From Escherichia phage pinkbiff: a stretch of DNA of 64,000 bases. Positions 1-64,000 of the stretch are shown piece by piece (positions within the stretch are counted from its first letter, which is position 1; the number at the start of each line of letters is the position of its first letter). Location of the stretch: the sequence record MN850603.1; one strand, given 5' to 3'. The notes below the pieces were generated by a model. That model had not been told where the DNA came from. It did no database searches and saw only the letters and a list, made by a program, of their open reading frames with translations. The translations under genes were made by a program, and so were the position numbers.

Positions 1-733
1 TTGAAACGCCAACTGCTTCATACTCTTCAATCTGTACTTTATATTTCCACGGTACATAAGCATTAAGTAATGGTGAACGACCTTCTGGGTTTCCATATTC
101 ATCATCATACTTAAACAGCATGAATTTAGCTCGTGGAAGTTTTCTTGTTAATGGTCTCTCTCCAAGATTAATTGCTCCAGCAATATGTGAAACATTTCTC
201 AGATTTTGTCTGACACCAGTAACTTTTCTAAAGTCTTCATCAAAATACCACTTATCCAGTGTTGATTGGTTTCTGATTGGTAATTTAGCCCATCCAATTA
301 GACCATCATCAAATTTTGACTGGTACTTTCCTTTTTTACCCTGTCGCTTCTTATAAACTTTCTCGTTAACACAGAACCCATAAGTGCAGAATGACATTAC
401 AGAATTAATAAAATCTGCCCAATCATGCTCCATGTCATCCATTAAAGAATTAAAGAAGTCTGCTCTTTCAAGCATTTTAGGGTCTTGCTCTTTTCCCTTT
501 GGAGGTACGAATCTCCAGTTGACTTTTCTGACAAACATCTTAATAATATTTACAGATGCTGCTACAGCAGGGTCACGCATCATTAATTGGAAAGTTTTAA
601 TACTTTCAGGGAACCTTAGTGCCTGACGAGGTTCTTCATAGATTCTTCCATTCTTAACCTTCAGACCCAAAGAACCTACTTCACCCATTCTAAATGGTGG
701 TAAGCTTTCTTGTGTTTCTGTAATATCTGCCAT
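1..733 (-). CDS. putative portal protein, N-terminal part (gene continues past window start)
   Basis: Minus-strand frame open from ATG at 733 (SD AGGTGAGAAG upstream) to the window edge; sits directly downstream of large terminase in the same orientation. Portal call rests on gene order only. Confidence 0.4.
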   Translation of the reverse strand, partial: MADITETQESLPPFRMGEVGSLGLKVKNGRIYEEPRQALRFPESIKTFQLMMRDPAVAASVNIIKMFVRKVNWRFVPPKGKEQDPKMLERADFFNSLMDDMEHDWADFINSVMSFCTYGFCVNEKVYKKRQGKKGKYQSKFDDGLIGWAKLPIRNQSTLDKWYFDEDFRKVTGVRQNLRNVSHIAGAINLGERPLTRKLPRAKFMLFKYDDEYGNPEGRSPLLNAYVPWKYKVQIEEYEAVGVS

Positions 734-749
734 TCTTCTCACCTAGCTA

Positions 750-2351
750 TCAACGTCTAAGCCCCTCATATGGATTTCCTCTCACTAAGTCTGTGTGAGC
801 ACCCATTGATGGTGGCTTGAATAATTTAACTTCGTTAAGACTGTTGAAAGCATCACTGGTAGCATCCACTTGGTCATCTTTAGTTTTGCCATCACCACAA
901 AAGCCTTCAAGCTCTTGAAAGTAAGCTTCATTCCAACTACCTCTCAAGACTTTTACAAGTCCAGCTTCAGAAGCAGCAGAAAATCCCGCAAAGCGGGTAA
1001 CTTTATCTTTATTTGTTGGTTTAGCTCTTGCACGATAGCCTTTCTCGGAAAGTTTCCTGATGAGTGATGTTGCGTAGGATTTACCAGCAGCGCCTGGGTC
1101 TTGAGGGATAAAAATACCAGTTCGCTTACCGTCACTTTCAGCAGTCAAATTAATTTGTGTTTCGACTCCAGAGGGTCTATCTCTAAATCTTACTACATCA
1201 ATGATATAATAGCAACCGTCTTTTTTAGATTTACCCATCTTAACACCTGCTGTCCAGTCTGGATTAGGGTTAACCTCAGATGGTAAAGTTGCTGCTAAGT
1301 CCCATGCTCTAACATCAAATACATCTTCTGGGAGTGAATCAACAATCTCACACCATTGTCTTTGCCAATAGTTTGAACCTTCTGCACGAGCCTTCCAGTT
1401 ACCGAAACGAAGTCTTGCAACGTTTACAGGTGTGTTGTTTTCAAGCTTACCGCGATACTTTGGCTCTAAGAAGTCAAGAATTGGGTTATCATCAATCGTA
1501 CCAGAGATGAAGGTGTATGTTTGAGGAATCTCAAGAGGGAACATTTCAAGAATCTTGTCTCTCTCCCAATCAGAAACCATCACACCATCATTCATTACAT
1601 ACCAACGAATACGACCACACTTTTCAGGGTCTGGGTAACCTTCTTCATCTAAGAATGGTTCTACCCAATCGTAAATAAAGTGGTCTCTATCTGGGTTCAT
1701 GGAAATCTTCATGTATGAATCACCTTCAGCACCAGAACGTAGACGAGTTTGTAGGTATGAAATCTGTGAAGCAGAGAAGTGTGTACCTTCGTCAAAGTAA
1801 ATAGCTGAGTATTCAATACCCTGATGACCTTCAGCGTGCTTTTCAAGTTCTAGGTAGGTAAACTTGATAGTTGCCCCAGAAGGGAATGTGATAGTCATTT
1901 TCTGCTCGTGAGGAATCCCACCAAACTTACCAAATAGTTTCTTTGCAGCAGGCCATAAACCACCTTGTAACTGTGTTGTATTTCGACGGAAATATACAGC
2001 ATTATAGTTAGGGTCTTCAATAAATCTTAAAGAGTCCATTAACAATGCGGCAGTTTTACCAGCACCAGCAGCACCACCATAGAGAACCAAGTCAGCATTA
2101 GTATTTAAAAAGACCTCTTGAGAACCCGGCTGAGGGGCTACATAGTTCTTATCAGTCATCAATTTGAAGATAAGTCTAACTTGGTCTGGTGTGTATCTTA
2201 ATAAAGTCAGAATTTGAGTTGGAAGGAATTTAGAGGGGTCTTTACCGAATGATTTGATAATTTCTTTTACTTCATCAGAAAGCCCCAACTCTCCAGCTAG
2301 GACTTTCCTAACATCTTCCACTCGCTTCTGCTTAACAGCATTTAAGTCCAT
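750..2351 (-). CDS. terL: terminase large subunit
   Basis: Walker A GGAAGAGKT near N-terminus, about 530 aa; ATG at 2351 preceded by GGAGGTG. Track ORF starts at an upstream TTG (2366). Confidence 0.88.
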   Translation of the reverse strand: MDLNAVKQKRVEDVRKVLAGELGLSDEVKEIIKSFGKDPSKFLPTQILTLLRYTPDQVRLIFKLMTDKNYVAPQPGSQEVFLNTNADLVLYGGAAGAGKTAALLMDSLRFIEDPNYNAVYFRRNTTQLQGGLWPAAKKLFGKFGGIPHEQKMTITFPSGATIKFTYLELEKHAEGHQGIEYSAIYFDEGTHFSASQISYLQTRLRSGAEGDSYMKISMNPDRDHFIYDWVEPFLDEEGYPDPEKCGRIRWYVMNDGVMVSDWERDKILEMFPLEIPQTYTFISGTIDDNPILDFLEPKYRGKLENNTPVNVARLRFGNWKARAEGSNYWQRQWCEIVDSLPEDVFDVRAWDLAATLPSEVNPNPDWTAGVKMGKSKKDGCYYIIDVVRFRDRPSGVETQINLTAESDGKRTGIFIPQDPGAAGKSYATSLIRKLSEKGYRARAKPTNKDKVTRFAGFSAASEAGLVKVLRGSWNEAYFQELEGFCGDGKTKDDQVDATSDAFNSLNEVKLFKPPSMGAHTDLVRGNPYEGLRR

Positions 2352-2372
2352 TAAGCACCTCCGCAAATAGAA

Positions 2373-2573
2373 TTATTCAGAGTCTGTAGCAGTCTCTTCT
2401 TTCTTAACTTCGAACTTTGCATCAACAGCATCAAGAAGTGCATCCATAGATGCTTCTTTAATATCAATACCTGTTGCTACAGACAGTCTATCTGCAATTG
2501 CCATGATAGTATTCTGCATAAACTCTAACTTCTTGTTAGCTTCATAAAGTTCTTTATAAACGTTCTCGCTCAT
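2373..2573 (-). CDS. hypothetical small protein (66 aa)
   Basis: ATG at 2573 with GGAGAAAA SD; directly upstream of terL. Track ORF is longer (TTG at 2648). Confidence 0.5.
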   Translation of the reverse strand: MSENVYKELYEANKKLEFMQNTIMAIADRLSVATGIDIKEASMDALLDAVDAKFEVKKEETATDSE

Positions 2574-2795
2574 TATGTTTTCTCCAAATAATAAATCTCG
2601 TTTCCCCTTAAAAAAGACGGCACGGAGACCGTCAAGGAGAAACCACAATGTACGTCAGAGACATACTGTATAAGTCTTCCTATAAAGTATAACTCTGTAA
2701 AAAAGCCCTGTCTAAAAATACTCTTCGGTAGCGAAAGGAAGAATACTTATAGCAGGGCATTATTATTATTTTAATTGAGAGAGAGTAAAATAACT

Positions 2796-2871
2796 TGGAG
2801 AATCCGAAGGGACTTGAACCCTTATAAACCTGTTTTGCAGACAGGCACATAGCCATTTCTGTCACGGATTC
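2796..2871 (-). tRNA. tRNA-Cys (GCA)
   Basis: Manual cloverleaf: T-loop TTCAAGT, 7-bp acceptor stem, encoded CCA, anticodon loop CTGCAAA. Confidence 0.75.
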
Positions 2872-2875
2872 AAAT

Positions 2876-2968
2876 TGGAGGAAGATACCAGACTTGAACT
2901 GGTACACCGATTTCTCAGCTACTGGCAGTTTAGCAAACTGCTCCCTTACCTTTTAGGGTTAATCTTCC
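2876..2968 (-). tRNA. tRNA-Ser (GCU), type II
   Basis: 93 nt, long variable arm, T-loop TTCAAGT, CCA encoded, anticodon loop TTGCTAA. Confidence 0.75.
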
Positions 2969-2969
2969 A

Positions 2970-3704
2970 TTATTTCTGCAATGCGTTCTTCATTTCTGGT
3001 GTTGCAATAGAATCGATTACACCAGTTTTACAAGCATCATCAAACCAGTCTGGTAAGATACCTGCTAAGAACCCATTGATATTCGTTTTAAGGTACTCTG
3101 CAATAAGGGCAGCTTCTTCTTCAATCATCTGCACAACTTCATCTGCATAAGCTGTAATCTTTGAAATACCTTCATTAATCTTACTAACAGCTTGGTTAGC
3201 TAAATCAGAAATAGTATCAAGACCTTTATCAATAGCATCCTGTAAGTCACTTAACACATCATTAACACCATCTAGTGTACTGTTAATCGTATCCATAGCT
3301 TTTTGACCATACTCTGTAGCAACACCCATAATACCACTAAACGGTGTACAGCCAACTTGCTCTCCTGCTGCACCCATAACATTGGAATAACCTTTTGCTA
3401 CCTGCATACGTGATGAGAACTCATCAATGGACTTTTGACCGTAATCTGTCAGCGTCTTAGTAGTTGATGTAGTGCTTGTCAGACTCGTTGTAAAGCCATT
3501 AAGCAGAACTGTTGTAAGTCCAGCAGCAACAAGCTTATCCTTTACTGTAGGGTCTGATACAGAGCTAATAGAGTTTACAAGTGATGTAGAGGCAGCTACG
3601 GTTCCACCGAGAACTGCTGCACCAGTAATAAGGGGATTAGAAAACCCTCTACCGGTTTTTAAGAGATTGAAAATCTCCTTACCTTGTTCTGTCATCTCTT
3701 TCAT
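2970..3704 (-). CDS. hypothetical protein (244 aa) embedded in tRNA cluster
   Basis: Long minus ORF; start set to ATG at 3704 because the track start (3767) would overlap the next tRNA. Thr/Ser-rich low-complexity stretches; no motif recognised. Confidence 0.55.
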   Translation of the reverse strand: MKEMTEQGKEIFNLLKTGRGFSNPLITGAAVLGGTVAASTSLVNSISSVSDPTVKDKLVAAGLTTVLLNGFTTSLTSTTSTTKTLTDYGQKSIDEFSSRMQVAKGYSNVMGAAGEQVGCTPFSGIMGVATEYGQKAMDTINSTLDGVNDVLSDLQDAIDKGLDTISDLANQAVSKINEGISKITAYADEVVQMIEEEAALIAEYLKTNINGFLAGILPDWFDDACKTGVIDSIATPEMKNALQK

Positions 3705-3720
3705 TAAGCACCTTTGAAAT

Positions 3721-3796
3721 TGGTAGTCCAGTGGGATTTGAACCCTATTCTCATGTTTTTCAGACACGCGCTTTAACCATATAAGCTACTTGGACT
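3721..3796 (-). tRNA. tRNA-Phe (GAA)
   Basis: T-loop TTCAAAT, CCA encoded, anticodon stem-loop CGTGT-CTGAAAA-ACATG; acceptor/T-stem pairing imperfect, ends approximate. Confidence 0.6.
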
Positions 3797-3802
3797 ATAA
3801 AT

Positions 3803-3878
3803 TGGGGTGACCTACGGGATTTGAACCCGTATAGACCATGTTCACAGCATGGGTCATTACCATTTATGATAAGGCCAC
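3803..3878 (-). tRNA. tRNA-His (GUG)
   Basis: T-loop TTCAAAT, 7-bp acceptor with one G-U, CCA encoded, anticodon loop CTGTGAA. Confidence 0.75.
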
Positions 3879-3909
3879 ATTTAAGGCCTCTCGTAAGAAC
3901 CCTTAGAAG

Positions 3910-3985
3910 TGGCAGCGGCATAAGGATTTGAACCTTAATAGGACAGCTTCAGAGACTGCTGCATTGCCAGTTATGCTATACCGCT
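3910..3985 (-). tRNA. tRNA-Gln (CUG)
   Basis: D-stem GCAT/ATGC, T-loop TTCAAAT, CCA encoded, anticodon loop CTCTGAA. Confidence 0.65.
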
Positions 3986-3990
3986 AAATT

Positions 3991-4069
3991 TGGTACTCCA
4001 TATCGGATTCGAACCGATACATAACACAGATTTTAAGTCTGGCCTCTCTGCCAATTGGAGTAATGGAGC
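3991..4069 (-). tRNA. tRNA with anticodon UAA (Leu-type anticodon; short variable arm)
   Basis: T-arm ATCGG-TTCGAAT-CCGAT, 7-bp acceptor, A73, CCA; anticodon loop CTTAAAA. 79 nt with no long variable arm, so isotype needs confirmation. Confidence 0.55.
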
Positions 4070-4071
4070 AT

Positions 4072-4147
4072 TGGCGGGGGATGTTGGAATTGAACCAACT
4101 TCTTCGATTTCAAAGACCGAGGTTTTAACCTTGTAAACTAATCCCCT
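4072..4147 (-). tRNA. tRNA-Gln (UUG)
   Basis: T-arm GTTGG-TTCAATT-CCAAC, D-arm GTTT/AAAC, anticodon loop CTTTGAA; 1:72 unpaired. Confidence 0.7.
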
Positions 4148-4155
4148 TTAAATCT

Positions 4156-4713
4156 TTACTTTCTCAGTGGATGAATAAAGAATGCCAACATAACTCTTTC
4201 CCTTGAGAATGCTCTTTCTTCTGGGACAACACTTTTTAGTTTCCATCCAACATAGATTCTCCAGTAAAACTGTTTACCAAAGACTTTAATTGACGGAATA
4301 AAAGCGAATAATCCCCAAGCATTGTTGTTCCACATTAGGAGATAACCTGTCTGATTATCTTCGGGGTCAGAACTTACGTTGATATTACCTTTCCACTTAG
4401 TAACATCTTTTACATCTCTTCCTAATACATGGTAAGAGAAGTTATAAGCTTTGTTTCTCCAGAGCCATCCGACTCTCTGCATGTAGACACCCAGCTTACC
4501 AATCTTTCTAATCTTAGCCCATCTTTTAACGTGACCCTCATCACCATCAATTGGGTTGTCATATGTCTCCATCCATCTGAACCCGAAAGGTAAGTGTCCT
4601 TTCTTCTCACTGTAGAATGGAACTACAAAAGGTGCTAAGATAACTGCTAAGATTGCTGCAAATGGCTCTAACAAAGCTAAGAAAATCCATGAAGCATACT
4701 TCAAATATCTCAT
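4156..4713 (-). CDS. hypothetical membrane protein (185 aa)
   Basis: ATG at 4713 with AAGAGG SD; hydrophobic N-terminal segment. Confidence 0.6.
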   Translation of the reverse strand: MRYLKYASWIFLALLEPFAAILAVILAPFVVPFYSEKKGHLPFGFRWMETYDNPIDGDEGHVKRWAKIRKIGKLGVYMQRVGWLWRNKAYNFSYHVLGRDVKDVTKWKGNINVSSDPEDNQTGYLLMWNNNAWGLFAFIPSIKVFGKQFYWRIYVGWKLKSVVPEERAFSRERVMLAFFIHPLRK

Positions 4714-4732
4714 CTAAATAGCCTCTTTAAAT

Positions 4733-4808
4733 TGGCGCAGGATAAGGGATTCGAACCCCTATTAACAGCTTCGTAGACTGTTGCTCTATCCATTTGAACT
4801 AATCCTGC
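4733..4808 (-). tRNA. tRNA-Arg (ACG)
   Basis: T-loop TTCGAAT, 7-bp acceptor, CCA encoded, anticodon stem-loop ACAGT-CTACGAA-GCTGT. Confidence 0.75.
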
Positions 4809-4922
4809 TTACCTACGAGAACACCATACAGTTTTTCACAAACTTTGTTTTTACGTCTGTTTAGGTATGACGCTCTAAACTTTTTTGCGATGGAGTTATT
4901 ACTCATGGTGCTCTCCTCAAAT

Positions 4923-5000
4923 TGGTGTTCCAAGACGGATTCGAACCGTCACTAATACAAGGTTTGAGCTTGCATCCTCTGCCAATTGGGATACTGGAAC
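4923..5000 (-). tRNA. tRNA with anticodon CAA (Leu-type anticodon; short variable arm)
   Basis: T-arm GACGG-TTCGAAT-CCGTC, acceptor 7 bp, A73, CCA; anticodon loop CTCAAAC; 78 nt. Confidence 0.55.
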
Positions 5001-5001
5001 A

Positions 5002-5076
5002 TGGTACTCACTAAAGGACTTGAACCTTTTTCTTCATCTTGTAAGGGTGATGTTTTACCATATAAACTAAGCGAGT
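5002..5076 (-). tRNA. tRNA-Val (UAC)
   Basis: T-loop TTCAAGT, acceptor 7 bp incl. G-U, CCA encoded, anticodon loop CTTACAA. Confidence 0.7.
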
Positions 5077-5171
5077 GTGAAAGAGGTCTGAAGTTGTGCC
5101 GCTAACTCAACTCCGTGGAATTTGTTACGGTCTTCAGTTGACACCAGCGGTCTTTCACTTGACCTCTGAAT
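5077..5171 (-). other. unassigned structured spacer (tRNA-like/ncRNA candidate)
   Basis: 95-nt gap between tRNA-Val and tRNA-Thr flanked by complementary ends (agaggtc ... gacctct); no canonical T-loop found. Confidence 0.25.
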
Positions 5172-5247
5172 TGGTGCTCCCACAAGGATTCGAACCCTGA
5201 TAAGTTGCTTACAAGGCAACCGTAATAGCCAATTATACGATAGGAGC
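5172..5247 (-). tRNA. tRNA-Thr (UGU)
   Basis: T-loop TTCGAAT, CCA encoded, perfect anticodon stem GTTGC/GCAAC with loop CTTGTAA. Confidence 0.78.
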
Positions 5248-5254
5248 ATTAATT

Positions 5255-5329
5255 TGGAGCATCCAGAGGGAATCGAACCCTCAACCTCAGTTTGGAAGAC
5301 TGTAATTTTCCCGTTTAAACTATGGATGC
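5255..5329 (-). tRNA. tRNA-Gly (UCC)
   Basis: T-arm GAGGG-TTCGATT-CCCTC, acceptor GCATCCA/TGGATGC, CCA encoded, anticodon loop CTTCCAA. Confidence 0.78.
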
Positions 5330-5335
5330 ACTAAT

Positions 5336-5411
5336 TGGTGGAGAAGCAGGGAATTGAACCCTGTACTTAAGTTTGCAAAACTTATGTTTTAACCATGTAA
5401 ACTACATCCCC
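5336..5411 (-). tRNA. tRNA-Ala (UGC)
   Basis: Acceptor stem with G3:U70 (Ala identity pair), A73, CCA; anticodon stem TAAGT/ACTTA with loop TTTGCAA. Confidence 0.8.
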
Positions 5412-5417
5412 AATGTC

Positions 5418-5493
5418 TGGTACAGGTGGAGGGAATTGAACCCGTCGTCTTACTGATTAAGAGTCAGCCGCATAACCATTTTGCTACACCTGC
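5418..5493 (-). tRNA. tRNA-Lys (CUU)
   Basis: T-loop TTCAATT, CCA encoded, anticodon loop CTCTTAA; T-stem has two mismatches. Confidence 0.65.
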
Positions 5494-5500
5494 ATTAATT

Positions 5501-5578
5501 TGGTGGGAGACAAGGGATTCGAACCCTCAAACATCTCGTTCTAAGCGAGATAGGTTTACCAATTACCATCAATCTCCC
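5501..5578 (-). tRNA. tRNA with anticodon UAG (Leu-type anticodon; short variable arm)
   Basis: T-arm GAGGG-TTCGAAT-CCCTT, acceptor 7 bp, A73, CCA; anticodon stem TCTCG/CGAGA with loop CTTAGAA; non-canonical D region. Confidence 0.55.
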
Positions 5579-5833
5579 ATTAAATCTTTTTAGAGAACTT
5601 CTAAGAACCTAAGCAACAAGGTTCCACAACAAGCTGTAATAACCTTAGAAGCCCTCTAAAAAGACCTAAAAAGGTCTTTGCATAGTCTTGTTTAATCCGG
5701 TGACTAGAACCTTTGGAGAGCTTGATATTATCTCTTCTCCGTGACACCTACTAGGTGTTTTATCAGTGTGTACGACAATACACGAGGGATACCAAAGCAA
5801 CATCCGAATGAAGCTTGGCTTTAAATCTTATTA

Positions 5834-5923
5834 GGCGGTAAGTAAAGGAGTCGAACCCTCACCGTATCTCTACAGTGGCAACTGTTTTCAAGACAGTTTG
5901 GCTACCATTAGCCGCTACCTACC
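5834..5923 (-). tRNA. tRNA-Ser (UGA), type II
   Basis: About 88 nt, long variable arm, T-loop TTCGACT, perfect anticodon stem ACTGT/ACAGT with loop CTTGAAA; 3' end reads GCC-T, so CCA not fully encoded. Confidence 0.7.
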
Positions 5924-5936
5924 CCTAATAAGACTT

Positions 5937-6019
5937 TGGCATGGGACGGAGGAGTTGAACCCCTTTGAAACGGTTTTGGAGGCCGTTGCTCATGCCTTAG
6001 AGTCTTAACATCGTCCCAT
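5937..6019 (-). tRNA. tRNA-Trp (CCA) candidate, atypical D region
   Basis: Perfect 7-bp acceptor ATGGGAC/GTCCCAT, T-loop TTCAACT, CCA encoded, anticodon loop CTCCAAA; 83 nt with an over-long D region. Confidence 0.5.
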
Positions 6020-6160
6020 ACTATAATTCGAAGCTTACCGTATTATCTCAACACTGTAAAGCTCCTTCTCAGGTTATTTACATGTTCTGGAAACATGAGA
6101 TACAGACCACCTCCCTACAGGAAGACCCGCTTAGGTCGTCTAAGTAATCTGCTAACTAAT

Positions 6161-6237
6161 TGGCACACCCTACAGGATTCGAACCTGTAACTCAATGATT
6201 AGAAGTCATTTGCTCTGTCCAGTTGAACTAAGGGTGC
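6161..6237 (-). tRNA. tRNA-Arg (UCU)
   Basis: D-arm GTTC/GAGC, anticodon stem AATGA/TCATT with loop CTTCTAA, T-loop TTCGAAT, CCA encoded. Confidence 0.78.
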
Positions 6238-6573
6238 ATTAATCTTTAAAGACTCTCTTAGAAAGCCCTTAAAGATGCCCACCTTATTAATCATACCGTG
6301 GGCTAGTACGCCAAATTCTTTGATGAGGGATTGGAAGACCTCACTGGTGTTTAGCCTATCAAGCTACTGCCAGAAAAACATTGTCGTTTGCATTTATTTT
6401 AAATTTGCAAAATAGACGCTACGCAACGAAAACTATTCAGAATATGTACAACAAATTTCCCCACATTGTGTTACGTCTAACACTCATGTATTGGTGTTTG
6501 AATTATACATATTATGAAGTATTTTAGTTACTATAAAGTAGTCACATCTCAATGTCAACAACTTTATTGAAAT

Positions 6574-6649
6574 TGGTACTGGTAGGTGGAATCGAACCAC
6601 CGATGTTCCCTTATCAGGGGAGTGTTATAACCTTCTTAACTATACCAGC
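6574..6649 (-). tRNA. tRNA-Ile (GAU)
   Basis: T-arm GGTGG-TTCGATT-CCACC, CCA encoded, anticodon loop CTGATAA. Confidence 0.72.
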
Positions 6650-6650
6650 T

Positions 6651-6727
6651 TGGAGGTTCAGATGGGAATCGAACCCACATTCATAGGGTTTATGAGACCC
6701 TTGCATTACCTTATCTGCGACTGAACC
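6651..6727 (-). tRNA. tRNA-Met (CAU), elongator-like
   Basis: Perfect acceptor GGTTCAG/CTGAACC, anticodon stem AGGGT/ACCCT with loop CTCATAA, T-loop TTCGATT, CCA encoded. Confidence 0.75.
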
Positions 6728-6731
6728 ATAT

Positions 6732-6807
6732 TGGTAGAAGTGGAGGGATTCGAACCCATCGCCTGTCAGATTAAAAGTCTGCCGCATCACCATTCTGCTA
6801 CACTTCC
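6732..6807 (-). tRNA. tRNA-Lys (UUU)
   Basis: Anticodon loop CTTTTAA, T-loop TTCGAAT, CCA encoded; T-stem imperfect. Confidence 0.68.
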
Positions 6808-6810
6808 ATT

Positions 6811-6956
6811 AAATTATCTTTGTAGATAAGCTACCCAGACTTGCTTAAGGTCTGTAGCGATGTGCCTTTTTGGGTTTAAATCTAGAATTTACCCTTTCAC
6901 CCTTTGTGGTCGCATACTCACAGGTAAGCTTAATAACTTATCTACAAAGATAATTA
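6811..6956. repeat. 18-bp perfect inverted repeat flanking about 108 nt inside the tRNA cluster
   Basis: attatctttgtagataag (6813-6830) and its reverse complement cttatctacaaagataat (6938-6955); no tRNA fold found between them. Confidence 0.6.
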
Positions 6957-7004
6957 CCAGACCGTTGTTTATCATCTTAAGTGCTACCATTACACCAACT
7001 CGAC

Positions 7005-7035
7005 CTCTGCCGAGTGAAGGAATCGAACCTTCTCC
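7005..7035 (-). other. isolated tRNA T-arm-like element (possible tRNA remnant)
   Basis: GAAGG-TTCGATT-CCTTC T-arm followed by a 7-nt acceptor-like strand, but no matching 5' half in the expected position. Confidence 0.3.
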
Positions 7036-7239
7036 TTTTCTTTACCGAGAAATAGATTGTTTAAGTTTTGCTGTAAACGGTCTTCTGTAAATTTGTTGAG
7101 CCAGACCAAGTTTTAAATTTTTTTCAAAATTGAATTGGCTTGAAAATATCATACGTACTTGCTGTATTTGGTCTTCTGCCCCTTTAAAGAATACTCGTAA
7201 GAACTCTTTAAGGGAGGGGCTAAATAGCCCTCTCAAAAT

Positions 7240-7317
7240 TGGCGGTTACGAAGGGATTTGAACCCTCATCATCTCCCGTGACAGGGGAGTATTTTAACCA
7301 AATTAAACTACATAACC
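7240..7317 (-). tRNA. tRNA-Asp (GUC)
   Basis: Perfect anticodon stem CTCCC/GGGAG with loop CTGTCAC, T-loop TTCAAAT, CCA encoded. Confidence 0.75.
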
Positions 7318-7322
7318 TTTAT

Positions 7323-7410
7323 TGGTGTGCCGTGTAGGAGTCGAACCTACCGAGTCTCAATGACAAGGGATTTACAGTCCCCACCGCTACCATCTACGGG
7401 ATAACGACAC
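7323..7410 (-). tRNA. tRNA-Tyr (GUA), type II
   Basis: 88 nt, long variable arm, anticodon stem GGGGA/TCCCT with loop CTGTAAA, T-loop TTCGACT, CCA encoded. Confidence 0.72.
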
Positions 7411-7478
7411 ATTTAATTTCTATTCAGGCTAAGGACTTGCACCTTACAAATCGGTGAGCAATCGCTTCTCTCCTAAAT
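7411..7478 (-). other. unassigned 68-nt spacer with variant T-arm-like hairpin
   Basis: AAGG-TGCAAGT-CCTT hairpin but no complete cloverleaf. Confidence 0.2.
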
Positions 7479-7479
7479 T

Positions 7480-7556
7480 TGGCGGTTAGTCAGGGATTCG
7501 AACCCTGTGCCATTCGCTTAACAGGCGACCGCACATACCTTATGTGCTTCCTAACC
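7480..7556 (-). tRNA. tRNA-Asn (GUU)
   Basis: D-arm GCAC/GTGC, T-arm CAGGG-TTCGAAT-CCCTG, CCA encoded, anticodon loop CTGTTAA. Confidence 0.72.
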
Positions 7557-7639
7557 ATGTTTAGTATTACCAGACCGTATCTTTCAATTTTTCCGCTAAA
7601 AATTTAATAAATATTGCTGTAAACGGTCTTCTGTAAATT

Positions 7640-7716
7640 TGGAGGCGGGTGCAGGAGTCGAACCTGCCGATACCATGCTAATGAGACATGTGAGACGCCC
7701 TTTCTCTATACCCGCA
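7640..7716 (-). tRNA. tRNA-Met (CAU), second copy (initiator or Ile2-type possible)
   Basis: T-loop TTCGACT, CCA encoded, anticodon loop CTCATTA, 1:72 unpaired (T:C). Confidence 0.6.
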
Positions 7717-7806
7717 ATTCTTAATGACCAGACCAAATATCTTCTTTGTCCGATTTCGTGTCAGATGAGTAGATTAAGTTTGCTGTAATTGGTCTTCTGT
7801 CAAAAC

Positions 7807-7884
7807 TGGCGTTCCAGAAGGGATTTGAACCCTCAAATATCCACTTTGAAAGAGTGGTGACTTTACCATTTTGTCTACTGGAAC
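7807..7884 (-). tRNA. tRNA-Glu (UUC)
   Basis: Perfect acceptor GTTCCAG/CTGGAAC, anticodon stem CCACT/AGTGG with loop CTTTCAA, T-loop TTCAAAT, CCA encoded. Confidence 0.75.
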
Positions 7885-7891
7885 ATTAATT

Positions 7892-7968
7892 TGGTCTCTG
7901 TTGGAGGACTTGAACCTCCGGCCTTACCGCCCCAAACGGAACGCTCTACCAAGCTGAGCTAAACAGAG
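7892..7968 (-). tRNA. tRNA-Pro (UGG)
   Basis: Canonical D-arm GCTC-AGCTTGGTA-GAGC, T-arm GGAGG-TTCAAGT-CCTCC, CCA encoded, anticodon loop TTTGGGG. Confidence 0.75.
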
Positions 7969-8086
7969 ATAAACTTTTCAAACTCTATGTAACCACTTTA
8001 ACATTATTTTTTAGTGATTGTCAAGAACTTTTTTAAAATATTTTTCAGTATCTTAGAAAAGCTCTCATTTCGTTTCTATGTAGAAC

Positions 8087-8115
8087 ATATTAAAGGGTAT
8101 CAAACACATTGTCAA
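8087..8115 (-). promoter_or_regulatory. near-consensus sigma70-type promoter reading into the tRNA cluster
   Basis: Minus strand reads TTGACA (8115-8110), 17-nt spacer, TAATAT (8092-8087); overlaps an inverted repeat aaagggtat/atacccttt; about 120 nt upstream of tRNA-Pro. Confidence 0.5.
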
Positions 8116-8133
8116 TACCCTTTTTAAAACTTT

Positions 8134-9549
8134 TTACCAGATGTAACGGTCAATCATTACTGCTTTGAGCATTACACTGATTGGGTCAAACTTCTCACCA
8201 CCAAGCAAAGCTTTTAAAGTGGCTGGAGAGAAACCAGATACCATTGCTACACCGTTATCCTTAACAGACACTTCGCAAGTACCATTACGGTTTGCTAAGT
8301 ACCAGAATACCAGTTGTGGCATTTCGTATCCAGCTTTCTTGTACTTACTCTGAATTGCTTCAAAGTTTGTACGACCGTTAGCTCCATCAACCTGATTGAA
8401 CTCCATATCAGAGAAGATGATAAGCTTACTTGGCATATCTTTCTGAGTCAAGTTGTTTCTTTTACCTACCTCAAGAATGCGGTCAAAAGCTGCCTGTAAG
8501 TTAGTTGAGCCATATTCAACGTGTCGCATCACCTGACGATGACGGTTTCGTAAATCACCACTCAGTTCAATGAAGTGAGGGTTTGTTGAATAAACCATCA
8601 ACTCATCCTTAAAGCAACCTGTATTGCGTTCTGCTACATACAAGGCAAGTGATACGCCAATATCAAGGGCAGTGATTGAACCAAGATTCACCCAAGACAT
8701 TGAGCTTGAAACATCAGTCATACACAAGATGTTCTCACCTTCTGCCATCCAGTTTGGTAGTGCTTTCCACTGCTCATTGGCAACATCTGCATTACCATGC
8801 TTGATAGACTTAATCACATCGTATGGATAAACAGCACCAGCGTTAATCTTAGACTCACCCTTTGAGAGTGATTCGATGTAAGCTTTGTAACGTTCTCCAT
8901 CTTTGCGGTTAAAGAGCTTTTGGTAACGTGCAGCAGCGAGTGAAGGAATCTTGCTGTAGTCAATCTTACCAAACTCATTAGCAGAGATTTTTTGCTCAAC
9001 CGTATCAGACAGTGCAGATAACAGTGTGCGGTACTCTTTCTCACTCAAGTTGGCAAACTTGCAGAAACGTTTTACAAACTGCTTATGACGTGGTTTGACT
9101 CGTGGTAACCACTTAGCTGCCAAACCTGCTGTTGCAGGGTCTAGTAATGCTGCCTCTAAATGTTTGAAGGCATCCGTCTCGAAACGAGTACCTACGAAGA
9201 TTTTGAAGTCATCAAAACGACCAAGTTCTGCAATCTTATCCATAATGCGAAGAACCTGTGTAGGCTCTAAAACTTTATCTTCAATTGCTTGAAGTAAAAC
9301 AGTTCGGAAAGCTTTACGCTCACCCATACCTTCCCGTACATCTCGCATATGCAGTAAAATACGAACTGCAACATCAACATCCTCATGCAAAGCTTTGTAG
9401 AACAGGTCTGGTAAGATTTCTACATTGCTACGGCTTGAGCCAGCGGCTTTGTAAAAGTCTACCAGAGCAGACATTGATGAAGTATGGTTTACAGCACCAT
9501 TTTCAGTCCGACCTGCATGAAGGTGTGCATGTTTAAATAACTCGCTCAT
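8134..9549 (-). CDS. vWA-domain protein with MIDAS motif (471 aa); Ro60/TROVE-like architecture possible
   Basis: ATG at 9549 with GGAGAG SD; C-terminal region carries DxSxS (DVSSSMS) and a downstream SDMEF, typical of von Willebrand A metal-ion-dependent adhesion sites; helical N-terminal 280 aa. Confidence 0.7.
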   Translation of the reverse strand: MSELFKHAHLHAGRTENGAVNHTSSMSALVDFYKAAGSSRSNVEILPDLFYKALHEDVDVAVRILLHMRDVREGMGERKAFRTVLLQAIEDKVLEPTQVLRIMDKIAELGRFDDFKIFVGTRFETDAFKHLEAALLDPATAGLAAKWLPRVKPRHKQFVKRFCKFANLSEKEYRTLLSALSDTVEQKISANEFGKIDYSKIPSLAAARYQKLFNRKDGERYKAYIESLSKGESKINAGAVYPYDVIKSIKHGNADVANEQWKALPNWMAEGENILCMTDVSSSMSWVNLGSITALDIGVSLALYVAERNTGCFKDELMVYSTNPHFIELSGDLRNRHRQVMRHVEYGSTNLQAAFDRILEVGKRNNLTQKDMPSKLIIFSDMEFNQVDGANGRTNFEAIQSKYKKAGYEMPQLVFWYLANRNGTCEVSVKDNGVAMVSGFSPATLKALLGGEKFDPISVMLKAVMIDRYIW

Positions 9550-9628
9550 ATTTACTCTCCTCTCTCGTTGTTGTTTGATGTGACAGACTTTAGAGCAACT
9601 TTGTAGAGTCTGTCAACACCTTTTAAAA

Positions 9629-10000
9629 TTATTTTTTGAGAGTCGCTACAGCAGAAAACGTTGGTTTGTTATCTGTCTGGGTTTGACCACCATTATCGGG
9701 GGTCTTCTTAGTGTCTGCTGCAATCGCTTTCATCTCACCTGCTGAGTGGGTCATGATAGTTTTACCAGCTTCCATCATCGACTTCAGGTTTACATCGTCA
9801 GTCGTCAAACCGAACTCTGCAAGCTTAGCAGCATCCCTTGTAACAATCGCCTCAAACAACTTTGCAGCAAACTCAGCAGAATTATCAATGGTCAGTTGAG
9901 CTTTTACGAGTGAGCTTTTGTTACGAGAGCCTTTTGGTCTTCCAGATGGGTTTCCAGACTGGCCTTTTTTAAACTGGCCTTTGTTTGTTCTGTTTTTCAT
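9629..10000 (-). CDS. hypothetical basic protein (123 aa)
   Basis: ATG at 10000 with AAGAGG SD; N-terminal Gly/Lys/Arg-rich segment. Confidence 0.6.
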   Translation of the reverse strand: MKNRTNKGQFKKGQSGNPSGRPKGSRNKSSLVKAQLTIDNSAEFAAKLFEAIVTRDAAKLAEFGLTTDDVNLKSMMEAGKTIMTHSAGEMKAIAADTKKTPDNGGQTQTDNKPTFSAVATLKK

Positions 10001-10175
10001 TGGTATGCCTCTTATAAGACCTCTTAAAAGGCTTTTAAGATAAAAGATAGATATCCAGAAAGATATCTGTTTAAATAGCCTTTTTAGAGGAACCTTTTAA
10101 GTTATCTTCTAAGTATTTATAAGCCTACACCTTGTCAAGTACTTTGTCAACAACTTTTTTAACTTGCAATAGTTC

Positions 10176-10204
10176 TTGACTTGTTGTATGGATTACTGTA
10201 CCAT
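10176..10204 (+). promoter_or_regulatory. candidate promoter for the plus-strand operon
   Basis: TTGACT (10176-10181), 17-nt spacer, TACCAT (10199-10204), about 45 nt upstream of the first plus-strand ORF. Confidence 0.3.
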
Positions 10205-10249
10205 CTTACTTAAAGCTGTAGGTCTGCCTTGTTCTACAAAGGAGACTTA

Positions 10250-10411
10250 ATGAGGAAATCAAATAAACCGAAGAAAGGTAAGAATACCAATCACTGTAAG
10301 GAATCAAAAAGGGTAGAATTAATCTACTATTCATCCTCTGAAATTGGTCTGTACCTGTTCTTTCAAAATTACAGAAGACAAGAGGATTATCTATGTGTAG
10401 TTCCCAATTAG
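10250..10411 (+). CDS. hypothetical small basic protein (53 aa)
   Basis: ATG at 10250 preceded by AAGGAGA; track ORF starts at an upstream TTG. Confidence 0.4.
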   Translation: MRKSNKPKKGKNTNHCKESKRVELIYYSSSEIGLYLFFQNYRRQEDYLCVVPN

Positions 10412-10626
10412 AAATCGCAGATATTATAGACTTATATCAAACTGCAAAGAGTCATGGCTATATAACCTCAATTGGAAAGAATAGTCACTATGATGCTTTG
10501 ACTGGAATGTATTTCAGGGCAATGGCTCAATCTAGTGAACAACACTTAGTGGTTTCTTCCAGTGAGTTTACTTCGTTTCTCTATTGCAGCAAAATTATAA
10601 ATCGCAGGAGAACTGAAAAATGTTAA
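10393..10626 (+). CDS. hypothetical protein (77 aa)
   Basis: ATG with AAGAGGA SD; overlaps neighbours by a few nt (operon-like packing). Confidence 0.5.
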   Translation: MCSSQLEIADIIDLYQTAKSHGYITSIGKNSHYDALTGMYFRAMAQSSEQHLVVSSSEFTSFLYCSKIINRRRTEKC

Positions 10627-11210
10627 CAGTAAGTTTTAATTACAATAGTGATGGCTCTGTATCAATTAACTCACCATATGCAAATGACCTACTTAAAGAG
10701 CTAGTCAGTCAGTGTGAGCGGGGTCTTCACTATGTTCAAAATTCTTTTAAACAGAAGACTATTGCTAATAACTTGATGCGTGTAACAGTGACGGCATCGA
10801 ATCCAAACTATGACTTTGATAGTGAAAGTCCATACTCATTAGTTGCGCTTGGAGAGTCCAGCCAATTCAAACTTGTTTGCCACGACTCAGAAACATTCCT
10901 TAAGGTATTTTCCAACCTTACCCATAATAATAAGTACAGCTACGTTGATGGTAGTGTAAACTTCTATCCAGCAAACTATACATGTTTGTTGACTGATAAT
11001 ATGAGAAAAAGTAAGCAAGAACCTACAGAAATTTCATTTGATGTGAACTCTAGTCCAGACGCAGAAACAAGTAAGAACTTTGATATGAGTTACGCATTGT
11101 CACTTAGTAAGAAATCCGAGTTCATTGATTATGTCAATGGATTTGGTTTTAAGTTTGATGAGAGTATGAATCTTAAAAAACTTAAGAACCTACTTAAGAC
11201 TAAAGCTTAA
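10620..11210 (+). CDS. hypothetical protein (196 aa)
   Basis: ATG 10620 with AGGAGA SD. Confidence 0.6.
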   Translation: MLTVSFNYNSDGSVSINSPYANDLLKELVSQCERGLHYVQNSFKQKTIANNLMRVTVTASNPNYDFDSESPYSLVALGESSQFKLVCHDSETFLKVFSNLTHNNKYSYVDGSVNFYPANYTCLLTDNMRKSKQEPTEISFDVNSSPDAETSKNFDMSYALSLSKKSEFIDYVNGFGFKFDESMNLKKLKNLLKTKA

Positions 11211-11257
11211 GTGTGAATAGGGGCTGATGCCCCTTTAACTATTTATAAGGATATTTA

Positions 11258-11629
11258 ATGAAAGCTAAGAGTGCAAAAGACTTTTATTGCTTCCTACAAT
11301 CCTATATCAATTCCGTGCAAAATGGTGAAAGGTACAACCTTAATGATGTTATCCCAACACCTTTGACATGGAGACTCAGCAAATGGCCTGAAGAAGATAT
11401 TACACCAACAAGCGAACAACGCACCTACAAACCTGAAATCAATATTCCAGACTCTGAGAATCTACTATATCCAATGTTCCATATTGTTGGTCTTGGAAGA
11501 TTCCTTATGGATATCCAGTATGTAATTGGTAAGGGTTATAAGGTTAAAGGTATTGTTGTTGGTGATGTATCTCCACATCACAAAGGTTATTTTAGACTAA
11601 ACGCACATTTAGAGGCTAAAAAGAAATGA
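11258..11629 (+). CDS. hypothetical protein (123 aa), paralog of the N-terminal domain of the next gene
   Basis: ATG with AAGGA SD; shares a conserved motif (W-P-E-x-D-I ... F-x-M-D-x-Q-Y) with residues 1-120 of the 11626..13011 product. Confidence 0.6.
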   Translation: MKAKSAKDFYCFLQSYINSVQNGERYNLNDVIPTPLTWRLSKWPEEDITPTSEQRTYKPEINIPDSENLLYPMFHIVGLGRFLMDIQYVIGKGYKVKGIVVGDVSPHHKGYFRLNAHLEAKKK

Positions 11630-13011
11630 TTAAAGCAAAGACTTACCCAGACTTCAAAGAGTTTGTGAAGGGCTTCATTGCAAACGTAAAAGCTGGTAAG
11701 AGATATGATTTTAGAGCATATCAAGAGGCTATTTTACCGCTTACCTATAGTTCGTATTGGCCTGAAGCTGATATTGCAGAAGTTGAGGAGTTTGACTACA
11801 AACCAGACTACAAAGTTCCATTTAGTGATGAGTTGCTTTACAGCATTGGTGCTCAAATGAGAACTTCTGACTTCTTCATGGACTTACAATATGCAATTAT
11901 CAATGGTAAAGACGTTGACACAATTTATTGTGAATGGCTGGCAAGAGTTAAACCATTCTCAATGTTGAATGCTAAGTTGAAGGATGCTATCAAGCCACCA
12001 GCAATCACTCAGCAACCAACCAATCAAACAGTAAATGAAGGTGACACACTTACCCTAAGTGTTATTGCAACTAATGCCACTGGATATCAATGGAAAAAGG
12101 GTGGTGAGGATATCACTAGCGCCACATCTGCAACCTACACAAAACAGTCTGTAGCACCTTCTGATGCAGGTTCATACACTTGTGTTGTATCTGGAGAGGC
12201 TGGAACAAGTGTTACCTCAGATGCGGCAACAGTTACTGTCAACGCACTGCCTGTGATTACACAGCAACCTTCTAGCCAGACCATCAATGAGGGTGGGAAC
12301 ATTAACTTGGAAGTGACTGCAACAGGTGCAACAGGTTATCAGTGGAAGAAAGATGGCTCTGACATCCCTTCAGCTACAGAGGCTACCTATAGCAAGTCTG
12401 GTGCGCTGCCAGCAGATGCAGGTTCATACACTTGCGTTGTAACAGGTGCAGGTGGTTCTGTTACTTCTAGCCCTGCAACTGTCACGGTAAATGCTTTGCC
12501 AGTTATTACCAAGCAGCCAACCAATCAGGTAGTTAATGAGGGTAGCTCTTTGACACTGAGTGTTGAGGCGACAGGTGCGGAAGGTTATCAGTGGAAAAAG
12601 GACGATGTGAACATCCCTAGTGCAACTGGTGCGACTTACACGAAAGCTAACGCAGTTCCTGACGATGCTGGTTCATATACCTGTGTAGTTACTGGTGCTG
12701 GTGGTACAACAGTCACATCTAATGCTGCAACAGTTACTGTGAATGCACTTCCGGTAATCACTCAACAGCCAACCAATCAAGAAACCAATGAAGGTGAGAC
12801 CTTAACGCTGAATGTTGTAGCAACAGGTGCAACAGGTTACCAGTGGAAGAAAGGTGAGGAAGACATCCTCGATGCAACTACTGCAACTTACACCAAAGAA
12901 GGTGCAACCGCTGCTGATTCAGGAAGCTACACCTGTGTAGTTACTGGTGCAGGTGGCTCTGTAACATCTAATGCAGCAACAGTTACTGTTAACCCAGCAG
13001 GGGAGGCATAA
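11626..13011 (+). CDS. Ig-like (I-set-type) tandem-repeat protein (461 aa)
   Basis: N-terminal paralog domain followed by four tandem repeats of about 84 aa, each with P-V-I-T-Q-Q-P ... G-Y-Q-W-K-K ... A-G-S-Y-T-C-V-V. Confidence 0.75.
   Translation: MIKAKTYPDFKEFVKGFIANVKAGKRYDFRAYQEAILPLTYSSYWPEADIAEVEEFDYKPDYKVPFSDELLYSIGAQMRTSDFFMDLQYAIINGKDVDTIYCEWLARVKPFSMLNAKLKDAIKPPAITQQPTNQTVNEGDTLTLSVIATNATGYQWKKGGEDITSATSATYTKQSVAPSDAGSYTCVVSGEAGTSVTSDAATVTVNALPVITQQPSSQTINEGGNINLEVTATGATGYQWKKDGSDIPSATEATYSKSGALPADAGSYTCVVTGAGGSVTSSPATVTVNALPVITKQPTNQVVNEGSSLTLSVEATGAEGYQWKKDDVNIPSATGATYTKANAVPDDAGSYTCVVTGAGGTTVTSNAATVTVNALPVITQQPTNQETNEGETLTLNVVATGATGYQWKKGEEDILDATTATYTKEGATAADSGSYTCVVTGAGGSVTSNAATVTVNPAGEA
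11995..13005 (+). repeat. four tandem direct repeats of about 250 bp each (encode the Ig-like domains)
   Basis: Near-periodic recurrence of ...gttactgt(c/g)aa(c/t)gca(c/t)t(g/t)cc(t/a/g)gt(g/a/t)at(t/c)ac... and ggtta(t/c)cagtggaa(a/g)aa at about 250-bp spacing. Confidence 0.75.
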
Positions 13012-13475
13012 TGCAACTCTCAAGAAAAGGCTTAGATGCTATTAAGTTCTTTGAAGGTCTGAAGTTAGAGGCTTACGAAGACTCTGCCGGAATCCCAACA
13101 ATCGGGTATGGTACAATCCGTATTGACGGAAAACCTGTTAAGATGGGTATGAAAATTACTGCTGAACAAGCTGAACAGTATCTTCTCGCAGATGTTGAAA
13201 AGTTCGTTGCAGCAGTGAACAAATCCATCAAGGTTCCAACTTCCCAGAATGAGTTTGACGCACTTGTAAGTGAAACATACAACATTGGCATCACAGCTAT
13301 GCAGGACTCTACATTTATTAAGCGCCACAACGATGGCAATAAGGTAGGTTGTGCAGAAGCTATGCAATGGTGGAACAAGGTTACAGTCAAAGGTAAGAAG
13401 GTCACTTCAAACGGTCTTAAAAACAGACGTAGAATGGAAGCTGACATTTATCTTGACAGTGTATATCCAAAGTAA
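13011..13475 (+). CDS. endolysin, T4-lysozyme-like (GH24)
   Basis: N-terminal F-E-G-L-K-L-E-A-Y-E-D-S-A-G-I-P-T-I-G-Y-G-T matches the Glu/Asp/Thr catalytic region of T4-type lysozymes; GGGGAGG SD. Confidence 0.85.
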   Translation: MQLSRKGLDAIKFFEGLKLEAYEDSAGIPTIGYGTIRIDGKPVKMGMKITAEQAEQYLLADVEKFVAAVNKSIKVPTSQNEFDALVSETYNIGITAMQDSTFIKRHNDGNKVGCAEAMQWWNKVTVKGKKVTSNGLKNRRRMEADIYLDSVYPK

Positions 13476-13484
13476 TATCTTCAT

Positions 13485-13512
13485 AGGCTCCTTCGGGAGC
13501 CTTTTTTATTTT
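13485..13512 (+). terminator. rho-independent terminator
   Basis: aggctcc-ttcg-ggagcct hairpin followed by TTTTTTATTTT. Confidence 0.7.
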
Positions 13513-13526
13513 CTAAGGAGAAAACT

Positions 13527-13925
13527 ATGAAACTTTGGGCTAGTGACTTTGGGACTTTTAAGTACACTCGTGATGGTTCAATGGTGAGAATTATTGGCAG
13601 CCAGATTGTAGTAAGGGGTGATGAGGTCTGTACAAAGTTCACTGTAGAGTTAGCTGAGCTATCACCTATTACCCGTGCTAAGAATGGGTTTTTCAGGTTC
13701 GAGATTTACAAAGTAGATGAGTACGGTCGGTTCAACCCTCTTGGAGAAAGTGGATTAGATATTATTTCTGAACACCCATTGACAGCAGAGCAATTGTCAG
13801 GTTATTATAAAACTCTACTTGAAAGAGAGTTAGCAACCCACGAGTGTGAAGCAAAATATCACATAGAGCGTTGTGAAACACTCAAAGAAAAGATAAAACT
13901 AGCAGAGAGAGGTTTTTATGAATAA
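13527..13925 (+). CDS. hypothetical protein (132 aa)
   Basis: ATG with AAGGAG SD. Confidence 0.6.
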   Translation: MKLWASDFGTFKYTRDGSMVRIIGSQIVVRGDEVCTKFTVELAELSPITRAKNGFFRFEIYKVDEYGRFNPLGESGLDIISEHPLTAEQLSGYYKTLLERELATHECEAKYHIERCETLKEKIKLAERGFYE

Positions 13926-14313
13926 TAACAGTCATATTCACGTTAAAGTTGATGTCAGCCGTTACAGCGAAAATGAGGAACTAGACCTGCAAGATGCTAT
14001 TCTCTTTGAGAAGAATGGTAATCTCCATCTGCATTTCGAAGGTACAAACACATATCTCCACAGATGTCGAGATGATGCAGATGGTTGCCCTGTTTTTGCT
14101 TGGTATAATTTAGAGTTCCCTCTTTACGCAATCCACTACCCAGATGGTGGAGAAGACTGGACAACTCAGTCAATTTTTGATGAGCTTAACGGTGTTCCGG
14201 TTGAGCAAGAAGAGCAAGAGCCTGTTGAACTGACCTTCACCTTCGTCAAAGAAGAAACGGTTGGTGATTTGTCAGTAACTGAAGCTATTCAGGTAACACA
14301 GGTCATTCGCTAA
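13918..14313 (+). CDS. hypothetical protein (131 aa)
   Basis: Start overlaps the stop of the previous gene. Confidence 0.55.
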   Translation: MNNNSHIHVKVDVSRYSENEELDLQDAILFEKNGNLHLHFEGTNTYLHRCRDDADGCPVFAWYNLEFPLYAIHYPDGGEDWTTQSIFDELNGVPVEQEEQEPVELTFTFVKEETVGDLSVTEAIQVTQVIR

Positions 14314-14606
14314 TGAGTAAAGTACAGGTTATTTTCCCTATTTGTGACTTCTCACTAGAGCGTGAACTTGACCTGTACGAAGAAATTACTGACGAAATTA
14401 TCTGGTCTGTTGTAGAAGAGGCTATCAAGAAACTATATGGTGGCCTCTTAAACCCATCAAGCAAAAAGCTCAATACTAAACAAGTAGCTGACCCATATGT
14501 TTCATATGATGCCTACAACAAACCTTTTGAAAATACCTGCTTTGACCTTATGGTAGGCAATAACAAAGTCAACTATTTCTTCGTCAGAGAGTTTAACGAT
14601 GAGTAA
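14313..14606 (+). CDS. hypothetical protein (97 aa)
   Basis: Start overlaps the stop of the previous gene. Confidence 0.55.
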   Translation: MSKVQVIFPICDFSLERELDLYEEITDEIIWSVVEEAIKKLYGGLLNPSSKKLNTKQVADPYVSYDAYNKPFENTCFDLMVGNNKVNYFFVREFNDE

Positions 14607-14943
14607 GCTCCATGTCACAGTTTACAAAAACTTCTCAGATATCAAAGAGTCTTTAACAAATAAGCTTGACTTACAACGTAAAAGGCTCTTTTTAATGTAT
14701 GACATAGACAACTACAACCATCCTAAAGAGTTCAACTACAAAGATGGTACAAAGGTTGTCGAATTTGAAGATTCTGTGACGGTGTATGTCAAATATGACT
14801 TACCAGCAAAGTACATAGGGATGTTAGAGTATTACATATTCAAACATACAGGTATGCGTGGTGAAGCTGTCAAGATATCTTCTATAGAAGTTTTTGAGAA
14901 ACCTAACACACAACTTAAAAAGTATTTAATGAGGAAACTGTAA
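14599..14943 (+). CDS. hypothetical protein (114 aa)
   Basis: Start overlaps the stop of the previous gene. Confidence 0.55.
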   Translation: MSKLHVTVYKNFSDIKESLTNKLDLQRKRLFLMYDIDNYNHPKEFNYKDGTKVVEFEDSVTVYVKYDLPAKYIGMLEYYIFKHTGMRGEAVKISSIEVFEKPNTQLKKYLMRKL

Positions 14944-15524
14944 TGTCCGAAGAGCAACAGGATATCATTCCACAAGTAACGCTTGTACAACACTTTGGAA
15001 ATATTGAAGGGTGTGTTGCACTTTTTCAACCAAGCATCAACTCTCCTGCAAAAGTTTGCAAACTAACTATGAATGTTAACAACATCAGTGTTTGCCTTGT
15101 TGATGAAGTTCAATATTTCAAGTTTAATGACAGAGAGGTTGATGCTGCACTATTGAAGTACCGAGCAAGCCTAGAAAAAGACATCGACCACAAAGAACTT
15201 GTAACACTGTTTGGTGACCTTCACAAGCTTCTTGAAAAGGTTATTAAGCGCACATATTACATGAACAATGGTTCAATCATCACCACTTTGATTTCACCAT
15301 GTATTTCAGAGCCGATTTTAACTGATGACGGTGGATACTACGTGGTAGCATCAGCAGATTCTGATTGGTGGATGAAGAACACAGCACTTAAAACAGTGAT
15401 TGAGGCTATCCGTGAGCACATCCCCTCATTTAGCCCGTGGAAAGGTAAAAGTGATGATTTTATCGCACTATTGAGTGAAGAGAGCAACAAGCGCAGTGCA
15501 TTACTGCCTAAAAAATACTCTTGA
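14943..15524 (+). CDS. hypothetical protein (193 aa)
   Basis: ATGTCC start overlapping the previous stop. Confidence 0.55.
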   Translation: MSEEQQDIIPQVTLVQHFGNIEGCVALFQPSINSPAKVCKLTMNVNNISVCLVDEVQYFKFNDREVDAALLKYRASLEKDIDHKELVTLFGDLHKLLEKVIKRTYYMNNGSIITTLISPCISEPILTDDGGYYVVASADSDWWMKNTALKTVIEAIREHIPSFSPWKGKSDDFIALLSEESNKRSALLPKKYS

Positions 15525-15607
15525 CCGAATATACAAAACTGATTATGATGGGAGCTATCGAGAGGTAGTTCCCTTTTTAGTTTCTAGAGAAGAGACATGG
15601 TAAAAGA

Positions 15608-15826
15608 ATGAAAAAGTTAACTACAGTTGAAGATTACTACAAACTTTCCCTGTTAGAACAGTATCGCAGAAACCAGAATATCAGAAAATGCTATGGTAAA
15701 CACGCTGAGGGTGATTTTTACCATTGCTATGATGCAGATTTAAAAGGCGTAACACCTAGAGGGAAAGTCCTGCAAAGACTTGTTAACCTTGAGTGGAACA
15801 AACGATTGAGAGGGGTTGGAAAATGA
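15608..15826 (+). CDS. hypothetical protein (72 aa)
   Basis: ATG with AAGAA/GGTAAAAG upstream. Confidence 0.5.
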   Translation: MKKLTTVEDYYKLSLLEQYRRNQNIRKCYGKHAEGDFYHCYDADLKGVTPRGKVLQRLVNLEWNKRLRGVGK

Positions 15827-16326
15827 TTTACGAAGAAAGATATAAGATAGATTACCAGAAGACTGGTCATCATGTCTCCCTAAGAGTAACCAAACCAAAT
15901 GGAGACACCGGTATCATAGCACATTTTGGTGGTGATTATTGGTATGGTACTGGTTGCTTTGAAGGCTACAGTCAAGAATACTTGAAAGCTTTCTACAGAG
16001 ACTTTACAAACGACTACAATAGGGTTGTTGACGAAAAGAATAAGTGCATTAAGCATGAACACCATGCCAGAGGCTGCCTGAGTATTATTATGGTACTGGC
16101 ATTCTTCTTAGCAACGTTACTGGCAGTATCAGCAATCAGCTACATAGCTCAAGATTTAACCATTACACAGATTACTGCAAAGCTACATGATATCTGGTAC
16201 TTGTATGCTGTCCCTTTAGCTGGTATCATCATCTCACTAATAAGATTCAGAGTTCATAAGAAACGACTTAAGGATTCTGAGGTTAAACTTGAAGAGGTAA
16301 GTAAAGAATGCAACCTACAATTATAG
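15823..16326 (+). CDS. hypothetical membrane protein (167 aa)
   Basis: ATG at 15823 (ATGA overlap with previous stop, GAGAGGGG SD); two hydrophobic helices in the C-terminal half. Track ORF starts at GTG 15793. Confidence 0.55.
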   Translation: MIYEERYKIDYQKTGHHVSLRVTKPNGDTGIIAHFGGDYWYGTGCFEGYSQEYLKAFYRDFTNDYNRVVDEKNKCIKHEHHARGCLSIIMVLAFFLATLLAVSAISYIAQDLTITQITAKLHDIWYLYAVPLAGIIISLIRFRVHKKRLKDSEVKLEEVSKECNLQL

Positions 16327-16402
16327 CTGTATGTGTTCGTTTTGCAATCGCTGAAATGATTAACAAGGCAATCTTAAAAGATGCCTATGGAGAGACTAAG
16401 TA

Positions 16403-16627
16403 ATGATTAAGACACCTGTACCAATTTTTGGATTTCCTTCTATTGAAGAGTTCAAAGTCTATCTTGACAAAAACTTCTACAACGAGCAGCCTGTTACTTT
16501 GCTGAAGAGTGACTTATCAGAGCTTCTTGATATGGTTATCAAGGCAACTCCTGAGAAGGAACCTGAGCAGAAAGCTGAGAAGAAGACTAGTAAGAAATCC
16601 GATAAGAAGACTGAAAAGTCTGAGTAA
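16403..16627 (+). CDS. hypothetical protein (74 aa), Lys/Glu-rich tail
   Basis: ATG with GGAGAGA SD. Confidence 0.5.
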   Translation: MIKTPVPIFGFPSIEEFKVYLDKNFYNEQPVTLLKSDLSELLDMVIKATPEKEPEQKAEKKTSKKSDKKTEKSE

Positions 16628-16679
16628 TAACTTAGGGGTTACTTGATAGCCCCTTTGTAGAAACTTAGAAGGTAGCGAA

Positions 16680-17144
16680 ATGAAAATTAAAGTAGTAGTT
16701 CAAAAAGCAATGCTTAACAATTCAACTAAAGACGAAATGTACAAAGAGATTTGTGATAAGTTGAATTGTTCAAGACATGCTGCTAAGGTTCTTGTACATT
16801 GTTTTATCTGGGAATGCTCAGAGGCTTATATGCAATATGTAGCGTTTGAAAGTTCTCACTTACTAGGTGATGTAGAAGCTGGTGAGAAGCTAAAAGAACC
16901 TGAGATGAAAACAGTTCCTAAAGTTGGTAATGTATACCCTCTTAAAGATTTCAAGACCGGAAAGATTGTTGCAAAAGGTGTAGTAGAATCTGTTTATCAC
17001 GATGGTAAATACTTACTTAAAATATTTGAGTATGATAGCCACTACACACACTTATGTGGGATTACATTCTTAGTAACAGAAGAAGACCTCATTAAGAACA
17101 ATGGCAACAAGTTTGCAGTCCCAGCTTACCAAGTTTTACGATAA
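16680..17144 (+). CDS. hypothetical protein (154 aa)
   Basis: ATG with GAAGG SD. Confidence 0.55.
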   Translation: MKIKVVVQKAMLNNSTKDEMYKEICDKLNCSRHAAKVLVHCFIWECSEAYMQYVAFESSHLLGDVEAGEKLKEPEMKTVPKVGNVYPLKDFKTGKIVAKGVVESVYHDGKYLLKIFEYDSHYTHLCGITFLVTEEDLIKNNGNKFAVPAYQVLR

Positions 17145-17157
17145 TGGTGTGATAGAT

Positions 17158-17706
17158 ATGGAAAAAGATAACTTAAAAGGTGTTGAAGATAACTACCTAG
17201 TACTTGATTGGAATGATATTCGGGAAGCACTATCTGAAGAAAGCCTTGACCTGCTAGAGCAACTTATCTTCTCAGTACGCCATACCAGAGGTATTGTAAA
17301 CGGTAAAGAGCCACTTGAAGGAATCTTTGTAGAGAAGTCTTATCCGTTCTATGAAGATACTTTGCAGAAAGTTAAAATGTACTTTAAACAGAAGAACCGT
17401 AAAGTGGTCACTATGGTATCTCTTGGTGGACAGAGTATGTCTATTATGGAAGATATCAACCCTAAGAGACCAAGTAAGGGTGTATGTATAAAAATCACAG
17501 GTCATGAAGAGTATGTCTCAGCAAGTGATTTTAGTGTGTTCTGTAATGGTTCTGCTGTCTTTAAGGGGTTTCACTATGAAATCCGAGTGTACCCAATCAA
17601 GGGAGATGATATCATGATGCAGATATTTGATAACAACAATGGATTCACTCATTTTTATCAGACAACCAAGTCATCATTAAAAACAGTTTTAGAAAACCTG
17701 ATTTAA
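17158..17706 (+). CDS. hypothetical protein (182 aa)
   Basis: First ATG after the previous stop; track ORF begins earlier in an overlapping frame. Confidence 0.5.
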   Translation: MEKDNLKGVEDNYLVLDWNDIREALSEESLDLLEQLIFSVRHTRGIVNGKEPLEGIFVEKSYPFYEDTLQKVKMYFKQKNRKVVTMVSLGGQSMSIMEDINPKRPSKGVCIKITGHEEYVSASDFSVFCNGSAVFKGFHYEIRVYPIKGDDIMMQIFDNNNGFTHFYQTTKSSLKTVLENLI

Positions 17707-17715
17707 AATATCTTA

Positions 17716-17744
17716 AGAGCCTCCTTAATTGGGGGCTTTTTATT
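17716..17744 (+). terminator. rho-independent terminator ending the plus-strand operon
   Basis: agagcctcc-ttaatt-gggggct hairpin followed by TTTTTATT. Confidence 0.7.
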
Positions 17745-17749
17745 GAGTA

Positions 17750-19330
17750 AAATTTACGAAATTTATATTTTTATAAAATTTTATCGGTTGTCCCAACCTC
17801 TGGGTCACCATCATATGTGAATAAAATATCTATCCTTCTTAACAGCCTTCTTAATCTTACTCTCTATGTAGTTATATAGTACTATATAGTATCTTAGTAA
17901 CTATCTAGTGGTCTTAATAGCCCTCTGTATAACCCTTCTAACAAGCCCTCTAACAAGCCTTCTAAACACTCTTCTAACAAGCCTTCTTAACAACCTATAC
18001 AATCACCTTAATCATCCATCTACACCCTCTTAGAAGCTCCTATACACCTCTTAATCTCTAGGTTACCTATGTTACCCTCTATAGGTGTTCACTAGGTATT
18101 ACTAAGCCTCTATATAGACTGTTTTAACAAACTTAACAGGAATATCTTTACAGACCTTATCTCACAAGGTCTAACACGGTACTAACAAGGTATCTTATAA
18201 GCCTGTTTCTACCTGTATTTTTAAAATACTGTCTAGGTAATTATTCAGAATTTTAAAATTTTTATAAAATAGAGCTATCAAGTCATTTTTTAGGGTCTTT
18301 GAAGGAACTGAAAAATATCTGTCTAGGATGTATATCTGCTTGGTAGCCCTTAACAGCTCCCTTACAAGTACTTTGCAGAATTTTAAAATATCATTAACAG
18401 TTTCTTAACAGTTCTCACATCTTCTTAACAACTCTTCAAAGGTCTTAACAGATTCTTAACAGAACTAACAAGGGCTTAACAGTTTTCTAGGGATTGGTAA
18501 CAATACCAATTAACAAGTACTGAATAGGCTTTACAGAATCTTAACAGATGACTAACAAGAGCTAACAAGTTAATTTTAAAGAGTTATTTTGTTAAGATAA
18601 TTAACAAGTTCCTAACAAGTGTTTAATCTTTTTAACAAGCTATTAACATGGTCACTACTCTTTTCTTATCGTTCCCTTTCCTTTCTTAGTGACTTCTTAA
18701 ACATACCTCTTAAAAGCTCTTAAAAGCTCTTTATAGGCTCTTTTAAGTCCCTCCCTAGTATTTACCCCTCAACTGTATGGATAGCTCTTTATAGGGCTTT
18801 ACAGGAGCTTTTAAGGCTATGCCAAAGGTTCTTACAAGGTTTTTACGTGGTCTTAACAGAGATTTAACAAGGTGCTAACAAGAATAACTATGTAGGGTTT
18901 GTTAAGAAAATGTTAAAAAAATGTTAAGGGGGCTAGCATTTACGTAACTTTTAAGCTACTTCAAAGTAACTTTATAACCCCTATAACATGCTTTTTAATA
19001 GCTATCAAGGGGTTTGTTTAATCATTCACAAGATACTAGCCAGCCTATAAGCTTTCACCCTTATAAGATTCTTTTAAGGCTCTGGGAAGCTTTATAAAGG
19101 GCTTTTAAGGGTGAGGTAATGCAATCCCTTAAGTTAGGTTAATAAGGCCGTTATAGGGCTTTATAGAGCGTTTAAATGGTTGCCCTTCCCTTTCGGGTTA
19201 TGGGCTTATATTTAAGTTGATTTGATAAGAGGTTATAGAGTAGACTATAGAGTTATTGCTTTTTAAGGTCTAGTAAGATTCTGGAAAGGAAAGGGAAAGG
19301 GTTTGTATAAGGATTCGATAGACGTAAAAA
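17750..19330. repeat. 1.6 kb non-coding iteron-rich region (over 30 copies of CTTAACAG / CTAACAAG-type motifs plus CTTTTAAG / CTTTATAG motifs; AT-rich blocks)
   Basis: No ORF of any size with SD; dense short direct repeats at roughly 8-12 bp spacing (e.g. 17935-17995, 18395-18660, 18850-18880); bounded by convergent terminators. Confidence 0.8.
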
Positions 19331-19388
19331 AGCCCCTATGAGATAGATTCTATCGAATCCATTTTGAGTAGGGGCTGTTCAGGTATCT
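19329..19388 (-). terminator. rho-independent terminator ending the minus-strand small-gene array
   Basis: Minus strand: AGCCCCTA ... TAGGGGCT stem (30-nt loop, itself an inverted repeat) followed by TTTTTT. Confidence 0.55.
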
Positions 19389-19414
19389 GGGGCTATTTAG
19401 CCCCGTTGCGTCGA

Positions 19415-19663
19415 TTAGTTGTAACCTTGTTTGCTGTAGTACAGGGAGACAATCAAATCACCCCAGTAATGATAGTGATGCTCATCGTTTATGGCCTCTT
19501 TTACGGCATCTTTCCAGAAGTCATCAATAGGGTTATAGTCTGGGATAACTTGCTTGATAACTGTCTTCACTAAGGAAAAGCATTCATCAGTTCCGCCGAT
19601 ATCAAATTTAACGTCCAGAGTATAACAGCCATAAGCATTTACAGTAGCGCGGATAGTTGCCAT
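19415..19663 (-). CDS. hypothetical small protein (82 aa), cassette gene 1
   Basis: ATG at 19663 directly preceded by the conserved cassette ...CTAGGAGATTCAAAAATG. Confidence 0.6.
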   Translation of the reverse strand: MATIRATVNAYGCYTLDVKFDIGGTDECFSLVKTVIKQVIPDYNPIDDFWKDAVKEAINDEHHYHYWGDLIVSLYYSKQGYN

Positions 19664-19739
19664 TTTTGAATCTCCTAGTTTAAGGGTTTTATTTTAGTGG
19701 GGAAGTTCATTCCCTCCCCGTTGATTGACAATTTACAGA
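19664..19739 (-). repeat. conserved intergenic cassette, variant A (GGGGAGG hairpin)
   Basis: Minus strand: CTGTAAATTGTCAATCAACGGGGAGGGAATGAACTTCCCCACTAAAATAAAACCCTTAAACTAGGAGATTCAAAAATG; embeds the upstream gene's stop codon and this gene's SD and start. Confidence 0.8.
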
Positions 19740-20263
19740 TTTTTGATTGTCTCGTCAATATCTTTTTCAATATCTTTTAAAGTTTTTTCTAAGTTCTTGA
19801 TATTGAACGTTAAACCTTCACCGATGGTTTTAGCGTAACCGTTAGGTCGATGGTCGTAAAGCTCGATATCTTCCACATCGGATAAGTTTACTCTTTCACC
19901 GTTTGAAGCGTAAGCCATTGAAACAGTATTTACAGGGGCTTTATAAAACTTGTTTAAGGTCTTGATTGAACGCTCATAAGCCATTTTATAGCTATTTAAA
20001 AGGTTTTTAACGTGGCTATGAACGTTTTTGCACTCATCCAAGTAAATCCCTAAGAATAGCGGTAATAATTCTGCTACAGCTTGCATAAAGTGAGAGACTA
20101 CAACGGTTGCAGCATTGCGACGATGAACGTAATAAGCCCCGTTTTCTGATTTGGTGATGGTTGCGAAGTGTACACCATTGCAGCGAAATTCGTAGGTATC
20201 TTTGACAGGCTTTGACATTACAGCATTTGAACGAATATAGTTGATGGCTTTGAACTTGTTCAT
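19733..20263 (-). CDS. hypothetical protein (176 aa), cassette gene 2
   Basis: True start is the ATG after the AGGAGA SD (20263); the track N-terminal extension MTSPLNKTLKLGDSKM is a translation of the cassette. Confidence 0.6.
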   Translation of the reverse strand: MNKFKAINYIRSNAVMSKPVKDTYEFRCNGVHFATITKSENGAYYVHRRNAATVVVSHFMQAVAELLPLFLGIYLDECKNVHSHVKNLLNSYKMAYERSIKTLNKFYKAPVNTVSMAYASNGERVNLSDVEDIELYDHRPNGYAKTIGEGLTFNIKNLEKTLKDIEKDIDETIKNL

Positions 20264-20335
20264 TTTTGAATCTCCTAGTTTAAGGGTTTTATTTAGTGGG
20301 GAGGTCATCCATCCCGTTGATTAGTAATTTACTTG
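20264..20335 (-). repeat. conserved intergenic cassette, variant A (degenerate hairpin)
   Basis: Same TIR block (CTAGGAGATTCAAAAATG) and GGGGAGG-type hairpin with substitutions. Confidence 0.7.
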
Positions 20336-20423
20336 TTTTGATAGCTGATTGCAAGCAATTTTTTAAGCTTATCTATAAAGAACCTTTTAAGTGAATCCCT
20401 TTTAGAATAAACCCCCTCGAACA

Positions 20424-20452
20424 ACATTACCAATGTCAATAGGTATTGTCAA
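20424..20452 (-). promoter_or_regulatory. sigma70-type promoter inside the small-gene array
   Basis: Minus strand reads TTGACA (20452-20447), 17-nt spacer, TAATGT (20429-20424). Confidence 0.45.
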
Positions 20453-20484
20453 CACTTTTTTAAAAGTTTTTTATAAGTTATTGA

Positions 20485-20826
20485 TTAACTGATGGATATT
20501 TTTTCAGGTTTTACATAGTTGGCACGTTGGATTTTTAGCAGGTCATCCCAGATTAGTGCGGCAATATGAGCATAACCGGATTCACGTAGAAGCTTCATTG
20601 CTTTACTTCTCGTTTCAAATCGGTTTGCATAGTACTCACTATTCAGAGTTGTTTTCTTCCCTTCATTGTCTACATGAATAATCTGCATTACTTTGAAGGG
20701 GCTTACATCCTCGCCTTTATTCCATTGCTCAAAGTATTTTAGGCACTGCATAGGTGTCATCTTATCACTTACTTGAGTTGACCAAGATGAATCCGGTTTA
20801 TTGGTAATTACAGTTACGTGAGCCAT
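20485..20826 (-). CDS. hypothetical protein (113 aa), cassette gene 3
   Basis: Start at ATG 20826 after the conserved SD; track ORF carries the cassette-derived N-terminal extension. Confidence 0.6.
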   Translation of the reverse strand: MAHVTVITNKPDSSWSTQVSDKMTPMQCLKYFEQWNKGEDVSPFKVMQIIHVDNEGKKTTLNSEYYANRFETRSKAMKLLRESGYAHIAALIWDDLLKIQRANYVKPEKISIS

Positions 20827-20899
20827 TTTTGAATCTCCTAGTTTAAGGGTTTTATTTAGTGGGGAGGTCATTCCCTCCCCGTTGATTGACAATTTACAG
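20827..20899 (-). repeat. conserved intergenic cassette, variant A
   Basis: Near-identical to 19664-19739. Confidence 0.8.
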
Positions 20900-20916
20900 A
20901 CTTTTATCAGGCTTGT

Positions 20917-21150
20917 CTAGTCTTTTTCAATGATAATTTCATATTGACCATCAACACTATCAAAATAAATGCCGTCGTCGTCTTCTGTCTTAAAGTAGCA
21001 TTGAATATCATCACTTGCGGGGTAGTCTTGCCTTGCTATCTGGCAAACTTGAATAGCATTTTCTTTACTTCCTGTAAACTCCTCAAGCCCTTTAAAATCG
21101 CATGAATGACCATTACAGATGGAAAGGATGAGATAAATGGTTGTAAGCAT
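20917..21150 (-). CDS. hypothetical small secreted/membrane protein (77 aa)
   Basis: Hydrophobic N-terminus; preceded by its own hairpin (agcccct-acaa-ggggct) rather than the standard cassette. Confidence 0.5.
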   Translation of the reverse strand: MLTTIYLILSICNGHSCDFKGLEEFTGSKENAIQVCQIARQDYPASDDIQCYFKTEDDDGIYFDSVDGQYEIIIEKD

Positions 21151-21215
21151 GACTTAAGCCCTCTAAAAGCCCCTACAAGGGGCTAATTAGTGTTTATAAG
21201 GTGATTATATAGGTT

Positions 21216-21758
21216 TTAGAAAAAGCTCTTTAAATCTCTCTCTGTGATGTTTCCTGTCAGTGTGTCCATGATGTCACAAAAAACCTGAATACTGTCCGAC
21301 TGTTGAACGCTTTTAGCAAGAAGTTCCAGAGACTCATCAAGATAGTTTAAATTTGGGTTATCCAGTGAAGGAAGACAAAAAGGCGAAAACATCGCATTAA
21401 ACTCGGTTACGTAAACCTTTTTAATCCAACTTGCATCAAAGTACTCTGTAAAACTTGCCACGCCAGACATATTATCACAAGAATAATCATCATTCAGCTC
21501 ATCCTCTGGAATATCAAGTTCCAAGATAACAATATTTTGAGTTTTCATCTGGAAAGCTGCGGTGATAGCGGCATTGCCTAATGCTTGCTGGATACCTTCA
21601 GATGCTATCTCTTCCGCATCGTCGCCATAGATTTTATTTTCTGGATATACGTAAAAATTCCCATCCATATCCGAACAATTCCATGCGCCTGATGGTTTAT
21701 CGCCGTTATTAATCAGGTTGAGGAAGTTTTCTTGAGTAGTACCGTGAAAGCATTTCAT
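21216..21758 (-). CDS. hypothetical protein (180 aa), cassette gene
   Basis: ATG 21758 preceded by the conserved TIR. Confidence 0.6.
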   Translation of the reverse strand: MKCFHGTTQENFLNLINNGDKPSGAWNCSDMDGNFYVYPENKIYGDDAEEIASEGIQQALGNAAITAAFQMKTQNIVILELDIPEDELNDDYSCDNMSGVASFTEYFDASWIKKVYVTEFNAMFSPFCLPSLDNPNLNYLDESLELLAKSVQQSDSIQVFCDIMDTLTGNITERDLKSFF

Positions 21759-21845
21759 TTTTGAATCTCCTAGTTTAAGGATTGAGTGGTAAAGCTCTTT
21801 ATCTGGGGCTTAAGATATCAACTTTTAAGCCCCCTGTAAAGTACT
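21759..21845 (-). repeat. conserved intergenic cassette, variant B (GGGGCTTAA hairpin)
   Basis: Minus strand: CTGTAAAGTACTTTACAGGGGGCTTAAAAGTTGATATCTTAAGCCCCAGATAAAGAGCTTTACCACTCAATCCTTAAACTAGGAGATTCAAAAATG. Confidence 0.8.
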
Positions 21846-22049
21846 TTATCGGTTATTTTTGACAACTTTTAAAACAGCACGGTAACCTAAGCAATAGGAA
21901 TCACCGAAGAGCGACCGACCCATGAAGGAGTCCTCTGTAATATCTTTCGCCGTGACGGTTTTTTCTACGCCGTGAAAAAGAACTACATCCCCGGCTTTAA
22001 TGTCTTTGATGTGTGTGGTTTCAATGGTTAAGCCGTTAATAATAGCCAT
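21846..22049 (-). CDS. hypothetical small protein (67 aa), cassette gene
   Basis: Start at ATG 22049 after the conserved SD; track ORF has the cassette-derived extension. Confidence 0.55.
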   Translation of the reverse strand: MAIINGLTIETTHIKDIKAGDVVLFHGVEKTVTAKDITEDSFMGRSLFGDSYCLGYRAVLKVVKNNR

Positions 22050-22125
22050 TTTTGAATCTCCTAGTTTAAGGGTTTTATTTAGTGGGGGGCTGGTCATTCC
22101 CTCCCCGTTGATGTGTAACTTAATA
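22050..22125 (-). repeat. conserved intergenic cassette, variant A
   Basis: GGGGAGGGAATGACCAGCCCCCC hairpin variant plus conserved TIR; a TTGACA -35-like hexamer lies just upstream (22147-22142, minus). Confidence 0.75.
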
Positions 22126-22156
22126 TATATATAAAAACCAGTGTCAACAAAAATTT

Positions 22157-22561
22157 TTAAAGTTCTGCATAAATTGCATCACAGATATTACGGAAGTCGT
22201 GATTTGACAAATTACGCTGCAACCAAGTGGCGAAAAAGTCAGCGATTGCATAATTAGCATCATACTCGACGGATAGCCATACTTTTACGGCGAATCTGAA
22301 CATTTTTAAATCAAGCTCTTTATTCATTACCTTAGATTTGCCCAACATGTCAGCCATTTCATATTGCGCACCGTCTAGCGTGATACCTGCTGCAACGTCA
22401 GTTAATGAGTTTTTCACGTTTTCAACGTCTAAGATAACACTTTGAATCTTCCCAATAATGTTGTGCAATGTTTCATCAGGTGCTGATGATGTCAGAACAT
22501 TAATCCGGTTAACTGTCAAACGTGCTTTTAAGATTGATAACTCACGGTTATTAATAGCCAT
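22157..22561 (-). CDS. hypothetical protein (134 aa), cassette gene
   Basis: ATG 22561 preceded by the variant B cassette. Confidence 0.6.
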   Translation of the reverse strand: MAINNRELSILKARLTVNRINVLTSSAPDETLHNIIGKIQSVILDVENVKNSLTDVAAGITLDGAQYEMADMLGKSKVMNKELDLKMFRFAVKVWLSVEYDANYAIADFFATWLQRNLSNHDFRNICDAIYAEL

Positions 22562-22648
22562 TTTTGAATCTCCAATTTAGGATTTAGTGGTAAAGCTCTT
22601 TATCTGGGGCTTACTTTATCGAACTATAAGCCCCCTGTAAAGTACTTT
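22562..22648 (-). repeat. conserved intergenic cassette, variant B
   Basis: ctggggcttactttatcgaactataagccccctgtaaagtac on + strand. Confidence 0.75.
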
Positions 22649-22921
22649 TTATACTAAATGCAGTTTTTTACCTTTTACTATGATGTAACTTGATGCGCTA
22701 TTACTTTGCACATCTTGATAAATTCTACGCAAACGGCCTTTATAGTATACTTTCCAACTGGTTGGAATCTTTTTCCCGTATCCTGTAGCAGTTTTTTGCA
22801 GTCCTGCAAGTTGCCAATCTAAGATATGTTGTTCGGCTTGTAAATCCTCGAAGTGCATTACACCGTTCACATAGTGACGAAGGGTTACGTTTAAGGTGCG
22901 ACCGTTGTTAGTAGTATACAT
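22649..22921 (-). CDS. hypothetical protein (90 aa), cassette gene
   Basis: ATG 22921 preceded by the variant A cassette. Confidence 0.6.
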   Translation of the reverse strand: MYTTNNGRTLNVTLRHYVNGVMHFEDLQAEQHILDWQLAGLQKTATGYGKKIPTSWKVYYKGRLRRIYQDVQSNSASSYIIVKGKKLHLV

Positions 22922-22995
22922 TTTGAATCTCCTAGTTTAAGGACTTTGTTTAGTGGGGAGGTCATTACCTCCCGTTGATTAGTAATTTACTTGTT
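22922..22995 (-). repeat. conserved intergenic cassette, variant A
   Basis: GGGGAGG...CCTCCC hairpin plus conserved TIR. Confidence 0.75.
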
Positions 22996-23340
22996 TTAAA
23001 AACCAAAATCAAGAGAAATTTTTCGTTTGCTCAATTCTTGAACAATTACAGTGTAATAGTCTTTCAAATCACTGACATTTAAAGCATTTATCAGAGAATT
23101 ATAATCATCAACTAACTGAAAATTATCTTTGAAGATGTCACTTATCTGATAGGTTTTCGCTTTATATCTGAAGCTCATCTCTAGCCGCTTTATTTGCTCA
23201 TCACTGAGGCGCCCTAGAAAGCTTTCTACAAGGCTATTACTAACCTGCTGTGTGATTGCCTTATTTGCTAGATTATAGGCTTTATATGCCTTATATAGCG
23301 CGAAAATGGCAATGATTGCAGTGATACCAGTCATTAACAT
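22996..23340 (-). CDS. hypothetical membrane protein (114 aa)
   Basis: N-terminal transmembrane helix; own SD GAGGAAA; no standard cassette upstream. Confidence 0.55.
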   Translation of the reverse strand: MLMTGITAIIAIFALYKAYKAYNLANKAITQQVSNSLVESFLGRLSDEQIKRLEMSFRYKAKTYQISDIFKDNFQLVDDYNSLINALNVSDLKDYYTVIVQELSKRKISLDFGF

Positions 23341-23413
23341 GGTGTTTCCTCTTTACGTGATACTTTGCCATTTACAGTTATCTCATAGGATTCTAATAAA
23401 TCGCTTTTAGACT

Positions 23414-23629
23414 TTACAGGACTTTTAAAAGTATCATCATAGATATTAACTTGCAATACAGGTTTTTATACTCCCTGCAACTGTTCCATAAGCAAATCAC
23501 TACACGACGGCCTTTTATTTTGCCGTGTAACCATTCCATAACATCATGATTATTCCTTGATGTTTCAATGAAATCAATTTTGTTGAGTAATTTGCTTAGA
23601 TTTTCACGCACTTGATTTGATAATTTCAT
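23414..23629 (-). CDS. hypothetical small protein (71 aa), cassette gene
   Basis: ATG 23629 preceded by the variant B cassette. Confidence 0.55.
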   Translation of the reverse strand: MKLSNQVRENLSKLLNKIDFIETSRNNHDVMEWLHGKIKGRRVVICLWNSCREYKNLYCKLISMMILLKVL

Positions 23630-23721
23630 TTTAGAATCTCCTAGTTTAAGGGCTTTATTTGATAAATCTCTTTATCTGGGGCTATCCTACCAGCTTGATA
23701 ACCCCGTGTAAAGAAATCTAT
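23630..23721 (-). repeat. conserved intergenic cassette, variant B (diverged)
   Basis: tctttatctggggctatcc...ccccgtgtaaag plus conserved TIR. Confidence 0.7.
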
Positions 23722-24234
23722 TTAGTTCTTAAAGATATTCATCACTGAATCTTTTAGTGATTCCAAACGTTCTAATACTTCAGATTCTGCGTCTGAATTG
23801 TTCACCTCTTCTTTTAGTCTATCCTCTAAATCAACGCCGTCGCTATAGCACCAATCGAAAGCGTAACCAATAAAAAAGCTGTCTAAAACCGTTTTACCGT
23901 TTTCATCTACAACTTTTGCGGCTAGAAGGTATTCTGAAGCCTCTAAATCCCTTTCTAGTTCTCTTTGTAAGCTGATATAAGCCTCTTTTGAAGGGTTTTC
24001 CCGGCCTTGTTTTGCATAGTCGCTTGAAAGCTGTTTAAGGCTGTAATGTAAAGGGATTGCATATTTAAAAGCACCATAACGATAGTTGGGGTTTTTAATA
24101 GTCACACCGCCTTTATGGTCATCTGTAAACTTCCAATAATCAAGATTATAGCTTGATTCGTAGCAATTTACCGCTTCGTAGATGATGGAAAATTTTTCTT
24201 TTACAACTTCAAAGGTAGCGTCTACAGTTTTCAT
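23722..24234 (-). CDS. hypothetical protein (170 aa), cassette gene
   Basis: ATG 24234 preceded by the variant B cassette. Confidence 0.6.
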   Translation of the reverse strand: MKTVDATFEVVKEKFSIIYEAVNCYESSYNLDYWKFTDDHKGGVTIKNPNYRYGAFKYAIPLHYSLKQLSSDYAKQGRENPSKEAYISLQRELERDLEASEYLLAAKVVDENGKTVLDSFFIGYAFDWCYSDGVDLEDRLKEEVNNSDAESEVLERLESLKDSVMNIFKN

Positions 24235-24319
24235 TTTTGAATCTCCAGTTTAGGATTAAGTGGTAAAGCTCTTTATCTGGGGCTTAAGATATCAACTTTT
24301 AAGCCCCCTGTAAAGTACT
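24235..24319 (-). repeat. conserved intergenic cassette, variant B
   Basis: Nearly identical to 21759-21845. Confidence 0.8.
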
Positions 24320-24613
24320 TTATTTGTTAATTTTCAGCTTTGCATAACCTCTCATTGTACGAATGGGGGATGTTAATGCTACGCGTCTAATGTATGCCTT
24401 TTTCGTGTATACATTTGTCTTCCCGATAGTGTTTACACATGTAAAAAGGTTTATCGGTGAATTTTTTAACTTCAAATGTTTATCAACCTTTACGCCCCAT
24501 CTTACAGCGGATTGTTTTCCGTTGTCAACCACTTTCCCGCCTAACTTTTTCGCCATGATGCGAGCGTCATCACGAGTTTTTGCAGGAATTACAACGTTTT
24601 TGATAATAGCCAT
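24320..24613 (-). CDS. hypothetical protein (97 aa), cassette gene
   Basis: ATG 24613 preceded by the variant A cassette. Confidence 0.6.
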   Translation of the reverse strand: MAIIKNVVIPAKTRDDARIMAKKLGGKVVDNGKQSAVRWGVKVDKHLKLKNSPINLFTCVNTIGKTNVYTKKAYIRRVALTSPIRTMRGYAKLKINK

Positions 24614-24685
24614 TTTTGAATCTCCTAGTTTAAGGGTTTTTATTTAGTGGGGAAGTCATTTCCTCCCCGTTGATGCAAATACTAG
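24614..24685 (-). repeat. conserved intergenic cassette, variant A
   Basis: GGGGAAGTCATTTCCTCCCC hairpin plus conserved TIR. Confidence 0.8.
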
Positions 24686-24870
24686 ATAACCCCGTTCGAA
24701 TAGTCAAGAAAAATTTTAAAAATATTTTTGGCAAAATTGTAATGAAACGGGTGCGCGCGACTACCACAAAACAGAGCTACAATCAAGAATTATTTTTCAA
24801 TCCGCTACAAATTTTTCTGTTGACTTTTCTTTTCGGATGTGGTAGCCTTGTGAGAAATGGCGACATCCCT

Positions 24871-25070
24871 ACCTGCACCCACCTACCTGCACAATTCTAA
24901 AATGATTTTTCTTGCCCGACCTGATTTTTCTCTGCACGTTTTGAAAATGAAAAAGCTCTTTGGAGATTACCTGCACAGTTTGAAAATGAATTTTCTCTTT
25001 GGAGTTCAAAATTCTCTCTACAGATTTCTCTATAGAAATATACCTGCACAATTCTGAAATGAAAAAGCCC
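24871..25070. repeat. array of 4-5 direct repeats, consensus CCTGCACARTTYTRAAATGAAWWAG
   Basis: Copies at about 24886, 24932, 24969 and 25042 (partial at 24871) in a 480-bp ORF-free interval. Confidence 0.7.
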
Positions 25071-25135
25071 TCCTTACCTGAAAAATTTACCAGATAAGAA
25101 AGGCTTAGTCTATTGTGAGTATTTTACAGAGTTTC

Positions 25136-25921
25136 TTAGTTCTTTGCGTCTAAGAAGGTAAGCTCTGGTGAAGAGAAGATTAACTCGATATCCTCATCAG
25201 TTCTCGCATAGATATAAGTATCTGCATCACTGCCAAATGTTACTGCAATCCTGTGATTGCTCTTCGACAGGTGGGTAACTAGAGCGTTACTTAGAGACAT
25301 CTTTTCAACCGGAGGGTTACTTTGATGTATCTTACCTTTTCTTCGTCTGAAAAGGGTAACTGCATTATCCGTGAACACTGCTACACCTGCAAAGTATTCT
25401 GGTTCACAGTAGTTCTTCCAACCTGAGAGTAACTTGTGGTACATCTCTCCTTCATAGACATACAGATAAACATCTACACTCTTCATGACCTGATTGATGA
25501 TAACTGTGACAGCTTGAGGGTCGAGTCCACCGATACCTGCACCAATCATAGGTAGACCGACTTTCTTCAACTGGTTAACTTCACAGTATCTGTTAAGCTG
25601 TTTCAAAGATGACTCTAAAGCACTGTATCGTGCATCTTTACCAGTCTTAAGCTGAGTGTAAAGGTTAGCTATACGGCCTTGTTTTAAACGTGCTACAGAG
25701 GAATTACCCAGTAAATTTTCACAGGGTTTGTGTCCTATACCACCTGCATATAGATAAACTTCTGTATCGGTCTCATATGCTTTTGGGTAAAGTTTAGAAA
25801 TCTTGTCAGCGATACCTGCACCCATTAAATTCATACAGTTGCAACCGTGACCGATGATGTCAAACTTACCTTTATCAAATGCGGAAAAGATATCACCGTT
25901 GATAATTTTTACAATACCCAT
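25136..25921 (-). CDS. macro-domain protein (ADP-ribose binding/processing), 261 aa
   Basis: N-terminus G-D-I-F ... D-I-I-G-H-G-C-N-C-M-N-L-M-G-A-G-I-A matches the macro-domain glycine-rich ADP-ribose pocket; extra C-terminal domain of about 100 aa. Confidence 0.7.
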   Translation of the reverse strand: MGIVKIINGDIFSAFDKGKFDIIGHGCNCMNLMGAGIADKISKLYPKAYETDTEVYLYAGGIGHKPCENLLGNSSVARLKQGRIANLYTQLKTGKDARYSALESSLKQLNRYCEVNQLKKVGLPMIGAGIGGLDPQAVTVIINQVMKSVDVYLYVYEGEMYHKLLSGWKNYCEPEYFAGVAVFTDNAVTLFRRRKGKIHQSNPPVEKMSLSNALVTHLSKSNHRIAVTFGSDADTYIYARTDEDIELIFSSPELTFLDAKN

Positions 25922-25922
25922 A

Positions 25923-26123
25923 CTAATAATGCTCCCAACGTTGCATGTCTTCGGATGGTTTTACACGGTTACCCTCATGGTCTACATAACCTGCACCACA
26001 ACCTTCACAGATAACTGGCATAGCTGAACCAGCTTCAAACTCTTCTTTGGTGAAGAGACCTTTCAAGTCCCCTGTATCAACACCAAAATGTTCTATTGCA
26101 CACTTCTTGCAGAAATCAGCCAT
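25923..26123 (-). CDS. small zinc-ribbon-like protein (66 aa)
   Basis: ATG 26123 with AAGAGG SD; CxxC ... CxxC pattern. Confidence 0.5.
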   Translation of the reverse strand: MADFCKKCAIEHFGVDTGDLKGLFTKEEFEAGSAMPVICEGCGAGYVDHEGNRVKPSEDMQRWEHY

Positions 26124-26343
26124 GAATAATTGCCTCTTGAATGATGATACCTTTACCACAACGGCTTTTAAAGTCTTCCAATGGTTGGGAGATGAAGCCA
26201 CGCAAGCAATCACTAAATACTAAGTTTTTCCTGTAGGCTATCACATCGTTTGCTGTAAACGGGATGACTTCATTTCTTCCAATGAATACTGCTGACCGGA
26301 TGAGTTTCCGTGTCTTTTTATCTCTGGCTAGAATTACTCTCAT
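26116..26343 (-). CDS. hypothetical protein (75 aa)
   Basis: ATG 26343; overlaps the downstream start by 8 nt. Confidence 0.5.
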   Translation of the reverse strand: MRVILARDKKTRKLIRSAVFIGRNEVIPFTANDVIAYRKNLVFSDCLRGFISQPLEDFKSRCGKGIIIQEAIIHG

Positions 26344-26644
26344 AATTTACCTTCTCAGTTAGCTCATATAAATCAACATGCTCAATACTATCAATGTTGA
26401 TATCAATCTTTTTGAAGCGTTCTATCACTTCGTTGTCAGTCATCCATATCAGACACCAATGATTCTGAATGGATTCTTCAAGAAGGTCAACACAATCTTT
26501 AAAAGTTTTTGTATCACTTCTTGTGCCTACTACTGCGATTGTTCCATATAGCCACTTACCATTGCCATAAGTTACTTGTGCTACGCCAACTTCTTTATCT
26601 TTCTCGTAGTAAACGGCTACAAAGTCTCTTCCATTAATCTGCAT
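26318..26644 (-). CDS. hypothetical protein (108 aa)
   Basis: ATG 26644. Confidence 0.5.
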   Translation of the reverse strand: MQINGRDFVAVYYEKDKEVGVAQVTYGNGKWLYGTIAVVGTRSDTKTFKDCVDLLEESIQNHWCLIWMTDNEVIERFKKIDINIDSIEHVDLYELTEKVNYESNSSQR

Positions 26645-26646
26645 AG

Positions 26647-26916
26647 TTACTTCCTCGTTTTGAGAACTGCTAAGATTTCTTTAGAGTCTGGTAAGAACCA
26701 TGTGTAGTGATTCTCTTTGATTTCTGGATGAGTGTCAACCTTTATTTTGCAGTCTTTACCGACATGCTTAAGCTGTGCTGTGACACCTTGCATAAAGATA
26801 TGACACATCACATTATCCATAATGGTTGGTATGAAGTCAATTCGCATATAAGTTTCTTTTGGTCGTGGTAACAGTAAGTAACCTTCTACATAGAAAGTAT
26901 CTTCATTCTCTGTCAT
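26647..26916 (-). CDS. hypothetical protein (89 aa)
   Basis: ATG 26916. Confidence 0.5.
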   Translation of the reverse strand: MTENEDTFYVEGYLLLPRPKETYMRIDFIPTIMDNVMCHIFMQGVTAQLKHVGKDCKIKVDTHPEIKENHYTWFLPDSKEILAVLKTRK

Positions 26917-27182
26917 TGCTGCTTATTCCCTAATAAAATCATGTCAATAAGGTTGTTAGCTTTGATTGTGCACTGGTAAAAGCCGTCACGATAGAACTCA
27001 AGGGCTGCTGCTACATCACTGCCTGTGTTGCCTTTGATGATATACCGTGATTCTTCTTGAGTGTACTTATCACTCTCACTTACTTGGGAGTTTTTGAATG
27101 TACTGCTCACTTTGTTCGTTGAACACCCTGACATAGTTATCAGTAACACAAACATTATAAAACTCTGGCTTAGTTTTTTCAT
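26913..27182 (-). CDS. putative o-spanin-like lipoprotein (89 aa)
   Basis: Signal peptide ending in lipobox-like L-I-T-M-S-G-C; starts inside the upstream gene in another frame (Rz1-like overlapped arrangement). Confidence 0.45.
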   Translation of the reverse strand: MKKLSQSFIMFVLLITMSGCSTNKVSSTFKNSQVSESDKYTQEESRYIIKGNTGSDVAAALEFYRDGFYQCTIKANNLIDMILLGNKQQ

Positions 27183-27423
27183 ATGTTAGTACCTCTTTTG
27201 TATGCTTATTCTTAGCAAGCACATCCTTCAAATCATTTTTGTAATTGGTGCTCAATGTTACTAATCCTTCCTGATAAGCATCTTTAGCAACACTTATGAG
27301 CTTTTGATTGTTTAGCTCAGTTTCAGCAACTTGATAGTCTCTGTAAGAGTATCCTCCCCAGACACCTGCCCCAACTAAGAAAACAATTATGAAAGTAGCT
27401 TGACAGAACTCTTTAAATGTCAT
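27076..27423 (-). CDS. putative i-spanin-like protein (115 aa)
   Basis: N-terminal transmembrane helix then a polar periplasmic-type domain; its 3' 107 nt overlap the lipoprotein gene. Confidence 0.45.
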   Translation of the reverse strand: MTFKEFCQATFIIVFLVGAGVWGGYSYRDYQVAETELNNQKLISVAKDAYQEGLVTLSTNYKNDLKDVLAKNKHTKEVLTYEKTKPEFYNVCVTDNYVRVFNEQSEQYIQKLPSK

Positions 27424-27439
27424 TTAACAATCTCCTGAA

Positions 27440-27464
27440 ATGAAAAAGGCTCCCGAAGGAGCCT
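27440..27464 (-). terminator. rho-independent terminator
   Basis: Minus strand: GGCTCC-TTCG-GGAGCC followed by TTTTTCATTT. Confidence 0.65.
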
Positions 27465-27475
27465 GTATCTTAACC

Positions 27476-27940
27476 TTAACCGAGGACTTTAGCAAGGACA
27501 TTTGCAGCCATCGAAGAAGCTTTTGCAGCAGCAGCTACCCCAGCTTTGATAGCGTTATCCTTGATAGCAGATACCGTTGCAGCATCAGTAAAGAGATAAG
27601 TAGTTGTTTTAGAACCACTTGTAAAGGAAAGCATGAGAGCAGTTTCCAGATTGAAAGAGCGATACGGAGCACCTTCTTTAACGATACCTTCAGCACCTAA
27701 CTCTGAGGCCATACCCATATCATAGATAGTCATCAGGTTTTCTTTGTGTGCTGTCGTTGAGCCAGAACCTTTTACGTGTTTCTTAACATTCAAAAGAGCA
27801 CGATACTCCCGGATGTTACCGTCTGCTTTTACATTGACAGCACGGAAGATTTTACCCTCAAAGTTGCTCTTGATAATGTTACGAACTACTTCAGATTTGT
27901 TTGCTGTAACGTCCAGTGCTACCGTGATAATGTTGTTCAT
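27476..27940 (-). CDS. hypothetical protein (154 aa)
   Basis: ATG 27940; no motif recognised. Confidence 0.55.
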   Translation of the reverse strand: MNNIITVALDVTANKSEVVRNIIKSNFEGKIFRAVNVKADGNIREYRALLNVKKHVKGSGSTTAHKENLMTIYDMGMASELGAEGIVKEGAPYRSFNLETALMLSFTSGSKTTTYLFTDAATVSAIKDNAIKAGVAAAAKASSMAANVLAKVLG

Positions 27941-27950
27941 AAGTTTTCTC

Positions 27951-28646
27951 TCAATGTTTAACTAACATGGTTTTGATGTGTGGAAGGATTCTATTCACTT
28001 TCTGCACATTCTTCTCTGTATCTTCTATAAAACATACTATATTAAAGTAAGGCAGAATGCAAGACTGAATCATCCTCACTTTCAAACTTTCTGCACTTAT
28101 AGAGTTAGTTCCAAAACCACGCATAAAAAGCATATAATCATGCTCTGTGTTATGCCTTAAAAACATCTCAGTAGGTATTCTCTGAGATTCGCCTCTCGCT
28201 GTCAAGAGTCCAACGGCAGCATGATTAGCAATTGCATCAATGATATTGAAAACATACGTTGGTTTTGCTCTTACAGAGTCAAGAAGATTAGTGTACTGTG
28301 AAAATGAACCATCAGTCAATTCCGTTGAACAATCTTCGTGATTAAAATTTGTAAGAACTCCATCAATATCTGCTAAGATAAGATTACCTTTCTCTACAAG
28401 GTCTTTGTTGACTATGACTAAACTATCACGTTTTACACCTATGGATTGTCCAGTCTCTTTGTCCACAACGTTCACAATTGGTTCTGATGTGTGGAACTCT
28501 TCAAGTGAACATACAACTTCTCTTGCGGTGTCTTCAAAATCCCTGCACTGTTCTGGAGTCCATACACAGGAATCAAGACCTAACTCATGAGGGTGTAAGT
28601 CATAAGCATGGCACAATACTTCATCAAACTTTCTTAATTTTTTCAT
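27951..28646 (-). CDS. hypothetical protein with HAD-like motif (231 aa)
   Basis: Internal L-I-L-A-D-I-D-G-V-L-T resembles HAD phosphatase motif I, and G-L-L-T-A-R motif II; assignment tentative. Confidence 0.45.
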   Translation of the reverse strand: MKKLRKFDEVLCHAYDLHPHELGLDSCVWTPEQCRDFEDTAREVVCSLEEFHTSEPIVNVVDKETGQSIGVKRDSLVIVNKDLVEKGNLILADIDGVLTNFNHEDCSTELTDGSFSQYTNLLDSVRAKPTYVFNIIDAIANHAAVGLLTARGESQRIPTEMFLRHNTEHDYMLFMRGFGTNSISAESLKVRMIQSCILPYFNIVCFIEDTEKNVQKVNRILPHIKTMLVKH

Positions 28647-29172
28647 GATTTACCTTAGAAATGTTTGTTGCAAATTCACATTGAGCGATGACTTTCATAT
28701 TGTTATAGACATCTTGAGAGTATTTCTTAGCTTTAGGAATTTTGTATGAATACCCAGCATTGTATGATGCTAAAACTTTTTGTAAAGTCTTCTTTGACTT
28801 TGGTTGACCGTGTACCTTAGTCCAAAATTCAAGCTCTTTGTGTGTTTCCTTTGCAGCATAGTCAAAATCTTTTAAGAGTTTCTTTTTAGCCACATTAGGA
28901 CTGATTTTGTTACGCTTTACAACAGTCTTCAAGTGATTCTGGAAGATACCATAATCATGTGTCTTTTTATTCTCTACCTTCAGACCTAACCCTGACTCTT
29001 GTAAGGCTATAGCAGCTAGAGTGATACCCCAACCTTTACCCATGTTATTCTCACCATACTGGTAAGCTTTTAACATGTTTACTTTTTGGCTAATTGATAG
29101 CTCTGGGCAGTCAACTGCATAAGATAAGTGTGCTGTAAACATTAAGCACAAACCTAGAATCAATTTCTTCAT
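28624..29172 (-). CDS. secreted lytic-transglycosylase-like protein (182 aa)
   Basis: Signal peptide (MKKLILGLCLMFTAHLSYA); Q-E-S-G-L-G ... Y-G-I-F-Q resembles the SLT/GH23 catalytic Glu-Ser and YG-x-x-Q motifs. Confidence 0.5.
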   Translation of the reverse strand: MKKLILGLCLMFTAHLSYAVDCPELSISQKVNMLKAYQYGENNMGKGWGITLAAIALQESGLGLKVENKKTHDYGIFQNHLKTVVKRNKISPNVAKKKLLKDFDYAAKETHKELEFWTKVHGQPKSKKTLQKVLASYNAGYSYKIPKAKKYSQDVYNNMKVIAQCEFATNISKVNHEKIKKV

Positions 29173-29231
29173 TGGTTCTCCTGTTTAGTTTATCGTGACA
29201 ACAATTATACAGCACTCTGCACAAAATACAA

Positions 29232-29260
29232 ATAAAAAAGGCCGCCGAAGCAGCCTTTTA
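29232..29260 (-). terminator. rho-independent terminator (A-run/T-run on both sides)
   Basis: Minus strand: GGCTGC-TTCG-GCGGCC followed by TTTTTTATTTG. Confidence 0.65.
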
Positions 29261-29272
29261 AGAAATTACTTA

Positions 29273-30382
29273 TTAGATTTCACGTTTACGTTGGGAGATT
29301 AGTTCACCAGCAGTGCCAACGATGATATGCAAAGCTTCAGTCTTGCCATCCCATTCTTTCAGCACTTTACGTTGATTATCAACGATTGCTGCAACTTCAT
29401 AACGAGACGAACGCATCTTCATATCGTTGTAATCAGTTGGAACAGATACAACATCTCGTGGATGGACACGAACCTTCAGGATTGTATCACCTGAGAAGCA
29501 ACGAACATAATCCCAAGCACCAACGTGAAGACCCTGAGAGCAAGTCACGTTACGGTTATTATCAACCATCCAACGTGGCATTTCTACAATGTTACCCAAA
29601 TCATTAGGTACTCTGTAGGTGTGGGAGTCAACCAGCTTGCCTTCATGAGTAGAGACTTTCTTCCAACCAATGATGTAGCCTTCTTCATCAATTTCAACAT
29701 CAAGGTGAGATACGAATCCCCAAAGTTGTTCTACAGAATCTTTAGATGGGTTTTCCATCAGTTTTTCGAAGAACATCACAAGGCGTTCAAAACCCTTATC
29801 TCCAGTCTTCATCATGTGAAGAATACGGTCAACCAGAGTAGAACGCATCTCAACAGCACCGTAGAATAACTTGTCACCTTTGATGGTGATAGCACCCTGA
29901 GTGAAGTTTTCGATAGACTTACGAATGTTCATCAGTTCGAAAGCTTTCTTATACTCACCTGATACAACAGCCATCACGATTTCTTTGTAGTTCGGATGGG
30001 TAGATTCAACGATTTCAGAATCTGCACCGAAAGTCATGATAACAGAGTCGCCAGTAATCATGTACTCAATCTGGTTGCCATTCTGCATAGCTTCATGCAG
30101 TTTATTTACCGGAGCTTTCTGTACAGGCTCTTTAACAACCTTTTCAACTGGTTTGTCAGCTTTCTTTTTAACTGATTTAGCAACTTGCTTCAAAGTCTTC
30201 GTAGCTGGTTTAGAAGCTACCTTTTTCTTACCTTTTAAGGTTGCTTCATGACGCTCTACAGCACGACCAACTGAACGGGTTGAAGTATTGAACTTCTGTG
30301 CAATAGCTGTTTTAGTCAGCTTACCTTCTTTAACCAGTTCGTAAATTTCTGCGTCAATCTGTGCTTTAGTTTTAGTAGTCAT
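29273..30382 (-). CDS. rIIB: rIIB-like protein (369 aa), N-terminal HTH and Lys-rich linker
   Basis: Sits directly downstream of the rIIA-like gene; HTH-like segment T-K-T-A-I-A-Q-K-F-N-T-S-T-R-S-V-G-R-A-V. rIIB assignment is by synteny and size only. Confidence 0.4.
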   Translation of the reverse strand: MTTKTKAQIDAEIYELVKEGKLTKTAIAQKFNTSTRSVGRAVERHEATLKGKKKVASKPATKTLKQVAKSVKKKADKPVEKVVKEPVQKAPVNKLHEAMQNGNQIEYMITGDSVIMTFGADSEIVESTHPNYKEIVMAVVSGEYKKAFELMNIRKSIENFTQGAITIKGDKLFYGAVEMRSTLVDRILHMMKTGDKGFERLVMFFEKLMENPSKDSVEQLWGFVSHLDVEIDEEGYIIGWKKVSTHEGKLVDSHTYRVPNDLGNIVEMPRWMVDNNRNVTCSQGLHVGAWDYVRCFSGDTILKVRVHPRDVVSVPTDYNDMKMRSSRYEVAAIVDNQRKVLKEWDGKTEALHIIVGTAGELISQRKREI

Positions 30383-30461
30383 CTTATTACTCTCTCTTGT
30401 TAGTTAATAAATCATTTTGTAAGGCTATTCTAAGGGGCTTCGAAGCCCCTTGTCAAACACT

Positions 30462-32828
30462 TTAATCGTAAATTGTAGTTCCTTCTGGAACACACTTCAC
30501 ATCAAAACCTAAGAACTTACTCACTTCGATGGGTGACACTTTATTCCAATCTAAATGAGAAAGCAAGAAGTTTTCTTGTTTTCTTTTTGAAAGATAGTTT
30601 GTCAGTTTGATAACCATGCGGTCACCCGCTTTCTTAATCTTTTTGTACAGTTTTGTATCATTGTCAAGGCATGACTTCAAATCCTGAAGAACACTGATAG
30701 TGTAAGTGTATGCAAACGGTGCAGCAACGTATTGGATTTTACCAAACATTGCCTCTACAGCCTCTTCATTACCTTCTAGGAAGATAGTTTTGTTTGTGTC
30801 TCGTGAATAGCAATAACCACGAGAAATCTTCCTGTTATTGAACGTAAAGTTTCTGGCAATAATCCAACTGCTTGTCAGGTCTAGGACACCATTCATATAG
30901 ATACGTGTCATATACCTGTTGTGATTAATCCAGTGAACATCAGTTAAGCTGTCATTCAAGAGCTTCTCATCTACTTCAATCCAGTCTTCTGGTATCTTTT
31001 TCCAATTTGCTTTTCGGAAAACATAGACTGTCTTCCCTATAACATTAGCAACTGACTTAGCTACATCTTCTGGAGATGAGCAAAAACATTTGCCATCAAC
31101 TGTGTCGCCTACTGCCTTAATGTAAAGCTGAGGTTCCTCAATTGTGTCTAAGTCTTCTGACACCTCTGTGTATGAGGCTACAGACTCTGCTGGAACTGCT
31201 TTCCAGAGTTTTACAACACCCCTCACAGCTTCTTTACGCTGATAATGGTGTTCCTTATCAGACATCTTCACAATCTTTAACAAACTTTTATCAAGTTTAT
31301 GTAGGTTGATTAAATCATCTAACTCTTTTTCAGTCGAGAATACAAACACAATACCATTGTATCTGTGGAACAGGCTTGACTCGTTAGCGTAGTCTCGACA
31401 TGCACCACGCAGAATCTGATTGCGGCCTACAGTCTTCTCAGTGCCATTTTTATTACGACGGTCATTAATCACGAACAAAAACTGTTCAATTTGGCTTTTA
31501 CGCATTGCACCAAAGATATTGAACATACTTGCCTCTTGAGTGTAGGAAAGTGCTGTTGCACGAATCTTACTCTCTAAAGAGTTGAACTTGACATAAGCAA
31601 CTGGATTATAAAGATAATCCACTTTAGGGATATTGTTCCCGTTCCTATCAACCTTGATATTACCTTTACCGTCACGTTCATAAATGACTGAGCCGTCTTC
31701 TGCGTAGATAATCCCACGACGAATGTTTAGTAATTCTTCTTCCAGAGAATCAAGCTTAACACCTCCCCACTCTAGCTTTGGACACACAGCATTAAACATC
31801 TCTCGTGAGTTCAAACGTAACTCAGCATAAGCCTGTGCAGCATCCATGAGTGTAGGTTGGCTATTAACTTTCTTGATAACATCCTTTGTAATTGCTTCAG
31901 TTATCTTTTTAGTAGCCTCAATGATAACATTTTTTGTCGTATCATTCATCTGCAATGCTTCACGAGAAGCTGCAATAGCAACTGAGCCAATAGGCATGTA
32001 GATGTTTACAAGGTCTACGCTCCTACGGAAAAATTCTGGCAAGACTTTGAAGAAATCATCACCAAGTAATGCTTCCATGTTAACAGGGTATGCAATGTTA
32101 CCCATCACCACATTAAACTCTGTCCTGTTACCACTAGAACGCCAGCTTTGCTTATGAATCATGGCATCATAAACACCTTCTTCACGGGCAATGACGTTCA
32201 TATCTGCTAATACATCGTCATACTCGATATTGCTTTCTGGTTTTACAGCAAAGTATGAGTATACGTGACCAGCTTCTTCAAAGAATTTTGAGATACGATG
32301 GTCAGCAACTGCTACACGTACAGCTAAGCCATTAGGTTCCTTTGTTGGGTTGGTAGTCAGCTTAGTCACTTGAGGAATACCATTCTCAAGATAAACAGAG
32401 TACTTATTAACAACACCGTCAACATAGCTAGACACTGTGAATGACTGAGCAATTGCAAATGGAGATTTTGAGCCGATACCCATTGCACCAATGTAATCAT
32501 TAGAGTCATTCTTCGTAGAAGCCCCGTAGTTTAGGTACAAACTCATAACTTTATCATGAGTCAATCCAGTTCCAAAATCACGGACTTCAAAGTAAGGCTC
32601 AAAACGAGTAGGTAAATGCACATGGAACGGGATATTCTCTTTTCCAGCTTCTTTCTGAGCATCTACTGCGTTACATGACAGTTCACGAATCACTGCCCTT
32701 TCTTTAAAGGTATATACACCAGAACTCAGAAGGCTGAACATTTCAGGTGTCATTGTAATCTGTGCTTGAGACGTCTCTAAAGAAGTTGAACTCTTAATCA
32801 CTTCTGCGTGGTCGTTTACCATGCGCAT
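30462..32828 (-). CDS. rIIA: rIIA-like protein with GHKL-type ATPase fold (788 aa)
   Basis: N-terminal Bergerat-fold motifs (E-L-S-C-N-A-V-D-A ... D-F-G-T-G-L ... G-A-M-G-I-G-S-K-S) as in T4 rIIA; size and pairing with a downstream partner gene. Confidence 0.6.
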   Translation of the reverse strand: MRMVNDHAEVIKSSTSLETSQAQITMTPEMFSLLSSGVYTFKERAVIRELSCNAVDAQKEAGKENIPFHVHLPTRFEPYFEVRDFGTGLTHDKVMSLYLNYGASTKNDSNDYIGAMGIGSKSPFAIAQSFTVSSYVDGVVNKYSVYLENGIPQVTKLTTNPTKEPNGLAVRVAVADHRISKFFEEAGHVYSYFAVKPESNIEYDDVLADMNVIAREEGVYDAMIHKQSWRSSGNRTEFNVVMGNIAYPVNMEALLGDDFFKVLPEFFRRSVDLVNIYMPIGSVAIAASREALQMNDTTKNVIIEATKKITEAITKDVIKKVNSQPTLMDAAQAYAELRLNSREMFNAVCPKLEWGGVKLDSLEEELLNIRRGIIYAEDGSVIYERDGKGNIKVDRNGNNIPKVDYLYNPVAYVKFNSLESKIRATALSYTQEASMFNIFGAMRKSQIEQFLFVINDRRNKNGTEKTVGRNQILRGACRDYANESSLFHRYNGIVFVFSTEKELDDLINLHKLDKSLLKIVKMSDKEHHYQRKEAVRGVVKLWKAVPAESVASYTEVSEDLDTIEEPQLYIKAVGDTVDGKCFCSSPEDVAKSVANVIGKTVYVFRKANWKKIPEDWIEVDEKLLNDSLTDVHWINHNRYMTRIYMNGVLDLTSSWIIARNFTFNNRKISRGYCYSRDTNKTIFLEGNEEAVEAMFGKIQYVAAPFAYTYTISVLQDLKSCLDNDTKLYKKIKKAGDRMVIKLTNYLSKRKQENFLLSHLDWNKVSPIEVSKFLGFDVKCVPEGTTIYD

Positions 32829-32856
32829 AATACTTTCCTCTCAGTTTACTGTTAAA

Positions 32857-33033
32857 TTACTTATTAAACATTTTACCAGAACCACCACACATAGGGCAAC
32901 ATCCTGCCCTTGTGTACCCCTCTCCATTACAGTAGTCACATTTTTTGTGCTCTGCAAAGTACTTACAAAGGAGGTAAACAAATACTGCTACACTACCAAG
33001 TGACAGTAAAATTTCTATCCAATATGCTTGCAT
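32857..33033 (-). CDS. small membrane-anchored zinc-ribbon protein (58 aa)
   Basis: Not in the track (under 60 aa); ATG 33033 with GAGAGGTGAG SD; TM helix then C-x2-C ... C-x2-C. Confidence 0.4.
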   Translation of the reverse strand: MQAYWIEILLSLGSVAVFVYLLCKYFAEHKKCDYCNGEGYTRAGCCPMCGGSGKMFNK

Positions 33034-33350
33034 GACTCACCTCTCATATTCTTGTAAAGGATAAAGCTTCTGTCATGGACAATACTTGTAGACACTGCAA
33101 AGTTACTTTCAAGCATCTGTTTGTTTGGATTGTAGAAGCTCTCTTTAAACTCGTCAAGTGCAAATTGGTGATGTTGCGGAAGACCTTTTACGCAGACCTT
33201 TATTGTGATTGCTGCTGCGACCTTGCCAGTCAGTTCTTCTTTAGCTGCTACCAAGATTTTGTTAAGGAACTTATGACCATCTTCAGGCTTCTTGATGTTC
33301 TCCCAACGTTCTTCTAAGACAATGTTGATGTTCATCTCTTTGATTTTCAT
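33015..33350 (-). CDS. hypothetical protein (111 aa)
   Basis: ATG 33350. Confidence 0.5.
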   Translation of the reverse strand: MKIKEMNINIVLEERWENIKKPEDGHKFLNKILVAAKEELTGKVAAAITIKVCVKGLPQHHQFALDEFKESFYNPNKQMLESNFAVSTSIVHDRSFILYKNMRGESCKHIG

Positions 33351-33364
33351 AGTTTTCTCCAGAA

Positions 33365-33390
33365 ATTAAAAAGGCTCCCGTAGGAGCCTC
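33365..33390 (-). terminator. rho-independent terminator
   Basis: Minus strand: GGCTCC-TACG-GGAGCC followed by TTTTTAATTT. Confidence 0.65.
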
Positions 33391-33403
33391 TTATCATATA
33401 CTT

Positions 33404-41791: not shown

Positions 41792-42988
41792 ACCCATCGG
41801 GGAAATTACCTTGCCAGAACGCTCAAAAGCCTCTGCTACAGCACCATGACCAGATACACTTAAGAAATCTGGATACATAGCTTTAGAGCAACACTCAATA
41901 GCTTTTTCAAACAACCTTGCTTGGCATACATCAAGCTTATGTCTCGTTTCTTCATAGATATACACAAGTTTAGGGAACACAACAGGTTTTTTGCTTTTTC
42001 CTTGCCCGTTCATCCTTACGTTAAGGATTGTATTGGCAATCATAAACTGAAGACGGTTATCTTCATTGTGCATATCTGGTTCCAACAGACCAAATGTCAG
42101 AGTAGTAAATGCAAAATCACCGCGACTGCAAGGAACAGTGTTAAGTTTCATTTCAAGAGATTGGAAACCTTGTGTTAACTCATTCTGTAATTGCTCCATT
42201 ACGTAATTATAGTGTTGCTCTTTAGGGATTCCGTACTCTTCAGCTTTCTCTGAGTGGTACACTAAAGACTTCTTAGCATACGGTACAAGTACCTTATCAA
42301 TCTCTGCTAAAGTAAAGCCACCAAATTGCTGTGCAGTTGCTGAAAGAACTACATCACCAATAACCTGTAAGGCTGACAGCACAGACTTCGGTTCACAGTA
42401 TTCAATGCCAGACATTTCAAAGCCACCTTTCAGCACTTTACCAATGTCAAACAGGCAACAGTTGATACCACCAAAAATTAGGTCTCTTAAATCATGGATA
42501 TAGATAAACCCTTTTTCAATGGCTTCAAGTTCCTCTGGTGTTAAATGGTACTGTTTAAAGATTTCTTTAGTCAGGTAACCACGAATAATTGAACCTTTTG
42601 TAGAAATTAAACTGCTGTCAAAATTAGCATTCTCTCTGTCACCTAAGAAGAGTGTATCTCTGGTCTTCTGGTAAAGCTCATCCCAATTTTGAGCAACTTC
42701 TTTACGGTAATTTCTATATGTTGAGTAAGACTCATAAATCTCGTGATTGACTTCTGCCAAAGCCCCTTCAACAATACTGTGAATATCATTTACAGAAACT
42801 AGCAAATTATTCTGCTTAGTGGACTTTACCAGAATCCTCATAAATGCTGACTCAAGAGCTTGGGTAACATCTGGTGGAAGCTCTTTATAACCAACCCTGT
42901 TAGCTGACTTTGTGACTGCTGCTAAAACTTTTTTGATATCAGGTTCTTCGAGTGAGCCATTCTTTTTAATAATCTGTACTTTGTTCAT
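41792..42988 (-). CDS. nrdD: anaerobic ribonucleotide reductase (class III), exon 1 / N-terminal part
   Basis: About 399 aa; with exon 2 gives about 714 aa, the size of a class III RNR; reading frame ends ...K-V-I-S-P-M-G then stop. Confidence 0.75.
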
Positions 42989-43004
42989 TATTGCCCCTTT
43001 ACAT

Positions 43005-43030
43005 GCTAAAAAGGTCTCCGAAGAGACCCT
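43005..43030 (-). terminator. rho-independent terminator-like hairpin
   Basis: Minus strand: GGGTCTC-TTCG-GAGACC followed by TTTTTAGC. Confidence 0.5.
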
Positions 43031-43036
43031 TTCATT

Positions 43037-43243
43037 TTAAATCTTTTTAGAAAACTTCGCAAAGAGTTCTCTTAGTTTTTCAGTGATACCTAACTGTATC
43101 TCTAATATTTCAAAGATAACCCATAGTAACATGGCTCCAAACAATGAACCTTGTTCAAAGTCAGTAAATAGGTTAACAATAAGCATACCAATTACAATAG
43201 CTGGTGCATCAACAACCAAACCTTCCCAAATGCGTTTAAGCAT
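43037..43243 (-). CDS. hypothetical membrane protein (68 aa)
   Basis: ATG 43243; hydrophobic. Confidence 0.5.
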   Translation of the reverse strand: MLKRIWEGLVVDAPAIVIGMLIVNLFTDFEQGSLFGAMLLWVIFEILEIQLGITEKLRELFAKFSKKI

Positions 43244-43478
43244 TATTCACCTCTGCCATAAGATTCTGTAGCGTCCCAACAGGTTTTAGGTTTTGTCCAT
43301 CAGTTTTCATGATGAATGGCATCTGACGAACTGGCATCTGTGCAATATCCATTAGTTCTGATAGCTCATAGTCCTGCCCTAACATTCTCACAACATGGTC
43401 AATACCACGAGCTTTTGCAAAATTCTTTGCAGTCTCACACTGAGGGCATCCAGTTTTGGAGTAAATTACATAAGTCAT
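43236..43478 (-). CDS. glutaredoxin/NrdH-like redoxin (80 aa)
   Basis: C-P-Q-C active-site motif near the N-terminus; directly downstream of nrdB. Confidence 0.72.
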   Translation of the reverse strand: MTYVIYSKTGCPQCETAKNFAKARGIDHVVRMLGQDYELSELMDIAQMPVRQMPFIMKTDGQNLKPVGTLQNLMAEVNNA

Positions 43479-44551
43479 TAAGGAACCTCTAAAAATCCAC
43501 TATTCAAATCATCTACAACAGTATTCAATAGGTACGCACCGTTCTGTTGCTCCTGATTAGCATTCTGCTCTTTATCAATTTCCATCTTCTTAATCATATA
43601 CTTCAAAGGTGGTTCTTTAGGAGCTACAAAATCTCTTGGAATGCCAAACATATCATACAGTGGTGCAGCATTATAGTAAACCCACTCATGAAGAAGCTTT
43701 GTATTTAAGCCAACTACAGCACGCCCTTCAGAGAAGATATAATACGACCATTTTTCTTCACTTTCAACTACTTCATCTAAGATTACTTTAATCTCTGGAA
43801 GAATTTGTTGAAAAGCTTTCTGCCACTCATCATCTCTTAAAGTTTCTTTTAAAACTTCAATATCAATTTTAGTGTGAAGAATTTCGTCAAGCATAATTTT
43901 CTGGACAGCTTGAGCAATACCCTGAAATTTATCTTGAGCATCAAGTGCAAAGGTACATGCAAAGGATGCCATAAAAGATATACCTTCAAGTGCAGTCACT
44001 GCAAACAGACCTTTTAGAATCACTTTATGGAAGTGTAAAGGGTCTTTGTCCAAAAGTGAGTCACGCACATAACTCAGCCGATAGTTTATACCTTCATCCA
44101 GTAATTCTTCAAGAACACGATTCACAGTTTTTAATCGGTCTTGCACAGCAACATTCTGGTTAATCTCATCTAAGATTGTTTCAGGGTTTTTAATACATTG
44201 TCTTACAATCTCTGAGTAAGTAAGAGCATGTAGGTTTTCAATCTCAGACTGCTTCATAATTGCAGTTGCATAGATGTCGTCAGAGATAAAGGGTGCAAAG
44301 GCAAATGCCAAGCTCTTAGCAACTTGAGTGTCTGCTTCCCATTGCCACTTAAGAATCTCAAGCATTACACCTGACATTGATGCTGGGACACTCTCAAAAT
44401 CAAGACGTGATTGTTCAAAAGGGAACTCATCTTCTGACCAATCTTGTGCTTTTTGTTGTTTATAAAGTTCAAAGATTTTTGGGTAGTGCTTATTGAGTGA
44501 GTCAAAAGTTTTTCTCTCACCACCTAAAAAGATTGGGTGCTGGTTAATCAT
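43478..44551 (-). CDS. nrdB: ribonucleotide reductase small (beta) subunit
   Basis: About 357 aa from ATG 44551 (AAGGAGA SD); ferritin-like helical protein adjacent to nrdA. Confidence 0.85.
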   Translation of the reverse strand: MINQHPIFLGGERKTFDSLNKHYPKIFELYKQQKAQDWSEDEFPFEQSRLDFESVPASMSGVMLEILKWQWEADTQVAKSLAFAFAPFISDDIYATAIMKQSEIENLHALTYSEIVRQCIKNPETILDEINQNVAVQDRLKTVNRVLEELLDEGINYRLSYVRDSLLDKDPLHFHKVILKGLFAVTALEGISFMASFACTFALDAQDKFQGIAQAVQKIMLDEILHTKIDIEVLKETLRDDEWQKAFQQILPEIKVILDEVVESEEKWSYYIFSEGRAVVGLNTKLLHEWVYYNAAPLYDMFGIPRDFVAPKEPPLKYMIKKMEIDKEQNANQEQQNGAYLLNTVVDDLNSGFLEVP

Positions 44552-44805
44552 AGCGTGATTTCTCCTTTCTTTATCATTTCTAAGGCTTGTTTTCTGTCTA
44601 AAACTTCCCAATTTTCTTTGTTGAACATCTCATAAGGTCTTGCGTAGATTTTACCATCTGCTGTAGAGATGTAAGAGATACCAGCAACCCATGAGTCATC
44701 CTTTTGTTTTATCATCATATCTGTGCTACTCACATAGTACATCGTTTTCCGAGGCTTGTGGAGCAAGTATATAGGTCGCTCATGTTTTTCTATTAAATCT
44801 TTCAT
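44548..44805 (-). CDS. hypothetical protein (85 aa) between nrdA and nrdB
   Basis: ATG 44805 with GGAGAG SD; the longer track ORF would overlap the nrdA 3' end. Confidence 0.45.
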   Translation of the reverse strand: MKDLIEKHERPIYLLHKPRKTMYYVSSTDMMIKQKDDSWVAGISYISTADGKIYARPYEMFNKENWEVLDRKQALEMIKKGEITL

Positions 44806-44860
44806 GGTCTCTCCAAAGTTATTTTTAGAGGGTCTTTTACGACCCTCATAGTTATTAAAA

Positions 44861-47095
44861 CTAAACACCACAGCCCTCGCAATAAGCATCTTGCAGTGCA
44901 GATTTACCTACACCAATGCGACTGTTAAGGTAGTACATGGTTTTCATACCTACCGAGTTGGCATAAATCATGTACTTCAAAGCTTGAGCCAATGATACCT
45001 TCTTAGACTTTGCATAGTCAACATAGAAGTCTGAAGAGATAGCCTGACCAGTGAACTTTTGAACAATTGCATAACAATCAATCATATCAAAGGTGTCAAT
45101 ATCCCAAGCAATTTCATAGACATACTTCAGTTCTTCATAATCTGGAACAATAAACAGTACGTTACCAGTTGCAGACTTTTTAGTTAAAATAAAGTCACGA
45201 ATTGGGTACAAGCCATTTGTCGTATTAGTTGCTAGTGAAGAACTCTCATTAGGCATGTAAGCTTCTAATACAGAGTTTCGGATTCCACCATTCTCTTTGA
45301 TACGTTGTGCTAAGTCATCCCAATCATATCTTAGTTTTGCATCATGCTTTTCATCAATCTTCTTGTTAGCTGTCTTTGGAGGAACCCAGCCTTCAGGATA
45401 CTTAGTGAACTTCATGTACTCTGGAACACCACGCTCTTTAGCAAGTCTCAGAGAGGCTTCATGCAGATAGTAAGAGTGCATCTCTGCAAGTTCATGAAGC
45501 TTCGTCTTACCTGCTCGTGAAGAGTAGTTCACGTAGTTCTTCGCAAGGTAATGAGCCACATTTGTAAGGCCAATCCCAACAGAACGACGCTTCTGAACAT
45601 GGTTACGCATCGACGGATACGGATAATCCATAAGGTCAATAACGGAGTCAACCATTGCAAGAGCATAATAAGCAACGTCAGCGTATTCATCTTCTGAAAT
45701 TCTCCCTGCAACCAAACTAGCTAGGAAGCAAAGAGCCACCTCACCATCCTCTTTCACAGCATCGTCTCTGTAAAGGTCTGTCTCTTTCTCAAAACCATAC
45801 ACTGGCAACACAATTTCCATACAAAGATTTGACATCTTCAATGGTTCTTTAAATGGTGTATGTGTGTTTGCATTGTTAGTGAAGAATGGATACACACGAC
45901 CTGTAGCATAACGCTGTTGAATAAACAGCTTAGCAATTTCACGAGCCTTGACTCGTCTGTGCTTAACTCCTGAATGTACTGCGTGACCAACTGCCATAGC
46001 AAACTCATCAGCAGATGCTGTGTAGAACATGTCATAGAGTTTTGGTGCATCTTTGTAAGAGAATAGCAACCAATCTGTATCATACTGAACACACTGCCAG
46101 AAATAATCGTTTGTGCCGAATGAGTAGTCCATCTCATTAATACGTTTAGAAGGAACCGTTGTAGGGTGCTTCAAACGCAGTAAATCTTCAATCTGCGGGT
46201 CTAGAGCAGTGTAGAAGTTATTAGCTGAACCACCACGACTCTTCTGTTTGTTTGCCTCTACAGATGAACGTACAAGCTTATAATAAGGCAGCTTACCCAT
46301 GTGTTCAATAGTATTTTGACGGATGCCATCACCAATAGTGCGAGTCTCCATCAGCATCCCAATACCAGCTTGCTTTGTGGTCATGTCATAGGCAACCTTT
46401 GCAGCAATACCTAGAGATTCAGCAGTATCATTCGCCTTAATCAAACAGCATGACGCATAACCTGATTTAGTAGCTCTTAAACCGTTTAAATAAGGTGTAG
46501 GAGCATTAATCTTCAGGTCAGATAGATAAGTGTACAGCTTGATAACATCTTGCAGTCTACGGTGCTTTGGTTGCTTCTCAAAGGCTTTCATAGCCATACC
46601 CATAAACATAAATTGCGGTGACTCAAAAAGTCTTCCCGTTTTAATATCACGGATACCATACTTGTCTCTGAACTGTTTCAAGACTGCATAACCGTAAGAG
46701 ATATCTTTTGAGTGTACGATGTAACCTTGCAGGTATTCAAGCTCTTCCTGTGAATAGTCCATCTTCTCCCAAAGTCCCGCCCTCTCCATGTTTTTAACGA
46801 AGGTAACCAGCGTAGGAACCTTAGTAAAGCCTCCAAAGGCTTCTTTGTAGATAATACCCAAAAGCAGTCGTCCAGCCATATCTGAGTACTCTTGAGTTTG
46901 TTTATCAACACAAACATCAATCATGGCTTGGTGCATCTCTTTTGTAGTGCAACCCTCATAGACACGTTTCATGGCTTCCATAGTGACTTCTGACCAGATA
47001 ATTCCACGCTTATCTGCCCATGATGCCCATTTATTCAGTCTTTCTGGGTCAAAGCTTACTACTGTACCATTTGATTTTTTAATTGTCTTAATCAT
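44861..47095 (-). CDS. nrdA: ribonucleotide reductase large (alpha) subunit, class I
   Basis: 744 aa; N-terminal ATP-cone-like region, C-terminal Y-x-x-x-C-E-G-C tail with the redox cysteine pair. Confidence 0.88.
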   Translation of the reverse strand: MIKTIKKSNGTVVSFDPERLNKWASWADKRGIIWSEVTMEAMKRVYEGCTTKEMHQAMIDVCVDKQTQEYSDMAGRLLLGIIYKEAFGGFTKVPTLVTFVKNMERAGLWEKMDYSQEELEYLQGYIVHSKDISYGYAVLKQFRDKYGIRDIKTGRLFESPQFMFMGMAMKAFEKQPKHRRLQDVIKLYTYLSDLKINAPTPYLNGLRATKSGYASCCLIKANDTAESLGIAAKVAYDMTTKQAGIGMLMETRTIGDGIRQNTIEHMGKLPYYKLVRSSVEANKQKSRGGSANNFYTALDPQIEDLLRLKHPTTVPSKRINEMDYSFGTNDYFWQCVQYDTDWLLFSYKDAPKLYDMFYTASADEFAMAVGHAVHSGVKHRRVKAREIAKLFIQQRYATGRVYPFFTNNANTHTPFKEPLKMSNLCMEIVLPVYGFEKETDLYRDDAVKEDGEVALCFLASLVAGRISEDEYADVAYYALAMVDSVIDLMDYPYPSMRNHVQKRRSVGIGLTNVAHYLAKNYVNYSSRAGKTKLHELAEMHSYYLHEASLRLAKERGVPEYMKFTKYPEGWVPPKTANKKIDEKHDAKLRYDWDDLAQRIKENGGIRNSVLEAYMPNESSSLATNTTNGLYPIRDFILTKKSATGNVLFIVPDYEELKYVYEIAWDIDTFDMIDCYAIVQKFTGQAISSDFYVDYAKSKKVSLAQALKYMIYANSVGMKTMYYLNSRIGVGKSALQDAYCEGCGV

Positions 47096-47109
47096 TTTTG
47101 AATCCTACA

Positions 47110-47137
47110 GATGAAAAGAGCCTCCGAAGAGGCTCCC
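47110..47137 (-). terminator. rho-independent terminator
   Basis: Minus strand: GAGCCTC-TTCG-GAGGCTC followed by TTTTCATCTG. Confidence 0.6.
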
Positions 47138-47141
47138 TAGT

Positions 47142-47480
47142 TTAAATCTTGAAAATTTGCTCATTCTGCCACATATCGTAAAACTTATCACTTACCTTTG
47201 TGACTGAAGAAGTGTGCATACAATTCAGGGAGAACCATGATGATGTATTATCATCCATAATTGTTTCAAGTTTTTGTGTAACGTTCACATCCATGTCTGC
47301 AACAACGTAATTACCTCGCATCTTGCAAACAACTCTTCCAAACAAGATTGCACTTCTACCTCTTCGGTCATCACAGTACATAACTGTGTCTCCGTGCTTA
47401 ACGTCTTGTCCGATGCTGTCAACACCTAGCTTAACACCTGAGATAATGTCATCATAAGATAGCTTTTTTGCTTTAGACAC
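47142..47480 (-). CDS. hypothetical protein (112 aa)
   Basis: GTG start per track. Confidence 0.45.
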   Translation of the reverse strand: MSKAKKLSYDDIISGVKLGVDSIGQDVKHGDTVMYCDDRRGRSAILFGRVVCKMRGNYVVADMDVNVTQKLETIMDDNTSSWFSLNCMHTSSVTKVSDKFYDMWQNEQIFKI

Positions 47481-47796
47481 GGTATTTCTCCAAGTTTCTT
47501 TTTAGATACAACCAACCATAGTCAGTCCTTTCTACACCCATAAAGAGTGGAGCCATCACAACTTTACCGAAAGTATTCCTGTGTTGGCAGATTTCAAAGG
47601 AATACTCTTTCTCAATATCAATCCCGTATTTGTACAGGACTGCTTTTAAAACTTGTTCATTGTCCAGAAGTGTATCTGGAGTCTCACCATATTTTTCTAG
47701 TAACGGGTCATTCATAAACACCGTCATAGAAATATTGTAGTTTGAGAAGTGACTCTTCTGAGCCACACCCTCTTTATTAATGTTCTGTGAATCCAT
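47473..47796 (-). CDS. hypothetical protein (107 aa)
   Basis: ATG 47796 with AAGGGG SD. Confidence 0.5.
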   Translation of the reverse strand: MDSQNINKEGVAQKSHFSNYNISMTVFMNDPLLEKYGETPDTLLDNEQVLKAVLYKYGIDIEKEYSFEICQHRNTFGKVVMAPLFMGVERTDYGWLYLKRNLEKYRV

Positions 47797-48532
47797 TATA
47801 ACCAACCCCTTTTAACCAGCACTTCAGGTTATTAGCATCATAATTCAGTTTCGGGTATGAGGTTACATGGAACTGCTCACCATCATAATAGACAATATCT
47901 GCAATCCATAGTCCATTCTCTTTACAGAAGTCTTTATCTGCTTTAGAGGTAATTGGATTAACTTCTACAAAACCATCTACACCCAAATCCTTTAAGCTAC
48001 CTACAATACCTTTGCAGATAACGCATGTCTCAGATACTACCACAAAAAGTTCTTGGCTTTCAAGTTCTACAATGTATTCACCAAGCTGTACTTTAGGGAG
48101 ATTTGATTGCTTCATAATCTTCCCATCGGCTGCACGAACAATCGCATACCACTCTTTACCATCAACTACTGACATTCTGATAATACACTCTTGACCAGTA
48201 CGCTTCTCAATGTCTGCAAGACGTTTTAAAGCTTCTTCATAGTCATCTGTGTACTTCAGGTCATTATTATGGCAAACAGCTTTCATAGCACCATTATGGT
48301 CATGTTGTGACAGATAAATCAAGCCGTCAAGAACATATTGTAAATCTGCCTGAGCATCCAGTGTCTCAATGGGGTCTTTCTCTTCAATTGCTTTTACAAG
48401 CTCTTTTGCTTCTTCAAGCATACACAGAGATTGAGATTTTAAAGATTCCCAATACTCATCACTGTAAGGTTGCTTTTGAGTGTTTCCACAACGAAGGTTC
48501 CAGTTTTTTACTGATTCTCTTGAGTTAAACAT
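47777..48532 (-). CDS. hypothetical protein (251 aa)
   Basis: ATG 48532. Confidence 0.55.
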   Translation of the reverse strand: MFNSRESVKNWNLRCGNTQKQPYSDEYWESLKSQSLCMLEEAKELVKAIEEKDPIETLDAQADLQYVLDGLIYLSQHDHNGAMKAVCHNNDLKYTDDYEEALKRLADIEKRTGQECIIRMSVVDGKEWYAIVRAADGKIMKQSNLPKVQLGEYIVELESQELFVVVSETCVICKGIVGSLKDLGVDGFVEVNPITSKADKDFCKENGLWIADIVYYDGEQFHVTSYPKLNYDANNLKCWLKGVGYNGFTEH

Positions 48533-48756
48533 TCGGACTCCTTAAAATATTTGTTAACCTTTAGCTCTCGTGTTTCAATATATTCTAGATGCTCACGTAG
48601 CTCTTGACGTTTAAGCATTAGGTGCTGCATTTGAGATTCAACAGATTCAACTTCTTTAATTATTGACTCTCTAGCATTTGCAAGGATGCGCTCAAGTTCT
48701 TCAATCTTGCTGTCAACTTTTGCTACATGGCTCACAGCTTTACTTTTGTTAAACAT
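48508..48756 (-). CDS. hypothetical coiled-coil protein (82 aa)
   Basis: ATG 48756 with GAGAGAGAA SD. Confidence 0.5.
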   Translation of the reverse strand: MFNKSKAVSHVAKVDSKIEELERILANARESIIKEVESVESQMQHLMLKRQELREHLEYIETRELKVNKYFKESECLTQENQ

Positions 48757-48777
48757 TTTATTCTCTCTCAATAGTTA

Positions 48778-49278
48778 TCAAGCACAATTTGCTTTCATTA
48801 CCTTATGGATTCTTTTTTCAGCATCTTCATAAGTTTCTTTAGTAATAAACTTAATTGCTGCAATATTGGCATTGTAGAAGAGTCTGAGCTTCGAGTCAAT
48901 CCTTTTTGTCATTACATCGAACTTATGTTGAAGGTTTGCTTCTCCATAAACTAGGCCACCTTTTGTGTAGTAGGTTTGGATAATGTAAAAGTCAAAAGAT
49001 TCCTTTCCAAAGCTTTCAATATCTTTTTTAATATACTCAGAAGAAGTCTCGTAAGTCATCCAATCACTTTCCTTAGTGACTACCTTCTTTCGAGTCTTCC
49101 CAGCAACTTTTCTTTTGGTCACACTGTTAAGCTGTTTTTTACCCAAATAGTACTGTCCAGTCTTTTTGCAGTACACTAGGTAGACAAAACCAAAGTGCTT
49201 TGCTGGGTCAACTTCACCACATAGTGAAATCCAATGTCCATATTCAGGGCAATTGCCAAAACCTTTTATTTTTCTCAT
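48778..49278 (-). CDS. possible GIY-YIG-type homing endonuclease (166 aa)
   Basis: G-F-V-Y-L-V-Y-C-K-K-T-G-Q-Y-Y-L-G-K-K resembles the GIY ... YIG core; adjacent to an HNH endonuclease. Confidence 0.4.
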   Translation of the reverse strand: MRKIKGFGNCPEYGHWISLCGEVDPAKHFGFVYLVYCKKTGQYYLGKKQLNSVTKRKVAGKTRKKVVTKESDWMTYETSSEYIKKDIESFGKESFDFYIIQTYYTKGGLVYGEANLQHKFDVMTKRIDSKLRLFYNANIAAIKFITKETYEDAEKRIHKVMKANCA

Positions 49279-49781
49279 TCATCACCTTTATTAGCAAACT
49301 CTTTGTGTAAACGTTGACGTTCCCTATTTACAACCTCTGCTGCTTCATCAATAGTGTCATAGTTGCCGAAGAAGTAGACCCTCTTCTTAAAAGTTATCTG
49401 TGTAGACCACTTACCATACTGTTTTTTGTAGTACACACCTTTAACACCTGATTTATTGTTCTTATTGAGCAATCTATTACATTGGTTCTCTGATAACGTA
49501 CATGCTCTAAGATTTACCCAACGGTTATCTAGTGTTACATGATTTTTATGGTCAACACACTCAGGGAGGTAACCATCCATATACAGAACAGCTAGTGTAT
49601 GTGCATAATAGCCCTTACCAAACAAATAAATTCTGGTGTAACCTTTTAAGTTTGTACCTGCAACAGAGCCAATTTTTGTGTGTCTAGCAGACTTCTTAAT
49701 CCAAGTAAAGACCCCTGTTTCGGGGTCATAGTGTAGGTATTCTTTAAGAGTTTGTTGGGTTAACATTTGGTGTCCATCCAT
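49275..49781 (-). CDS. HNH homing endonuclease with AP2-type domain (168 aa)
   Basis: V-D-H-K-N-H ... N-L-R-A-C-T-L-S-E-N, C-terminal K-S-G-V-K-G-V ... F-x-x-x-D-E-A; overlaps the 3' end of the FEN gene. Confidence 0.78.
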   Translation of the reverse strand: MDGHQMLTQQTLKEYLHYDPETGVFTWIKKSARHTKIGSVAGTNLKGYTRIYLFGKGYYAHTLAVLYMDGYLPECVDHKNHVTLDNRWVNLRACTLSENQCNRLLNKNNKSGVKGVYYKKQYGKWSTQITFKKRVYFFGNYDTIDEAAEVVNRERQRLHKEFANKGDE

Positions 49782-50790
49782 ACTTGTCGAAAGTGAAATC
49801 GTCTTTCTTGTTTCTTTCCTGATAAGCTAAGAAAAAGTGTTGCTGCATTAACTCTAAAGGTGTTCTGGTAATTGTTTGACCATCCCACGAGACATAAGTG
49901 TATGACTCTTTCTTAGCATAAAGCTCATAAATTGCATCAAGACACTCTTTATAAGTGGTTTTACCCTCAAGGGCTTTCATTATAGTAACCTTGCCAACAC
50001 CCTTTAAGCCAAAATAATTATCCGCATTATCACCAGCCACGGCTTGATAGCAAAGAAATTTAAAACCTACCCCAACTGTCTTCTTAGCTTTTGGTGTCGA
50101 TTTTATTGGGCAATCCCAAATTTCACCTACGTTGTTGTCAGCAATGAAAATCAAAGGTGACTTTTCATAGGTCATATCAATGCAGTAAGTCCCTTCAGCT
50201 TGGCGAAGGTCTTTATCAATACTCATTAAGGCAGCCTTTTTTCCCATTTTTTCAGCTTTAGCAATAACGATAGAGTCAGCTTCAAATCCATCAAGAATCA
50301 ATTTGAACTCTGGTCTTGACAGAAGATACTCACGACAAGCAACTAAGTGTGTTGGTGTGACAGCATCTTTGCGGTTACCTTGATATTGGTGCTCAAGACC
50401 TTTAATGTCTTTATGTTTATGCACACCTTTCTCTGTTAAATAACCCACCCAAGTTCTATCTTTACCAACAACCTTAAGCCATTCCTGAAGAACCTGTTGA
50501 GTAGCCATGATAGCTTCTTTTTCACTCTTAGCTTCTTTCCAAGTCTGTCTTTCCCATTCATCTTCATCAAATGTCAGGCCAAGTTCTTCCACAAGGATTC
50601 TCTGGTCTGCTAACCATCTTGCAGCATCTTTCGCATTATCAAATGGCTCAGACTCTTCTGCTGTGAGTTTATTGACATATTTATACTTTGCTTTCTCAAC
50701 TACACAAGCACCTTTATAGGCAATACTGTCAGAGTCAATAAAGACATGTGTAACTGAATCGGGAAGTTTTGTTAATGTGTACTTCTCCAT
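49744..50790 (-). CDS. 5'-3' exonuclease / flap endonuclease (RNase H-like)
   Basis: PIN-like N-terminus (H-V-F-I-D-S-D-S-I-A-Y) and H3TH motif G-D-N-A-D-N-Y-F-G-L-K-G-V-G-K. Confidence 0.78.
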   Translation of the reverse strand: MEKYTLTKLPDSVTHVFIDSDSIAYKGACVVEKAKYKYVNKLTAEESEPFDNAKDAARWLADQRILVEELGLTFDEDEWERQTWKEAKSEKEAIMATQQVLQEWLKVVGKDRTWVGYLTEKGVHKHKDIKGLEHQYQGNRKDAVTPTHLVACREYLLSRPEFKLILDGFEADSIVIAKAEKMGKKAALMSIDKDLRQAEGTYCIDMTYEKSPLIFIADNNVGEIWDCPIKSTPKAKKTVGVGFKFLCYQAVAGDNADNYFGLKGVGKVTIMKALEGKTTYKECLDAIYELYAKKESYTYVSWDGQTITRTPLELMQQHFFLAYQERNKKDDFTFDKYGWTPNVNPTNS

Positions 50791-50852
50791 TATGGCTCTC
50801 CATATGAAAAAGCCCCATACTGAGTACAGGGCTTTAAAGTAACTTTTAGAGA

Positions 50853-51710
50853 TTAATCTTCTGTATCGAAGTCTTCATCTTCTTCGTCATCTGGGTCTGG
50901 CAAATCTTCATCATCACCATCATCAGAATCATTCGAAGATTTATGGTCTGTTGCGTCTTCTTCAGTGATTTCACCGTTATCTTCAACACCGTCAAGACCA
51001 AGCATAGCCAGTTCATCTTCATCCAGTTCAGGCTCACCATTAGCACCGTTACCACCAGTGTAAGGTACAAGAGTGTCAATGATAAACTGTTCCTGAATAG
51101 GTTTTGTCAGAACATTGTTCTCAAAAGTGTAGAAGTGAGTAGAAAGAATCACACTACCAAAAGAACCGTTGCCAACTGCAATATCTGGATGAATTACATC
51201 ATAGTTCTTGTCATCTTCATGTTTATCAGATGCTTGAGCTTTGATTTTCTTCATCGGCTGCTTAACAGCTACACGCTTACCATTTACTTCTTCAATCAGC
51301 ATTACAGGGAATGACTGTTTAGCTGTCCATACAGCACCATCTTTATAAGCTGCTGCACGACTTACTTTCAAGATGTAGTAAGTGTCTGCTTCAAAAGGTG
51401 GTTTACAACCAAACTTCTCTTCGAAGTCGTCTGCATCAACTGCTTCAGTGGTAACTTTATCCCAACCCTCTGGGTTTTTCTTAGACTTAGTAAACTCTTT
51501 AAACAGTTTGTTACCGTCTTCTGCCAGAATTGATACACTGTAGTTACAATCTTTTCCTGGGAATTTCTTGTCAATAGATTTACCTTTACCCGGACGTGGT
51601 GAAGTGTTCAGGTAATAAAACCAGACATCTTTCAGCAGGTAACGCAGAGTTTGACGTTCAGTACCGTTGTACTTCTCTACCGGAGCTTTCATTTTAACAA
51701 CTTTAGACAT
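50853..51710 (-). CDS. single-stranded DNA-binding protein candidate (285 aa)
   Basis: Very acidic C-terminal tail (D/E-rich, ...D-E-E-D-E-D-F-D-T-E-D) as in phage SSBs; in the replication block. Confidence 0.5.
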   Translation of the reverse strand: MSKVVKMKAPVEKYNGTERQTLRYLLKDVWFYYLNTSPRPGKGKSIDKKFPGKDCNYSVSILAEDGNKLFKEFTKSKKNPEGWDKVTTEAVDADDFEEKFGCKPPFEADTYYILKVSRAAAYKDGAVWTAKQSFPVMLIEEVNGKRVAVKQPMKKIKAQASDKHEDDKNYDVIHPDIAVGNGSFGSVILSTHFYTFENNVLTKPIQEQFIIDTLVPYTGGNGANGEPELDEDELAMLGLDGVEDNGEITEEDATDHKSSNDSDDGDDEDLPDPDDEEDEDFDTED

Positions 51711-51782
51711 TATTTAAACCTCTATCTCAATTTATGAAGAGTACCAATTCTAATTTGTTGATACTCTATTGTCAAATACTAA

Positions 51783-51932
51783 TTACTGGAAGTTGTGCTT
51801 ATCTTTAGAAGCTGCTTTACGTGCAGTTTTTCCAGTTCTTACACGTTTCTCTTCATAGTACTTTGCTGGTTTTCCAGCAGTGGCTTTTAAGGAATCCCCA
51901 AAAACTTTTTCAAATGCTTTAGAGTGTTTCAT
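51783..51932 (-). CDS. small basic protein (49 aa)
   Basis: Not in the track; ATG 51932 with GGAGAA SD; Lys/Arg-rich. Confidence 0.35.
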   Translation of the reverse strand: MKHSKAFEKVFGDSLKATAGKPAKYYEEKRVRTGKTARKAASKDKHNFQ

Positions 51933-52210
51933 GATATTCTCCGATATACTTGATATTCAAACACATTTTCTTTCATTATAAACAGCCAACCAATATTATG
52001 TTCAGGTATAGTAATAGTGACTGTGGTAATACTGTGATGGAACTTTTCTTCTACCTCAACACCGCCATCACATTTCATGTAGAGCATTCTATAGAACCTA
52101 TCAATCTTTGTCAAACACTCTTCCTGAAATTTATTTAAACTTTTTTCTTCAAAGAAGGGTGTGAACCCCTCTCTTTTATAACTATCACTCAGTTTCGAAT
52201 GGGCAGTCAT
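51929..52210 (-). CDS. hypothetical protein (93 aa)
   Basis: ATG 52210 with GAGGA SD; track starts at GTG 52222. Confidence 0.5.
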   Translation of the reverse strand: MTAHSKLSDSYKREGFTPFFEEKSLNKFQEECLTKIDRFYRMLYMKCDGGVEVEEKFHHSITTVTITIPEHNIGWLFIMKENVFEYQVYRRIS

Positions 52211-54170
52211 CTGCATCCTCACTTAATACAGGTGGAATCGTTGAGCTTTGACGCTGCTCTTCAGTATAGACTTCACCAGTCTCACGGTCAAACACTTCAT
52301 CCTCATAATGTGGCAAAGAGTCATCGTAATGGTCTTCCGCTTCACCAATACCAAACTGTTGGCGAATATTTTCTGCTGCACCATCAATGTCAACTCCACA
52401 ACCCGATGCTTTGATAAGACGTCCTGTATCTGGATTGTACCAAGTATGACCAGCAATACCTGTTGACTTACCATGACGACGACATTTAGTTAGCTTGATT
52501 TTTGTCAAGTTTTTCTTAACAGGGTCTGGGTCAACCTTGTTACGCATTAACAGGATGTTGTTCATAGAAATCTGGAAATACGCACCAGAGCCTTTAATAT
52601 CCTCTTCAGAGATATCCCCACCTTCAGAGTTAGCCTTCTGACCACCTGCACTCTTACGAACGTGACAGACGTTCACCTGTGCATACTGGTAGCGTTTGCA
52701 ACGACGCAATAGCTCAGACAAAACTTCCTCTTCATCCGTATCTGAACGTGACAGAGCCAACGTAATAGGGTCAAGAATAATAATCTTACAGTCTAAACTA
52801 TTAACAAGATAGTCAACAAATTCCAGCAAGTTATCTTGGTCAATTGCCCCTTGATGGTCAACGATGTGGATACGACGACCTTTAGACAGTTCTGCGTGTG
52901 CCTCCTTCAATTCATCCCAATCACGTTCATCATAAGGAATCTCAGAAATCTGCTTGCTAAGGTGGATTGCACAGAGCATCTCCATCAACTCTTCATAGGT
53001 ATCTTCTACAGGAATTACACCAATATTGTAATCGGTATCTTTCCAAGCAGTATAAATCATTTCACGAGTGTATGCTGATTTACCCACTGAAGATGGTGCT
53101 GCCAGCGTTGTAATCTCACCTAAACCGTAACCGCCATAAGTCAGCCTGTTCAAATCTCCGAAAGATTCTGGGAAAGGAATCAATGGAATCTGACCACGAT
53201 TCTTCATTGCCTCAAAACCATCTGCGAAGTTCTTGATACCAGCAGGACAGTAACGAGGTGCATTGTAGATACGCTGCTTAAATCCTTCCAGAACTGTATC
53301 TTTCTCTTTATAGAACTTTGTCCACCATTCATTAAGGTCTTTTACACCTTCTGGATACTGGAATAAACGAACCTTCTCAATAGGTAGGATACCAGCAGCT
53401 TCTTTGGTAGCTTTAGCACCTGCTTCATCGTTATCAAAGCACAAGTAAATCTCATCAAATGATGTGATGTACTGATAGTTGTCTTTGATAGACTTAATGT
53501 TTGCACCCGATGGAACAGATACGTGACAGTAATTCTTACGACGAGATTTGTCCTTAATCGCAAGAGAAGTCATATAGATTGCTGTCGCACATTCCATCTC
53601 ACCTTCCCAGATGAATAGACGGTTACCCCCTTCTGGAGCAATCCATGAACCGAACATTGCCAGTTCACCTTTAATGTCTCCAACACCACCTGAGAAGTCT
53701 TTTAACTTACCACGTAGGTGCTCTTTTGGATGGTCTTCTGGATAACGGTGACGAACACGGTAGCCAACATGTTCTAACTTACCATCTTCATTGCGTTTGT
53801 AAGTTGGGTAGAAATGTGCGTCAATTTCACCATCGCTGTCAATGTCTACCTTGATACCTAAACGCTCAAGAACTTTTGCAGGAATCTTCCTGTCTTTTAA
53901 GTCCATTGCTTCAAGGTTTTCTTTTACATCGTCTAAATCCATTCCACGGAAAGTACGGTTTTTATTGTCTGAACCAGTAGAATAAGTGCTCACGATTTGT
54001 CCTTTATCAAAGTCCCACTCTGGGAAACCTTTGTTACAACTAAAGCAAGTCATCGAATAAGAATCATCGTCATGATGATAGATTGAACCAGCATCTGATG
54101 AACCACAACGTGGACATGCACAATGACCAATAAACTGACCAGCCTCTTTCAATTTACGACCTTTAGACAT
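52185..54170 (-). CDS. DNA primase-helicase (zinc ribbon, TOPRIM, DnaB-like helicase)
   Basis: N-terminal C-P-R-C ... C-F-S-C zinc ribbon, TOPRIM D-N-D-E-A-G, Walker A G-L-G-E-I-T-T-L-A-A-P-S-S-V-G-K-S. Confidence 0.85.
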   Translation of the reverse strand: MSKGRKLKEAGQFIGHCACPRCGSSDAGSIYHHDDDSYSMTCFSCNKGFPEWDFDKGQIVSTYSTGSDNKNRTFRGMDLDDVKENLEAMDLKDRKIPAKVLERLGIKVDIDSDGEIDAHFYPTYKRNEDGKLEHVGYRVRHRYPEDHPKEHLRGKLKDFSGGVGDIKGELAMFGSWIAPEGGNRLFIWEGEMECATAIYMTSLAIKDKSRRKNYCHVSVPSGANIKSIKDNYQYITSFDEIYLCFDNDEAGAKATKEAAGILPIEKVRLFQYPEGVKDLNEWWTKFYKEKDTVLEGFKQRIYNAPRYCPAGIKNFADGFEAMKNRGQIPLIPFPESFGDLNRLTYGGYGLGEITTLAAPSSVGKSAYTREMIYTAWKDTDYNIGVIPVEDTYEELMEMLCAIHLSKQISEIPYDERDWDELKEAHAELSKGRRIHIVDHQGAIDQDNLLEFVDYLVNSLDCKIIILDPITLALSRSDTDEEEVLSELLRRCKRYQYAQVNVCHVRKSAGGQKANSEGGDISEEDIKGSGAYFQISMNNILLMRNKVDPDPVKKNLTKIKLTKCRRHGKSTGIAGHTWYNPDTGRLIKASGCGVDIDGAAENIRQQFGIGEAEDHYDDSLPHYEDEVFDRETGEVYTEEQRQSSTIPPVLSEDADDCPFETE

Positions 54171-54363
54171 TAGCACCTCTTCGTTGTAGTTCTGCTTTTA
54201 ATCCATTTTCAATCTTGTCCAGTTCATGAATTTCATCTGCAATCTCTTTCCTTCGTGATTCAACTCTCTTAAGACGTTCAATCATTACCTCATTGGAAAG
54301 AGATGAGAGTTCCACTAAACGGTGGTCAATAACTTTAAAATTGTCTTTTACTCTCATCTTCAT
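54163..54363 (-). CDS. hypothetical coiled-coil protein (66 aa)
   Basis: ATG 54363. Confidence 0.5.
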   Translation of the reverse strand: MKMRVKDNFKVIDHRLVELSSLSNEVMIERLKRVESRRKEIADEIHELDKIENGLKAELQRRGANV

Positions 54364-54371
54364 TCTCTCTT

Positions 54372-55115
54372 TTAAATCTTCAGGATGGCTCTTAGTTTGC
54401 TCTCAAGGTCTTCAAGAGTACCATTATTATGAATAATGTCACGCGCATATTTGGTAGAAATCCCATTTTCTGAAACATGTGATGAAACTTTATCCATATT
54501 GTTTCTTTTTACTTCAATAGTTTGGTGTGCAAATCTACTCAGCCATTCAGCTTCAGAGTCAAATCTTAAATCACTGATTAAAACAACACCCTCTTGATTT
54601 CTAAGTGAACAAATATCAAAGAAGTTTACCATTCGTTTTTCGAGGTCTTTAGCCCAGAACTTGTCACCCATAACTTTACGGATAACTTCAGTGCCCCAAA
54701 TCTGTTGAATTTGTCTTGATGAGAATTTATACTTGTTGCTAAATCCCAGGCGTGTTAATAGGGTCGGTTTAGCAACCTTCTTAAGCTCCATGATTAATCG
54801 TCCGGTTAGTTCTGACATAAGCTTAAAATCCATATGGTAACGTTCACCTTTGAAGGTAAACTCCATAGCTTCAGTCACTTTGAACATCAGTTCAGGATAT
54901 GATAAGTCAAAAACCTGTGGAGTCTCTTTAGTTTCACCATACAGGTCATTCCAAGTCAGGTCAAATATCCTTGATGCAGATAGCTTAAGGTTGTCTGCAT
55001 AGGCCATTACTGCAACATTGTAGCCGTATTCATCCTCTAAGATATTTTTCACAATAGAACATGAGGTGTCTTTTCCAGAACGTGCCTTTCCAGTAAATGC
55101 GATAATATTACTCAT
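54372..55115 (-). CDS. deoxynucleoside monophosphate kinase-like P-loop kinase
   Basis: N-terminal I-I-A-F-T-G-K-A-R-S-G-K-D-T P-loop as in T4-type dNMP kinases. Confidence 0.62.
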   Translation of the reverse strand: MSNIIAFTGKARSGKDTSCSIVKNILEDEYGYNVAVMAYADNLKLSASRIFDLTWNDLYGETKETPQVFDLSYPELMFKVTEAMEFTFKGERYHMDFKLMSELTGRLIMELKKVAKPTLLTRLGFSNKYKFSSRQIQQIWGTEVIRKVMGDKFWAKDLEKRMVNFFDICSLRNQEGVVLISDLRFDSEAEWLSRFAHQTIEVKRNNMDKVSSHVSENGISTKYARDIIHNNGTLEDLESKLRAILKI

Positions 55116-55142
55116 TTTATCCCCATTAATTACTAAAAAGCC

Positions 55143-55170
55143 CCCAACTAAGGAGGCTTGTAAAATTTAT
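55143..55170 (-). terminator. rho-independent terminator
   Basis: Minus strand: AGCCTCC-TTAGTT-GGGGGCT followed by TTTTTAGT (same stem as the 17716 terminator). Confidence 0.6.
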
Positions 55171-55176
55171 AAAGAC

Positions 55177-55977
55177 TTAGTGCAGTTGCTCAGCAGACTC
55201 TTTTTCAGCCATAGCTGAGAGTTGCTTCACAAAATCATCACCGAAGTTAATGCGTAGTTTCTCTTCAATGATGGAAGCACCAATGTTCACCAAAACATCA
55301 TTGATTGCTTGCATACTGACACCACCAGTCATCTCCTCAATGAACTCAATACTCACACCCATCATCTGTGACAGTTGGACTAGCGCAACGATATTCATCA
55401 TCGTAGAGATAGCTGGAATCATCAGTGCAACTTTCACCTGAAGTGGTTCGATGTCAGCTACAGAGTCATTCTCAACAGCTTCTTCCAAAGACTCTTTAGT
55501 TTGCTGGATAATCTCTTTGATTCGTGGGTTTAATTCTTCTACGCCCCAATCAAGTTTTTCATATCGTGAAAGTTTCTCTTCCATGCGCTTCTCAAGAACA
55601 GCCATAACAGCACTCGTTGATGAGATAAGCATATCAATAATGAAATCAGTGTCCTTAGTCAGCAACAGCTCCTTATCTTCATCTGACATTCTGATATAGT
55701 CATTCTTTTGCATTTCATAAAAAATGAACTCAGCAAGTGCATCAACACCAACCGCAATAGATGCCAGAGCAAGTTTAGTGTCTGTCAACATCATATTAAC
55801 CTGTTCTGCAAAAGCACCGTTATCAGACTTGTCTTTAGGTAAGTTATAGCTTGCAGGCATAAACTGTTCTGTGTAGTTATTACCACGAAGAATCATAGCC
55901 ATGCTTTCTACGGCATTGATTAAAAATGCTTCGTCAATACCTTTTTCTTCAAGCATCTTTTCTACATCGGTATTCAT
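55177..55977 (-). CDS. hypothetical protein (266 aa)
   Basis: ATG 55977. Confidence 0.55.
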   Translation of the reverse strand: MNTDVEKMLEEKGIDEAFLINAVESMAMILRGNNYTEQFMPASYNLPKDKSDNGAFAEQVNMMLTDTKLALASIAVGVDALAEFIFYEMQKNDYIRMSDEDKELLLTKDTDFIIDMLISSTSAVMAVLEKRMEEKLSRYEKLDWGVEELNPRIKEIIQQTKESLEEAVENDSVADIEPLQVKVALMIPAISTMMNIVALVQLSQMMGVSIEFIEEMTGGVSMQAINDVLVNIGASIIEEKLRINFGDDFVKQLSAMAEKESAEQLH

Positions 55978-55978
55978 A

Positions 55979-56401
55979 TTATTTCTCTCTCAGTTGGTTA
56001 AGTTTCTTTCTAGAACATTTTAAGTTTTCGGATGAAGAAAAGTCAAGTGTCTTTTCAGAACGTGGATAATAGTGCCTATCCCAAGAAGTTTCAACATCGT
56101 TAATCAGTGACGCTAGATTACACAGGTCTGTACCACTTTGCAACCTCTTTTTAAGAGAATCTAGTAAAGCAACTGTGTCTTTAGCTTTACGTCTCGCTGT
56201 AGCAACATCTTTCATATGCTCAAATACAGAGCATTTTAAGTCATCTTCATAGTTTTCAGACAACTCTATTTCATGTTGTATATCAACCATTCTCCTGTGA
56301 TGGTGAGCATATTCCCGTTGAGCAGCAATGTCAAGTTCTTCCAACTTCTGCAAAGCTCTAACAAAGTCAGCTATGTCTGGGTGAACAAACATTTTCTGCA
56401 T
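55979..56401 (-). CDS. hypothetical protein (140 aa)
   Basis: ATG 56401. Confidence 0.55.
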   Translation of the reverse strand: MQKMFVHPDIADFVRALQKLEELDIAAQREYAHHHRRMVDIQHEIELSENYEDDLKCSVFEHMKDVATARRKAKDTVALLDSLKKRLQSGTDLCNLASLINDVETSWDRHYYPRSEKTLDFSSSENLKCSRKKLNQLREK

Positions 56402-56658
56402 GTAAGCCTCTTTTAAGTAACTATTAAGTTTTAATCTTTTATCTTAACGTATTCTATACGTTATACTTTAAAGCTTTTTAAAAGCTATTAAATAATCTTT
56501 TAAGAGTTTTAAAGTATCTGTATAGTTAAACTGTTAAGTAACCTTTTAAGTAAAAACCCACTTCGCAAAGATTAACACCTTGTCAAGTACATTGTCAACT
56601 TGCTTTTTATAATTTTTTGCAGTAATGTATGAGGTTAATGATTTTAGAGGGAGTAAAA

Positions 56659-59358
56659 ATGGAAAACGTAGATTTTAAAAACTTACATTTGGTTGGTGAT
56701 ACAGAAACTGATGGTTTACTCCTTGAGTTCACTAAAGTGCACGTAATGGCTTTCGCAGACTATAAATCTGACGAGGAAGAGCCACCTGTATGGGTCTTTA
56801 CAGATGAACCTATCCTCGGTCACAAGTACACTAAGTACATCAAAGGTGGTTTACGTGAAGGTGTTGAATTTGCGTTAAAGGCAAAACGTCTTTGCATTCA
56901 TAATGGTCTCGGTTATGACTGGTGGGTTTTCAATCACATTGCACCTGATTTATGGAACTTTGATAATCCAAAGTGTAAACCGTGGAGTAATTTCTTTCAG
57001 GACTCTCTTATCCAGTCTCGTGTTCAGTGGATGGATAGGCCAACCCCAAAGGGTTATAAAGGTGCTCATGGTTTGGCTGCATGGGGTGCTCGTGTTGGTG
57101 TCCGTAAACCAGAGATTGAACATTGGGGTGTGTGGAATGCAGAAATCTTCACTCGTGTTGTAGAAGATATCCGTATTAATGCCAAAACTAAACGGGCACT
57201 TGATAACGAGTATCTCAAGCTTAAGAAGTGTGGTATAGACACTTATGAGACTTACATGCGAGCTAAAGAGACATCTTTCTGGATGAGCCAGCAAGCTATC
57301 AATGGTTGGAAAGCTGATAAAGAGCTTATGGAGTTCCATGTAAAGGAACTTGACAAGTTGACTAATGAGCTTGCTTCAGAGGTTGAACCACATCTTCCTC
57401 CAACTATTAAGACCAAAGGTAAAGTCACTGGAGAAGAGTTTGCAAAAGCTTGGAATGAGTATGTTGAAACATTCGGTCATGCAGATGGACTGAAGAGAAT
57501 TACCAAGTACCCTAAAACAAAGTATCGTCAGCAGGTACGTAACGGTGAGATGCAGACATACGAAATCAAGCCATTTGGTAAGCCAACTACAAAGATTTTT
57601 AACATTGAAAAGAGAAATTGCTATACACCAACCAACTCTGTAACTGGTGAAGAGTACAAGGAAGGCTTTGTAGCAATGAAGGATGCTCGTGCAATTTGCA
57701 ATGAGTTGAATGCAAAGATTGGCAAGAAATGCAAAGACTGGAAGCCAGTAAAAACAGTCAAGACTGTGAAGTACTATAACAGTCACGTTGTCAATCACTT
57801 TGAACTTGAGTCAAGTCGCTACACAGGTTTGATTGATGCACCATATACACCAATTGAGTTTGAAGTTTCTCGTATGACTCAGGTAGCAGTTGTTAAAGAC
57901 TACTTGAAATCAGTTGGTTGGATTCCAGATGACTGGAACTACAAGAAAGACTCAGACGGTCGCCCTGTCAAAGTTTGTCGTTTCAAAGACAATAAAAAGA
58001 TGATTACAAAACACCCTAAGTGGCAGGAAATGGTTGAGCGGTGTGGTTTGAGTTATGTTGAACATGAAGGTGTCCAGTATATTGAGCATAACTGGTCTGT
58101 GAAGAAATACACAGATTTGCTTGAGCCTTGCTTAATCCGTACTTCACCAAAACTTACTGAATCATCTTATGATACGATTGAAGGTGAGCTTGGACAGAAG
58201 ATTGCTAAATACTACACTTTGATGCACCGACGCAGAACTATTGAGAACTCAAAGGATGATGAAAAAGGTTGGTTGAACCAGATTCGTCCTGATGGTCGCC
58301 TTAGTGCTGGTGCAATGGTGTTTGGTACTTCAACTGGACGTATGACACAATATGGTATTGTAAACGTACCGTCTGGTGCTGCTGTCTATGGAGCACCTAT
58401 GAGGGAGGTGTGGACTTGTGAAGATGGTACAGATATCATCTCCGTAGACCAAAACTCAGCCCAGCTAGTTCTTCTTTGTAACTTTATGGGTGATGAAGAC
58501 TTCACTAAAGCGGTAACTGAGGGTAAAGAGTCAGTAGAGTTCACTAAGCAAGATGATGGTAGATACTACTGTAAACATCTTGACAAGTATCTTAACCCAG
58601 AAACTGACAAGTATCTGCGTTATGATGCTGAAAATGACCTCTATGAAGTCTACACAGGGACTGATGCGCATACACTGAACAGTATTTACTTTGGTCTTAA
58701 CAAAGAAGAGGATATTGTTCGTTGCAGGGAGACACAGGATGAGGAACTTCTCCACGAGATTACAAAAGGTCGTAAGAAGAGCAAAAATGGCATCTACGCC
58801 CTGTTATTTGGAGCCGGAGACGAGAAGTTTGCAAAAACTATCAAGGCATCATCTACGGAAGAGGGTGCATTGACTAAACAAACTTACTTTGTGCGTCTAC
58901 CTAAGATTAAAAAGCTGCTTGATAGACTAGAGGAAGACTTCAAAGCAACTAAGAAAGCACTTGAAGAGGTTTTCGGAAAGACTTCTGCAATTGCAAAAGG
59001 TGGCTATATCAAGGTTGCTGGGGCGTGGTTATGGTGTAAATCTCCACATAAGTTATTGAATTACACACTTATGGGCAGTGAGGCGCAGGTGCAGAATGAG
59101 GGTATTAACTTGGCTAACAGGGAGTTAACAGAGCGCAAGCTTACAGTTCTAAATGGTAGGAAGCCAGCTATTGGTGCTAGGTGGGTCTGTAGTTACCACG
59201 ATGAGGTCTCTTTAGAGGTTCCAACCAAAGATGTACCTGATGTTAAGGAGATTATTGATAGAATGTATGGTCAAGCATCAAAAAATCTTGGATTAAAGAG
59301 TAAGACGCTTGTTACAGGCACTGGTAAGGTAGGTAAGACATGGTACGCCGTACACTAA
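56659..59358 (+). CDS. DNA polymerase, family A, with 3'-5' exonuclease domain
   Basis: Exo I L-V-G-D-T-E-T-D-G; motif B-like R-K-K-S-K-N-G-I-Y-A-L-L-F-G-A-G; motif C Y-H-D-E; ATG 56659 with GAGGGAG SD. Confidence 0.88.
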   Translation: MENVDFKNLHLVGDTETDGLLLEFTKVHVMAFADYKSDEEEPPVWVFTDEPILGHKYTKYIKGGLREGVEFALKAKRLCIHNGLGYDWWVFNHIAPDLWNFDNPKCKPWSNFFQDSLIQSRVQWMDRPTPKGYKGAHGLAAWGARVGVRKPEIEHWGVWNAEIFTRVVEDIRINAKTKRALDNEYLKLKKCGIDTYETYMRAKETSFWMSQQAINGWKADKELMEFHVKELDKLTNELASEVEPHLPPTIKTKGKVTGEEFAKAWNEYVETFGHADGLKRITKYPKTKYRQQVRNGEMQTYEIKPFGKPTTKIFNIEKRNCYTPTNSVTGEEYKEGFVAMKDARAICNELNAKIGKKCKDWKPVKTVKTVKYYNSHVVNHFELESSRYTGLIDAPYTPIEFEVSRMTQVAVVKDYLKSVGWIPDDWNYKKDSDGRPVKVCRFKDNKKMITKHPKWQEMVERCGLSYVEHEGVQYIEHNWSVKKYTDLLEPCLIRTSPKLTESSYDTIEGELGQKIAKYYTLMHRRRTIENSKDDEKGWLNQIRPDGRLSAGAMVFGTSTGRMTQYGIVNVPSGAAVYGAPMREVWTCEDGTDIISVDQNSAQLVLLCNFMGDEDFTKAVTEGKESVEFTKQDDGRYYCKHLDKYLNPETDKYLRYDAENDLYEVYTGTDAHTLNSIYFGLNKEEDIVRCRETQDEELLHEITKGRKKSKNGIYALLFGAGDEKFAKTIKASSTEEGALTKQTYFVRLPKIKKLLDRLEEDFKATKKALEEVFGKTSAIAKGGYIKVAGAWLWCKSPHKLLNYTLMGSEAQVQNEGINLANRELTERKLTVLNGRKPAIGARWVCSYHDEVSLEVPTKDVPDVKEIIDRMYGQASKNLGLKSKTLVTGTGKVGKTWYAVH

Positions 59359-59843
59359 CACTTCAAGACTACAAGGATAATTCTATTTACGACCCCGACA
59401 AAGGGGTCTTCTACAACAAGTATGACAGGAATAGACAAGCTAAAGCTGGGCAGATTGCAGGAGGTGCTGATGCTTACGGTTACAAAGTACTTAAATTCAA
59501 AGATGTCGTAATAAAAATTCATCACCTCGTTTGGTGGTTCGAACATGGTTACAAACCCACTAAGATGATAGACCACATTGATGGTAACAGAAGTAATAAT
59601 CACATTTCTAATCTTAGGGAGACTGATAAATACGGAAATGCTCAAAATAGAGTAAAGCAGACGACTAACAAATCAGGTTACAAGGGTGTATATTACTTTA
59701 AAGACTGCAATAAGTGGAGGGCAGCTATAACATGTAGAGGTAAAAGGACATCACTTGGTTTATTTGACACCCCTGAAGAAGCCCATAAAGCTTACTGTGA
59801 AGCTGCTATTAAACTCCACGGAGAGTTTGCAAAACTAAGTTGA
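59340..59843 (+). CDS. HNH homing endonuclease with AP2-type domain (167 aa)
   Basis: I-D-H-I-D-G-N-R-S-N-N-H-I-S-N-L-R, C-terminal K-S-G-Y-K-G-V ... F-D-T-P-E-E-A; overlaps the last 19 nt of the polymerase gene. Confidence 0.8.
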   Translation: MVRRTLTLQDYKDNSIYDPDKGVFYNKYDRNRQAKAGQIAGGADAYGYKVLKFKDVVIKIHHLVWWFEHGYKPTKMIDHIDGNRSNNHISNLRETDKYGNAQNRVKQTTNKSGYKGVYYFKDCNKWRAAITCRGKRTSLGLFDTPEEAHKAYCEAAIKLHGEFAKLS

Positions 59844-59894
59844 CAAGGTTCTCATGGAAGAGTACCTTATACTACATCTTATATAGGAGGGCTT

Positions 59895-60104
59895 ATGAGC
59901 CACCGTGGAAGAACCCATGCAGCGATGATGAAAGGTGCTTCAAAGGAAACTATCAAGAACCGTAAGCAGAAGTTGTTTGAGAGAATGAACAGGTTAATTG
60001 ACAATTCATCTCTTTCAGGTTCTGAGAAGGTTTTCTTGAAAGGTAATCTGAAAAGTATTGCACAAGAACTTATTGACATTGAGTATTGGAGACATCAAAA
60101 ATGA
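59895..60104 (+). CDS. hypothetical protein (69 aa)
   Basis: ATG with strong SD AGGAGGG. Confidence 0.55.
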   Translation: MSHRGRTHAAMMKGASKETIKNRKQKLFERMNRLIDNSSLSGSEKVFLKGNLKSIAQELIDIEYWRHQK

Positions 60105-60313
60105 CACTTGCAGACGTTATTCAGCAACTTCATGACAATTGCTATACTCCAGAGTTGATACAGGAGATGTCCATTGTAGTGATGCCTAGTAAGTTCGTAA
60201 AAGGTTTTAATGGTGACTCTTTAAGGTCTGCACACATCCTTATTGTTGACGGTAAGATTGCAAGAGACCGCACAGGAGTCCTTAAGGGTGAACGTATTAG
60301 TATTGGCCTCTGA
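60101..60313 (+). CDS. hypothetical protein (70 aa)
   Basis: ATGA overlap with previous stop; GGAGACA SD. Confidence 0.5.
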   Translation: MTLADVIQQLHDNCYTPELIQEMSIVVMPSKFVKGFNGDSLRSAHILIVDGKIARDRTGVLKGERISIGL

Positions 60314-60499
60314 GTATTGTGGATACCAAAATGAAACGCAAAGTAAAATTATTTAGTTTATATGGAAGAGTCGGTAAAGGTTTTGATTGGCAACTGCTAC
60401 GTTCAGATGTTAAAAGCAACGAGTTAGCACAGCTTATTATATACTACCGACGCACATACAGAGAAGTAGAACATCGTGAACAGTAATAGGAGAAGTGTT

Positions 60500-60736
60500 A
60501 TGTGGAAAGCAGTAATTGTGCTTGGTGTTATTTTTCTATCTGGCTGCAACCCTTCTTATGAAGATAAAAATGCTTCTTACAGCCTCCCACCAGAGATGCA
60601 GGATTGCAGAGTATACAAGTTACATGGTGATGCTATAAGCAGAGATATTGTTGTTGTCAGATGTCCAAACTCTCAAACAACAACATCTTACAGCTATGGC
60701 AAAAATGGACAATCACATACTACGGTTATTGAGTAA
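60500..60736 (+). CDS. putative lipoprotein (78 aa)
   Basis: Signal peptide with lipobox F-L-S-G-C; AGGAGA SD. Confidence 0.55.
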   Translation: MWKAVIVLGVIFLSGCNPSYEDKNASYSLPPEMQDCRVYKLHGDAISRDIVVVRCPNSQTTTSYSYGKNGQSHTTVIE

Positions 60737-60746
60737 GGTTTTCACG

Positions 60747-60953
60747 ATGGAAGTCCTAGTAAACTATATCTATCGTTATGATGTTGTTCACTCCACTACA
60801 ACCGTAGCTCAAGGTAATCCAATAGTTCCACGAGAAGGTGAGCTTGTTCGCATTGATGGTTGGACTTACACCGTGGAAAGCATCATTCATAAGTTTGATG
60901 TTGCTGGTGATGTTCAAGTTATTGACGTAGAAATTGGTGGTAAGAGAAAATGA
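60747..60953 (+). CDS. hypothetical protein (68 aa)
   Basis: First ATG after the lipoprotein stop. Confidence 0.45.
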   Translation: MEVLVNYIYRYDVVHSTTTVAQGNPIVPREGELVRIDGWTYTVESIIHKFDVAGDVQVIDVEIGGKRK

Positions 60954-61168
60954 CTGTAGAGGATAAATTTAAGAACGCAGTTCTTACAGAAGATGGTGAG
61001 CTTGAAACATTCATTCTTCGTGTTGATGGTAAGCTATTCCGGTGTCGCTGTGGGTCAAACTGTTTCCATAAACCAGATAAAAATGACTTAGAGCTTTACG
61101 CATGTAACGCTTGCAATACTTGGTATCACTCAGAGGTTAAAAATGACAACACTGTACAAACAAAATAA
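60950..61168 (+). CDS. small zinc-finger protein (72 aa)
   Basis: C-R-C-G ... C-N-A-C cysteine pairs; ATGA overlap. Confidence 0.5.
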   Translation: MTVEDKFKNAVLTEDGELETFILRVDGKLFRCRCGSNCFHKPDKNDLELYACNACNTWYHSEVKNDNTVQTK

Positions 61169-62246
61169 AGACGGTTCCTTCAACGTCTGGTCATGTGTTG
61201 CTGTAGGTGACAAAGTTATTACAACCTACGGTAAAGAAAATGGCAAGATGATGTTTGAAGAGTATACAGCAGAACCTAAAAACATCGGTAAAAAGAATGA
61301 GCGTAACGCTGAACAGCAAGCTCTCTTTGAAGTTGCTGCTAAGTATAAAAAGCAAGTTGACCGCAAGGGTTACGCTTACACAAAAGAGTCTGCACAGAAC
61401 ACTGAAAAGGTAGGTGTACAGCTTGCTCACGATGCTGCAAAGGTTAGCCATGCAAAGTATCTGAAGTTCCCTGCTGATGCTCAACCGAAGTTTGATGGTG
61501 TTCGTTGTAGAATTTCAAGACACTTGAGCATTGGTAGTGTATTTACAGCATACTCTCGTGAGAATACTGTTTATAAAATTCCCACTGAGCTAATACCTGA
61601 CATTATGGCAATGTTGAGGCTTCATAAAGATGTTGATGAATTTGATGGTGAGATTTATGCTCATGGGTGGGACTTAGAAGATATTGTCTCTATGATTAAA
61701 AATGAAGACAATCCTGACCGACATCTACTCAAGTTTTACTGGTACGATATCTGTGACAGTACTAAGACGTGGCCTGAGCGTAGAGATATTATTGAGACTT
61801 CACCATTGAATGATTTTAGAGACGGCTGTAAAGTTGTTCCTGTTAAATCTCGTCGTGTAAATTCTTGGGAAGAGTTTGACGAAGCTCATGATAAGTGGGT
61901 TGAAGCTAAGTTTGAAGGTGCAATGTACCGTTCAATCTCTGAAGACTCCTTCTATGAGTGTTGTCACCGTTCATACTTCTTGATTAAGCACAAGAAGATG
62001 CACACTGAAGAGTTTAAAGTGACTGGTGTCAAGACCGATAAGCGTGGTCATGGTAAGTTCGTTGTAGAGACTCTTCCTAACGTCTTTGTAGACGTCTCAT
62101 GGAAGACTACCCATGAGAAGAAACAGTATCTTGCTGAGCACCCTGATGAGTTTATCGGGAAGCCTTTAACGGTTCAGTTCCAGAAGATGACTCGTAAGGG
62201 GTCTCTGCTGTTCCCTGTTGGGTTAGTTATTAGGGATTATGAATAG
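61143..62246 (+). CDS. ATP-dependent DNA ligase
   Basis: Adenylation motif I P-K-F-D-G-V-R; about 367 aa. Confidence 0.82.
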   Translation: MTTLYKQNKDGSFNVWSCVAVGDKVITTYGKENGKMMFEEYTAEPKNIGKKNERNAEQQALFEVAAKYKKQVDRKGYAYTKESAQNTEKVGVQLAHDAAKVSHAKYLKFPADAQPKFDGVRCRISRHLSIGSVFTAYSRENTVYKIPTELIPDIMAMLRLHKDVDEFDGEIYAHGWDLEDIVSMIKNEDNPDRHLLKFYWYDICDSTKTWPERRDIIETSPLNDFRDGCKVVPVKSRRVNSWEEFDEAHDKWVEAKFEGAMYRSISEDSFYECCHRSYFLIKHKKMHTEEFKVTGVKTDKRGHGKFVVETLPNVFVDVSWKTTHEKKQYLAEHPDEFIGKPLTVQFQKMTRKGSLLFPVGLVIRDYE

Positions 62247-62439
62247 TGAAAAGAGAGATTATCAAGTTTACAAATCCGGGGAGTTGTTGTCCGGTTCATG
62301 ATAAGTATCCTAGTAATACTTACAAGAATAGGCGCTCTGTTAAGAAGAGGTCACTCTTTATCAAGAAAGAGCATAGGCATGTGAGGCGGGTCGTTAAGCA
62401 AAATCTTCATAAAACTTCATTAGAAAGTTGTTGACATAG

Positions 62440-62800
62440 GAAATTTGGTGAGTATACTGAGCAGCATAAACCAACGGGTACTCACCAGCATCACTTAAGA
62501 GTTTTTTGAAAAGGGTTTTTAAGTGATGTTCGGTATAGTCAGGTACTGTGCTGCTTGGTGAGGTGCGGCTAGGTCAGGTAAGACATGGTATGTCGAGGTG
62601 TTGTGGGGTCTGGTCAGGTATGGGTAGTTAGTCTCAGCTACATTAAAATGAGACTTACCTTTTTAAAAGGTCTTTAAATAGGGTCTTTTAATAAGGTCTG
62701 GTCGTGTCCGGTTCGGTAGTGTTGGGCTTGGCTTGGTCTGGTCTGGTAAGGGTGGATGGTAGTAGCCACGTTAAAAATCTACCAAGTTTCTAAAGAGTCT
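62440..62800. repeat. non-coding region with short direct repeats (GGTCAGGTAAG / GGTCTGGTCAGG-type) and a block also found at 63919-64000
   Basis: Repeats at about 62575, 62603, 62745; block ttttaaaaggtctttaa(a/g)(t/g)agggtcttttaataaggt at 62662-62700 recurs at 63920-63958. Confidence 0.6.
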
Positions 62801-62841
62801 TCTATTGAGGGTTCTTTACAAACAACTTAACAATCAACTAA

Positions 62842-63447
<606 letters not shown>

Positions 63448-63449
63448 TT

Positions 63450-63890
63450 ATGAATACAAAAGCATTAGCAGCAAAGTTTAGTTACGGTGACACTGTATCA
63501 CACTCTGAGATGGATACCTTCTTAGGTATTGTGAAGCCAACTTATCAAGGTGACATTGTTAAGTACGAAGATGAAATGAAGGCTTATGCGCTTACACGTC
63601 TAAACCGACTTGAGAAGTTTATTGAGAAGCTTCTTAAAGAAGAGAAGATTTATCTGGTTGCTTCAATGGGTGTTGGTTATCGTGTGGTTGAACCTAAGCA
63701 TCAAGCAACTATTGCAAAACGTAAAATGTCTGGTAAGATTGGTCGAGCTTTAAAGCAAGCCACTCAAGCAATTGAGAATGTGAACACTATGGCACTTAGC
63801 CATCAAGAACGTTCACGACTAATTGAACAGCAAAACCATTTAGCTGCTATGAAAGCTAACATTAACAAGCAACGTAGAAAGCCTTTCTAA
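63450..63890 (+). CDS. hypothetical protein (146 aa)
   Basis: ATG with GAAGGTAA SD. Confidence 0.55.
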   Translation: MNTKALAAKFSYGDTVSHSEMDTFLGIVKPTYQGDIVKYEDEMKAYALTRLNRLEKFIEKLLKEEKIYLVASMGVGYRVVEPKHQATIAKRKMSGKIGRALKQATQAIENVNTMALSHQERSRLIEQQNHLAAMKANINKQRRKPF

Positions 63891-63899
63891 GTTGACTAG

Positions 63900-63926
63900 G
63901 CAGCCTCTTCGGAGGCTCCTTTTTAA
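63900..63926 (+). terminator. rho-independent terminator
   Basis: gcctc-ttcg-gaggc hairpin followed by TCCTTTTT. Confidence 0.6.
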
Positions 63927-64000
63927 AAGGTCTTTAAGAGGGTCTTTTAATAAGGTATGGTTCGGTCAGGTAAGGTTAGGCGCTGTAAGGTGCGGTCTGG

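What the first reader, a model, noticed from the sequence alone, without database searches (positions are those of the whole stretch)
11258..13475. Ig-like (I-set-type) four-repeat protein and a paralog of its N-terminal domain, directly upstream of the endolysin
Each 84-aa repeat has the eukaryote-like Ig pattern (P-V-I-T-Q-Q-P ... L-x-L ... G-Y-Q-W-K-K ... D-A-G-S-Y-T-C-V-V). The repeats are also about 250-bp DNA tandem repeats, prone to recombination and copy-number change. The N-terminal domain is duplicated as a separate 123-aa gene. The genes sit in a non-structural operon next to the lysozyme, which is unusual for phage Ig-like decoration domains.
Basis: seen in the sequence. Interest (0 to 1): 0.55.

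Follow-up and report, generated by a model that had tools for sequence, protein, structure and literature searches.

The report
Known Hoc-like capsid decoration protein
The four-repeat Ig protein is the already described "Hex-Dec" head-decoration protein of Felix O1-like phages, which plugs into capsid hexamers and displays Ig domains; the only part nobody has described is the small gene upstream that encodes a copy of its capsid anchor alone.

Summary
Window 11626-13011 encodes a 461-aa protein with a ~120-aa N-terminal domain and four 83-86-aa I-set Ig repeats. Window 11258-11629 encodes a 123-aa paralog of that N-terminal domain. Window 13011-13475 is the endolysin.

The window is a Felixounavirus; the 461-aa protein is identical to one from phage pinkbiff. 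It is the ortholog of Bas63 Hex-Dec (PDB 9NCF chain S, E 1.5e-269) and Sf14 gp20 (9C2D). Cryo-EM showed those proteins bind as monomers in the centres of the 60 pentamer-proximal hexamers of the T=9 capsid. The homologs are in virions by mass spectrometry.

The odd gene position and the variable Ig number (1-4) are already published. So the main finding is already known, and the "tail protein" annotation is wrong.

New here:
- Copy-number variants are in-register mosaics of the window's repeats, which indicates unequal recombination even though the repeats share only 66-71% DNA identity.
- Neither structural paper mentions the anchor-only paralog. It is under purifying selection (dN/dS 0.05-0.18) and its stop overlaps the Hex-Dec start. 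It is a late gene, lacks the capsid-anchoring Arg79, and is absent from the Felix O1 virion protein list. It arose by tandem duplication and was lost in one clade. Its function is unknown.

The parts
11220..11233 (+). GC hairpin (GGGGC-TGAT-GCCCC) followed by TTTAAC. It lies between the upstream 196-aa ORF (stop at 11208-11210) and the paralog, and is annotated as a rho-independent terminator in wV8 and AYO145A.
   Evidence: Sequence read; annotations. The simple scan did not call it because the T-run is weak, so it is probably leaky.
11258..11629 (+). Gene for the 123-aa stand-alone paralog of the Hex-Dec capsid-binding domain (phrog_4463). Orthologs: Felix O1 ORF37, wV8 gp42, Sf14 gp21, bas63_0125. 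AAGGA Shine-Dalgarno at 11247-11251; the stop codon overlaps the Hex-Dec start (ATGA, 11626-11629).
11626..13011 (+). Hex-Dec (Hoc-like) capsid decoration protein, 461 aa. It is identical to QHR70041.1 of phage pinkbiff and the ortholog of Bas63 Hex-Dec (9NCF_S) and Sf14 gp20 (9C2D_S).
   Evidence: PMC12609058; PMC11821841.
11626..11985 (+). Capsid-binding domain (CapBD, aa 1-120). It contains Arg79 (nt 11860-11862) and Arg107 (nt 11944-11946), the residues that salt-bridge to MCP Asp221 in Sf14.
   Evidence: both Arg invariant in Hex-Dec orthologs; PMC11821841 read.
11998..12249 (+). Ig repeat 1 (aa 125-208).
12250..12498 (+). Ig repeat 2 (aa 209-291).
12499..12750 (+). Ig repeat 3 (aa 292-375). 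This unit is missing from the 3-Ig relatives wV8 and AYO145A.
12751..13008 (+). Ig repeat 4 plus a short C-terminal tail (aa 376-461). Its 3' part is retained in every copy-number variant examined.
13011..13475 (+). Endolysin (Phage_lysozyme / GH24). Its start overlaps the Hex-Dec stop (TAATG). It is co-located with Hex-Dec but not functionally tied to it.
13485..13512 (+). Strong intrinsic terminator (AGGCTCC-TTCG-GGAGCCT followed by TTTTTATTTT) that closes the three-gene unit.
   Evidence: annotated in wV8 and AYO145A.

Best explanation
The 461-aa gene encodes the Felixounavirus hexamer decoration protein (Hex-Dec; 'Hoc-like').

Shown in close homologs, and inferred here by orthology: the N-terminal ~120-aa capsid-binding domain inserts as a monomer into the centre of each of the 60 pentamer-proximal (facet-edge) hexamers of the T=9 head. 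It is held by salt bridges from Arg79 and Arg107 to the ring of MCP Asp221. It does not bind the 20 hexamers on the true 3-fold axes.

Shown here: four I-set Ig domains follow the anchor as a flexible string. They lack the canonical B-strand cysteine, so they have no intradomain disulfide.

Inferred by analogy with T4 Hoc and T5 pb10: the Ig string gives weak, multivalent adhesion to glycans on mucus or cell surfaces, or modulates particle aggregation. It is dispensable for plaque formation.

The gene is a late gene in a three-gene unit (paralog, Hex-Dec, endolysin) that sits about 9 kb from the terminase gene, beyond a cluster of 26 tRNA genes and on the opposite strand. Ig number changes over evolutionary time by in-register unequal recombination between the diverged repeats.

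The upstream 123-aa gene is a tandem duplicate of the anchor alone. It is functional (purifying selection) and made late, with its stop overlapping the Hex-Dec start. It has lost the key anchoring arginine and has not been reported in virions. My best guess, at low confidence, is an accessory of head decoration that is non-virion or substoichiometric, rather than a second ordered decoration protein.
For: Identity:
- phmmer to PDB gives 9ncf_S (Bas63 'Immunoglobulin-like domain protein', 460 aa) at E 1.5e-269 over residues 1-459, and 9c2d_S (Sf14 'tail protein', 372 aa) at E 1.1e-161.
- DNA of the locus is 88-96% identical to about 200 Felixounavirus genomes.
- The exact protein is in phage pinkbiff.

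Capsid location and binding mode: PMC12609058 and PMC11821841.

Virion presence: Felix O1 gp36, 31.6 kDa, 14 peptides; Sf14 gp20 was detected by MS.

Arg79 and Arg107 are conserved in the window protein and in all Hex-Dec orthologs aligned.

Ig fold: Pfam; AF2 pLDDT 90-95; Foldseek to Robo, titin and GhpA; sequence match of one Ig unit to the T5 pb10 Ig domain 5lxk at 2.8e-12.

Late expression: Felix O1 ORF36 and ORF37 are maximal at 60 min, while the lysin ORF35 is maximal at 25 min.

Dispensability: Hex-Dec is fragmented or truncated in the isolated phages ST11 and Z31.

Copy number:
- Locus spans of 2856, ~2604, ~2353 and ~2103 bp correspond to 4, 3, 2 and 1 Ig units in 3, 19, 23 and 9 of 54 sampled genomes.
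- Mosaic junctions are in register, e.g. Felix O1 = Ig1-[Ig2::Ig4] and JH2 = [Ig1::Ig4].

Paralog:
- Same fold as the solved CapBD (TM 0.61, prob 1.0).
- dN/dS 0.05-0.18 among the three genera, 0.29 against a distant metagenomic relative.
- Start/stop overlap conserved.
- Arg79 is replaced by an invariant Gly, and Arg107 by Q or H.
- Absent from the list of 17 Felix O1 virion proteins.
- Both cryo-EM phages encode it, yet no density was reported on other capsomers.
Against: - No experiment exists on this particular phage. Capsid binding is inferred from orthologs with 98% (Felix O1, wV8) to 85% (Sf14) identical CapBDs.
- The adhesive role of the Ig string is untested in any Ounavirinae; both structural papers say the function is unknown.
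- AF2 does not reproduce the CapBD fold with confidence in the full-length run (pLDDT 35-60). The paralog model is only moderate (pLDDT 68).
- The evidence that the paralog is not in virions is negative evidence only: a 2010 MS list, cryo-EM maps with icosahedral averaging, and no access to the Sf14 MS data.
Confidence: 0.9

Rival explanations
1. Tail protein, as most GenBank records annotate it: the Ig protein is a tail or tail-fibre component.
For: 'Tail protein', 'putative tail protein' or 'major tail protein' in most records. phrog_3995 is labelled 'tail protein'. Felix O1 gp36 was called 'major tail protein'.
Against: Cryo-EM of two relatives places the N-terminal domain in capsid hexamer centres, and the Bas63 authors state the tail annotation is wrong. 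The PHROG and GenBank names come from Ig-domain similarity to tail-tube Ig appendages. The CapBD matches only the capsid-bound chains 9ncf_S and 9c2d_S.
Confidence: 0.02
2. Lysis accessory: because it is co-transcribed with the endolysin, the Ig protein (and/or the paralog) binds peptidoglycan or envelope carbohydrate and assists lysis instead of decorating virions.
For: Overlapping stop/start with the endolysin gene (TAATG at 13009-13013). The three-gene unit is bracketed by terminators. The adjacency is conserved across Ounavirinae.
Against: The protein is in CsCl-purified virions and resolved on the capsid. In Felix O1, ORF36 and ORF37 peak at 60 min with morphogenesis genes while the lysin peaks at 25 min. 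In phiEa21-4 a terminator separates the decoration gene from the lysin. There is no signal peptide or membrane segment in the sequence.
Confidence: 0.03
3. Paralog as a structural protein: the 123-aa protein is an Ig-less cap that binds capsomers Hex-Dec does not occupy (the 20 true-3-fold hexamers, portal-proximal sites or proheads), or competes with Hex-Dec to set how many Ig fibres a head carries.
For: Same fold as the capsid-binding domain. Late expression. The stop overlaps the Hex-Dec start, which suggests co-production. Purifying selection. In phage SP3_SHan-2021 the first ~48 codons of the paralog replace those of Hex-Dec in a chimeric gene, so the first lobe is at least compatible with that context.
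Against: Arg79, one of the two capsid-anchoring arginines, is an invariant Gly in all paralogs, and Arg107 is Q or H in most. Both Bas63 and Sf14 encode the paralog, yet the authors report no density on the other hexamers. It is not among the Felix O1 virion proteins although smaller proteins (9.7-13 kDa) were detected. One clade lost it while keeping Hex-Dec.
Confidence: 0.25
4. Paralog as a decaying duplicate with no function.
For: It is dispensable. It has been reduced to a ~190-nt remnant without a start codon in the REP5/CECAV041/Z31 clade and fused away in SP3_SHan-2021.
Against: dN/dS is 0.05-0.18 at dS up to about 1.2, comparable to the endolysin and the CapBD. Full length (122-124 aa) is kept in 232 of 252 phage records and in a 45%-identical metagenomic relative with the same synteny.
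Confidence: 0.03

Closest known systems
Bas63 (Escherichia phage JohannRWettstein) Hex-Dec, PDB 9NCF chain S; Sci Adv 2025, PMC12609058
   Same: Same genus, same gene position (paralog, Hex-Dec, endolysin), and the same architecture of CapBD plus four Ig domains. It aligns end to end at E 1.5e-269, with most substitutions in the third Ig repeat.
   Different: Ig repeat 3 is the divergent part. The paper reported four Ig domains only for Bas63 among the 18 ICTV species. This window and at least six other genomes (MET-P1-301, DaR-2019b, DR094, AN17P8, PK6, SME50) also have four.
Shigella phage Sf14 gp20 (Mooglevirus), PDB 9C2D/9C3A chain S; Commun Biol 2025, PMC11821841
   Same: Orthologous CapBD (85% identity) with Arg79 and Arg107, I-set Ig repeats, the same synteny including the paralog gp21, and detection in virions by MS.
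   Different: Three Ig domains, and more diverged Ig sequences (64% identity in Ig1).
[quoted passage not shown]
   Same: A monomer at hexamer centres, a string of Ig-like domains projecting from the head, dispensable, and acidic. PHROG 'Hoc-like head decoration' families match through the Ig part.
   Different: The Hoc capsid-binding domain is C-terminal, smaller and topologically distinct, and domain order is reversed (PMC12609058). No sequence similarity was detected outside the Ig part. Hoc occupies all hexamers of the T4 head (my knowledge of the T4 literature, not tested here), whereas Hex-Dec occupies only the 60 pentamer-proximal ones.
T5 pb10 decoration protein (PDB 5LXK, 8ZVI)
   Same: [quoted passage not shown] The Ig domain is detectably homologous (E 2.8e-12 and 6.7e-12 to aa ~300-374). 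It binds hexamer centres.
   Different: A single Ig domain. No detectable similarity between the capsid-binding domains; the match covers only the Ig unit.
Erwinia phage phiEa21-4 gp38 (Kolesnikvirus, Ounavirinae)
   Same: Homologous CapBD (37% identity, tblastn 2e-6) in the same position between the gp38-like gene and the endolysin.
   Different: It carries one Big_2 domain (Pfam 2e-21) instead of I-set repeats, and it has no upstream paralog.

Membership tests
Ounavirinae Hex-Dec / Sf14 gp20 hexamer decoration protein | N-terminal ~120-aa capsid-binding domain homologous to the solved chains | tested here: met
   phmmer to 9ncf_S at 1.5e-269 (residues 1-459) and to 9c2d_S at 1.1e-161. CapBD identity is 98% to Felix O1 and wV8, and 85% to Sf14.
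Ounavirinae Hex-Dec / Sf14 gp20 hexamer decoration protein | Capsid-anchoring Arg79 and Arg107 (salt bridges to MCP Asp221 in Sf14) | tested here: met
   Both are present in the window protein (AQMR79TSDFF, EWLAR107VKPF) and invariant in the aligned Hex-Dec orthologs.
Ounavirinae Hex-Dec / Sf14 gp20 hexamer decoration protein | C-terminal string of Ig-like domains (1-4) | tested here: met
   Four I-set/Ig_3 units; AF2 pLDDT 90-95; Foldseek matches to Ig chains.
Ounavirinae Hex-Dec / Sf14 gp20 hexamer decoration protein | Conserved gene position upstream of the endolysin and outside the structural module | tested here: met
   The same order is found in wV8, Felix O1, AYO145A, JH2, Bas63, Sf14, Moogle, SUSP1 and a metagenomic relative. 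TerL is at 750-2366 on the opposite strand, beyond the tRNA cluster.
Ounavirinae Hex-Dec / Sf14 gp20 hexamer decoration protein | Physically bound as a monomer at the centres of pentamer-proximal hexamers of the T=9 capsid | not testable with these tools
   Shown by cryo-EM for Bas63 and Sf14 only. Inferred here by orthology.
T4 Hoc family | Tandem Ig-like domains displayed from the head | tested here: met
T4 Hoc family | C-terminal Hoc-type capsid-binding domain (domain order Ig...CapBD) | tested here: not met
   The CapBD is N-terminal. PMC12609058 reports it as larger, topologically distinct and reversed in order. PHROG Hoc-like matches cover only the Ig part, aa 290-459.
T5 pb10 family | pb10-type N-terminal capsid-binding domain | tested here: not met
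   The match to 5lxk_A and 8zvi_a covers only aa ~300-374, which is one Ig unit. Nothing aligns to the CapBD.
Pfam I-set (PF07679) immunoglobulin domain | Score above the curated gathering threshold; core Trp in strand C and the D-x-G-x-Y-x-C motif in strand F | tested here: met
   117.3 bits against a cut-off of 23.7, with 4 stretches. GYQW and DAGSYTC are in every repeat. The B-strand Cys is absent (L-T-L-S-V), so there is no canonical disulfide; this is read directly from the sequence.
CapBD-only paralog (phrog_4463) as a capsid-binding protein | Same fold as the solved CapBD | tested here: met
   The AF2 model (pLDDT 68, pTM 0.69) matches 9ncf_S and 9c2d_S with TM 0.61 and prob 1.00. These are the only PDB hits with E below 0.001.
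CapBD-only paralog (phrog_4463) as a capsid-binding protein | Retention of the capsid-anchoring arginines | tested here: not met
   Arg79 is replaced by an invariant Gly (VGLG). Arg107 is replaced by Q or H, and is Arg only in the 45%-identical relative.
CapBD-only paralog (phrog_4463) as a capsid-binding protein | Presence in purified virions | tested here: inconclusive
   It is not in the Felix O1 virion list of 17 proteins. Neither cryo-EM paper lists or discusses it. The raw Sf14 MS data and the VpaE1 Table S2 could not be read.

The most novel reading that the evidence does not exclude
The anchor-only paralog is a regulator of head decoration. In this reading it is an Ig-less plug that transiently or substoichiometrically occupies hexamer centres, for example on proheads or on the 20 true-3-fold hexamers. 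It would thereby help determine where, and how many, Ig fibres a Felix O1-like head displays. That would be a previously unrecognised way for a phage to tune its surface display.
Probability: 0.15. Interest if true: 0.5.

Novelty: already known. Interest (0 to 1): 0.25.

Why it matters
For the main finding, the value is corrective. The gene is widely mis-annotated as a tail protein, but it is a structurally characterised, Hoc-like capsid decoration protein. Nothing about its position next to the endolysin calls for a new mechanism.

Two smaller points could interest phage structural biologists and people who use Hoc-like proteins for display.
- The Ig number changes by in-register recombination between repeats that share only about 70% DNA identity. 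The first and last units are kept, so natural 1-4-Ig series exist for functional comparison.
- Most Felix O1-like, Moogle-like and SUSP-like phages keep a selected copy of the capsid anchor alone whose stop overlaps the Hex-Dec start, and its role is unknown. If it acts on capsids, it would bear on why Hex-Dec decorates only 60 of the 80 hexamers.

Tried and rejected
- **Tandem Repeats Finder** on 10000-15000 found nothing. The repeats are too diverged at the DNA level, so I characterised them from the protein.
- **The search for homologous proteins with the CapBD** returned almost only 210-aa (1-Ig) clusters. It could not give the copy-number distribution, so I used locus spans from megablast instead.
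- **Exhaustive phmmer of the paralog** against 1.84 billion representatives gave only 7 hits, all in Ounavirinae-like phages except one weak hit to a 2,705-aa protein that I judged spurious. No distant family gives a functional clue.
- **Foldseek of the paralog model** against PDB and BFVD found only CapBD relatives.
- **Net charge and pI** of the paralog versus the CapBD are inconsistent between lineages and uninformative.
- **A possible late-promoter motif**, CTATTTATAAGG, upstream of the paralog is not enriched in the window: 15 matches against 8.2 +/- 3.1 expected.
- **The sigma-70 scan** of the locus found fewer sites than shuffles.
- **VpaE1 virion proteomics**: Table S2 is held only as an image. 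The 2018 Sf14 paper is not in the library.
- **'gp21' in the Sf14 supplement** refers to SPP1 gp21, not to the paralog.
- **A decaying-duplicate reading of the paralog** was considered and rejected on dN/dS.
- **A tail or lysis role for the Ig protein** was rejected on published cryo-EM, MS and RT-PCR data.
Full report
**What is in the sequence**

- The last ORF is a GH24 endolysin (Pfam Phage_lysozyme, 2.5e-40).
- The 461-aa protein has a ~120-aa N-terminal domain with no Pfam match, followed by four Ig units at aa 125-208, 209-291, 292-375 and 376-461.
- Pfam scores are Ig_3 3.1e-44, Ig_2 4.5e-35 and I-set 3.3e-34, each with four stretches.
- Each unit carries P-[AV]-I-T-[QK]-Q-P, GYQWKK and D-[AS]-G-S-Y-T-C-V-V.
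- The strand-B cysteine of canonical Ig domains is missing (L-T-L-S-V). There is therefore no intradomain disulfide, as expected for a protein that folds in the bacterial cytoplasm. This is read directly from the sequence.
- AlphaFold2 folds residues ~123-456 as four beta-sandwiches at pLDDT 90-95.
- The best solved-structure matches are Robo1 Ig1-4, titin I-band fragments, sidekick and contactin proteins, and the bacterial GhpA.

The 123-aa ORF is a genuine paralog of the N-terminal domain. It shows 37% aa and 54% nt identity and phmmer E 1.2e-11 and 5.2e-11 to the two solved homologs.

The four units share only 66-71% nt identity, with longest exact matches of 14-20 nt. TRF reports nothing, and the repeat finder recovers only 37-41-nt segments at 249-252-nt spacing.

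**What it is**

The locus is 88-96% identical to about 200 Felixounavirus genomes. The 461-aa protein is identical to QHR70041.1 of Escherichia phage pinkbiff.

A sequence search of the PDB gives two near-full-length matches:
- 9ncf chain S (Bas63 / phage JohannRWettstein, 460 aa), E 1.5e-269.
- 9c2d/9c3a chain S (Shigella phage Sf14 gp20, 372 aa), E 1.1e-161.

The papers behind these entries settle the identity.
- **Bas63** (PMC12609058): "Hex-Dec" is a monomeric, Hoc-like decoration protein. [quoted passage not shown] No density is seen on the other hexamers. The four Ig-like domains are flexible and unresolved. The gene lies more than 10 kb outside the structural module. The "tail protein" annotation is stated to be wrong, and Felixounavirus species encode one to four Ig domains.
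- **Sf14** (PMC11821841): gp20 was detected in particles by MS. The CapBD is the N-terminal 118 aa. Arg79 and Arg107 form salt bridges to Asp221 of three MCP subunits. [quoted passage not shown]
- **Felix O1** (PMC3185647): ORF36 (31.6 kDa, the 2-Ig ortholog) was found in CsCl-purified virions with 14 peptides. Its position away from the morphogenesis genes was remarked on in 2010.

The window protein keeps both Arg79 and Arg107. It therefore meets every testable membership criterion of this family. Physical capsid binding in this particular phage is inferred by orthology.

**Gene context and expression**

The window map is as follows.

| Coordinates | Strand | Feature |
|---|---|---|
| 750-2366 | - | Large terminase |
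| 2796-7968 | - | 26 tRNA genes |
| 8134-9549 | - | DUF2828/DUF7788 protein |
| 9629-10000 | - | DUF5681 protein |
| from ~10.2 kb | + | Divergent run of small genes |

Within that + strand run:
- A GC hairpin at 11220-11233 follows the upstream 196-aa ORF.
- The paralog has a good Shine-Dalgarno sequence.
- Its stop overlaps the Hex-Dec start (ATGA, 11626-11629).
- The Hex-Dec stop overlaps the lysin start (TAATG).
- A strong intrinsic terminator follows at 13485-13512.

The same order, paralog then Hex-Dec then lysin, with an overlapping paralog/Hex-Dec junction, occurs in wV8, AYO145A, Felix O1, JH2, Bas63, Sf14, Moogle and SUSP1. It also occurs in an 87-kb metagenomic contig whose paralog is only 45% identical.

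Felix O1 RT-PCR puts ORF36 and ORF37 in the late class (60 min) with portal, tail and fibre genes. The lysin ORF35 peaks at 25 min. So the neighbourhood is real and conserved. It does not imply a lysis function, and it was already published.

**Copy number and how it changes**

I measured the span from the upstream ORF to the lysin in an evenly spaced sample of 54 genomes with a complete locus.

| Locus span (bp) | Ig units | Genomes |
|---|---|---|
| 2856 | 4 | 3 |
| ~2604 | 3 | 19 |
| ~2353 | 2 | 23 |
| ~2103 | 1 | 9 |

I then mapped the relatives' Ig regions onto the window's four units in 36-nt windows. The shorter genes are in-register mosaics.

| Phage | Composition |
|---|---|
| wV8, AYO145A | Ig1-Ig2-Ig4 |
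| Felix O1 | Ig1-[Ig2::Ig4], junction about 70-90 nt into the unit, at the GYQWKK codons |
| JH2 | [Ig1::Ig4] |
| REP5 | [Ig1::Ig2]-Ig4 |
| CECAV041 | [Ig1::Ig2::Ig4] |

The start of the first unit and the end of the last are always kept. This is the signature of unequal homologous recombination between repeats. The two structural papers described the variation. They suggested premature stops or gain from host genes (Sf14), or "missing C-terminal sequence" (Bas63). The mosaic junction analysis is a small addition to that.

**The anchor-only paralog**

This is the only part not covered by the literature I could read. "Paralog" occurs in neither paper. Sf14 gp21 and bas63_0125 are never mentioned. 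The "gp21" in the Sf14 supplement is SPP1 gp21.

*Distribution.*
- The family is 122-124 aa long and 68-100% identical within Felixounavirus, Mooglevirus and Suspvirus.
- 232 of 252 phage records with any match keep it full length.
- An exhaustive phmmer search of 1.84 billion representative proteins finds nothing outside this group.

*Fold and selection.*
- An AF2 model (pLDDT 68, pTM 0.69) matches the solved CapBDs 9ncf_S and 9c2d_S at TM 0.61, prob 1.00. These are the only PDB hits with E below 0.001.
- Nei-Gojobori dN/dS is 0.05-0.18 among the three genera and 0.29 against the distant relative. That is similar to the CapBD (0.04-0.15) and the lysin (0.04-0.13), so it is a selected gene.

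*Differences from the CapBD.* It differs where the CapBD touches the capsid. Arg79 is an invariant Gly (…HIVGLG…). Arg107 is Gln or His, and is Arg only in the distant relative.

*Virion evidence.*
- It is not among the 17 Felix O1 virion proteins, although proteins of 9.7-13 kDa were detected.
- Both phages used for cryo-EM encode it, yet no density was reported on the undecorated hexamers.

*Origin and loss.*
- Outgroup Ounavirinae lack it. In Erwinia phage phiEa21-4 and Hafnia phage SarahDanielle the order is gp38-like gene, decoration gene, lysin.
- In phiEa21-4 the CapBD carries a Big_2 domain instead of I-set units.
- The paralog therefore arose by tandem duplication of the 5' part of the decoration gene in the ancestor of the Felix O1, Moogle and SUSP lineages.
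- It has since been lost at least once. In REP5, CECAV041 and Z31 it is a ~190-nt remnant without a start codon, while Hex-Dec stays intact in REP5 and CECAV041.
- In SP3_SHan-2021 it was fused away. There, paralog codons 1-~48 join Hex-Dec at a 21-nt microhomology (TGGCCTGAAG..GATAT).

*My reading.* It is a dispensable but selected late accessory protein, probably connected with head decoration, and not an ordered stoichiometric capsid component. The alternative is an Ig-less plug for other capsomers or proheads, or a competitor that sets Hex-Dec occupancy. That alternative is not excluded; I give it about 0.15-0.25.

**How Hex-Dec most likely works**

*Shown in orthologs.* The protein binds as a monomer, through its N-terminal domain, to the 60 pentamer-proximal hexamer centres via Arg-Asp salt bridges.

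*Shown here.*
- Conserved anchor residues.
- Four well-folded I-set domains.
- An acidic Ig string (net charge -16).
- Late co-expression context.
- Dispensability in nature: Hex-Dec is truncated or fragmented in Z31 and ST11.
- Recombinational change of length.

*Inferred.* By analogy with T4 Hoc and T5 pb10, the Ig string provides weak multivalent adhesion to glycans or modulates aggregation, as both structural papers propose. It works like Hoc but is not a member of the Hoc family. The capsid-binding domain is at the other end, is larger and has a different topology, and PHROG "Hoc-like" matches cover only the Ig part. It shares domain order and a homologous Ig domain with T5 pb10 (5lxk, 2.8e-12) but not the anchor.

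**Verdict**

Residual interest lies in the undescribed anchor-only paralog and in the mosaic recombination pattern. Interest is 0.25.

Noticed in passing
L002:2501-3379 (Salmonella phage SP3_SHan-2021, MW296865); corresponds to window 11258-11404 joined to 11779 onward: There is a single chimeric gene. The first ~48 codons are paralog-type and the rest is Hex-Dec, joined at the shared TGGCCTGAAG..GATAT microhomology, and the separate paralog gene is gone. This is a natural lobe-swap that keeps Arg79 and Arg107.
   Followed up: yes
L013:792-983 (REP5), L014:1613-1797 (CECAV041), L003 (~2306-2497, Z31): In this Felixounavirus clade the paralog is a ~190-nt remnant. The start codon is lost and about 190 nt are deleted internally. 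Hex-Dec remains intact in REP5 (293 aa) and CECAV041 (210 aa) and is truncated in Z31.
   Followed up: yes
L016:1741-2355 (Erwinia phage phiEa21-4 gp38); L017:1801-2766 (Hafnia phage SarahDanielle_85): Outgroup Ounavirinae have a homologous capsid anchor in the same gene position, but with a Big_2 domain (phiEa21-4) or a ~200-aa C-terminal part with no Pfam match (Hafnia phage), and no paralog. The anchor appears to be a platform for exchangeable display modules.
   Followed up: partly
window 2796-7968 (- strand): A cluster of 26 tRNA genes lies between the terminase gene (750-2366) and the decoration/lysin transcription unit.
   Followed up: no
window 8134-9549 (- strand): A 471-aa DUF2828 + DUF7788 protein (PHROG 'RNA-binding protein') sits directly next to the tRNA cluster. 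It was not examined further.
   Followed up: no
GU169904.1 'Staphylococcus phage SA1' 142822-143190 and neighbouring sequence: A 147-kb Staphylococcus phage record carries the Felix O1-type paralog and Hex-Dec CapBD at 97-99% aa identity. This suggests a mixed or chimeric database record.
   Followed up: no
cluster members listed (e.g. XIX91489.1, an 88,055-bp 'plasmid' of E. coli; many E. coli and Shigella assembly proteins): Whole Felixounavirus- or Mooglevirus-sized contigs appear inside bacterial genome assemblies, one labelled as a plasmid. They are probably co-sequenced lytic phage rather than plasmids.
   Followed up: no
window 11626-11985 (CapBD) in model m61a0e7aa7ef6: AlphaFold2 predicts the four Ig domains at pLDDT 90-95 but the capsid-binding domain only at 35-60. 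This agrees with the Sf14 authors' remark that the AlphaFold CapBD does not reflect the cryo-EM density.
   Followed up: partly
window 29273-30382 and 30462-32828 (- strand): rIIB- and rIIA-like genes are present by PHROG (3e-88 and 3e-189). This is ordinary for this phage group.
   Followed up: no

Follow-up and report, generated by a model that had tools for sequence, protein, structure and literature searches.

What is the function of a gene-free stretch of 1.6 kb, dense with short repeats, that lies where two convergent gene blocks meet in a phage genome? The window analysed here, a stretch of 64,000 nucleotides from Escherichia phage pinkbiff (MN850603.1), is a Felixounavirus genome and is matched by 256 phage records. 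A first-pass annotation of its letters had described the stretch as an iteron field without a credible ORF, bracketed by a plus-strand and a minus-strand terminator, and had proposed either a replication origin or a protein-binding array. The frame of this description stands. Within 17745-19330 the longest ORF has 41 aa, each frame contains 32-55 stop codons and no frame stays open for more than 70 codons. Both terminators fold, and relatives annotate them in the same places: the plus-strand one (17715-17740, -15.2 kcal/mol) is also detected by a consensus scan, and the minus-strand one (-23.1 kcal/mol, z = -4.2) is annotated at the matching place in phages Tribble and Moogle. Homologues of ORF24 and ORF23 flank the gap in the window as in its relatives. 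The borders of the gap are the following.

17101-17706: ORF24 homologue in the rightward gene block, upstream of the plus-strand terminator
17715-17744, plus strand: intrinsic terminator at the end of the rightward gene block, stem AGAGCCUCC/GGGGGCUUU followed by a U-run
19329-19388, minus strand: intrinsic terminator at the end of the leftward gene block, 8-bp GC stem, inner hairpin and U6
19415-19663: Gp23 homologue (ORF23) in the leftward gene block, preceding the minus-strand terminator

Some GenBank records annotate tiny ORFs in the gap, but it is scarcely credible that it acts through small peptides or a structured non-coding RNA. TAA stands on both strands of the repeated motif. When 17500-19600 was scanned against Rfam with a permissive cut-off, the best E-value was 0.27, and all weak matches lay on or just upstream of the terminator; compared with shuffles, the repeat folds in an ordinary way on either strand (z = -1.3 and -1.0). 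Sigma-70 promoter-like sites are near chance in number (13 against 9.6), the best having 9 of 12 matches. As to the essentiality of the gap, the main text of the Bas63 PhageMaP study is silent.

Related phages with mapped termini offer a more direct answer. The 581-bp direct terminal repeat (DTR) of Pr103Blw, mapped by PhageTerm (PMC8303462) and identical at both ends of its record, aligns end to end to 18342-18933; the DTR of UAB_69 (618 bp, as annotated) aligns end to end to 18340-18935. At least eight independent records have their first or last base at or close to 18342 or 18933, to within a few bases, and those breaking at the limits of the repeat include CRP22, SPT-1, NJ12, SeKF_63, NBEco005, GE_vB_7A and GE_vB_B1. 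Only one copy is present in the window, which is what a concatemer or a circular assembly would show. Judged from these alignments, the "iteron field" is the concatemer junction, where the chromosome ends of Felix O1-type phages (Ounavirinae) meet. It is divided as follows.

17745-18341: left unique spacer, outside the DTR, between the plus-strand terminator and the left DTR boundary
17830-18060, plus strand: C-rich, G-poor tract, including a 12-bp tandem array, CCTTCTAACAAG x 4.9 (17934-17993; TRF period 12)
18200-18300: AT-rich tract 40-140 bp to the left of the DTR, GC 0.25, its core being the palindromic TTTTAAAATTTTTATAAAAT
18342-18933: DTR homologue, 592 bp, single copy in the window, placed by the aligned DTRs of relatives
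18934-19330: right unique spacer with motifs of a second repeat family (family 2), CTTTTAAG, CTTTATAG and CTTATAAG; G-rich on the plus strand, mirroring the left spacer

In the literature searched, published accounts of Felix O1-like termini give the existence and the length of the repeat only. It measures 439 bp in the Felix O1-like Kolesnikvirus SPARTY and, by Bal31 digestion and run-off sequencing (PMC4837284), 608 bp in UAB_Phi87, and the Felix O1-type large terminase (TerL) has been placed in a DTR-generating clade (PMC4837284). The GenBank record of UAB_Phi87 is opened away from the physical ends and is unusable for boundary placement; the DTR is positioned on the window by the Pr103Blw and UAB_69 alignments. 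Described termini and the present gap share homologous sequence and the same position between ORF24 and ORF23. The terminal repeat is thus already known; what the window adds to it is a phased array and inverted boundary elements. In the literature searched on Felix O1-type phages we found no description of this array, of its orientation pattern or of the boundary elements.

The first repeat family has the degenerate motif T[AT]ACA[AG] (consensus TCTTAACAG/CTAACAAG), present 32 times on the plus strand and twice on the minus strand of the gap. About 3.5 copies per strand are expected, and the density is some 20 times the background within the 64-kb window. The earlier count of more than 30 copies therefore holds for the degenerate motif but not for exact ones: there are 10 copies of TTAACAG in the gap (38 on both strands of the window, 17.8 expected) and 9 of CTAACAAG (12 in the window, 3.5 expected), all on the plus strand. 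A PWM scan with a threshold of 8 returns 31 plus-strand and 2 minus-strand sites, the density elsewhere being 1.0 per kb per strand. The densest 300 bp hold 19 sites, whereas the maximum elsewhere in the 64 kb is 5. Family 2, CTTT[TA][AT]AG, is one base apart from family 1 (TCTTAAAAG compared with TCTTAACAG); 8 plus-strand copies in the gap against 38 in the other 62 kb amount to a roughly 8-fold enrichment. Both families are arranged in clusters.

18122-18189, plus strand: five phased family-1 sites in the left spacer (PWM sites at 18122, 18131, 18145 and 18180, a weaker one at 18169)
18348-18650, plus strand: main array of some 21 TCTTAACAG/CTAACAAG sites, all oriented alike and spaced by 11 or about 21 bp
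18700-18815, plus strand: family-2 repeats inside the DTR, CTCTTAAAAG x 2.5, CTCTTTATAG and GCTTTTAAG
18796-18882, plus strand: second family-1 cluster, five sites

Altogether, the DTR homologue contains about 26 main-array sites and the array reaches about 500 bp outside the repeat, giving more than 30 sites over 1.1 kb. Nearest neighbours are separated by 9-13 bp in 15 cases (exactly 11 bp in 9 of them) and by 20-22 bp in 6, and by a circular statistic the strongest period is 10.5-10.75 bp. Phasing at 10.5-11 bp reaches R = 0.61 inside the DTR, a value matched by none of 3000 random placements. Helical phasing of this kind is the arrangement expected where a protein binds cooperatively along one face of the DNA. 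Both the spacing of roughly one helical turn and the second family, claimed in the first-pass annotation, are accordingly confirmed. A protein-binding array fits these features of the sequence: the sites are short, confined almost to one strand, helically phased, conserved and kept across genera.

Each boundary of the repeat has its own sequence context.

18327-18355: left cut-site context, TGTATATCTGCTT followed across the boundary by GGTAGCCCTTAACA; 27 consecutive columns show no variation among 11 phages from two genera
18898-18935, minus strand: three inverted copies (TGTTAAG, 11-bp period) abutting the right cut-site context, TGTTAAGGGGGC followed across the boundary by TAGC

On the left, the DTR starts at 18342 by Pr103Blw and at 18340 by UAB_69, and the NJ12 record ends at 18333. 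On the right, DTRs end at 18933 and 18935, the boundary columns again being invariant in 11 phages; TRF recognises 2.6 copies with a period of 11 at 18900-18928. The right-end context and 18344-18355 (TAGCCCTTAACA) together make a short terminal inverted repeat, and the boundary elements TAGCCC(CC)TTAACA stand at either end of the DTR in mirrored orientation. GCTAGC at the right boundary is palindromic. Motif copies abut both boundaries and point inward: the first site on the left starts 8 bp inside, and the three phased inverted sites on the right end 6 bp inside. Since the outermost copies are mirror-oriented at both invariant cut sites, the simplest explanation is the cutting machinery. Most likely the phased copies guide the cutting and packaging of DNA rather than the start of replication.

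Selection on the junction is evident from its conservation, which equals or exceeds that of the flanking genes. The left spacer is 74-95% identical over 97-100% of its length in 10 relatives, and a far larger share of it aligns than of ORF24, which in Mooglevirus-type phages aligns over only 35-38%; its site cluster at 18122-18189 has a column identity of 0.82-0.99. The right spacer is 77-96% identical across relatives and the adjoining ORF23 gene 68-74%. Inside the DTR, motif columns are more often identical than spacer columns (0.90 against 0.81).

More distant phages keep the arrangement as well. The 444-bp DTR of Erwinia phage M7 is filled by the same core motif with spacings of 11 and 20-22 bp, and the gene-free junction of Pectobacterium phage Wc4 has the same motif, spacing and orientation pattern; in both, sites on the left side point right and sites on the right side point left. 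Apart from a match of 75-85 bp, M7 DNA is unalignable with the window. Core motif, phasing and orientation persist in four lineages between which most other DNA fails to align. This makes it very improbable that the repeats arose by replication slippage in a non-coding gap and have no function, as does the conservation of the region above its neighbouring genes. Slippage would suit the 12-bp tandem array of the left spacer, which differs from one relative to another and falls below its surroundings in conservation (0.73 against 0.86).

Scanning viral contigs for three TTAACA units at an 11-bp period, we found at least 120 loci, most of them isolated matches. Dense TTAACA arrays occur mainly in Ounavirinae, with a few unrelated contigs in addition. 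In one of the latter the array, again at an 11-bp period, lies just upstream of a promoter, which would fit a binder of the transcription-factor type.

The same data bear on the origin proposed in the first-pass annotation. The AT-rich stretches that it noted are real: GC is 0.25 at 18200-18299 and 0.24-0.27 at 18500-18650, compared with about 0.39 for the window. The tract left of the DTR contains a palindrome, and an exact repeat, CAGAATTTTAAAAT, lies at 18246 and 18376. If the junction were an origin, the phased repeats would be iterons bound by an initiator of phage or host origin, and the 18200-18300 tract the unwinding element; direct repeats do adjoin a tract of 25% GC, and the ends of linear replicons can double as origins. 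We nonetheless regard this as quite unlikely. Neighbouring proteins, when scanned, gave PHROG matches that are all of unknown function, no Pfam match and no replication domain; as only families of unknown function are matched, no initiator-type gene is recognised beside the region, nor did the scan give a helicase-loader or primase match. DnaA boxes are at chance (23 against 20.5 expected), with one 1-mismatch box in the region. A search for the IHF consensus also remained at chance level, with 0 exact sites in the region. Cumulative GC skew has a local maximum here, between convergent transcription units, and not a minimum; the minimum is found at about 56 kb, next to the DNA polymerase gene.

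Iteron origins, such as lambda ori, P1 oriR and plasmid oriV, usually have 3-7 iterons of 17-22 bp and an initiator gene that is adjacent or overlapping. The window resembles them in its direct repeats beside an AT-rich tract. It differs from these classical origins by a core of 8-9 bp at an 11-bp period, by more than 30 copies and by the scanned flanking ORFs, among which no initiator gene is recognised. Of the two original proposals, the protein-binding array is the one that survives, and the origin has gained no support. The region is better annotated as a terminal repeat and junction, and the origin label is likely a mislabel.

The composition of the unique spacers could have a function of its own. 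On its plus strand the left C-rich tract has the most extreme C/G ratio of the 64-kb window, with 28 C to 2 G in 80 nt, and the minus strand of the right spacer is in the top 0.1%. The mirrored asymmetry also occurs in Moogle and M7. In both spacers the C-rich strand is the one copied by read-through from the convergent genes, so that the flanks might act as Rho-dependent backstop terminators (rut sites) insulating the repeat from read-through. This would concern the flanks only and is compatible with a packaging function of the junction. We hold it to be unlikely: the motif itself is C-rich and G-poor, and the orientation of its copies may be all that lies behind the asymmetry.

From its phasing and conservation it is clear that the array is bound, but not by what. 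An array for a protein outside packaging is a possible reading, if a doubtful one; the binder could be a phage protein that protects the ends or condenses DNA, a silencer that shields the termini from transcription, or a host winged-helix response regulator. The arrangement CTTAAC-N5-CTTAAC, which occurs many times (for instance at 18444-18461), has the head-to-tail hexamer-N5-hexamer format of OmpR/PhoB-family boxes, and the promoter-proximal array of the unrelated contig is similar. Still, the outermost copies are tightly tied to both invariant cut sites in mirror orientation, and the proteins scanned include no response-regulator-like gene.

Within this class, the closest known box is that of Salmonella PmrA/BasR, with the half-sites CTTAAG-N5-NTTAAT (PMC3973317). 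CTTAAC agrees with it in format, in the 11-bp period and at five of six half-site positions, and is one base away from CTTAAG and NTTAAT; the sixth base differs and the half-site consensus is not matched exactly. Moreover, there are tens of sites in the window instead of two half-sites, and its arrays are not at a promoter. The phage infects through the LPS core, and from the site format and the shared bases it may be speculated that about 35 near-PmrA/BasR half-sites (CTTAAx-N5-CTTAAx) recruit or soak up the host regulator of LPS modification. We attach very little weight to this. A regulator recruited in this manner might serve as an architectural factor at the termini, or the sites might be a decoy that rewires the envelope response.

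The most likely binder would be the recognition (small) subunit of the terminase (TerS). The genome paper of Felix O1 lists no recognised small terminase (PMC3185647). We propose that it is a protein of the DUF5681 family.

750-2366, minus strand: TerL (Terminase_6N, E = 2e-43; Terminase_6C, E = 3e-33)
9629-10000, minus strand: DUF5681 protein, 123 aa, candidate TerS (Pfam PF18932, E = 7e-14)

The proposal is built on gene order and motif resemblance. Distant DUF5681 homologues are encoded directly upstream of large-terminase genes, overlapping their start, or 2.4 kb ahead of TerL and portal genes; in these unrelated phages the gene occupies the canonical TerS slot. The gene is present in all 296 Ounavirinae-type records found, and is a core gene of the group. 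Its product has an invariant GNPxGRPKGS arm; in a profile search of PDB sequences, an HMG-I(Y) AT-hook is the best, non-significant match of this arm. The AlphaFold model is poor (pLDDT 65.5), and Foldseek retrieves nothing from the PDB below E = 2.9; a small terminase at rank 23 (E = 9.5) is meaningless. Known TerS proteins show no significant structural or sequence match to the DUF5681 protein.

We now propose a packaging platform at the junction, to which we give a probability of about 0.55: the junction and its one-face array would be bound by an oligomeric protein, likely TerS, that positions TerL to cut at the boundaries of the repeat. From left to right, the junction consists of terminator, left spacer, DTR of about 592 bp (18342-18933), right spacer and terminator. 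Two genomes would be joined through a single copy of the repeat during replication, and the virion would have one copy at each end; TerL would have to cut at both boundaries. The TCTTAACAG/CTAACAAG sites, one per turn on one helix face, would be the contacts of the oligomer, and we infer that its binding directs the cutting and packaging. The small subunit, possibly the DUF5681 protein, may wrap or coat the repeat and so bring TerL to the pair of invariant boundary elements. Transcription would be kept out of the platform by the convergent terminators and perhaps also by the C-rich spacers.

Small terminases bind several short sites flanking the cleavage position, bending or wrapping the DNA. 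The hexamers of P1 pac, the boxes of SPP1 pacL and pacR and the R sites of lambda cosB comprise 3-7 elements in about 100-200 bp. The window has the same reiterated short sites next to the cleavage positions, but more than 30 of them over 1.1 kb, for a binder that is putative; to our knowledge, no described pac or cos site comes near this number. So many sites speak against a packaging function, as do the extension of the array about 500 bp beyond the repeat and the similar arrays in unrelated viral contigs.

The junctions of T7 and T3 resemble the window in having a short exact repeat, a single junction copy that is duplicated in packaging, and arrays of reiterated short sequences. The T7 repeat is reportedly 160 bp long, with its short-repeat arrays outside, whereas the main array of about 26 sites in the window is inside the 592-bp repeat. 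T7 packaging is coupled to the phage's own RNA polymerase, which Felix O1-type phages are not known to have. Finally, the ParR-parC type centromere of R1 has ten 11-bp direct iterons, on which ParR binds cooperatively on one face; many direct repeats at this same period make the window similar to it. In contrast to parC, no partition family was found among the neighbouring proteins scanned, and we know of no need for partition in a virulent phage with a linear genome.

Felix O1 is a classical typing phage for Salmonella, and phages related to it are in wide use for biocontrol and phage engineering. For these phages the junction provides a concrete cis element, two invariant cut-site contexts with a helically phased array in at least four lineages, and a candidate trans factor from DUF5681, a family without an assigned function. 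If the packaging platform is confirmed, the packaging signal of Ounavirinae would be defined and DUF5681 would receive a function; genome engineers would learn which 1.6 kb to keep and where to open their assemblies.

Sequence comparison with related phages identifies the gene-free iteron field at 17745-19330 as the concatemer junction of Escherichia phage pinkbiff. The record of Pr103Blw begins and ends with identical 581-bp copies of a direct terminal repeat (DTR), derived from PhageTerm analysis (PMC8303462), and UAB_69 has an annotated DTR of 618 bp. Aligned to the window, they cover 18342-18933 and 18340-18935, respectively. In addition, independent assemblies of CRP22, SPT-1, NJ12, SeKF_63, NBEco005, GE_vB_7A and GE_vB_B1 start or end a few bases from the two DTR limits. 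It is from these alignments and assembly breaks that the assignment follows, and all boundary positions in the window are placed by homology to relatives. For the Felix O1-like UAB_Phi87, a 608-bp repeat was determined by Bal31 digestion and run-off sequencing (PMC4837284); its GenBank record is opened away from the physical ends, and the repeat provides a length only, without window coordinates. The terminal repeat of about 0.6 kb is already known for Felix O1-type phages and annotated in a few records.

Layout of the junction
17745-18341, left unique spacer
18342-18933, terminal repeat, 592 bp, single copy in this assembly
18934-19330, right unique spacer

Both sides of the junction are closed by the terminators of two gene blocks transcribed towards it, and these convergent terminators, noted in the first-pass annotation, fold as expected. 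Its claim of no credible ORF also holds: the longest in 17745-19330 has 41 amino acids, with 32-55 stops in each of the six frames. Small peptides, a structured RNA or meaningless slippage repeats are unlikely explanations of the region. The 1.7 kb around it match 256 phage records, nearly all of them Felix O1-like myoviruses (Felixounavirus and relatives), the best being Escherichia phage Tribble at 95% identity. In Felix O1 the counterpart is the gap between ORF24 and ORF23 (NC_005282, 12306-13927). In well-annotated relatives the gap is also without genes and holds at most 'repeat_region' or 'terminator' features. Matches to this group of enterobacterial phages also include one phage record labelled 'Staphylococcus' and one partial protein labelled 'Staphylococcus aureus', probably through mislabelling or contamination. 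The 82-aa acidic protein encoded immediately next to the genome end (19415-19663, minus strand) is the homologue of Felix O1 Gp23, which was found in virions by proteomics (9.7 kDa, 4 peptides; PMC3185647).

Every sequence element listed in the first-pass annotation is present in the region. There are 10 copies of TTAACAG and 9 of CTAACAAG, on the plus strand only, and their window-wide counts exceed those of all 100 shuffles. The degenerate core T[AT]ACA[AG] accounts for the more than 30 copies reported, with 32 on the plus and 2 on the minus strand against about 3.5 expected per strand. A weight matrix (consensus TCTTAACA(A/G)G) returns 31 plus and 2 minus sites over a background of 1.0 per kb per strand. 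The densest 300 bp contain 19 sites, compared with a maximum of 5 elsewhere in the 64-kb window. Neighbouring sites lie 9-13 bp apart in 15 cases (exactly 11 in nine) and 20-22 bp apart in 6. Phase coherence peaks at 10.5-10.75 bp and reaches R = 0.61 in the densest part, a value attained by 0 of 3000 random placements; this phasing places the sites on a single helix face. The second family (CTTTTAAG, CTTTATAG, CTCTTAAAAG) is enriched about 8-fold; it is one base away from the first and so may be a degenerate version of the same site.

The initial proposal had been a replication origin or a protein-binding array. An array fits the one-face phasing and the conserved motif. Repeats and an AT-rich tract (GC 0.25) are present, as an origin would have, but no initiator gene was found among the adjacent genes, DnaA boxes are no commoner than chance, and the cumulative GC-skew minimum of the window falls elsewhere, near 56 kb, beside the DNA polymerase gene. 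We consider an origin here unlikely. The skew minimum coincides with a divergent gap at 56402-56628, between the DNA polymerase gene (56629-59358, plus strand) and leftward genes, which would be a more conventional site in which to seek one.

Within the concatemer junction, the repeat accounts for 23 of the 32 plus-strand sites, grouped into two blocks (18348-18650 and 18796-18882). The other 9 occupy the left spacer, among them those of a 12-bp tandem array (CCTTCTAACAAG x 4.9). [quoted passage not shown] When 11 phages of two genera are aligned, neither boundary varies: the left one reads TGTATATCTGCTT|GGTAGCCCTTAACA, the right one TGTTAAGGGGGC|TAGC. Read inwards, they are the same element, TAGCCC(CC)TTAACA, so that a short inverted terminal element, followed without a gap by a motif copy, opens the repeat and with it each virion end. 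We infer that this element is the nuclease target.

The spacers have mirror-image strand composition, with C-rich, G-poor tracts at 17921-18060 (plus strand) and 19190-19310 (minus strand), on the strands whose sequence read-through transcripts would have. The C-over-G ratio of the left spacer's plus strand is the most extreme in the window, that of the right spacer's minus strand is in the top 0.1%, and the mirror pattern recurs in Moogle and M7. The tracts may serve in Rho loading or may follow from the way the motifs are oriented. Two further repeats were observed. A perfect 14-nt inverted repeat (TTCCCTTTCCTTTC / GAAAGGAAAGGGAA) has its arms 598 nt apart, at 18672-18685 in the terminal repeat and 19284-19297 in the right spacer. 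An exact 14-bp direct repeat, CAGAATTTTAAAAT, lies at 18246-18259 and 18376-18389, 96 bp outside and 35 bp inside the left terminal-repeat boundary; Pectobacterium phage Wc4 has a similar string ahead of its first TTAACA sites.

Across ten relatives the left spacer and repeat align over 97-100% and the right spacer over 60-100% of their length, at 70-96% identity. For the flanking genes, the aligned part drops to 31-68% of their length in the four relatives of Mooglevirus type, and ORF23 identity is only 68-74% throughout. Inside the repeat, column conservation is 0.90 for motif positions versus 0.81 for others; the tandem array of the left spacer is the exception (0.73 versus 0.86). DNA of Erwinia phage M7 (Kolesnikvirus) shares a single 75-85-bp match with the window and is otherwise not alignable. 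Its record has an exact 444-bp repeat at both ends, and its relative SPARTY a 439-bp DTR by PhageTerm. The M7 repeat is full of the same core (tCTTAACA), spaced likewise by 11 and 20-22 bp, with plus orientation in its first half and minus orientation in the second half and right flank. In the further lineage of Wc4, a 1.4-kb gap without genes between terminators contains ten TTAACA and ten TGTTAA copies in the same arrangement. The record (MN270891) was deposited as circular and the gap spans its start (14819-16040 of piece L147 plus 1-188 of L148); it is a probable terminal-repeat junction. Motif, phase and orientation pattern are kept while the surrounding sequence is lost, which is good evidence that a conserved binding protein would read the array in these lineages.

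Such a protein might have no part in packaging. CTTAAC-N5-CTTAAC has the format of OmpR/PhoB-family boxes, CTTAAC differs by one base from the hosts' PmrA half-sites (PMC3973317), and unrelated viral contigs also carry TTAACA arrays with an 11-bp period, once just upstream of a promoter. We regard this alternative as not very probable. The contig arrays (TTAACA/TGTTAA; L069 7290-7530, L085 4390-4500, L062 595-700) lie in non-coding DNA of contigs without translated similarity to the window, one of which comes from a 169-kb contig. In L069 the orientation switches, the array contains a GGGGGCTAGC as does the right boundary in the window, and a sigma-70-like promoter and a gene follow.

The binder may be a small terminase; in the Felix O1 genome paper, the large terminase was the only terminase found (PMC3185647). 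From the proteins scanned in the window we propose a candidate.

Terminase gene and candidate partner
750-2366, minus strand, large terminase (TerL)
9629-10000, minus strand, DUF5681 protein, 123 aa (Pfam, E = 7e-14)

The DUF5681 gene opens a long transcription unit that takes in a Ro60-like gene and the tRNA cluster before reaching the genes for TerL, portal and head, and the protein occurs in 296 of 296 Ounavirinae-type records retrieved. Two distant metagenomic phages have the gene in the classical small-terminase position, with a 20-nt overlap into the start of the large-terminase gene. A marine relative carries it on the same strand as TerL and a Mu-type portal, 2.4 kb upstream of them. 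Across 20 diverse homologues the N-terminal arm of the protein, KGxSGNPxGRPKGSxN, is invariant or almost invariant, and its GRP core resembles an AT-hook. A PDB search with the family profile gave an HMG-I(Y) AT-hook peptide as best match, not significant (E = 0.34), and structure prediction was poor and uninformative. Gene position, distribution and N-terminal arm lead us to propose, as a lead and not a finding, that this protein may be the missing small terminase of Felix O1-type phages; as a reader of the A/T-rich TTAA core it is a plausible lead as well.

We now propose a mechanism. Replicating genomes would be joined head to tail via one repeat copy. An oligomeric recognition protein would occupy the phased sites, touching one DNA face once per helical turn; for DNA to wrap round a small terminase ring, contacts would be required at about this density, some ten per 100 bp. 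The bound protein would mark the repeat and direct the large terminase to both mirror-image boundary elements. There, opposite-strand cuts combined with DNA synthesis across the repeat would leave every packaged genome with a copy of its own, the way in which T7-type phages obtain theirs. The terminators would keep RNA polymerase from sweeping this platform, perhaps helped by the C-rich spacers as Rho-loading sites.

T7 and the pac sites of P1 and SPP1 have reiterated recognition elements, and the DTR concatemer junction described here resembles them in its reiterated elements of putative recognition role. In contrast to these systems, the array lies mostly inside the repeat, counts more than 30 helically phased copies and is conserved across a subfamily. 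We did not find the phased array, the orientation pattern, the inverted boundary elements or the small-terminase candidate described in the searchable literature. Altogether, the finding overturns nothing; it makes the question of DNA packaging in this group of phages accessible to a few direct experiments.

Follow-up and report, generated by a model that had tools for sequence, protein, structure and literature searches.

The window analysed here, 64,000 nt of Escherichia phage pinkbiff (MN850603.1), belongs to a Felixounavirus (Felix O1-like phage) and matched 251 phage records. It contains an AT-rich array of 12 small open reading frames (ORFs), taken from the ORF list and located at 19415–24613 on the minus strand, as are all features described below. 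In array order these are ORFs 1–4 (24320–24613, 23722–24234, 23414–23629 and 22996–23340), ORFs 5–8 (22649–22921, 22157–22561, 21846–22049 and 21216–21758) and ORFs 9–12 (20917–21150, 20485–20826, 19733–20263 and 19415–19663). None of the 10 array proteins tested matched a Pfam family, all nine tested fell into PHROGs of unknown function, and every array protein falls in a protein cluster of its own. Orthologues of the array ORFs are present in Bas63 (genes 0098–0111), and gene 23414–23629 corresponds to a 98-aa gene in frameshifted form. Upstream, the array is preceded by a terminator with a 17-pair stem and a T-tract, found by the terminator scan (25065–25106), whose sequence matches Felix O1 terminator t13 (PMC3185647). 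It is closed by a stem AGCCCCT..AGGGGCT followed by T6, read from the sequence (19326–19376), in the place where Felix O1 has a terminator following ORF23 (Table 2, PMC3185647). Since hairpins with U-tracts border the array, the phage appears to use ordinary terminators where termination is expected. A further canonical terminator-like hairpin, AGCCCCTTGTAGGGGCT followed by TTTT, lies between genes 21216–21758 and 20917–21150 (21164–21184); the scan reported this stem on the opposite strand.

Ten of the 12 intervals upstream of the array ORFs carry a cassette of ∼85–105 bp, of either type A (six copies) or type B (four copies), confirming the 12-gene array with ten cassettes of two variants described in an earlier note made from the sequence alone. 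As that note also proposed, the cassettes embed the upstream stop codon and the downstream Shine–Dalgarno sequence (SD) and ATG. Type A cassettes stand before the genes with starts at 24613, 22921, 22049, 20826, 20263 and 19663, and type B cassettes before those with starts at 24234, 23629, 22561 and 21758. The two genes without a cassette, starting at 21150 and 23340, each always travel with their upstream partner. Both types end in a common leader, CCT(T)AAACT(A)GGAGATTCAAAAATG, within which the 25-mer CCTTAAACTAGGAGATTCAAAAATG occurs eight times at ≤3 mismatches (six exact), always on the minus strand and inside the array; 100 shuffles yielded no match. The remaining two cassettes (22559 and 24232) have a short leader variant, CCTAAA(C/T)TGGAGATTCAAAAATG, so that the earlier description of this end as invariant was slightly overstated. 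With its strong SD, 8-nt A-rich spacer and favoured second codons (GCU/AAA), such a standard leader would support uniformly efficient translation.

Every cassette (10/10) also contains a σ70-type −35/−10 pair at a fixed distance from the hairpin, with a spacing of 17 nt in nine of the ten. In type A the order is an A-tract, TTG(A/C)(C/A)A, 17 nt, TAAAtT, 7 nt and then AAC with a GGGG..CCCC hairpin, which begins 3–4 nt downstream of the predicted start. The first type A cassette (24611–24716, before gene 24320–24613) has an A/T-rich tract upstream of −35 TTGACT (24702–24707), a 17-nt spacer and −10 TAGTAT (24679–24684), a promoter flagged by the promoter scan, with a predicted start at ∼24671–24672, hairpin GGGGAGGAAATGACTTCCCC (24649–24668), SD (24621–24626) and ATG (24611–24613); the feature thus ends at ∼24716 instead of the 24690 first proposed, as its −35 reaches 24707 and the A-tract lies beyond. 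In the cassette at 22919–23021 (before gene 22649–22921), −35 TTGATT (23007–23012) lies inside the 3′ end of gene 22996–23340 and is followed by −10 TAAATT (22984–22989), a predicted start at ∼22976, hairpin GGGAGGTAATGACCTCCC (22956–22973) and SD (22928–22933). The cassette at 22047–22156 (before gene 21846–22049) combines −35 TTGACA (22142–22147) and −10 TAAGTT (22117–22122) with a predicted start at ∼22109, an imperfect hairpin (CCAGCCCC, 22086–22106) and SD (22057–22062); its spacer is 19 nt because of a (TA)n expansion, and relatives have a 17-nt spacer and TAAATT. At 20824–20928 (before gene 20485–20826), the TAG of −35 TAGACA (20914–20919) is the stop codon of gene 20917–21150; −10 TAAATT (20891–20896), a predicted start at ∼20883, hairpin GGGGAGGGAATGACCTCCCC (20861–20880) and SD (20834–20839) follow, and the 5′ UTR fold has z = −2.39. 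The cassette at 20261–20363 (before gene 19733–20263) carries −35 TTGCAA (20349–20354), −10 TAAATT (20326–20331), a predicted start at ∼20318, a degenerate hairpin GGGATGGATGACCTCCC (20299–20315) and SD (20271–20276). In the last one (19661–19767, before gene 19415–19663), −35 TTGACG (19753–19758) lies inside the coding 3′ end of gene 19733–20263, whose stop TAA is contained in −10 TAAATT (19730–19735), with a predicted start at ∼19722, the hairpin at 19699–19719 and SD at 19671–19676. The spurious N-terminus MTSPLNKTLKLGDSKM that the earlier note had recognized appears in ORFs 19733–20308, 20485–20892 and 21846–22097 and originates from an AUG in the type A hairpin loop.

Type B cassettes have a different layout: TTTACA, 17 nt and TAnnnT, often with an extended −10 (TGn), and here the GGGG..CCCC hairpin spans the spacer and the −10, placing the predicted start just downstream of the hairpin. 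At 24232–24322 (before gene 23722–24234) we found −35 TTTACA (24309–24314), −10 TATCTT with TGn (24286–24291), a predicted start at ∼24278, the upper hairpin (24279–24308), SD (24242–24247) and ATG (24232–24234), and the read-through RNA would form a bipartite hairpin at ∼24264–24322. The cassette at 21756–21848 (before gene 21216–21758) has the same elements (−35 TTTACA, 21835–21840; −10 TATCTT with TGn, 21812–21817; predicted start ∼21804; upper hairpin 21805–21834; SD 21766–21771), with a bipartite hairpin at ∼21790–21848 (MFE −29.8 kcal/mol, z = −3.45). In the cassette at 22559–22649 (before gene 22157–22561; −35 TTTACA, 22636–22641; −10 TAAAGT, 22613–22618; predicted start ∼22605; upper hairpin 22606–22635; SD 22569–22574), the lower stem extends, through its 5′ arm, as far as the stop codon of gene 22649–22921. 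The short-hairpin subtype is found at 23627–23720 (before gene 23414–23629; −35 TTTACA, 23707–23712; −10 TAGGAT, 23684–23689; predicted start ∼23677; SD 23637–23642). Its hairpin GGGGTTATC..GATAGCCCC (23678–23705) is compensatory with respect to CTTAA/TTAAG, and a 13-bp lower stem ATAGATTTCTTTA/TAAAGAGATTTAT extends it to a full hairpin at 23663–23720.

Promoter-like matches are common because the DNA is AT-rich (26 in the region versus 17.8 ± 4.3 in shuffles), and the promoter scan flagged seven of the ten cassettes at the expected place, the other three falling below threshold. Conservation across eight Ounavirinae genomes of four genera, in which paralogous and orthologous copies form non-independent samples, points to promoters. 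In 39 distinct sequences upstream of type A hairpins from the eight genomes, the −35 begins with T (38/39), T (35/39) and G (38/39), and the T, A and T of the −10 are each present in 39/39. An AAAAA tract occupies −45 to −41, and the 17-nt spacer holds little information (most positions <0.3 bit, range 0.00–1.01). TTGNNN/TAnnnT is kept across at least six unrelated spacer families, and the −35 often falls within unrelated coding 3′ ends. TTTACA-17-TAnnnT is present in all 24 distinct type B hairpins and in the four Erwinia phage (Kolesnikvirus) copies with the same 29-nt geometry; the 17-nt spacing is the same whether the hairpin is of the 28-nt or the 29-nt subtype, and TA is invariant amid an otherwise variable loop. 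The type B boxes lie in a wholly conserved block and partly in the stem, so that their conservation alone cannot separate a role in DNA from one in RNA. Phage HP1 (L005 position 4013) has a hairpin-less fusion of promoter to leader, which we read as modularity. The earlier note had placed two σ70-like promoters in longer gaps. Both are present, one being the TTGACA of the 22047–22156 cassette and the other a cassette-free TTGACA-17-TAATGT read from the sequence (20424–20452), 120 nt upstream of the cassette of gene 19733–20263 and annotated as a promoter in phage AYO145A; such promoters are, though, not limited to these gaps. That each cassette is an independent promoter, the outcome the note had named as one that would refute its reading, is what these pairs indicate, though only at the level of sequence evidence. 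We found no 5′-end mapping or reporter data for Ounavirinae phages in the searchable literature. Felix O1 encodes no RNA polymerase, and its array ORFs 16, 20, 21 and 22 peak 5 min after infection; ORFs 14, 17, 19 and 23 peak at 25 min by RT-PCR, which counts against an early-promoter reading.

The same order of elements defines the promoter-early stem-loops (PeSLs) of T4-like phages, which are gene-shuffling cassettes: a stop codon, an AT-rich tract, −35/−10 boxes and a GN-loop-CN stem-loop between the boxes, over the −10 or after it, then SD and ATG, with reported consensus promoters TTTACW-N17-TAYWAT and TTGYVH-N17-TAWWAT. The pinkbiff cassettes match this architecture in having a promoter, a stem-loop, and SD and ATG after an upstream stop. 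We found no description of a PeSL-type element in the Felix O1-like phage group, which by this analogy would be a new setting for a known kind of element. PeSL stem-loops are reported as efficient terminators, one of them lowering expression of a downstream lacZ to the extent that rrnB T1 does, and the XTG1 record annotates type A hairpins as opposite-strand rho-independent terminators. Even so, it is very unlikely that the cassette hairpins act mainly as terminators or attenuators on either strand. Downstream of them stands ACUAAAUA in type A and AGAUAAAG in type B instead of a U-tract, and the terminator scan flagged none, bearing out the earlier view that they are not classical terminators; canonical U-tract terminators are used at the array borders. 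On the gene strand the stems include G-U pairs, and the sense fold is better than the antisense fold in 31/33 type A and 29/40 type B variants. Nor can the type A hairpin be an efficient terminator, because its own transcript would abort. The termination part of the PeSL analogy may therefore fail.

Selection on the GGGG..CCCC stem-loop probably acts on RNA, and on the gene strand. The type B upper stem has 7–10 bp in 24/24 variants, with pairing in 97% of cells (slid controls ≤57%), double changes at pairs 7, 8 and 9, and pair 3 changed from GC to UA in the Erwinia phage; lower-stem pair 8 alternates between GC and TA. The covariation check suggested earlier thus found covarying stems (type B score 0.130 versus 0.059 in shuffles, reached by 0/500). 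Read-through RNA of type B is predicted to fold into a bipartite hairpin of ∼20 bp, with a lower helix of 6+5 bp, an upper one of 9 bp and a 3×3 internal loop (MFE −28 to −30 kcal/mol, z ∼−3.4), and the 3′ side of this loop coincides with the AGAUAAAG block, invariant in 42/42 type B copies. T7 RNase III sites have a similar two-helix, internal-loop form. This fold, the covariation in both helices and the invariant block would fit one to a few long early RNAs, made from two or three promoters and cut, like T7 early RNA, into monocistronic messages at RNase III-type (or other endonuclease) hairpins; the promoter-like hexamers would then be incidental. We consider this unlikely as an account of the array, as it leaves unexplained why, in a variable loop, TA is invariant and TGn frequent at exactly 17 nt from TTTACA, why the TTG of the −35 is conserved upstream of type A within coding sequences that are unrelated, and why a hairpin-less promoter–leader fusion exists. 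RNase III cleavage is unlikely for type A, whose stems of 4–8 bp are too short, and may occur in type B. The mRNA-stabilizing role that the earlier note offered beside RNase III-type processing is plausible, especially for type A, given the closeness of its hairpin to the transcript's own 5′ end (start position identical in 32/34 variants).

The type B repeats might also be operators, at which a dimeric phage or host regulator shuts off early promoters: TAAAGTACTTTA is fully palindromic and has a near copy, TAAAGAGCTTTA, at +3 to +14, so that two boxes bracket the promoter core, and AGATAAAGAG is invariant beyond pairing needs. This is highly improbable, since three stem sequences coexist in one genome with complementarity kept and sequence not, the arms of the short subtype, read as direct repeats, have diverged (7/12) yet pair 12/12 with wobbles, and the G-T pairs are strand-specific.

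Collinear across the eight genomes, the arrays vary in that cassette-plus-gene units are inserted or deleted, cassette types are swapped and junctions are chimeric. Depending on the phage, the same gene may be preceded by type A or by type B, leader variants are mosaic among orthologous genes, and at a three-gene deletion Felix O1 carries a chimeric cassette. Mosaic leaders and chimeric cassettes could also arise in selfish or neutral repeats homogenized by gene conversion, with an ordinary SD as their only regulatory role. We hold this to be extremely improbable, because the cassettes keep a constant placement with respect to stop and start codons, their promoter geometry and stem pairing persist despite sequence change in four genera, and every copy precedes a gene in a single orientation; cassette motifs were not found outside the array in the 64-kb window or in a complete 85.9-kb relative genome.

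We therefore favour the reading that PeSL-type expression cassettes probably make up the array, which would be a hyperplastic early region in this Felix O1-like phage. The gene behind each cassette, or sometimes a gene pair, would thereby become an autonomous unit, with a predicted promoter for host σ70 RNA polymerase overlapping the stop codon of the upstream gene. Transcripts started by a type A cassette would be capped at the 5′ end by its hairpin, and we infer that this protects them from 5′-end-dependent decay. The type B hairpin spans the spacer and the −10 and hence can form only in read-through RNA from upstream; its place would be the 3′-terminal part of the upstream message, where it may serve as insulation, attenuation, or a 3′-end or processing structure. 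Near-identity between cassettes spans 60–100 bp and may provide the homology for recombination through which cassette-plus-gene modules would be added, deleted and swapped.

The 5.3-kb array region matched 251 phage records at ∼90% identity, nearly all of them from Felixounavirus, the Felix O1-like myoviruses of Escherichia, Salmonella and Shigella. The minus strand carries all 12 array ORFs (19415–24613), and the encoded proteins are mutually unrelated. None of the 10 proteins tested had a Pfam match, and PHROGs assigned no function, since all nine tested fell into PHROGs of unknown function. The earlier note had described near-identical cassettes in two variants between these genes, and this was borne out: we counted 10 copies in 5.3 kb, with type A (GGGGAGG..CCTCCCC) in six intervals and type B (GGGGCTTAA..TTAAGCCCC or a variant) in four. 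The 25-mer CCTTAAACTAGGAGATTCAAAAATG had eight matches at ≤3 mismatches (six exact), all on the minus strand within the array, compared to zero occurrences in 100 shuffles, and no cassette motif was found elsewhere in the 64-kb window. As also proposed, the cassette embeds the upstream stop codon together with the downstream SD and ATG, the latter two at the 3′ end of every copy. The conserved SD/start leader itself is shared by all cassettes, but two of them carry a 2-nt shorter form, CCTAAA(C/T)TGGAGATTCAAAAATG. Generally, the cassettes end in (A/T)CCT(T)AAACT(A)GGAGATTCAAAAATG, comprising GGAG, an 8-nt A-rich spacer and ATG, with mostly GCU or AAA as the second codon, and this leader looks like a standard, efficient translation-initiation region. 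The recurrent N-terminus MTSPLNKTLKLGDSKM was indeed artifactual, its source being an AUG within the type A hairpin loop. We rejected this AUG as a real start, as GGAGG lies only 2 nt before it, within the stem, and cassettes with the 2-nt shorter leader do not keep the frame.

To compare the cassettes across phages, we used the copies of the window together with those of AYO145A, XTG1, Felix O1, tootiki, HP1, SUSP1 and Mordin (46 type A and 46 type B copies), of which HP1, SUSP1 and Mordin are Mooglevirus and Suspvirus phages. Among 50,697 phage records, the cassette was confined to the Ounavirinae (Felixounavirus, Mooglevirus, Suspvirus and Kolesnikvirus). In the complete 85.9-kb genome of the Felixounavirus phage LF82P5, the leader occurs six times, with every copy in its array. 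Type B had no copy in E. coli genomes and is therefore not a host-derived repeat.

Upstream of the array, with respect to the direction of transcription, a macro-domain ‘phosphatase’ gene is followed by a canonical terminator (25065–25106) that equals t13 of Felix O1. The terminator closing the array, read from the sequence, consists of a hairpin and T6 (19326–19376), and a convergent, repeat-rich intergenic region lies downstream of it. Here, the end of the Citrobacter phage HP1 record aligns with positions 18342–19282 at 75%, and the aligned part takes in the 570-bp terminal repeat annotated for HP1, so the array probably abuts the physical terminus of the genome and is transcribed towards it. 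The same interval is rich in short CTTAACAG/CTTTATAG-type repeats. Inside the array, a canonical terminator (hairpin and TTTT, 21164–21184) lies between genes 21216–21758 and 20917–21150, splitting a gene pair that always moves as one module; the second gene starts 12 nt past the hairpin and has a weak SD.

Further features of the region were noted. Gene 23414–23629 (71 aa) and the ORF at 23334–23456 (40 aa) look like a single frameshifted 98-aa gene (23334–23629), which is intact in six relatives and 95 aa long in a seventh, overlapping the start of the next gene there; the frameshift reflects either a pseudogene or a sequencing error. The 221-nt gap at 20264–20484 contains an extra strong promoter sequence, TTGACA-17-TAATGT (20424–20452), 120 nt upstream of the next cassette. 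A 46-aa gene is annotated at this place in Mordin, of which the window keeps only a 36-aa ORF starting with TTG. Between the upstream terminator and the first promoter of the array, positions 24860–25080 hold four to five direct repeats of the form TACCTGCACA(A/G)TT(C)TGAAAATGA. The annotation of relatives places small opposite-strand ORFs at the counterpart of this interval (Bas63_0096/0097, Mordin gp014), and the repeats could represent several protein-binding sites and not a gene. Directly after the last gene, an orphan cassette-like hairpin, CAACGGGGCTAAATAGCCCCAGATAC (19383–19412), combines a type A head with a type B tail, has no leader or gene behind it and may be a deletion relic. Outside the array, a different standard junction is present at 27421–27470 and ∼47093–47140, where a terminator (GGCTCCTTCGGGAGCC or GAGCCTCTTCGGAGGCTC, then a T-tract) runs straight into SD and ATG.

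The earlier note had named two promoters, in longer intergenic gaps, and had not recognized the predicted promoters of the cassettes in general. For type A, we built a profile of 39 distinct upstream sequences anchored on AACGGGG. It contained an AAAAA tract at −45 to −41, a −35 element at −36 to −31 (T in 38/39, T in 35/39 and G in 38/39, then A/C, C/A and A), a 17-nt spacer of low information (<0.3 bit at most positions; range 0.00–1.01) and a −10 element at −13 to −8 (T and A in 39/39 each, then A, A, t and again T in 39/39), followed by ATC, AAC. This layout of UP-like tract, −35, 17-nt spacer and −10 is that of a predicted sigma70 promoter, with the predicted start at the C or A immediately before AACGGGG. 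The −35 often lies within coding sequence, in the unrelated 3′ end of the gene upstream, and at least six unrelated spacer families each retain TTGNNN and TAnnnT. The stop codon of the upstream gene sits in the −10 (CTG TAA ATT) or in the −35, as exemplified by the −35 TAGACA, whose TAG doubles as the stop of gene 20917–21150; Mooglevirus and Suspvirus copies use TGA as this stop, with a canonical TTGACA after it. In a single HP1 cassette, TTGACA-17-TAAATT is fused straight to the leader without a hairpin, and the cassette parts are therefore modular. A candidate second promoter (TAAATA) 3′ of the type A hairpin was discarded by eye, having no −35 at the proper distance.

The type B cassettes follow the order TTTACA, 17 nt, TAnnnT, 6–7 nt, AGATAAAG. 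Their −10 hexamers are TATCTT, TAAAGT, TAGGAT, TATGAT, TAAGAT and TAGTAT, in which TA is invariant although the rest of the loop varies, and most copies have an extended −10 (TGn). The 17-nt distance from TTTACA is kept whether the hairpin is of the 29-nt or the 28-nt subtype; what differs between the two is the distance from the −10 to the hairpin end. The layout was also present in Erwinia phage Fifi318 (Kolesnikvirus), with TAGTAT or TAATCT. The upstream stop codon can fall in the TAAAGT arm. We also considered this TAAAGT of the 5′ arm as the −10 of a promoter further upstream, which would have given type B the layout of type A, and rejected it, as positions −67 to −62 showed no −35 conservation. 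Globally, a generic promoter scan flagged seven of the 10 window cassettes at the expected places. The region-wide promoter count was not significantly above that of shuffled sequences (26 versus 17.8 ± 4.3), and the case for the promoters therefore rests on their fixed geometry in non-homologous contexts. The predicted starts are at window positions 24671, 24278, 23677, 22976, 22605, 22109, 21804, 20883, 20318 and 19722. In the AYO145A record, only 2 of ∼13 cassette promoters are annotated.

Arrays were collinear in eight genomes from four genera and differed in that units consisting of a single cassette and a single gene were present in some and missing from others. Two gene pairs always travel together, and the second gene of each pair has no cassette. 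The association of gene and cassette is variable: the MAIIKN.. and MAYVTV.. genes are preceded by type A or type B depending on the phage, one gene may bear different type A promoters in different phages, and the long and short leader variants show a mosaic distribution over orthologous genes. Felix O1 lacks three of the window genes (20917–22049), and the cassette at its junction combines the promoter of window cassette 22047–22156 with the coding start of gene 20485–20826, the deletion crossover falling in the shared hairpin and leader. In other Felixounavirus genomes, coverage of the window array ranged from 99% down to 33%. Mordin has two tandem type B elements with no gene between them (7918–8022), which fits unequal recombination between cassettes.

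We then analyzed the hairpins. When the stems were aligned and checked for covariation, as the earlier note had suggested, those of type B were found to covary. The upper stem retains 7–10 pairs in 24/24 distinct variants, with double changes at pair 7 (TA/AT), pair 8 (AT/TA) and pair 9 (AT/CG/TA), and pair 3 changes from GC to UA in the copies of the Erwinia phage. In a gap-free alignment of 27 sequences, 97% of cells were paired, and the covariation score of 0.130 (0.059 in shuffles) was reached by 0/500 shuffles; in a control with slid partners, pairing fell to ≤57%. Since the MAFFT alignment had the 1-nt gap of the short subtype within the stem, pairs were counted by script from the hairpin ends and the covariation tool was applied to the main subtype only.

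In read-through RNA, type B is predicted to fold into a bipartite hairpin ∼12 nt past the stop codon (MFE −28 to −30 kcal/mol, z ∼−3.4), with helices of 6, 5 and 9 bp and internal loops of 1×1 and 3×3. The lower stem pairs TAAAGU-A-CUUUA with UAAAG-A-GCUUUA, one pair alternating between GC and TA, and is followed by the 3×3 internal loop and the GC-rich upper stem. On its 3′ side, the internal loop falls on the invariant AGAUAAAGAG, as does the predicted start. The 5′ end of the predicted type B transcript itself is unstructured (z = +0.43). In 32/34 distinct variants, the start of the type A hairpin is 3 nt 3′ of the anchor A, which itself lies 7–8 nt 3′ of the −10. Type A stems are 4–8 bp long and differ in sequence (GGGGAGGG..CCUUCCCC, GGGGC..GCCCC, GGGA..UCCC), and the fold leaves the SD unpaired.

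G-U pairs are frequent in the hairpins on the gene strand, and in 31/33 type A and 29/40 type B variants the fold is better in sense than in antisense orientation, indicating that the structure is selected in the mRNA-sense strand. These two observations argue against a DNA palindrome bound by a dimeric protein, and likewise an opposite-strand terminator, as suggested by the XTG1 record, where type A hairpins are annotated as rho-independent terminators on the non-coding strand. In line with the earlier claim that the hairpins have no U-tract and are not classical terminators, type A hairpins are followed by ACUAAAUA and type B hairpins by AGAUAAAG, and a terminator scan flagged none of the cassette hairpins. 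Strong termination by them is doubtful given the missing U-tract; canonical terminators are used by the phage at the array borders and once inside (21164–21184). Searching 18000–26000 against Rfam 15 at a permissive threshold returned one sub-threshold chance match, off all cassettes.

The type A hairpin would form a 5′ cap structure of the cassette's own mRNA. It is unlikely to be an efficient terminator, since termination would abort its own transcript, and the most economical reading of its role is 5′-end stabilisation. The E. coli ompA and T7 phi10 leaders have 5′-terminal stem-loops that stabilise mRNA, and type A would resemble them in having its hairpin 3–4 nt from the predicted 5′ end and the SD unpaired; in contrast, type B transcripts would lack such a cap hairpin (z = +0.43). 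Because the predicted start lies just past it, the type B hairpin would exist only in RNA reading through from the upstream unit, where it could serve in attenuation, insulation, 3′-end protection or endonucleolytic processing.

The last of these bears on the proposal of RNase III-type processing in the earlier note. RNase III sites of T7 have two helices and an internal loop, and type B is likewise predicted to form two helices around an internal loop (∼20 bp in total). The array as a whole also resembles the T7 early region, which lies by the genome end and has small genes split by conserved non-terminator hairpins. However, T7 early genes share three upstream promoters, whereas each gene here has a predicted promoter of its own, and the type A hairpins, with stems of 4–8 bp, are far too short. 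The RNase III idea is thus unlikely for type A and survives for type B, on account of the T7-like two-helix form and the coincidence of AGAUAAAGAG with the predicted start, as an additional and not an alternative function. We consider it rather unlikely that type B has a dual use, as a DNA promoter set within an RNase III-type bipartite RNA hairpin, with types A and B together forming a portable expression unit. If so, initiated and processed transcripts would share one 5′ end (AGAUAAAGAG...), the upstream message would retain a protective 3′ hairpin, and both types would constitute a recombination-competent expression unit for anti-host ORFans beside the genome terminus. Overall, the observation made in the earlier note is confirmed, and its interpretation is partly supported.

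The closest known counterparts are promoter-early stem-loops (PeSLs), described in the T4-like phages RB49/phi1, PST/T4 and nt-1/KVP40 (Arbiol et al. 2010, PMC2839356; Comeau et al. 2014, PMC4122927). A PeSL is a ∼100-bp motif extending from the upstream stop in an AT-rich tract to SD and ATG, with sigma70-like boxes and a GN-loop-CN stem-loop between the boxes, over the −10 or after it; PeSLs are enriched among ORFans of hyperplastic regions, have demonstrated promoter and stem-loop terminator activity, and mediate indels and mini-circles (PMC2839356; PMC4122927). Their consensus promoters are TTTACW-N17-TAYWAT (PST/T4) and TTGYVH-N17-TAWWAT (PMC2839356; PMC4122927), the first of which is matched by TTTACA-N17-TAnnnT of type B. 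The cassettes described here are likewise ∼100-bp intergenic repeats, concentrated in a variable ORFan region whose content differs between relatives. They start at the upstream stop codon and end at SD and start codon, and have −35 and −10 boxes 17 nt apart, recognized by sequence alone, with an AT-rich tract upstream. A G-run/C-run stem-loop spans spacer and −10 in type B and follows the −10 in type A, and the segments that differ between relatives have cassettes at their borders, with chimeric junctions, as in the three-gene deletion of Felix O1. All architectural and comparative features of PeSLs were found, a likeness in sequence layout that need not reflect common ancestry. We conclude that the cassettes are putative PeSL-type promoter, stem-loop and ribosome-site cassettes in two local variants, with the predicted hairpin either after the start (A) or bipartite and enclosing the promoter (B).

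Several differences from PeSLs are nevertheless apparent. The phage is a Felixounavirus (Ounavirinae) and not T4-like, which we treat as a matter of scope and not of architecture; the cassette principle has already been described, and it is the taxon that differs. PeSLs occur in several hyperplastic regions, whereas every copy here is in one array beside the genome terminus, and the 23–25-nt leader is nearly identical in all copies. Furthermore, the type A hairpin is positioned after the predicted start, type B has an additional lower helix, and a U-tract is absent.

Parts of the cassettes had been noticed before. The Felix O1 genome paper lists 57-bp and 39-bp sequences only as direct repeats (Whichard et al. 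2010, PMC3185647); the former, CTTTACATGGGGCTTAAAAGTCTGTAAAGTAAGCCCCAGATAAAGAGCTTTACCACT, is the type B core, and the latter, TTGACACTGGTTTTTAGATAGATTAAATTACACATCAAC, a predicted type A promoter. The paper names five other promoters and calls transcriptional regulation unknown (PMC3185647). Felix O1 encodes no RNA polymerase, and its array ORFs 16, 20, 21 and 22 peak 5 min after infection. Our literature search found no transcript start sites or RNA-seq for Felix O1 or Felixounavirus, and no paper linking PeSLs to the Ounavirinae. The phiEa21-4 genome reportedly contains a conserved terminator dispersed through it, which appears to be a different element.

Reading the cassettes as promoter, stem-loop and ribosome site yields ten testable early start sites, and with them the first testable early-promoter map for a widely used phage group, as Felix O1-like phages serve in typing and biocontrol. 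It would also explain why the content of the array region varies so strongly among the ∼250 sequenced relatives. In Bas63, the array orthologues are genes 0098–0111 (64.6–70.5 kb), at the start of a ∼66–80 kb stretch that, according to the Bas63 paper, consists of small hypothetical genes differing in essentiality. For engineering, the cassettes would be natural insertion points and ready-made expression parts. Finally, they would carry the PeSL concept beyond T4-like phages into an unrelated myovirus group, in support of the idea that virulent phages generally acquire and shuffle accessory genes by means of standardised regulatory cassettes.

Follow-up and report, generated by a model that had tools for sequence, protein, structure and literature searches.

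Four same-direction copies of an asymmetric, bipartite motif of about 20 bases lie in a gene-free interval of Escherichia phage pinkbiff, between the gene for a macro-domain protein and a run of small genes, and we consider it probable that they are binding sites for a protein on DNA. The same interval, with four copies in unchanged order, was found behind the macro-domain gene in all relatives that we fetched, and the near-invariance of the repeats across a phage subfamily makes them very probably docking sites for one DNA-binding protein. The role of such binding can be proposed only tentatively: our preferred reading, to which we give somewhat less than even confidence, is control of transcription at a terminator-promoter junction via a single sequence-specific protein on duplex DNA, and its main rival is a replication origin. 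The window analyzed here, a stretch of 64,000 nucleotides (MN850603.1), belongs to a Felixounavirus (Ounavirinae), a Felix O1-like myophage with ~95% identity to Salmonella phage Mushroom; the 1.3 kb around the repeats are 95.5% identical to Mushroom and matched 288 phage records.

The genes on both sides of the repeats are on the minus strand, and the interval without a credible gene extends from 24614 to 25135 (522 bp). The original prediction had recognized the gap between the macro-domain gene and the first small gene correctly and had placed its lower end too high, at 24690. Its parts follow one another along the direction of transcription from the macro-domain gene's terminator through the four sites, a variable segment and an inverted promoter-like pair to an A/T tract with a strong sigma-70 promoter:

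25136-25921, minus strand: macro-domain gene, 261 aa; Pfam Macro, E=8e-8; PHROG 335 'phosphatase'.
25065-25106, minus strand: intrinsic terminator behind the macro-domain gene; its 17-pair stem includes G-U pairs that exist on the minus strand only, and TTTTTCATTT follows.
25041-25067, minus strand: repeat copy 1, TTTTT-CATTTCAGAATTGTGCA-GGTA, 31.1 bits; overlaps a sigma-70-like TTTTCA-17-TATATT (25065-25037).
24968-24994, minus strand: repeat copy 2, AAATT-CATTTTCAAACTGTGCA-GGTA, 30.2 bits; preceded by a conserved ACTCCAAAGAG.
24929-24955, minus strand: repeat copy 3, TTTTT-CATTTTCAAAACGTGCA-GAGA, 27.6 bits; preceded by TCTCCAAAGAG.
24884-24910, minus strand: repeat copy 4, AAAAT-CATTTTAGAATTGTGCA-GGTA, 31.6 bits; preceded by GGTCGGGCAAG.
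24868-24878, minus strand: partial fifth copy, GTGCAGGTAGG only, lacking the TCATTT half.
24826-24880, no strand assigned: variable segment, in the window with a hairpin GGATGT...ACATCC (24835-24868); conservation falls to 0.69.
24781-24825, no strand assigned: inverted A/T tract and TTGAYT pair, AGTCAAsAG...TTCTTGAyT, 45 bp, 72% invariant.
24820-24848, plus strand: plus-facing module, TTGACT (24820-24825), 17 nt, TAGCCT (24843-24848).
24786-24758, minus strand: minus-facing module, TTGATT (24786-24781), 17 nt, TAGTCG (24763-24758).
24679-24729, minus strand: main promoter of the small-gene array, TTGACT (24707-24702), 17 nt, TAGTAT (24684-24679); sigma-70 match 9/12.
24614-24668, minus strand: 5' leader of the first small gene, with hairpin GGGGAGGAAATGACTTCCCC (24668-24649), shared block CTTAAACTAGGAGATTCAAAA and ATG at 24613.
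24320-24613, minus strand: 97-aa gene with no assigned function at the other end of the interval, replaced by other genes in relatives.

These parts and their conservation suggest that the interval is a compact control region, with the four repeats as one of its modules. A run of small genes follows downstream on the minus strand, each behind a repeated leader of ~85 bp in which a promoter-like box is combined with a hairpin and a strong ribosome site, and the repeats are indeed upstream of this array along transcription, as originally claimed. The region borders a zone of gene shuffling. Other large non-coding gaps of similar size in the window lie at the direct terminal repeat (18340-18925), at ~55978-56629 and at ~9550-10620.

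Read on the minus strand, the repeat unit has the form W5-TCATTT-N6-GTGCA-GGTA. As the flanking genes are on the minus strand, the biologically relevant unit is the reverse complement of the consensus given with the original prediction (CCTGCACARTTYTRAAATGA). Searching with that consensus yielded three sites at up to 3 mismatches where 0.03 were expected, a number reached in none of 100 shuffles; the fourth copy by this search, at 24932, is more diverged from it. By repeat finding, which returned families of three to five copies, CTGCAC starts on the plus strand at 24887, 24932, 24971 and 25044 (spacing 45, 39 and 73); on the minus strand, CATTT starts at 25061, 24988, 24949 and 24904 in the four full copies, which are 68-86% alike. 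We then built a weight matrix from 39 distinct copies in relatives. It gave the four sites scores of 27.6-31.6 bits; elsewhere on the two strands of the 64 kb, the top score was 10.6 bits, a value that falls inside the range of maxima from 20 shuffles (8.5-17.4). The predicted direct repeats were borne out, and the lack of any other high-scoring site in 64 kb indicates that the element is specific to this locus rather than a general promoter class of the phage. Within the unit, exactly 6 bases separate the invariant blocks TCATTT and GTGCA, which places the block centers about one helical turn from each other. From site to site the spacing is irregular and lacks helical phasing (73/39/45 bp in the window), and a cooperative architecture is thus not evident.

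We fetched relatives from four genera, namely Barry, Mushroom and ASO1A (Felixounavirus), Mijalis (Mooglevirus), SUSP1 and SUSP2 (Suspvirus), and M7, SB18 and Coenus (Kolesnikvirus). In Kolesnikvirus phages, which have Erwinia or Salmonella hosts, the unit reads W5-TCATTTyCrAwTyGTGCA-TAG. An alignment of 12 genomes concentrates its invariant columns in the TCATTT and GTGCA of each copy as well as in the -35 and -10 of the downstream promoter. The gap from CATTT to GTGCA is exactly 7 bases in each tabulated copy (28 genomes, four genera), and the bases in between vary with copy and lineage. Orthologous copies retain their own signatures, suggesting that each site is selected separately and that the conservation does not stem from recent duplication or homogenization. 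Across 28 Felix/Moogle/Susp genomes, invariant columns make up 64% of the 18-nt repeat cores (mean conservation 0.946) and 72% of the inverted TTGAYT module; in the macro-domain gene (28 genomes) they make up 56.5%, 68% and 19.5% at codon positions 1, 2 and 3, respectively. Judged by these columns, the 0.5-kb control region appears to be under purifying selection equal in strength to that on protein-coding positions.

Outside the Ounavirinae, a pattern scan of IMG/VR recovered the array in one related lineage only (3300045988_063805 and _048813, 85-88 kb), whose proteins are 30-42% identical to those of the window and syntenic, and in which four to five looser copies (TCATTTTAAAAACGTGCATAGG) stand behind a short macro-domain gene. 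The remaining IMG/VR matches to the motif were rejected as coding tandem repeats or two-copy chance matches. Conservation in related phages, proposed as a check at the outset, hence extends to four copies in four genera and to a looser form in the distant lineage. Spacing differs elsewhere, with 75/41/45 in Mooglevirus, 37/37/39 in the Erwinia phages and 36/148/38 in the distant lineage; apart from the 148, copies among relatives are 36-77 bp apart. None of the relatives examined has a gene between repeat copies or repeats flanking a gene. The contigs Andreotti, L012, L013, L016 and L033 stop inside the interval, at the variable segment, and these ends look like assembly breaks rather than physical ends.

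The terminator of the macro-domain gene is the sole terminator-like site in 24000-26000 and equals terminator t13 of Felix O1 (Table 2, PMC3185647). Its stem is kept in 10 relatives through one-sided U-G/C-G changes, valid on the minus strand, its 3' arm (CAGGTAAGGAGGGC) resembles the tail of the repeat unit, and copy 1 starts in its T-run. The variable segment occurs in two forms, one with the hairpin and the partial fifth repeat (the window, Mushroom and Barry) and one with a C-rich tract, G-rich and quadruplex-capable on the plus strand (ASO1A, the Susp and Moogle phages and the Erwinia phages). The plus- and minus-facing TTGAYT modules were read from the sequence, both being under the threshold of the promoter scan, and the inverted pair is a candidate for divergent promoters or for a dyad binding site. 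The main promoter shares an 'AAAwTTTTTCTyTTGACT' module with this pair, and neither its -35 nor its -10 varies across 12 genomes from four genera. A 20-bp tract of pure A/T (24710-24729), ~155 bp past copy 4, sits exactly at the position of its upstream element. The leader type of the first small gene recurs ahead of other genes of the array.

Sites that are asymmetric, made of two blocks, of one orientation, unique in the genome and individually selected over a time span of family depth carry the signature of a duplex-DNA site for one protein, and the rigid spacing of CATTT and GTGCA points to recognition of duplex DNA rather than of single-stranded RNA. We infer protein binding from this anatomy, and the identity of the protein and the transcriptional output are proposed on the same conditional footing. 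In our preferred reading, the array would bind one sequence-specific protein, encoded by the phage or else conserved among enterobacteria. Once bound, this protein may occlude or activate the weak promoter-like sequences overlapped by copies 1 and 2. It may also, or instead, stop read-through that crosses the boundary from the long operon upstream, or an antisense plus-strand transcript from the 24820 module. After GTGCA-GG at copies 1 and 2, a hexamer keeps T1, A2 and T6 while its inner bases vary (TATATT, TAGAGT, TAGATT, TATTAT and TATAGT at copy 1; TAATCT, TAGACT and GATAAT at copy 2). This pattern places the conserved box at the position of a -35 and spacer, where a repressor or a MotA-like activator would sit. 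Several observations count against regulation of transcription. The spacing of the sites is irregular and changes between relatives, the would-be spacer is only 15 nt in the Erwinia phages, and the only strong promoter (24707-24679, sigma-70) is 180-380 bp downstream of the four-site array. Given this distance, and given that almost all of the small genes downstream come with promoter-like leaders of their own, regulating the one junction seems of limited use.

We compared the invariant positions informally with the motifs of other sigma factors and of host regulators, and to our knowledge none of sigma-54, -32, -E and -28, nor of CRP, IHF, Fis, Lrp, MarA, OmpR, NtrC, PurR, ArgR and Fur, fits them. 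The repeats had originally been put forward as a candidate operator or promoter array or as sites for a host-takeover regulator. Binding sites are the part of this proposal that best fits the bipartite core and the deep conservation, a plain promoter array is not supported, and nothing ties the element specifically to host takeover.

The serious alternative to transcriptional control is a replication origin, which we regard as unlikely overall and yet a real contender. Under it, the repeats would be iteron-like sites for an initiator or helicase loader, with flanking promoters giving activation or an RNA primer, and the duplex would open at the 20-bp A/T tract or, in relatives, at the G-rich, R-loop-prone tract. 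Its most attractive version, in which transcription by the host polymerase activates four initiator sites, as a host-RNA-polymerase counterpart of the T7 primary origin, seems to us just as unlikely. The T7 primary origin consists of a pair of promoters and an A/T-rich stretch, and the interval likewise offers promoters and a pure A/T tract in a strongly conserved non-coding region of ~0.5 kb, together with a unique cluster of same-direction, asymmetric ~20-bp sites. Most relatives also have the strand-asymmetric C-rich/G-rich tract, just downstream of the plus-strand TTGACT module, although it is missing from the window's allele. The element lies ~5.7-6.3 kb from the physical genome end. The replisome is T7-like, with a primase-helicase and a PolA-type polymerase (PMC3185647), which counts for an origin as well.

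The resemblance to DnaA boxes depends on the lineage. At its 3' end the unit reads CTATGCACA / CTATCCACG in the Erwinia phages and the distant lineage, which departs from the DnaA box TTWTNCACA at one or two positions (one in the Erwinia-phage copies), but the repeats of the window (ACCTGCACA) are 3 mismatches off. No perfect DnaA box occurs in 24614-25135, where the best match has 1 mismatch and is outside the repeats. A search of 72,556 plasmids gave no similarity to plasmid iterons. The spacing of the sites, irregular and variable from relative to relative, is unlike that of classic iterons, and no initiator-like gene adjoins, the neighbors being the macro-domain gene and interchangeable small genes. 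Since the array failed both the test of regular spacing and that of an adjacent initiator, we did not file it as an origin. If it were one, this classical diagnostic and therapeutic phage group would gain its first origin and its first defined cis-acting control element, and the factor that recognizes it would be shared between Felixounavirus and a lineage with only 30-42% protein identity.

A row of tandem sigma-70 promoters, each unit being a weak promoter for the host RNA polymerase directed toward the small-gene array as in T7 A1-A3, is considerably less plausible. Copy 1 fits this idea best, with its TTTTCA-17-TATATT matching at 9/12 and T1, A2 and T6 retained in the hexamer 2 nt past its GTGCA, and the position right after a terminator would suit re-initiation. 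However, only copy 1 reaches 9/12, copies 2-4 are below the sigma-70 threshold, and the motif occurs nowhere else in the 64 kb, which speaks against the 'promoter array' of the original prediction. The -35-like hexamers are without TTG (copies 2 and 4 match 2/6), and those at the -10 of copies 3 and 4 are not conserved as TAnnnT. The invariant bases would fall in the spacer and not in the hexamers, and in the Erwinia phages and the distant lineage this spacer has 15 nt, bringing the TA of the would-be -10 2 nt closer. Moreover, the region downstream already has a canonical promoter preceded by an A/T tract, and transcripts from the repeats would carry an untranslated leader of 250-450 nt.

An element that acts in the transcript, where the motifs might for example form an RNA-binding-protein sponge or mark sites of processing or Rho loading, is improbable in our view. 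The RNA would come from the plus strand, started at TTGACT-17-TAGCCT (24820-24848), or from the minus strand by read-through of the terminator. A conserved, promoter-like plus-strand module with an A/T upstream tract does aim into the repeats, the repeat zone is rich in C and poor in G on the plus strand (C 35 and G 26 of 184), and RNA would easily tolerate the variable spacing of the copies. On the other hand, the -10 of this module is TAAGAG in most relatives, and the rigid spacing of the two blocks is unusual for single-stranded recognition. Searching Rfam with E up to 5 gave no family for the interval, and no tRNA or tmRNA was found there. RNAalifold on ten genomes gave no conserved structure and 0 pairs with two-sided change on either strand, with the terminator stem as the only one supported. 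The comparison of the repeats with 5,426 E. coli genomes, for similarity and for complementarity, returned one 32-nt chance match (E=2), leaving the repeats without a complementary host sequence. At 26171-26251, a weak and unrelated Rfam match was seen below threshold.

That the repeats have no function, as a relic of tandem duplication by the terminator or as scars of cassette recombination, or that they belong to a small plus-strand gene (24742-24900 or 24857-25057), is very improbable. The likeness of the terminator's 3' arm to the unit end would suit an origin by duplication, and the gene-shuffling zone adjoins. Against this, the cores are 64% invariant versus 19.5% at third codon positions of the same genomes, the array persists at 30-42% protein identity, and in no relative do the repeats flank a gene. 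The plus-strand ORFs 24670-24900 and 24857-25057 are present and lack a Shine-Dalgarno sequence; they had been said merely to echo the repeats, and they are not coding-like. An AGGAGA Shine-Dalgarno precedes the real genes at the locus. The ORF 24742-24900 (MKRVRATTTKQ...LPAQF) is open in most Felix-like genomes, which favors a small gene, but we rejected coding by the plus-strand ORFs: three genomes lack the start codon, the C-terminus differs between genera in frame and length (52, 74, 85, 97, 105 and 130 aa across genomes), and variable sites fall mainly at codon positions 1 and 2. Copy 1 is outside this ORF and is conserved equally. A CRISPR array was likewise rejected, with repeats only 68-86% alike, spacing of 39-73 bp, and 'spacers' that are conserved between phages.

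Least probable of all is a cis site linked to the genome terminus, whether an entry checkpoint like the injection stop of T5 or a signal for packaging or concatemer processing. About 7% of the genome length separates the array from the mapped terminal repeat, and in the distant lineage a TTAACA-rich tract, at most a candidate terminus, follows the array within ~30 bp and matches the terminal-repeat boundary of the window at 90% identity over 31 nt. However, large inverted repeats and pairs of DnaA boxes are both absent, and we know of no report of two-step injection for Felix O1-like phages. For UAB_Phi87, a 608-bp direct terminal repeat was mapped by Bal31 digestion and run-off sequencing (PMC4837284, Fig. 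S1); it aligns to 18340-18925 of the window (76% over 629 columns), and on this alignment a genome terminus or pac site in the interval was rejected. The terminal repeat thus lies ~5.7 kb past the interval, with the small genes transcribed toward it, and the array is not within it.

In the literature that we searched, including the Felix O1 genome paper, no description of the array repeats was found, nor a transcription-start map, defined operator or replication origin for Felix O1-like phages. The Felix O1 genome paper states that the temporal regulation of transcription is not understood, and it lists the terminator and exact repeats of at least 24 bp only, with no promoter in the gap (PMC3185647). 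A knockout screen in Bas63 found the neighboring genes dispensable, and intergenic insertions were not reported for this phage. Salmonella typing, biocontrol and therapy all make use of Felix O1-like phages, and their engineering is under way (e.g., Bas63). The array is among the most strongly constrained non-coding sequences of the genome and marks the entrance to the shuffled small early genes; knowing its binder would open a way into early gene control or replication, and genome engineers should not use the 'empty' 0.5 kb as a neutral insertion site.

Several known systems resemble the array in part. Iteron clusters (the O-binding sites of lambda ori, P1 oriR and P4 ori/crr) share with it a single cluster of four to five same-direction, asymmetric ~20-bp sites in a non-coding setting with an A/T-rich tract and promoters, whereas the array differs in its irregular spacing of 39-73 bp, in having no adjoining initiator gene, no iteron similarity and no DnaA box. 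The T5 injection stop region (iss) is also a conserved non-coding repeat cluster, a few per cent from the genome end and more conserved than nearby genes (bioRxiv 10.1101/866236). It is located inside a 10-kb terminal repeat and has inverted repeats and paired DnaA boxes; the array is 5.7 kb outside a 0.6-kb repeat and has neither. T7 A1, A2 and A3 are promoter-like units in a row heading small early genes, but their hexamers are canonical, while those of the array are weak, with the conserved bases between them. The T4-type PeSL (promoter-early stem-loop) cassettes, which flank shuffled small genes, border a hyperplastic small-gene block as the array does, and the leaders of the small genes here (TTTACA-GGGGCTT...AAGCCCC) resemble PeSL. 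The repeats themselves differ, with no conserved hairpin inside the units, no stem-loop of their own, and no flanked gene in the relatives examined.

The phi29 p4 sites (A2c/A2b/A3) and the MotA boxes of T4 exemplify multi-site operator or activator arrays from early/late switch regions of phages, which like the array have several sites clustered at a transcription boundary. MotA boxes replace the -35, and at copies 1 and 2 of the array a conserved box similarly occupies the -35 and spacer position before TAnnnT. In contrast, MotA-type boxes are spread over dozens of promoters and the array motif is confined to one locus, and the array sites are direct repeats, not dyads. No regulator is known for Felix O1-like phages (PMC3185647). 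Set beside these systems, the array would represent a previously undescribed example of clustered, direct-repeat, putative protein-binding sites.

Three short features of the 522-bp interval are listed here with their positions.

24742-24900, plus strand: ORF of 52 aa, MKRVRATTTKQSYNQELFFNPLQIFLLTF...LPAQF
24710-24729: pure A/T tract of 20 bp, just upstream of the -35 element of the main promoter
25034-25014, minus strand: short direct repeat CTATAGAGA-AAT-CTGTAGAGA, between copies 1 and 2 of the repeat unit

Copy 4 and the plus-strand TTGACT module are separated by a segment (24826-24880) that occurs as two unrelated alleles of almost the same length, as compared between the window and the relatives' loci L004, L005, L006 and L029-L034. 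The window, Mushroom and Barry carry a hairpin allele; a C-rich allele, whose plus-strand runs of three to five G match a quadruplex motif, is found in many other Felixounavirus, Suspvirus, Mooglevirus and Erwinia phages. Both alleles preserve the length and frame of the 52-aa ORF, which stays open in most Felix-like genomes. The substitution pattern, lost starts and frame changes disfavour this ORF as a gene, though it might still encode a small hydrophobic peptide. The A/T tract contains a perfect 12-bp palindrome (AAAAATATTTTT) and is unchanged across Felix/Moogle/Susp genomes; possible roles are those of an upstream element of the promoter and of a dyad operator.

Several assemblies end or turn chimeric inside the interval, either at the variable segment or shortly ahead of it, namely the IMG/VR 3300045988 contigs L012, L013, L016 and L033 and the GenBank entry of Andreotti (MN850610, L008). 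L012 and L013 stop at one and the same position, which in L013 is followed by a Nextera adapter; L016 runs on into unrelated G+C-rich sequence with no match to the phage, and Andreotti has a fold-back artefact at its start. These ends are probably places where assembly broke down because the tract varies between strains or is homopurine; less probably, they mark a physical discontinuity.

[quoted passage not shown] The terminal-repeat homolog lies where converging minus-strand and plus-strand gene blocks meet. Plus-strand 8-mers of the CTTAACAG, CTAACAAG and CTTTTAAG type are dense there, with 7 of the 14 plus-strand CTTAACAG sites in the window falling within these 0.9 kb.

The distant lineage of 85-88 kb contigs (L085/L124, IMGVR_UViG_3300045988_063805, and L125, _048813) encodes proteins syntenic with those of the window and 30-42% identical to them; a close DNA relative was sought in the GenBank phage collection and none was found. 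Its short macro gene (148 aa) is followed by four to five looser copies of the repeat motif and, about 30 bp past these, by a TTAACA-rich tract; over 31 nt, this tract shares 90% identity with the boundary of the terminal repeat in the window (~18925-18895).

Felix O1-like phages typically carry a tRNA gene cluster, and the window has one as well. The small-gene array contains two families of repeated leaders, each of about 85 bp.

2796-7968, minus strand: tRNA gene cluster, 26 genes
24314-24271, 23712-23670, 22641-22598 and 21840-21797, minus strand: type A leaders, TTTACA-GGGGCTT...AAGCCCC-AGATAAAG
near 24680-24614, 22995-22922 and 22160-22056, minus strand: type B leaders, CATCAACGGGGAGG...CCCCACTAAAT...TAAACTAGGAGATTCAAAAATG

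The type A leader forms a hairpin overlapped by a promoter-like box. These leader repeats were entered as 57-bp and 39-bp repeats in the Felix O1 paper (PMC3185647). Close relatives differ in the genes behind the interval (24614-25135): Mushroom has one additional gene, and in Barry five genes separate the interval from the homolog of the 97-aa gene. The array leaders, together with these differences in gene content, recall the way in which PeSL elements mediate the shuffling of cassettes in T4-type phages.
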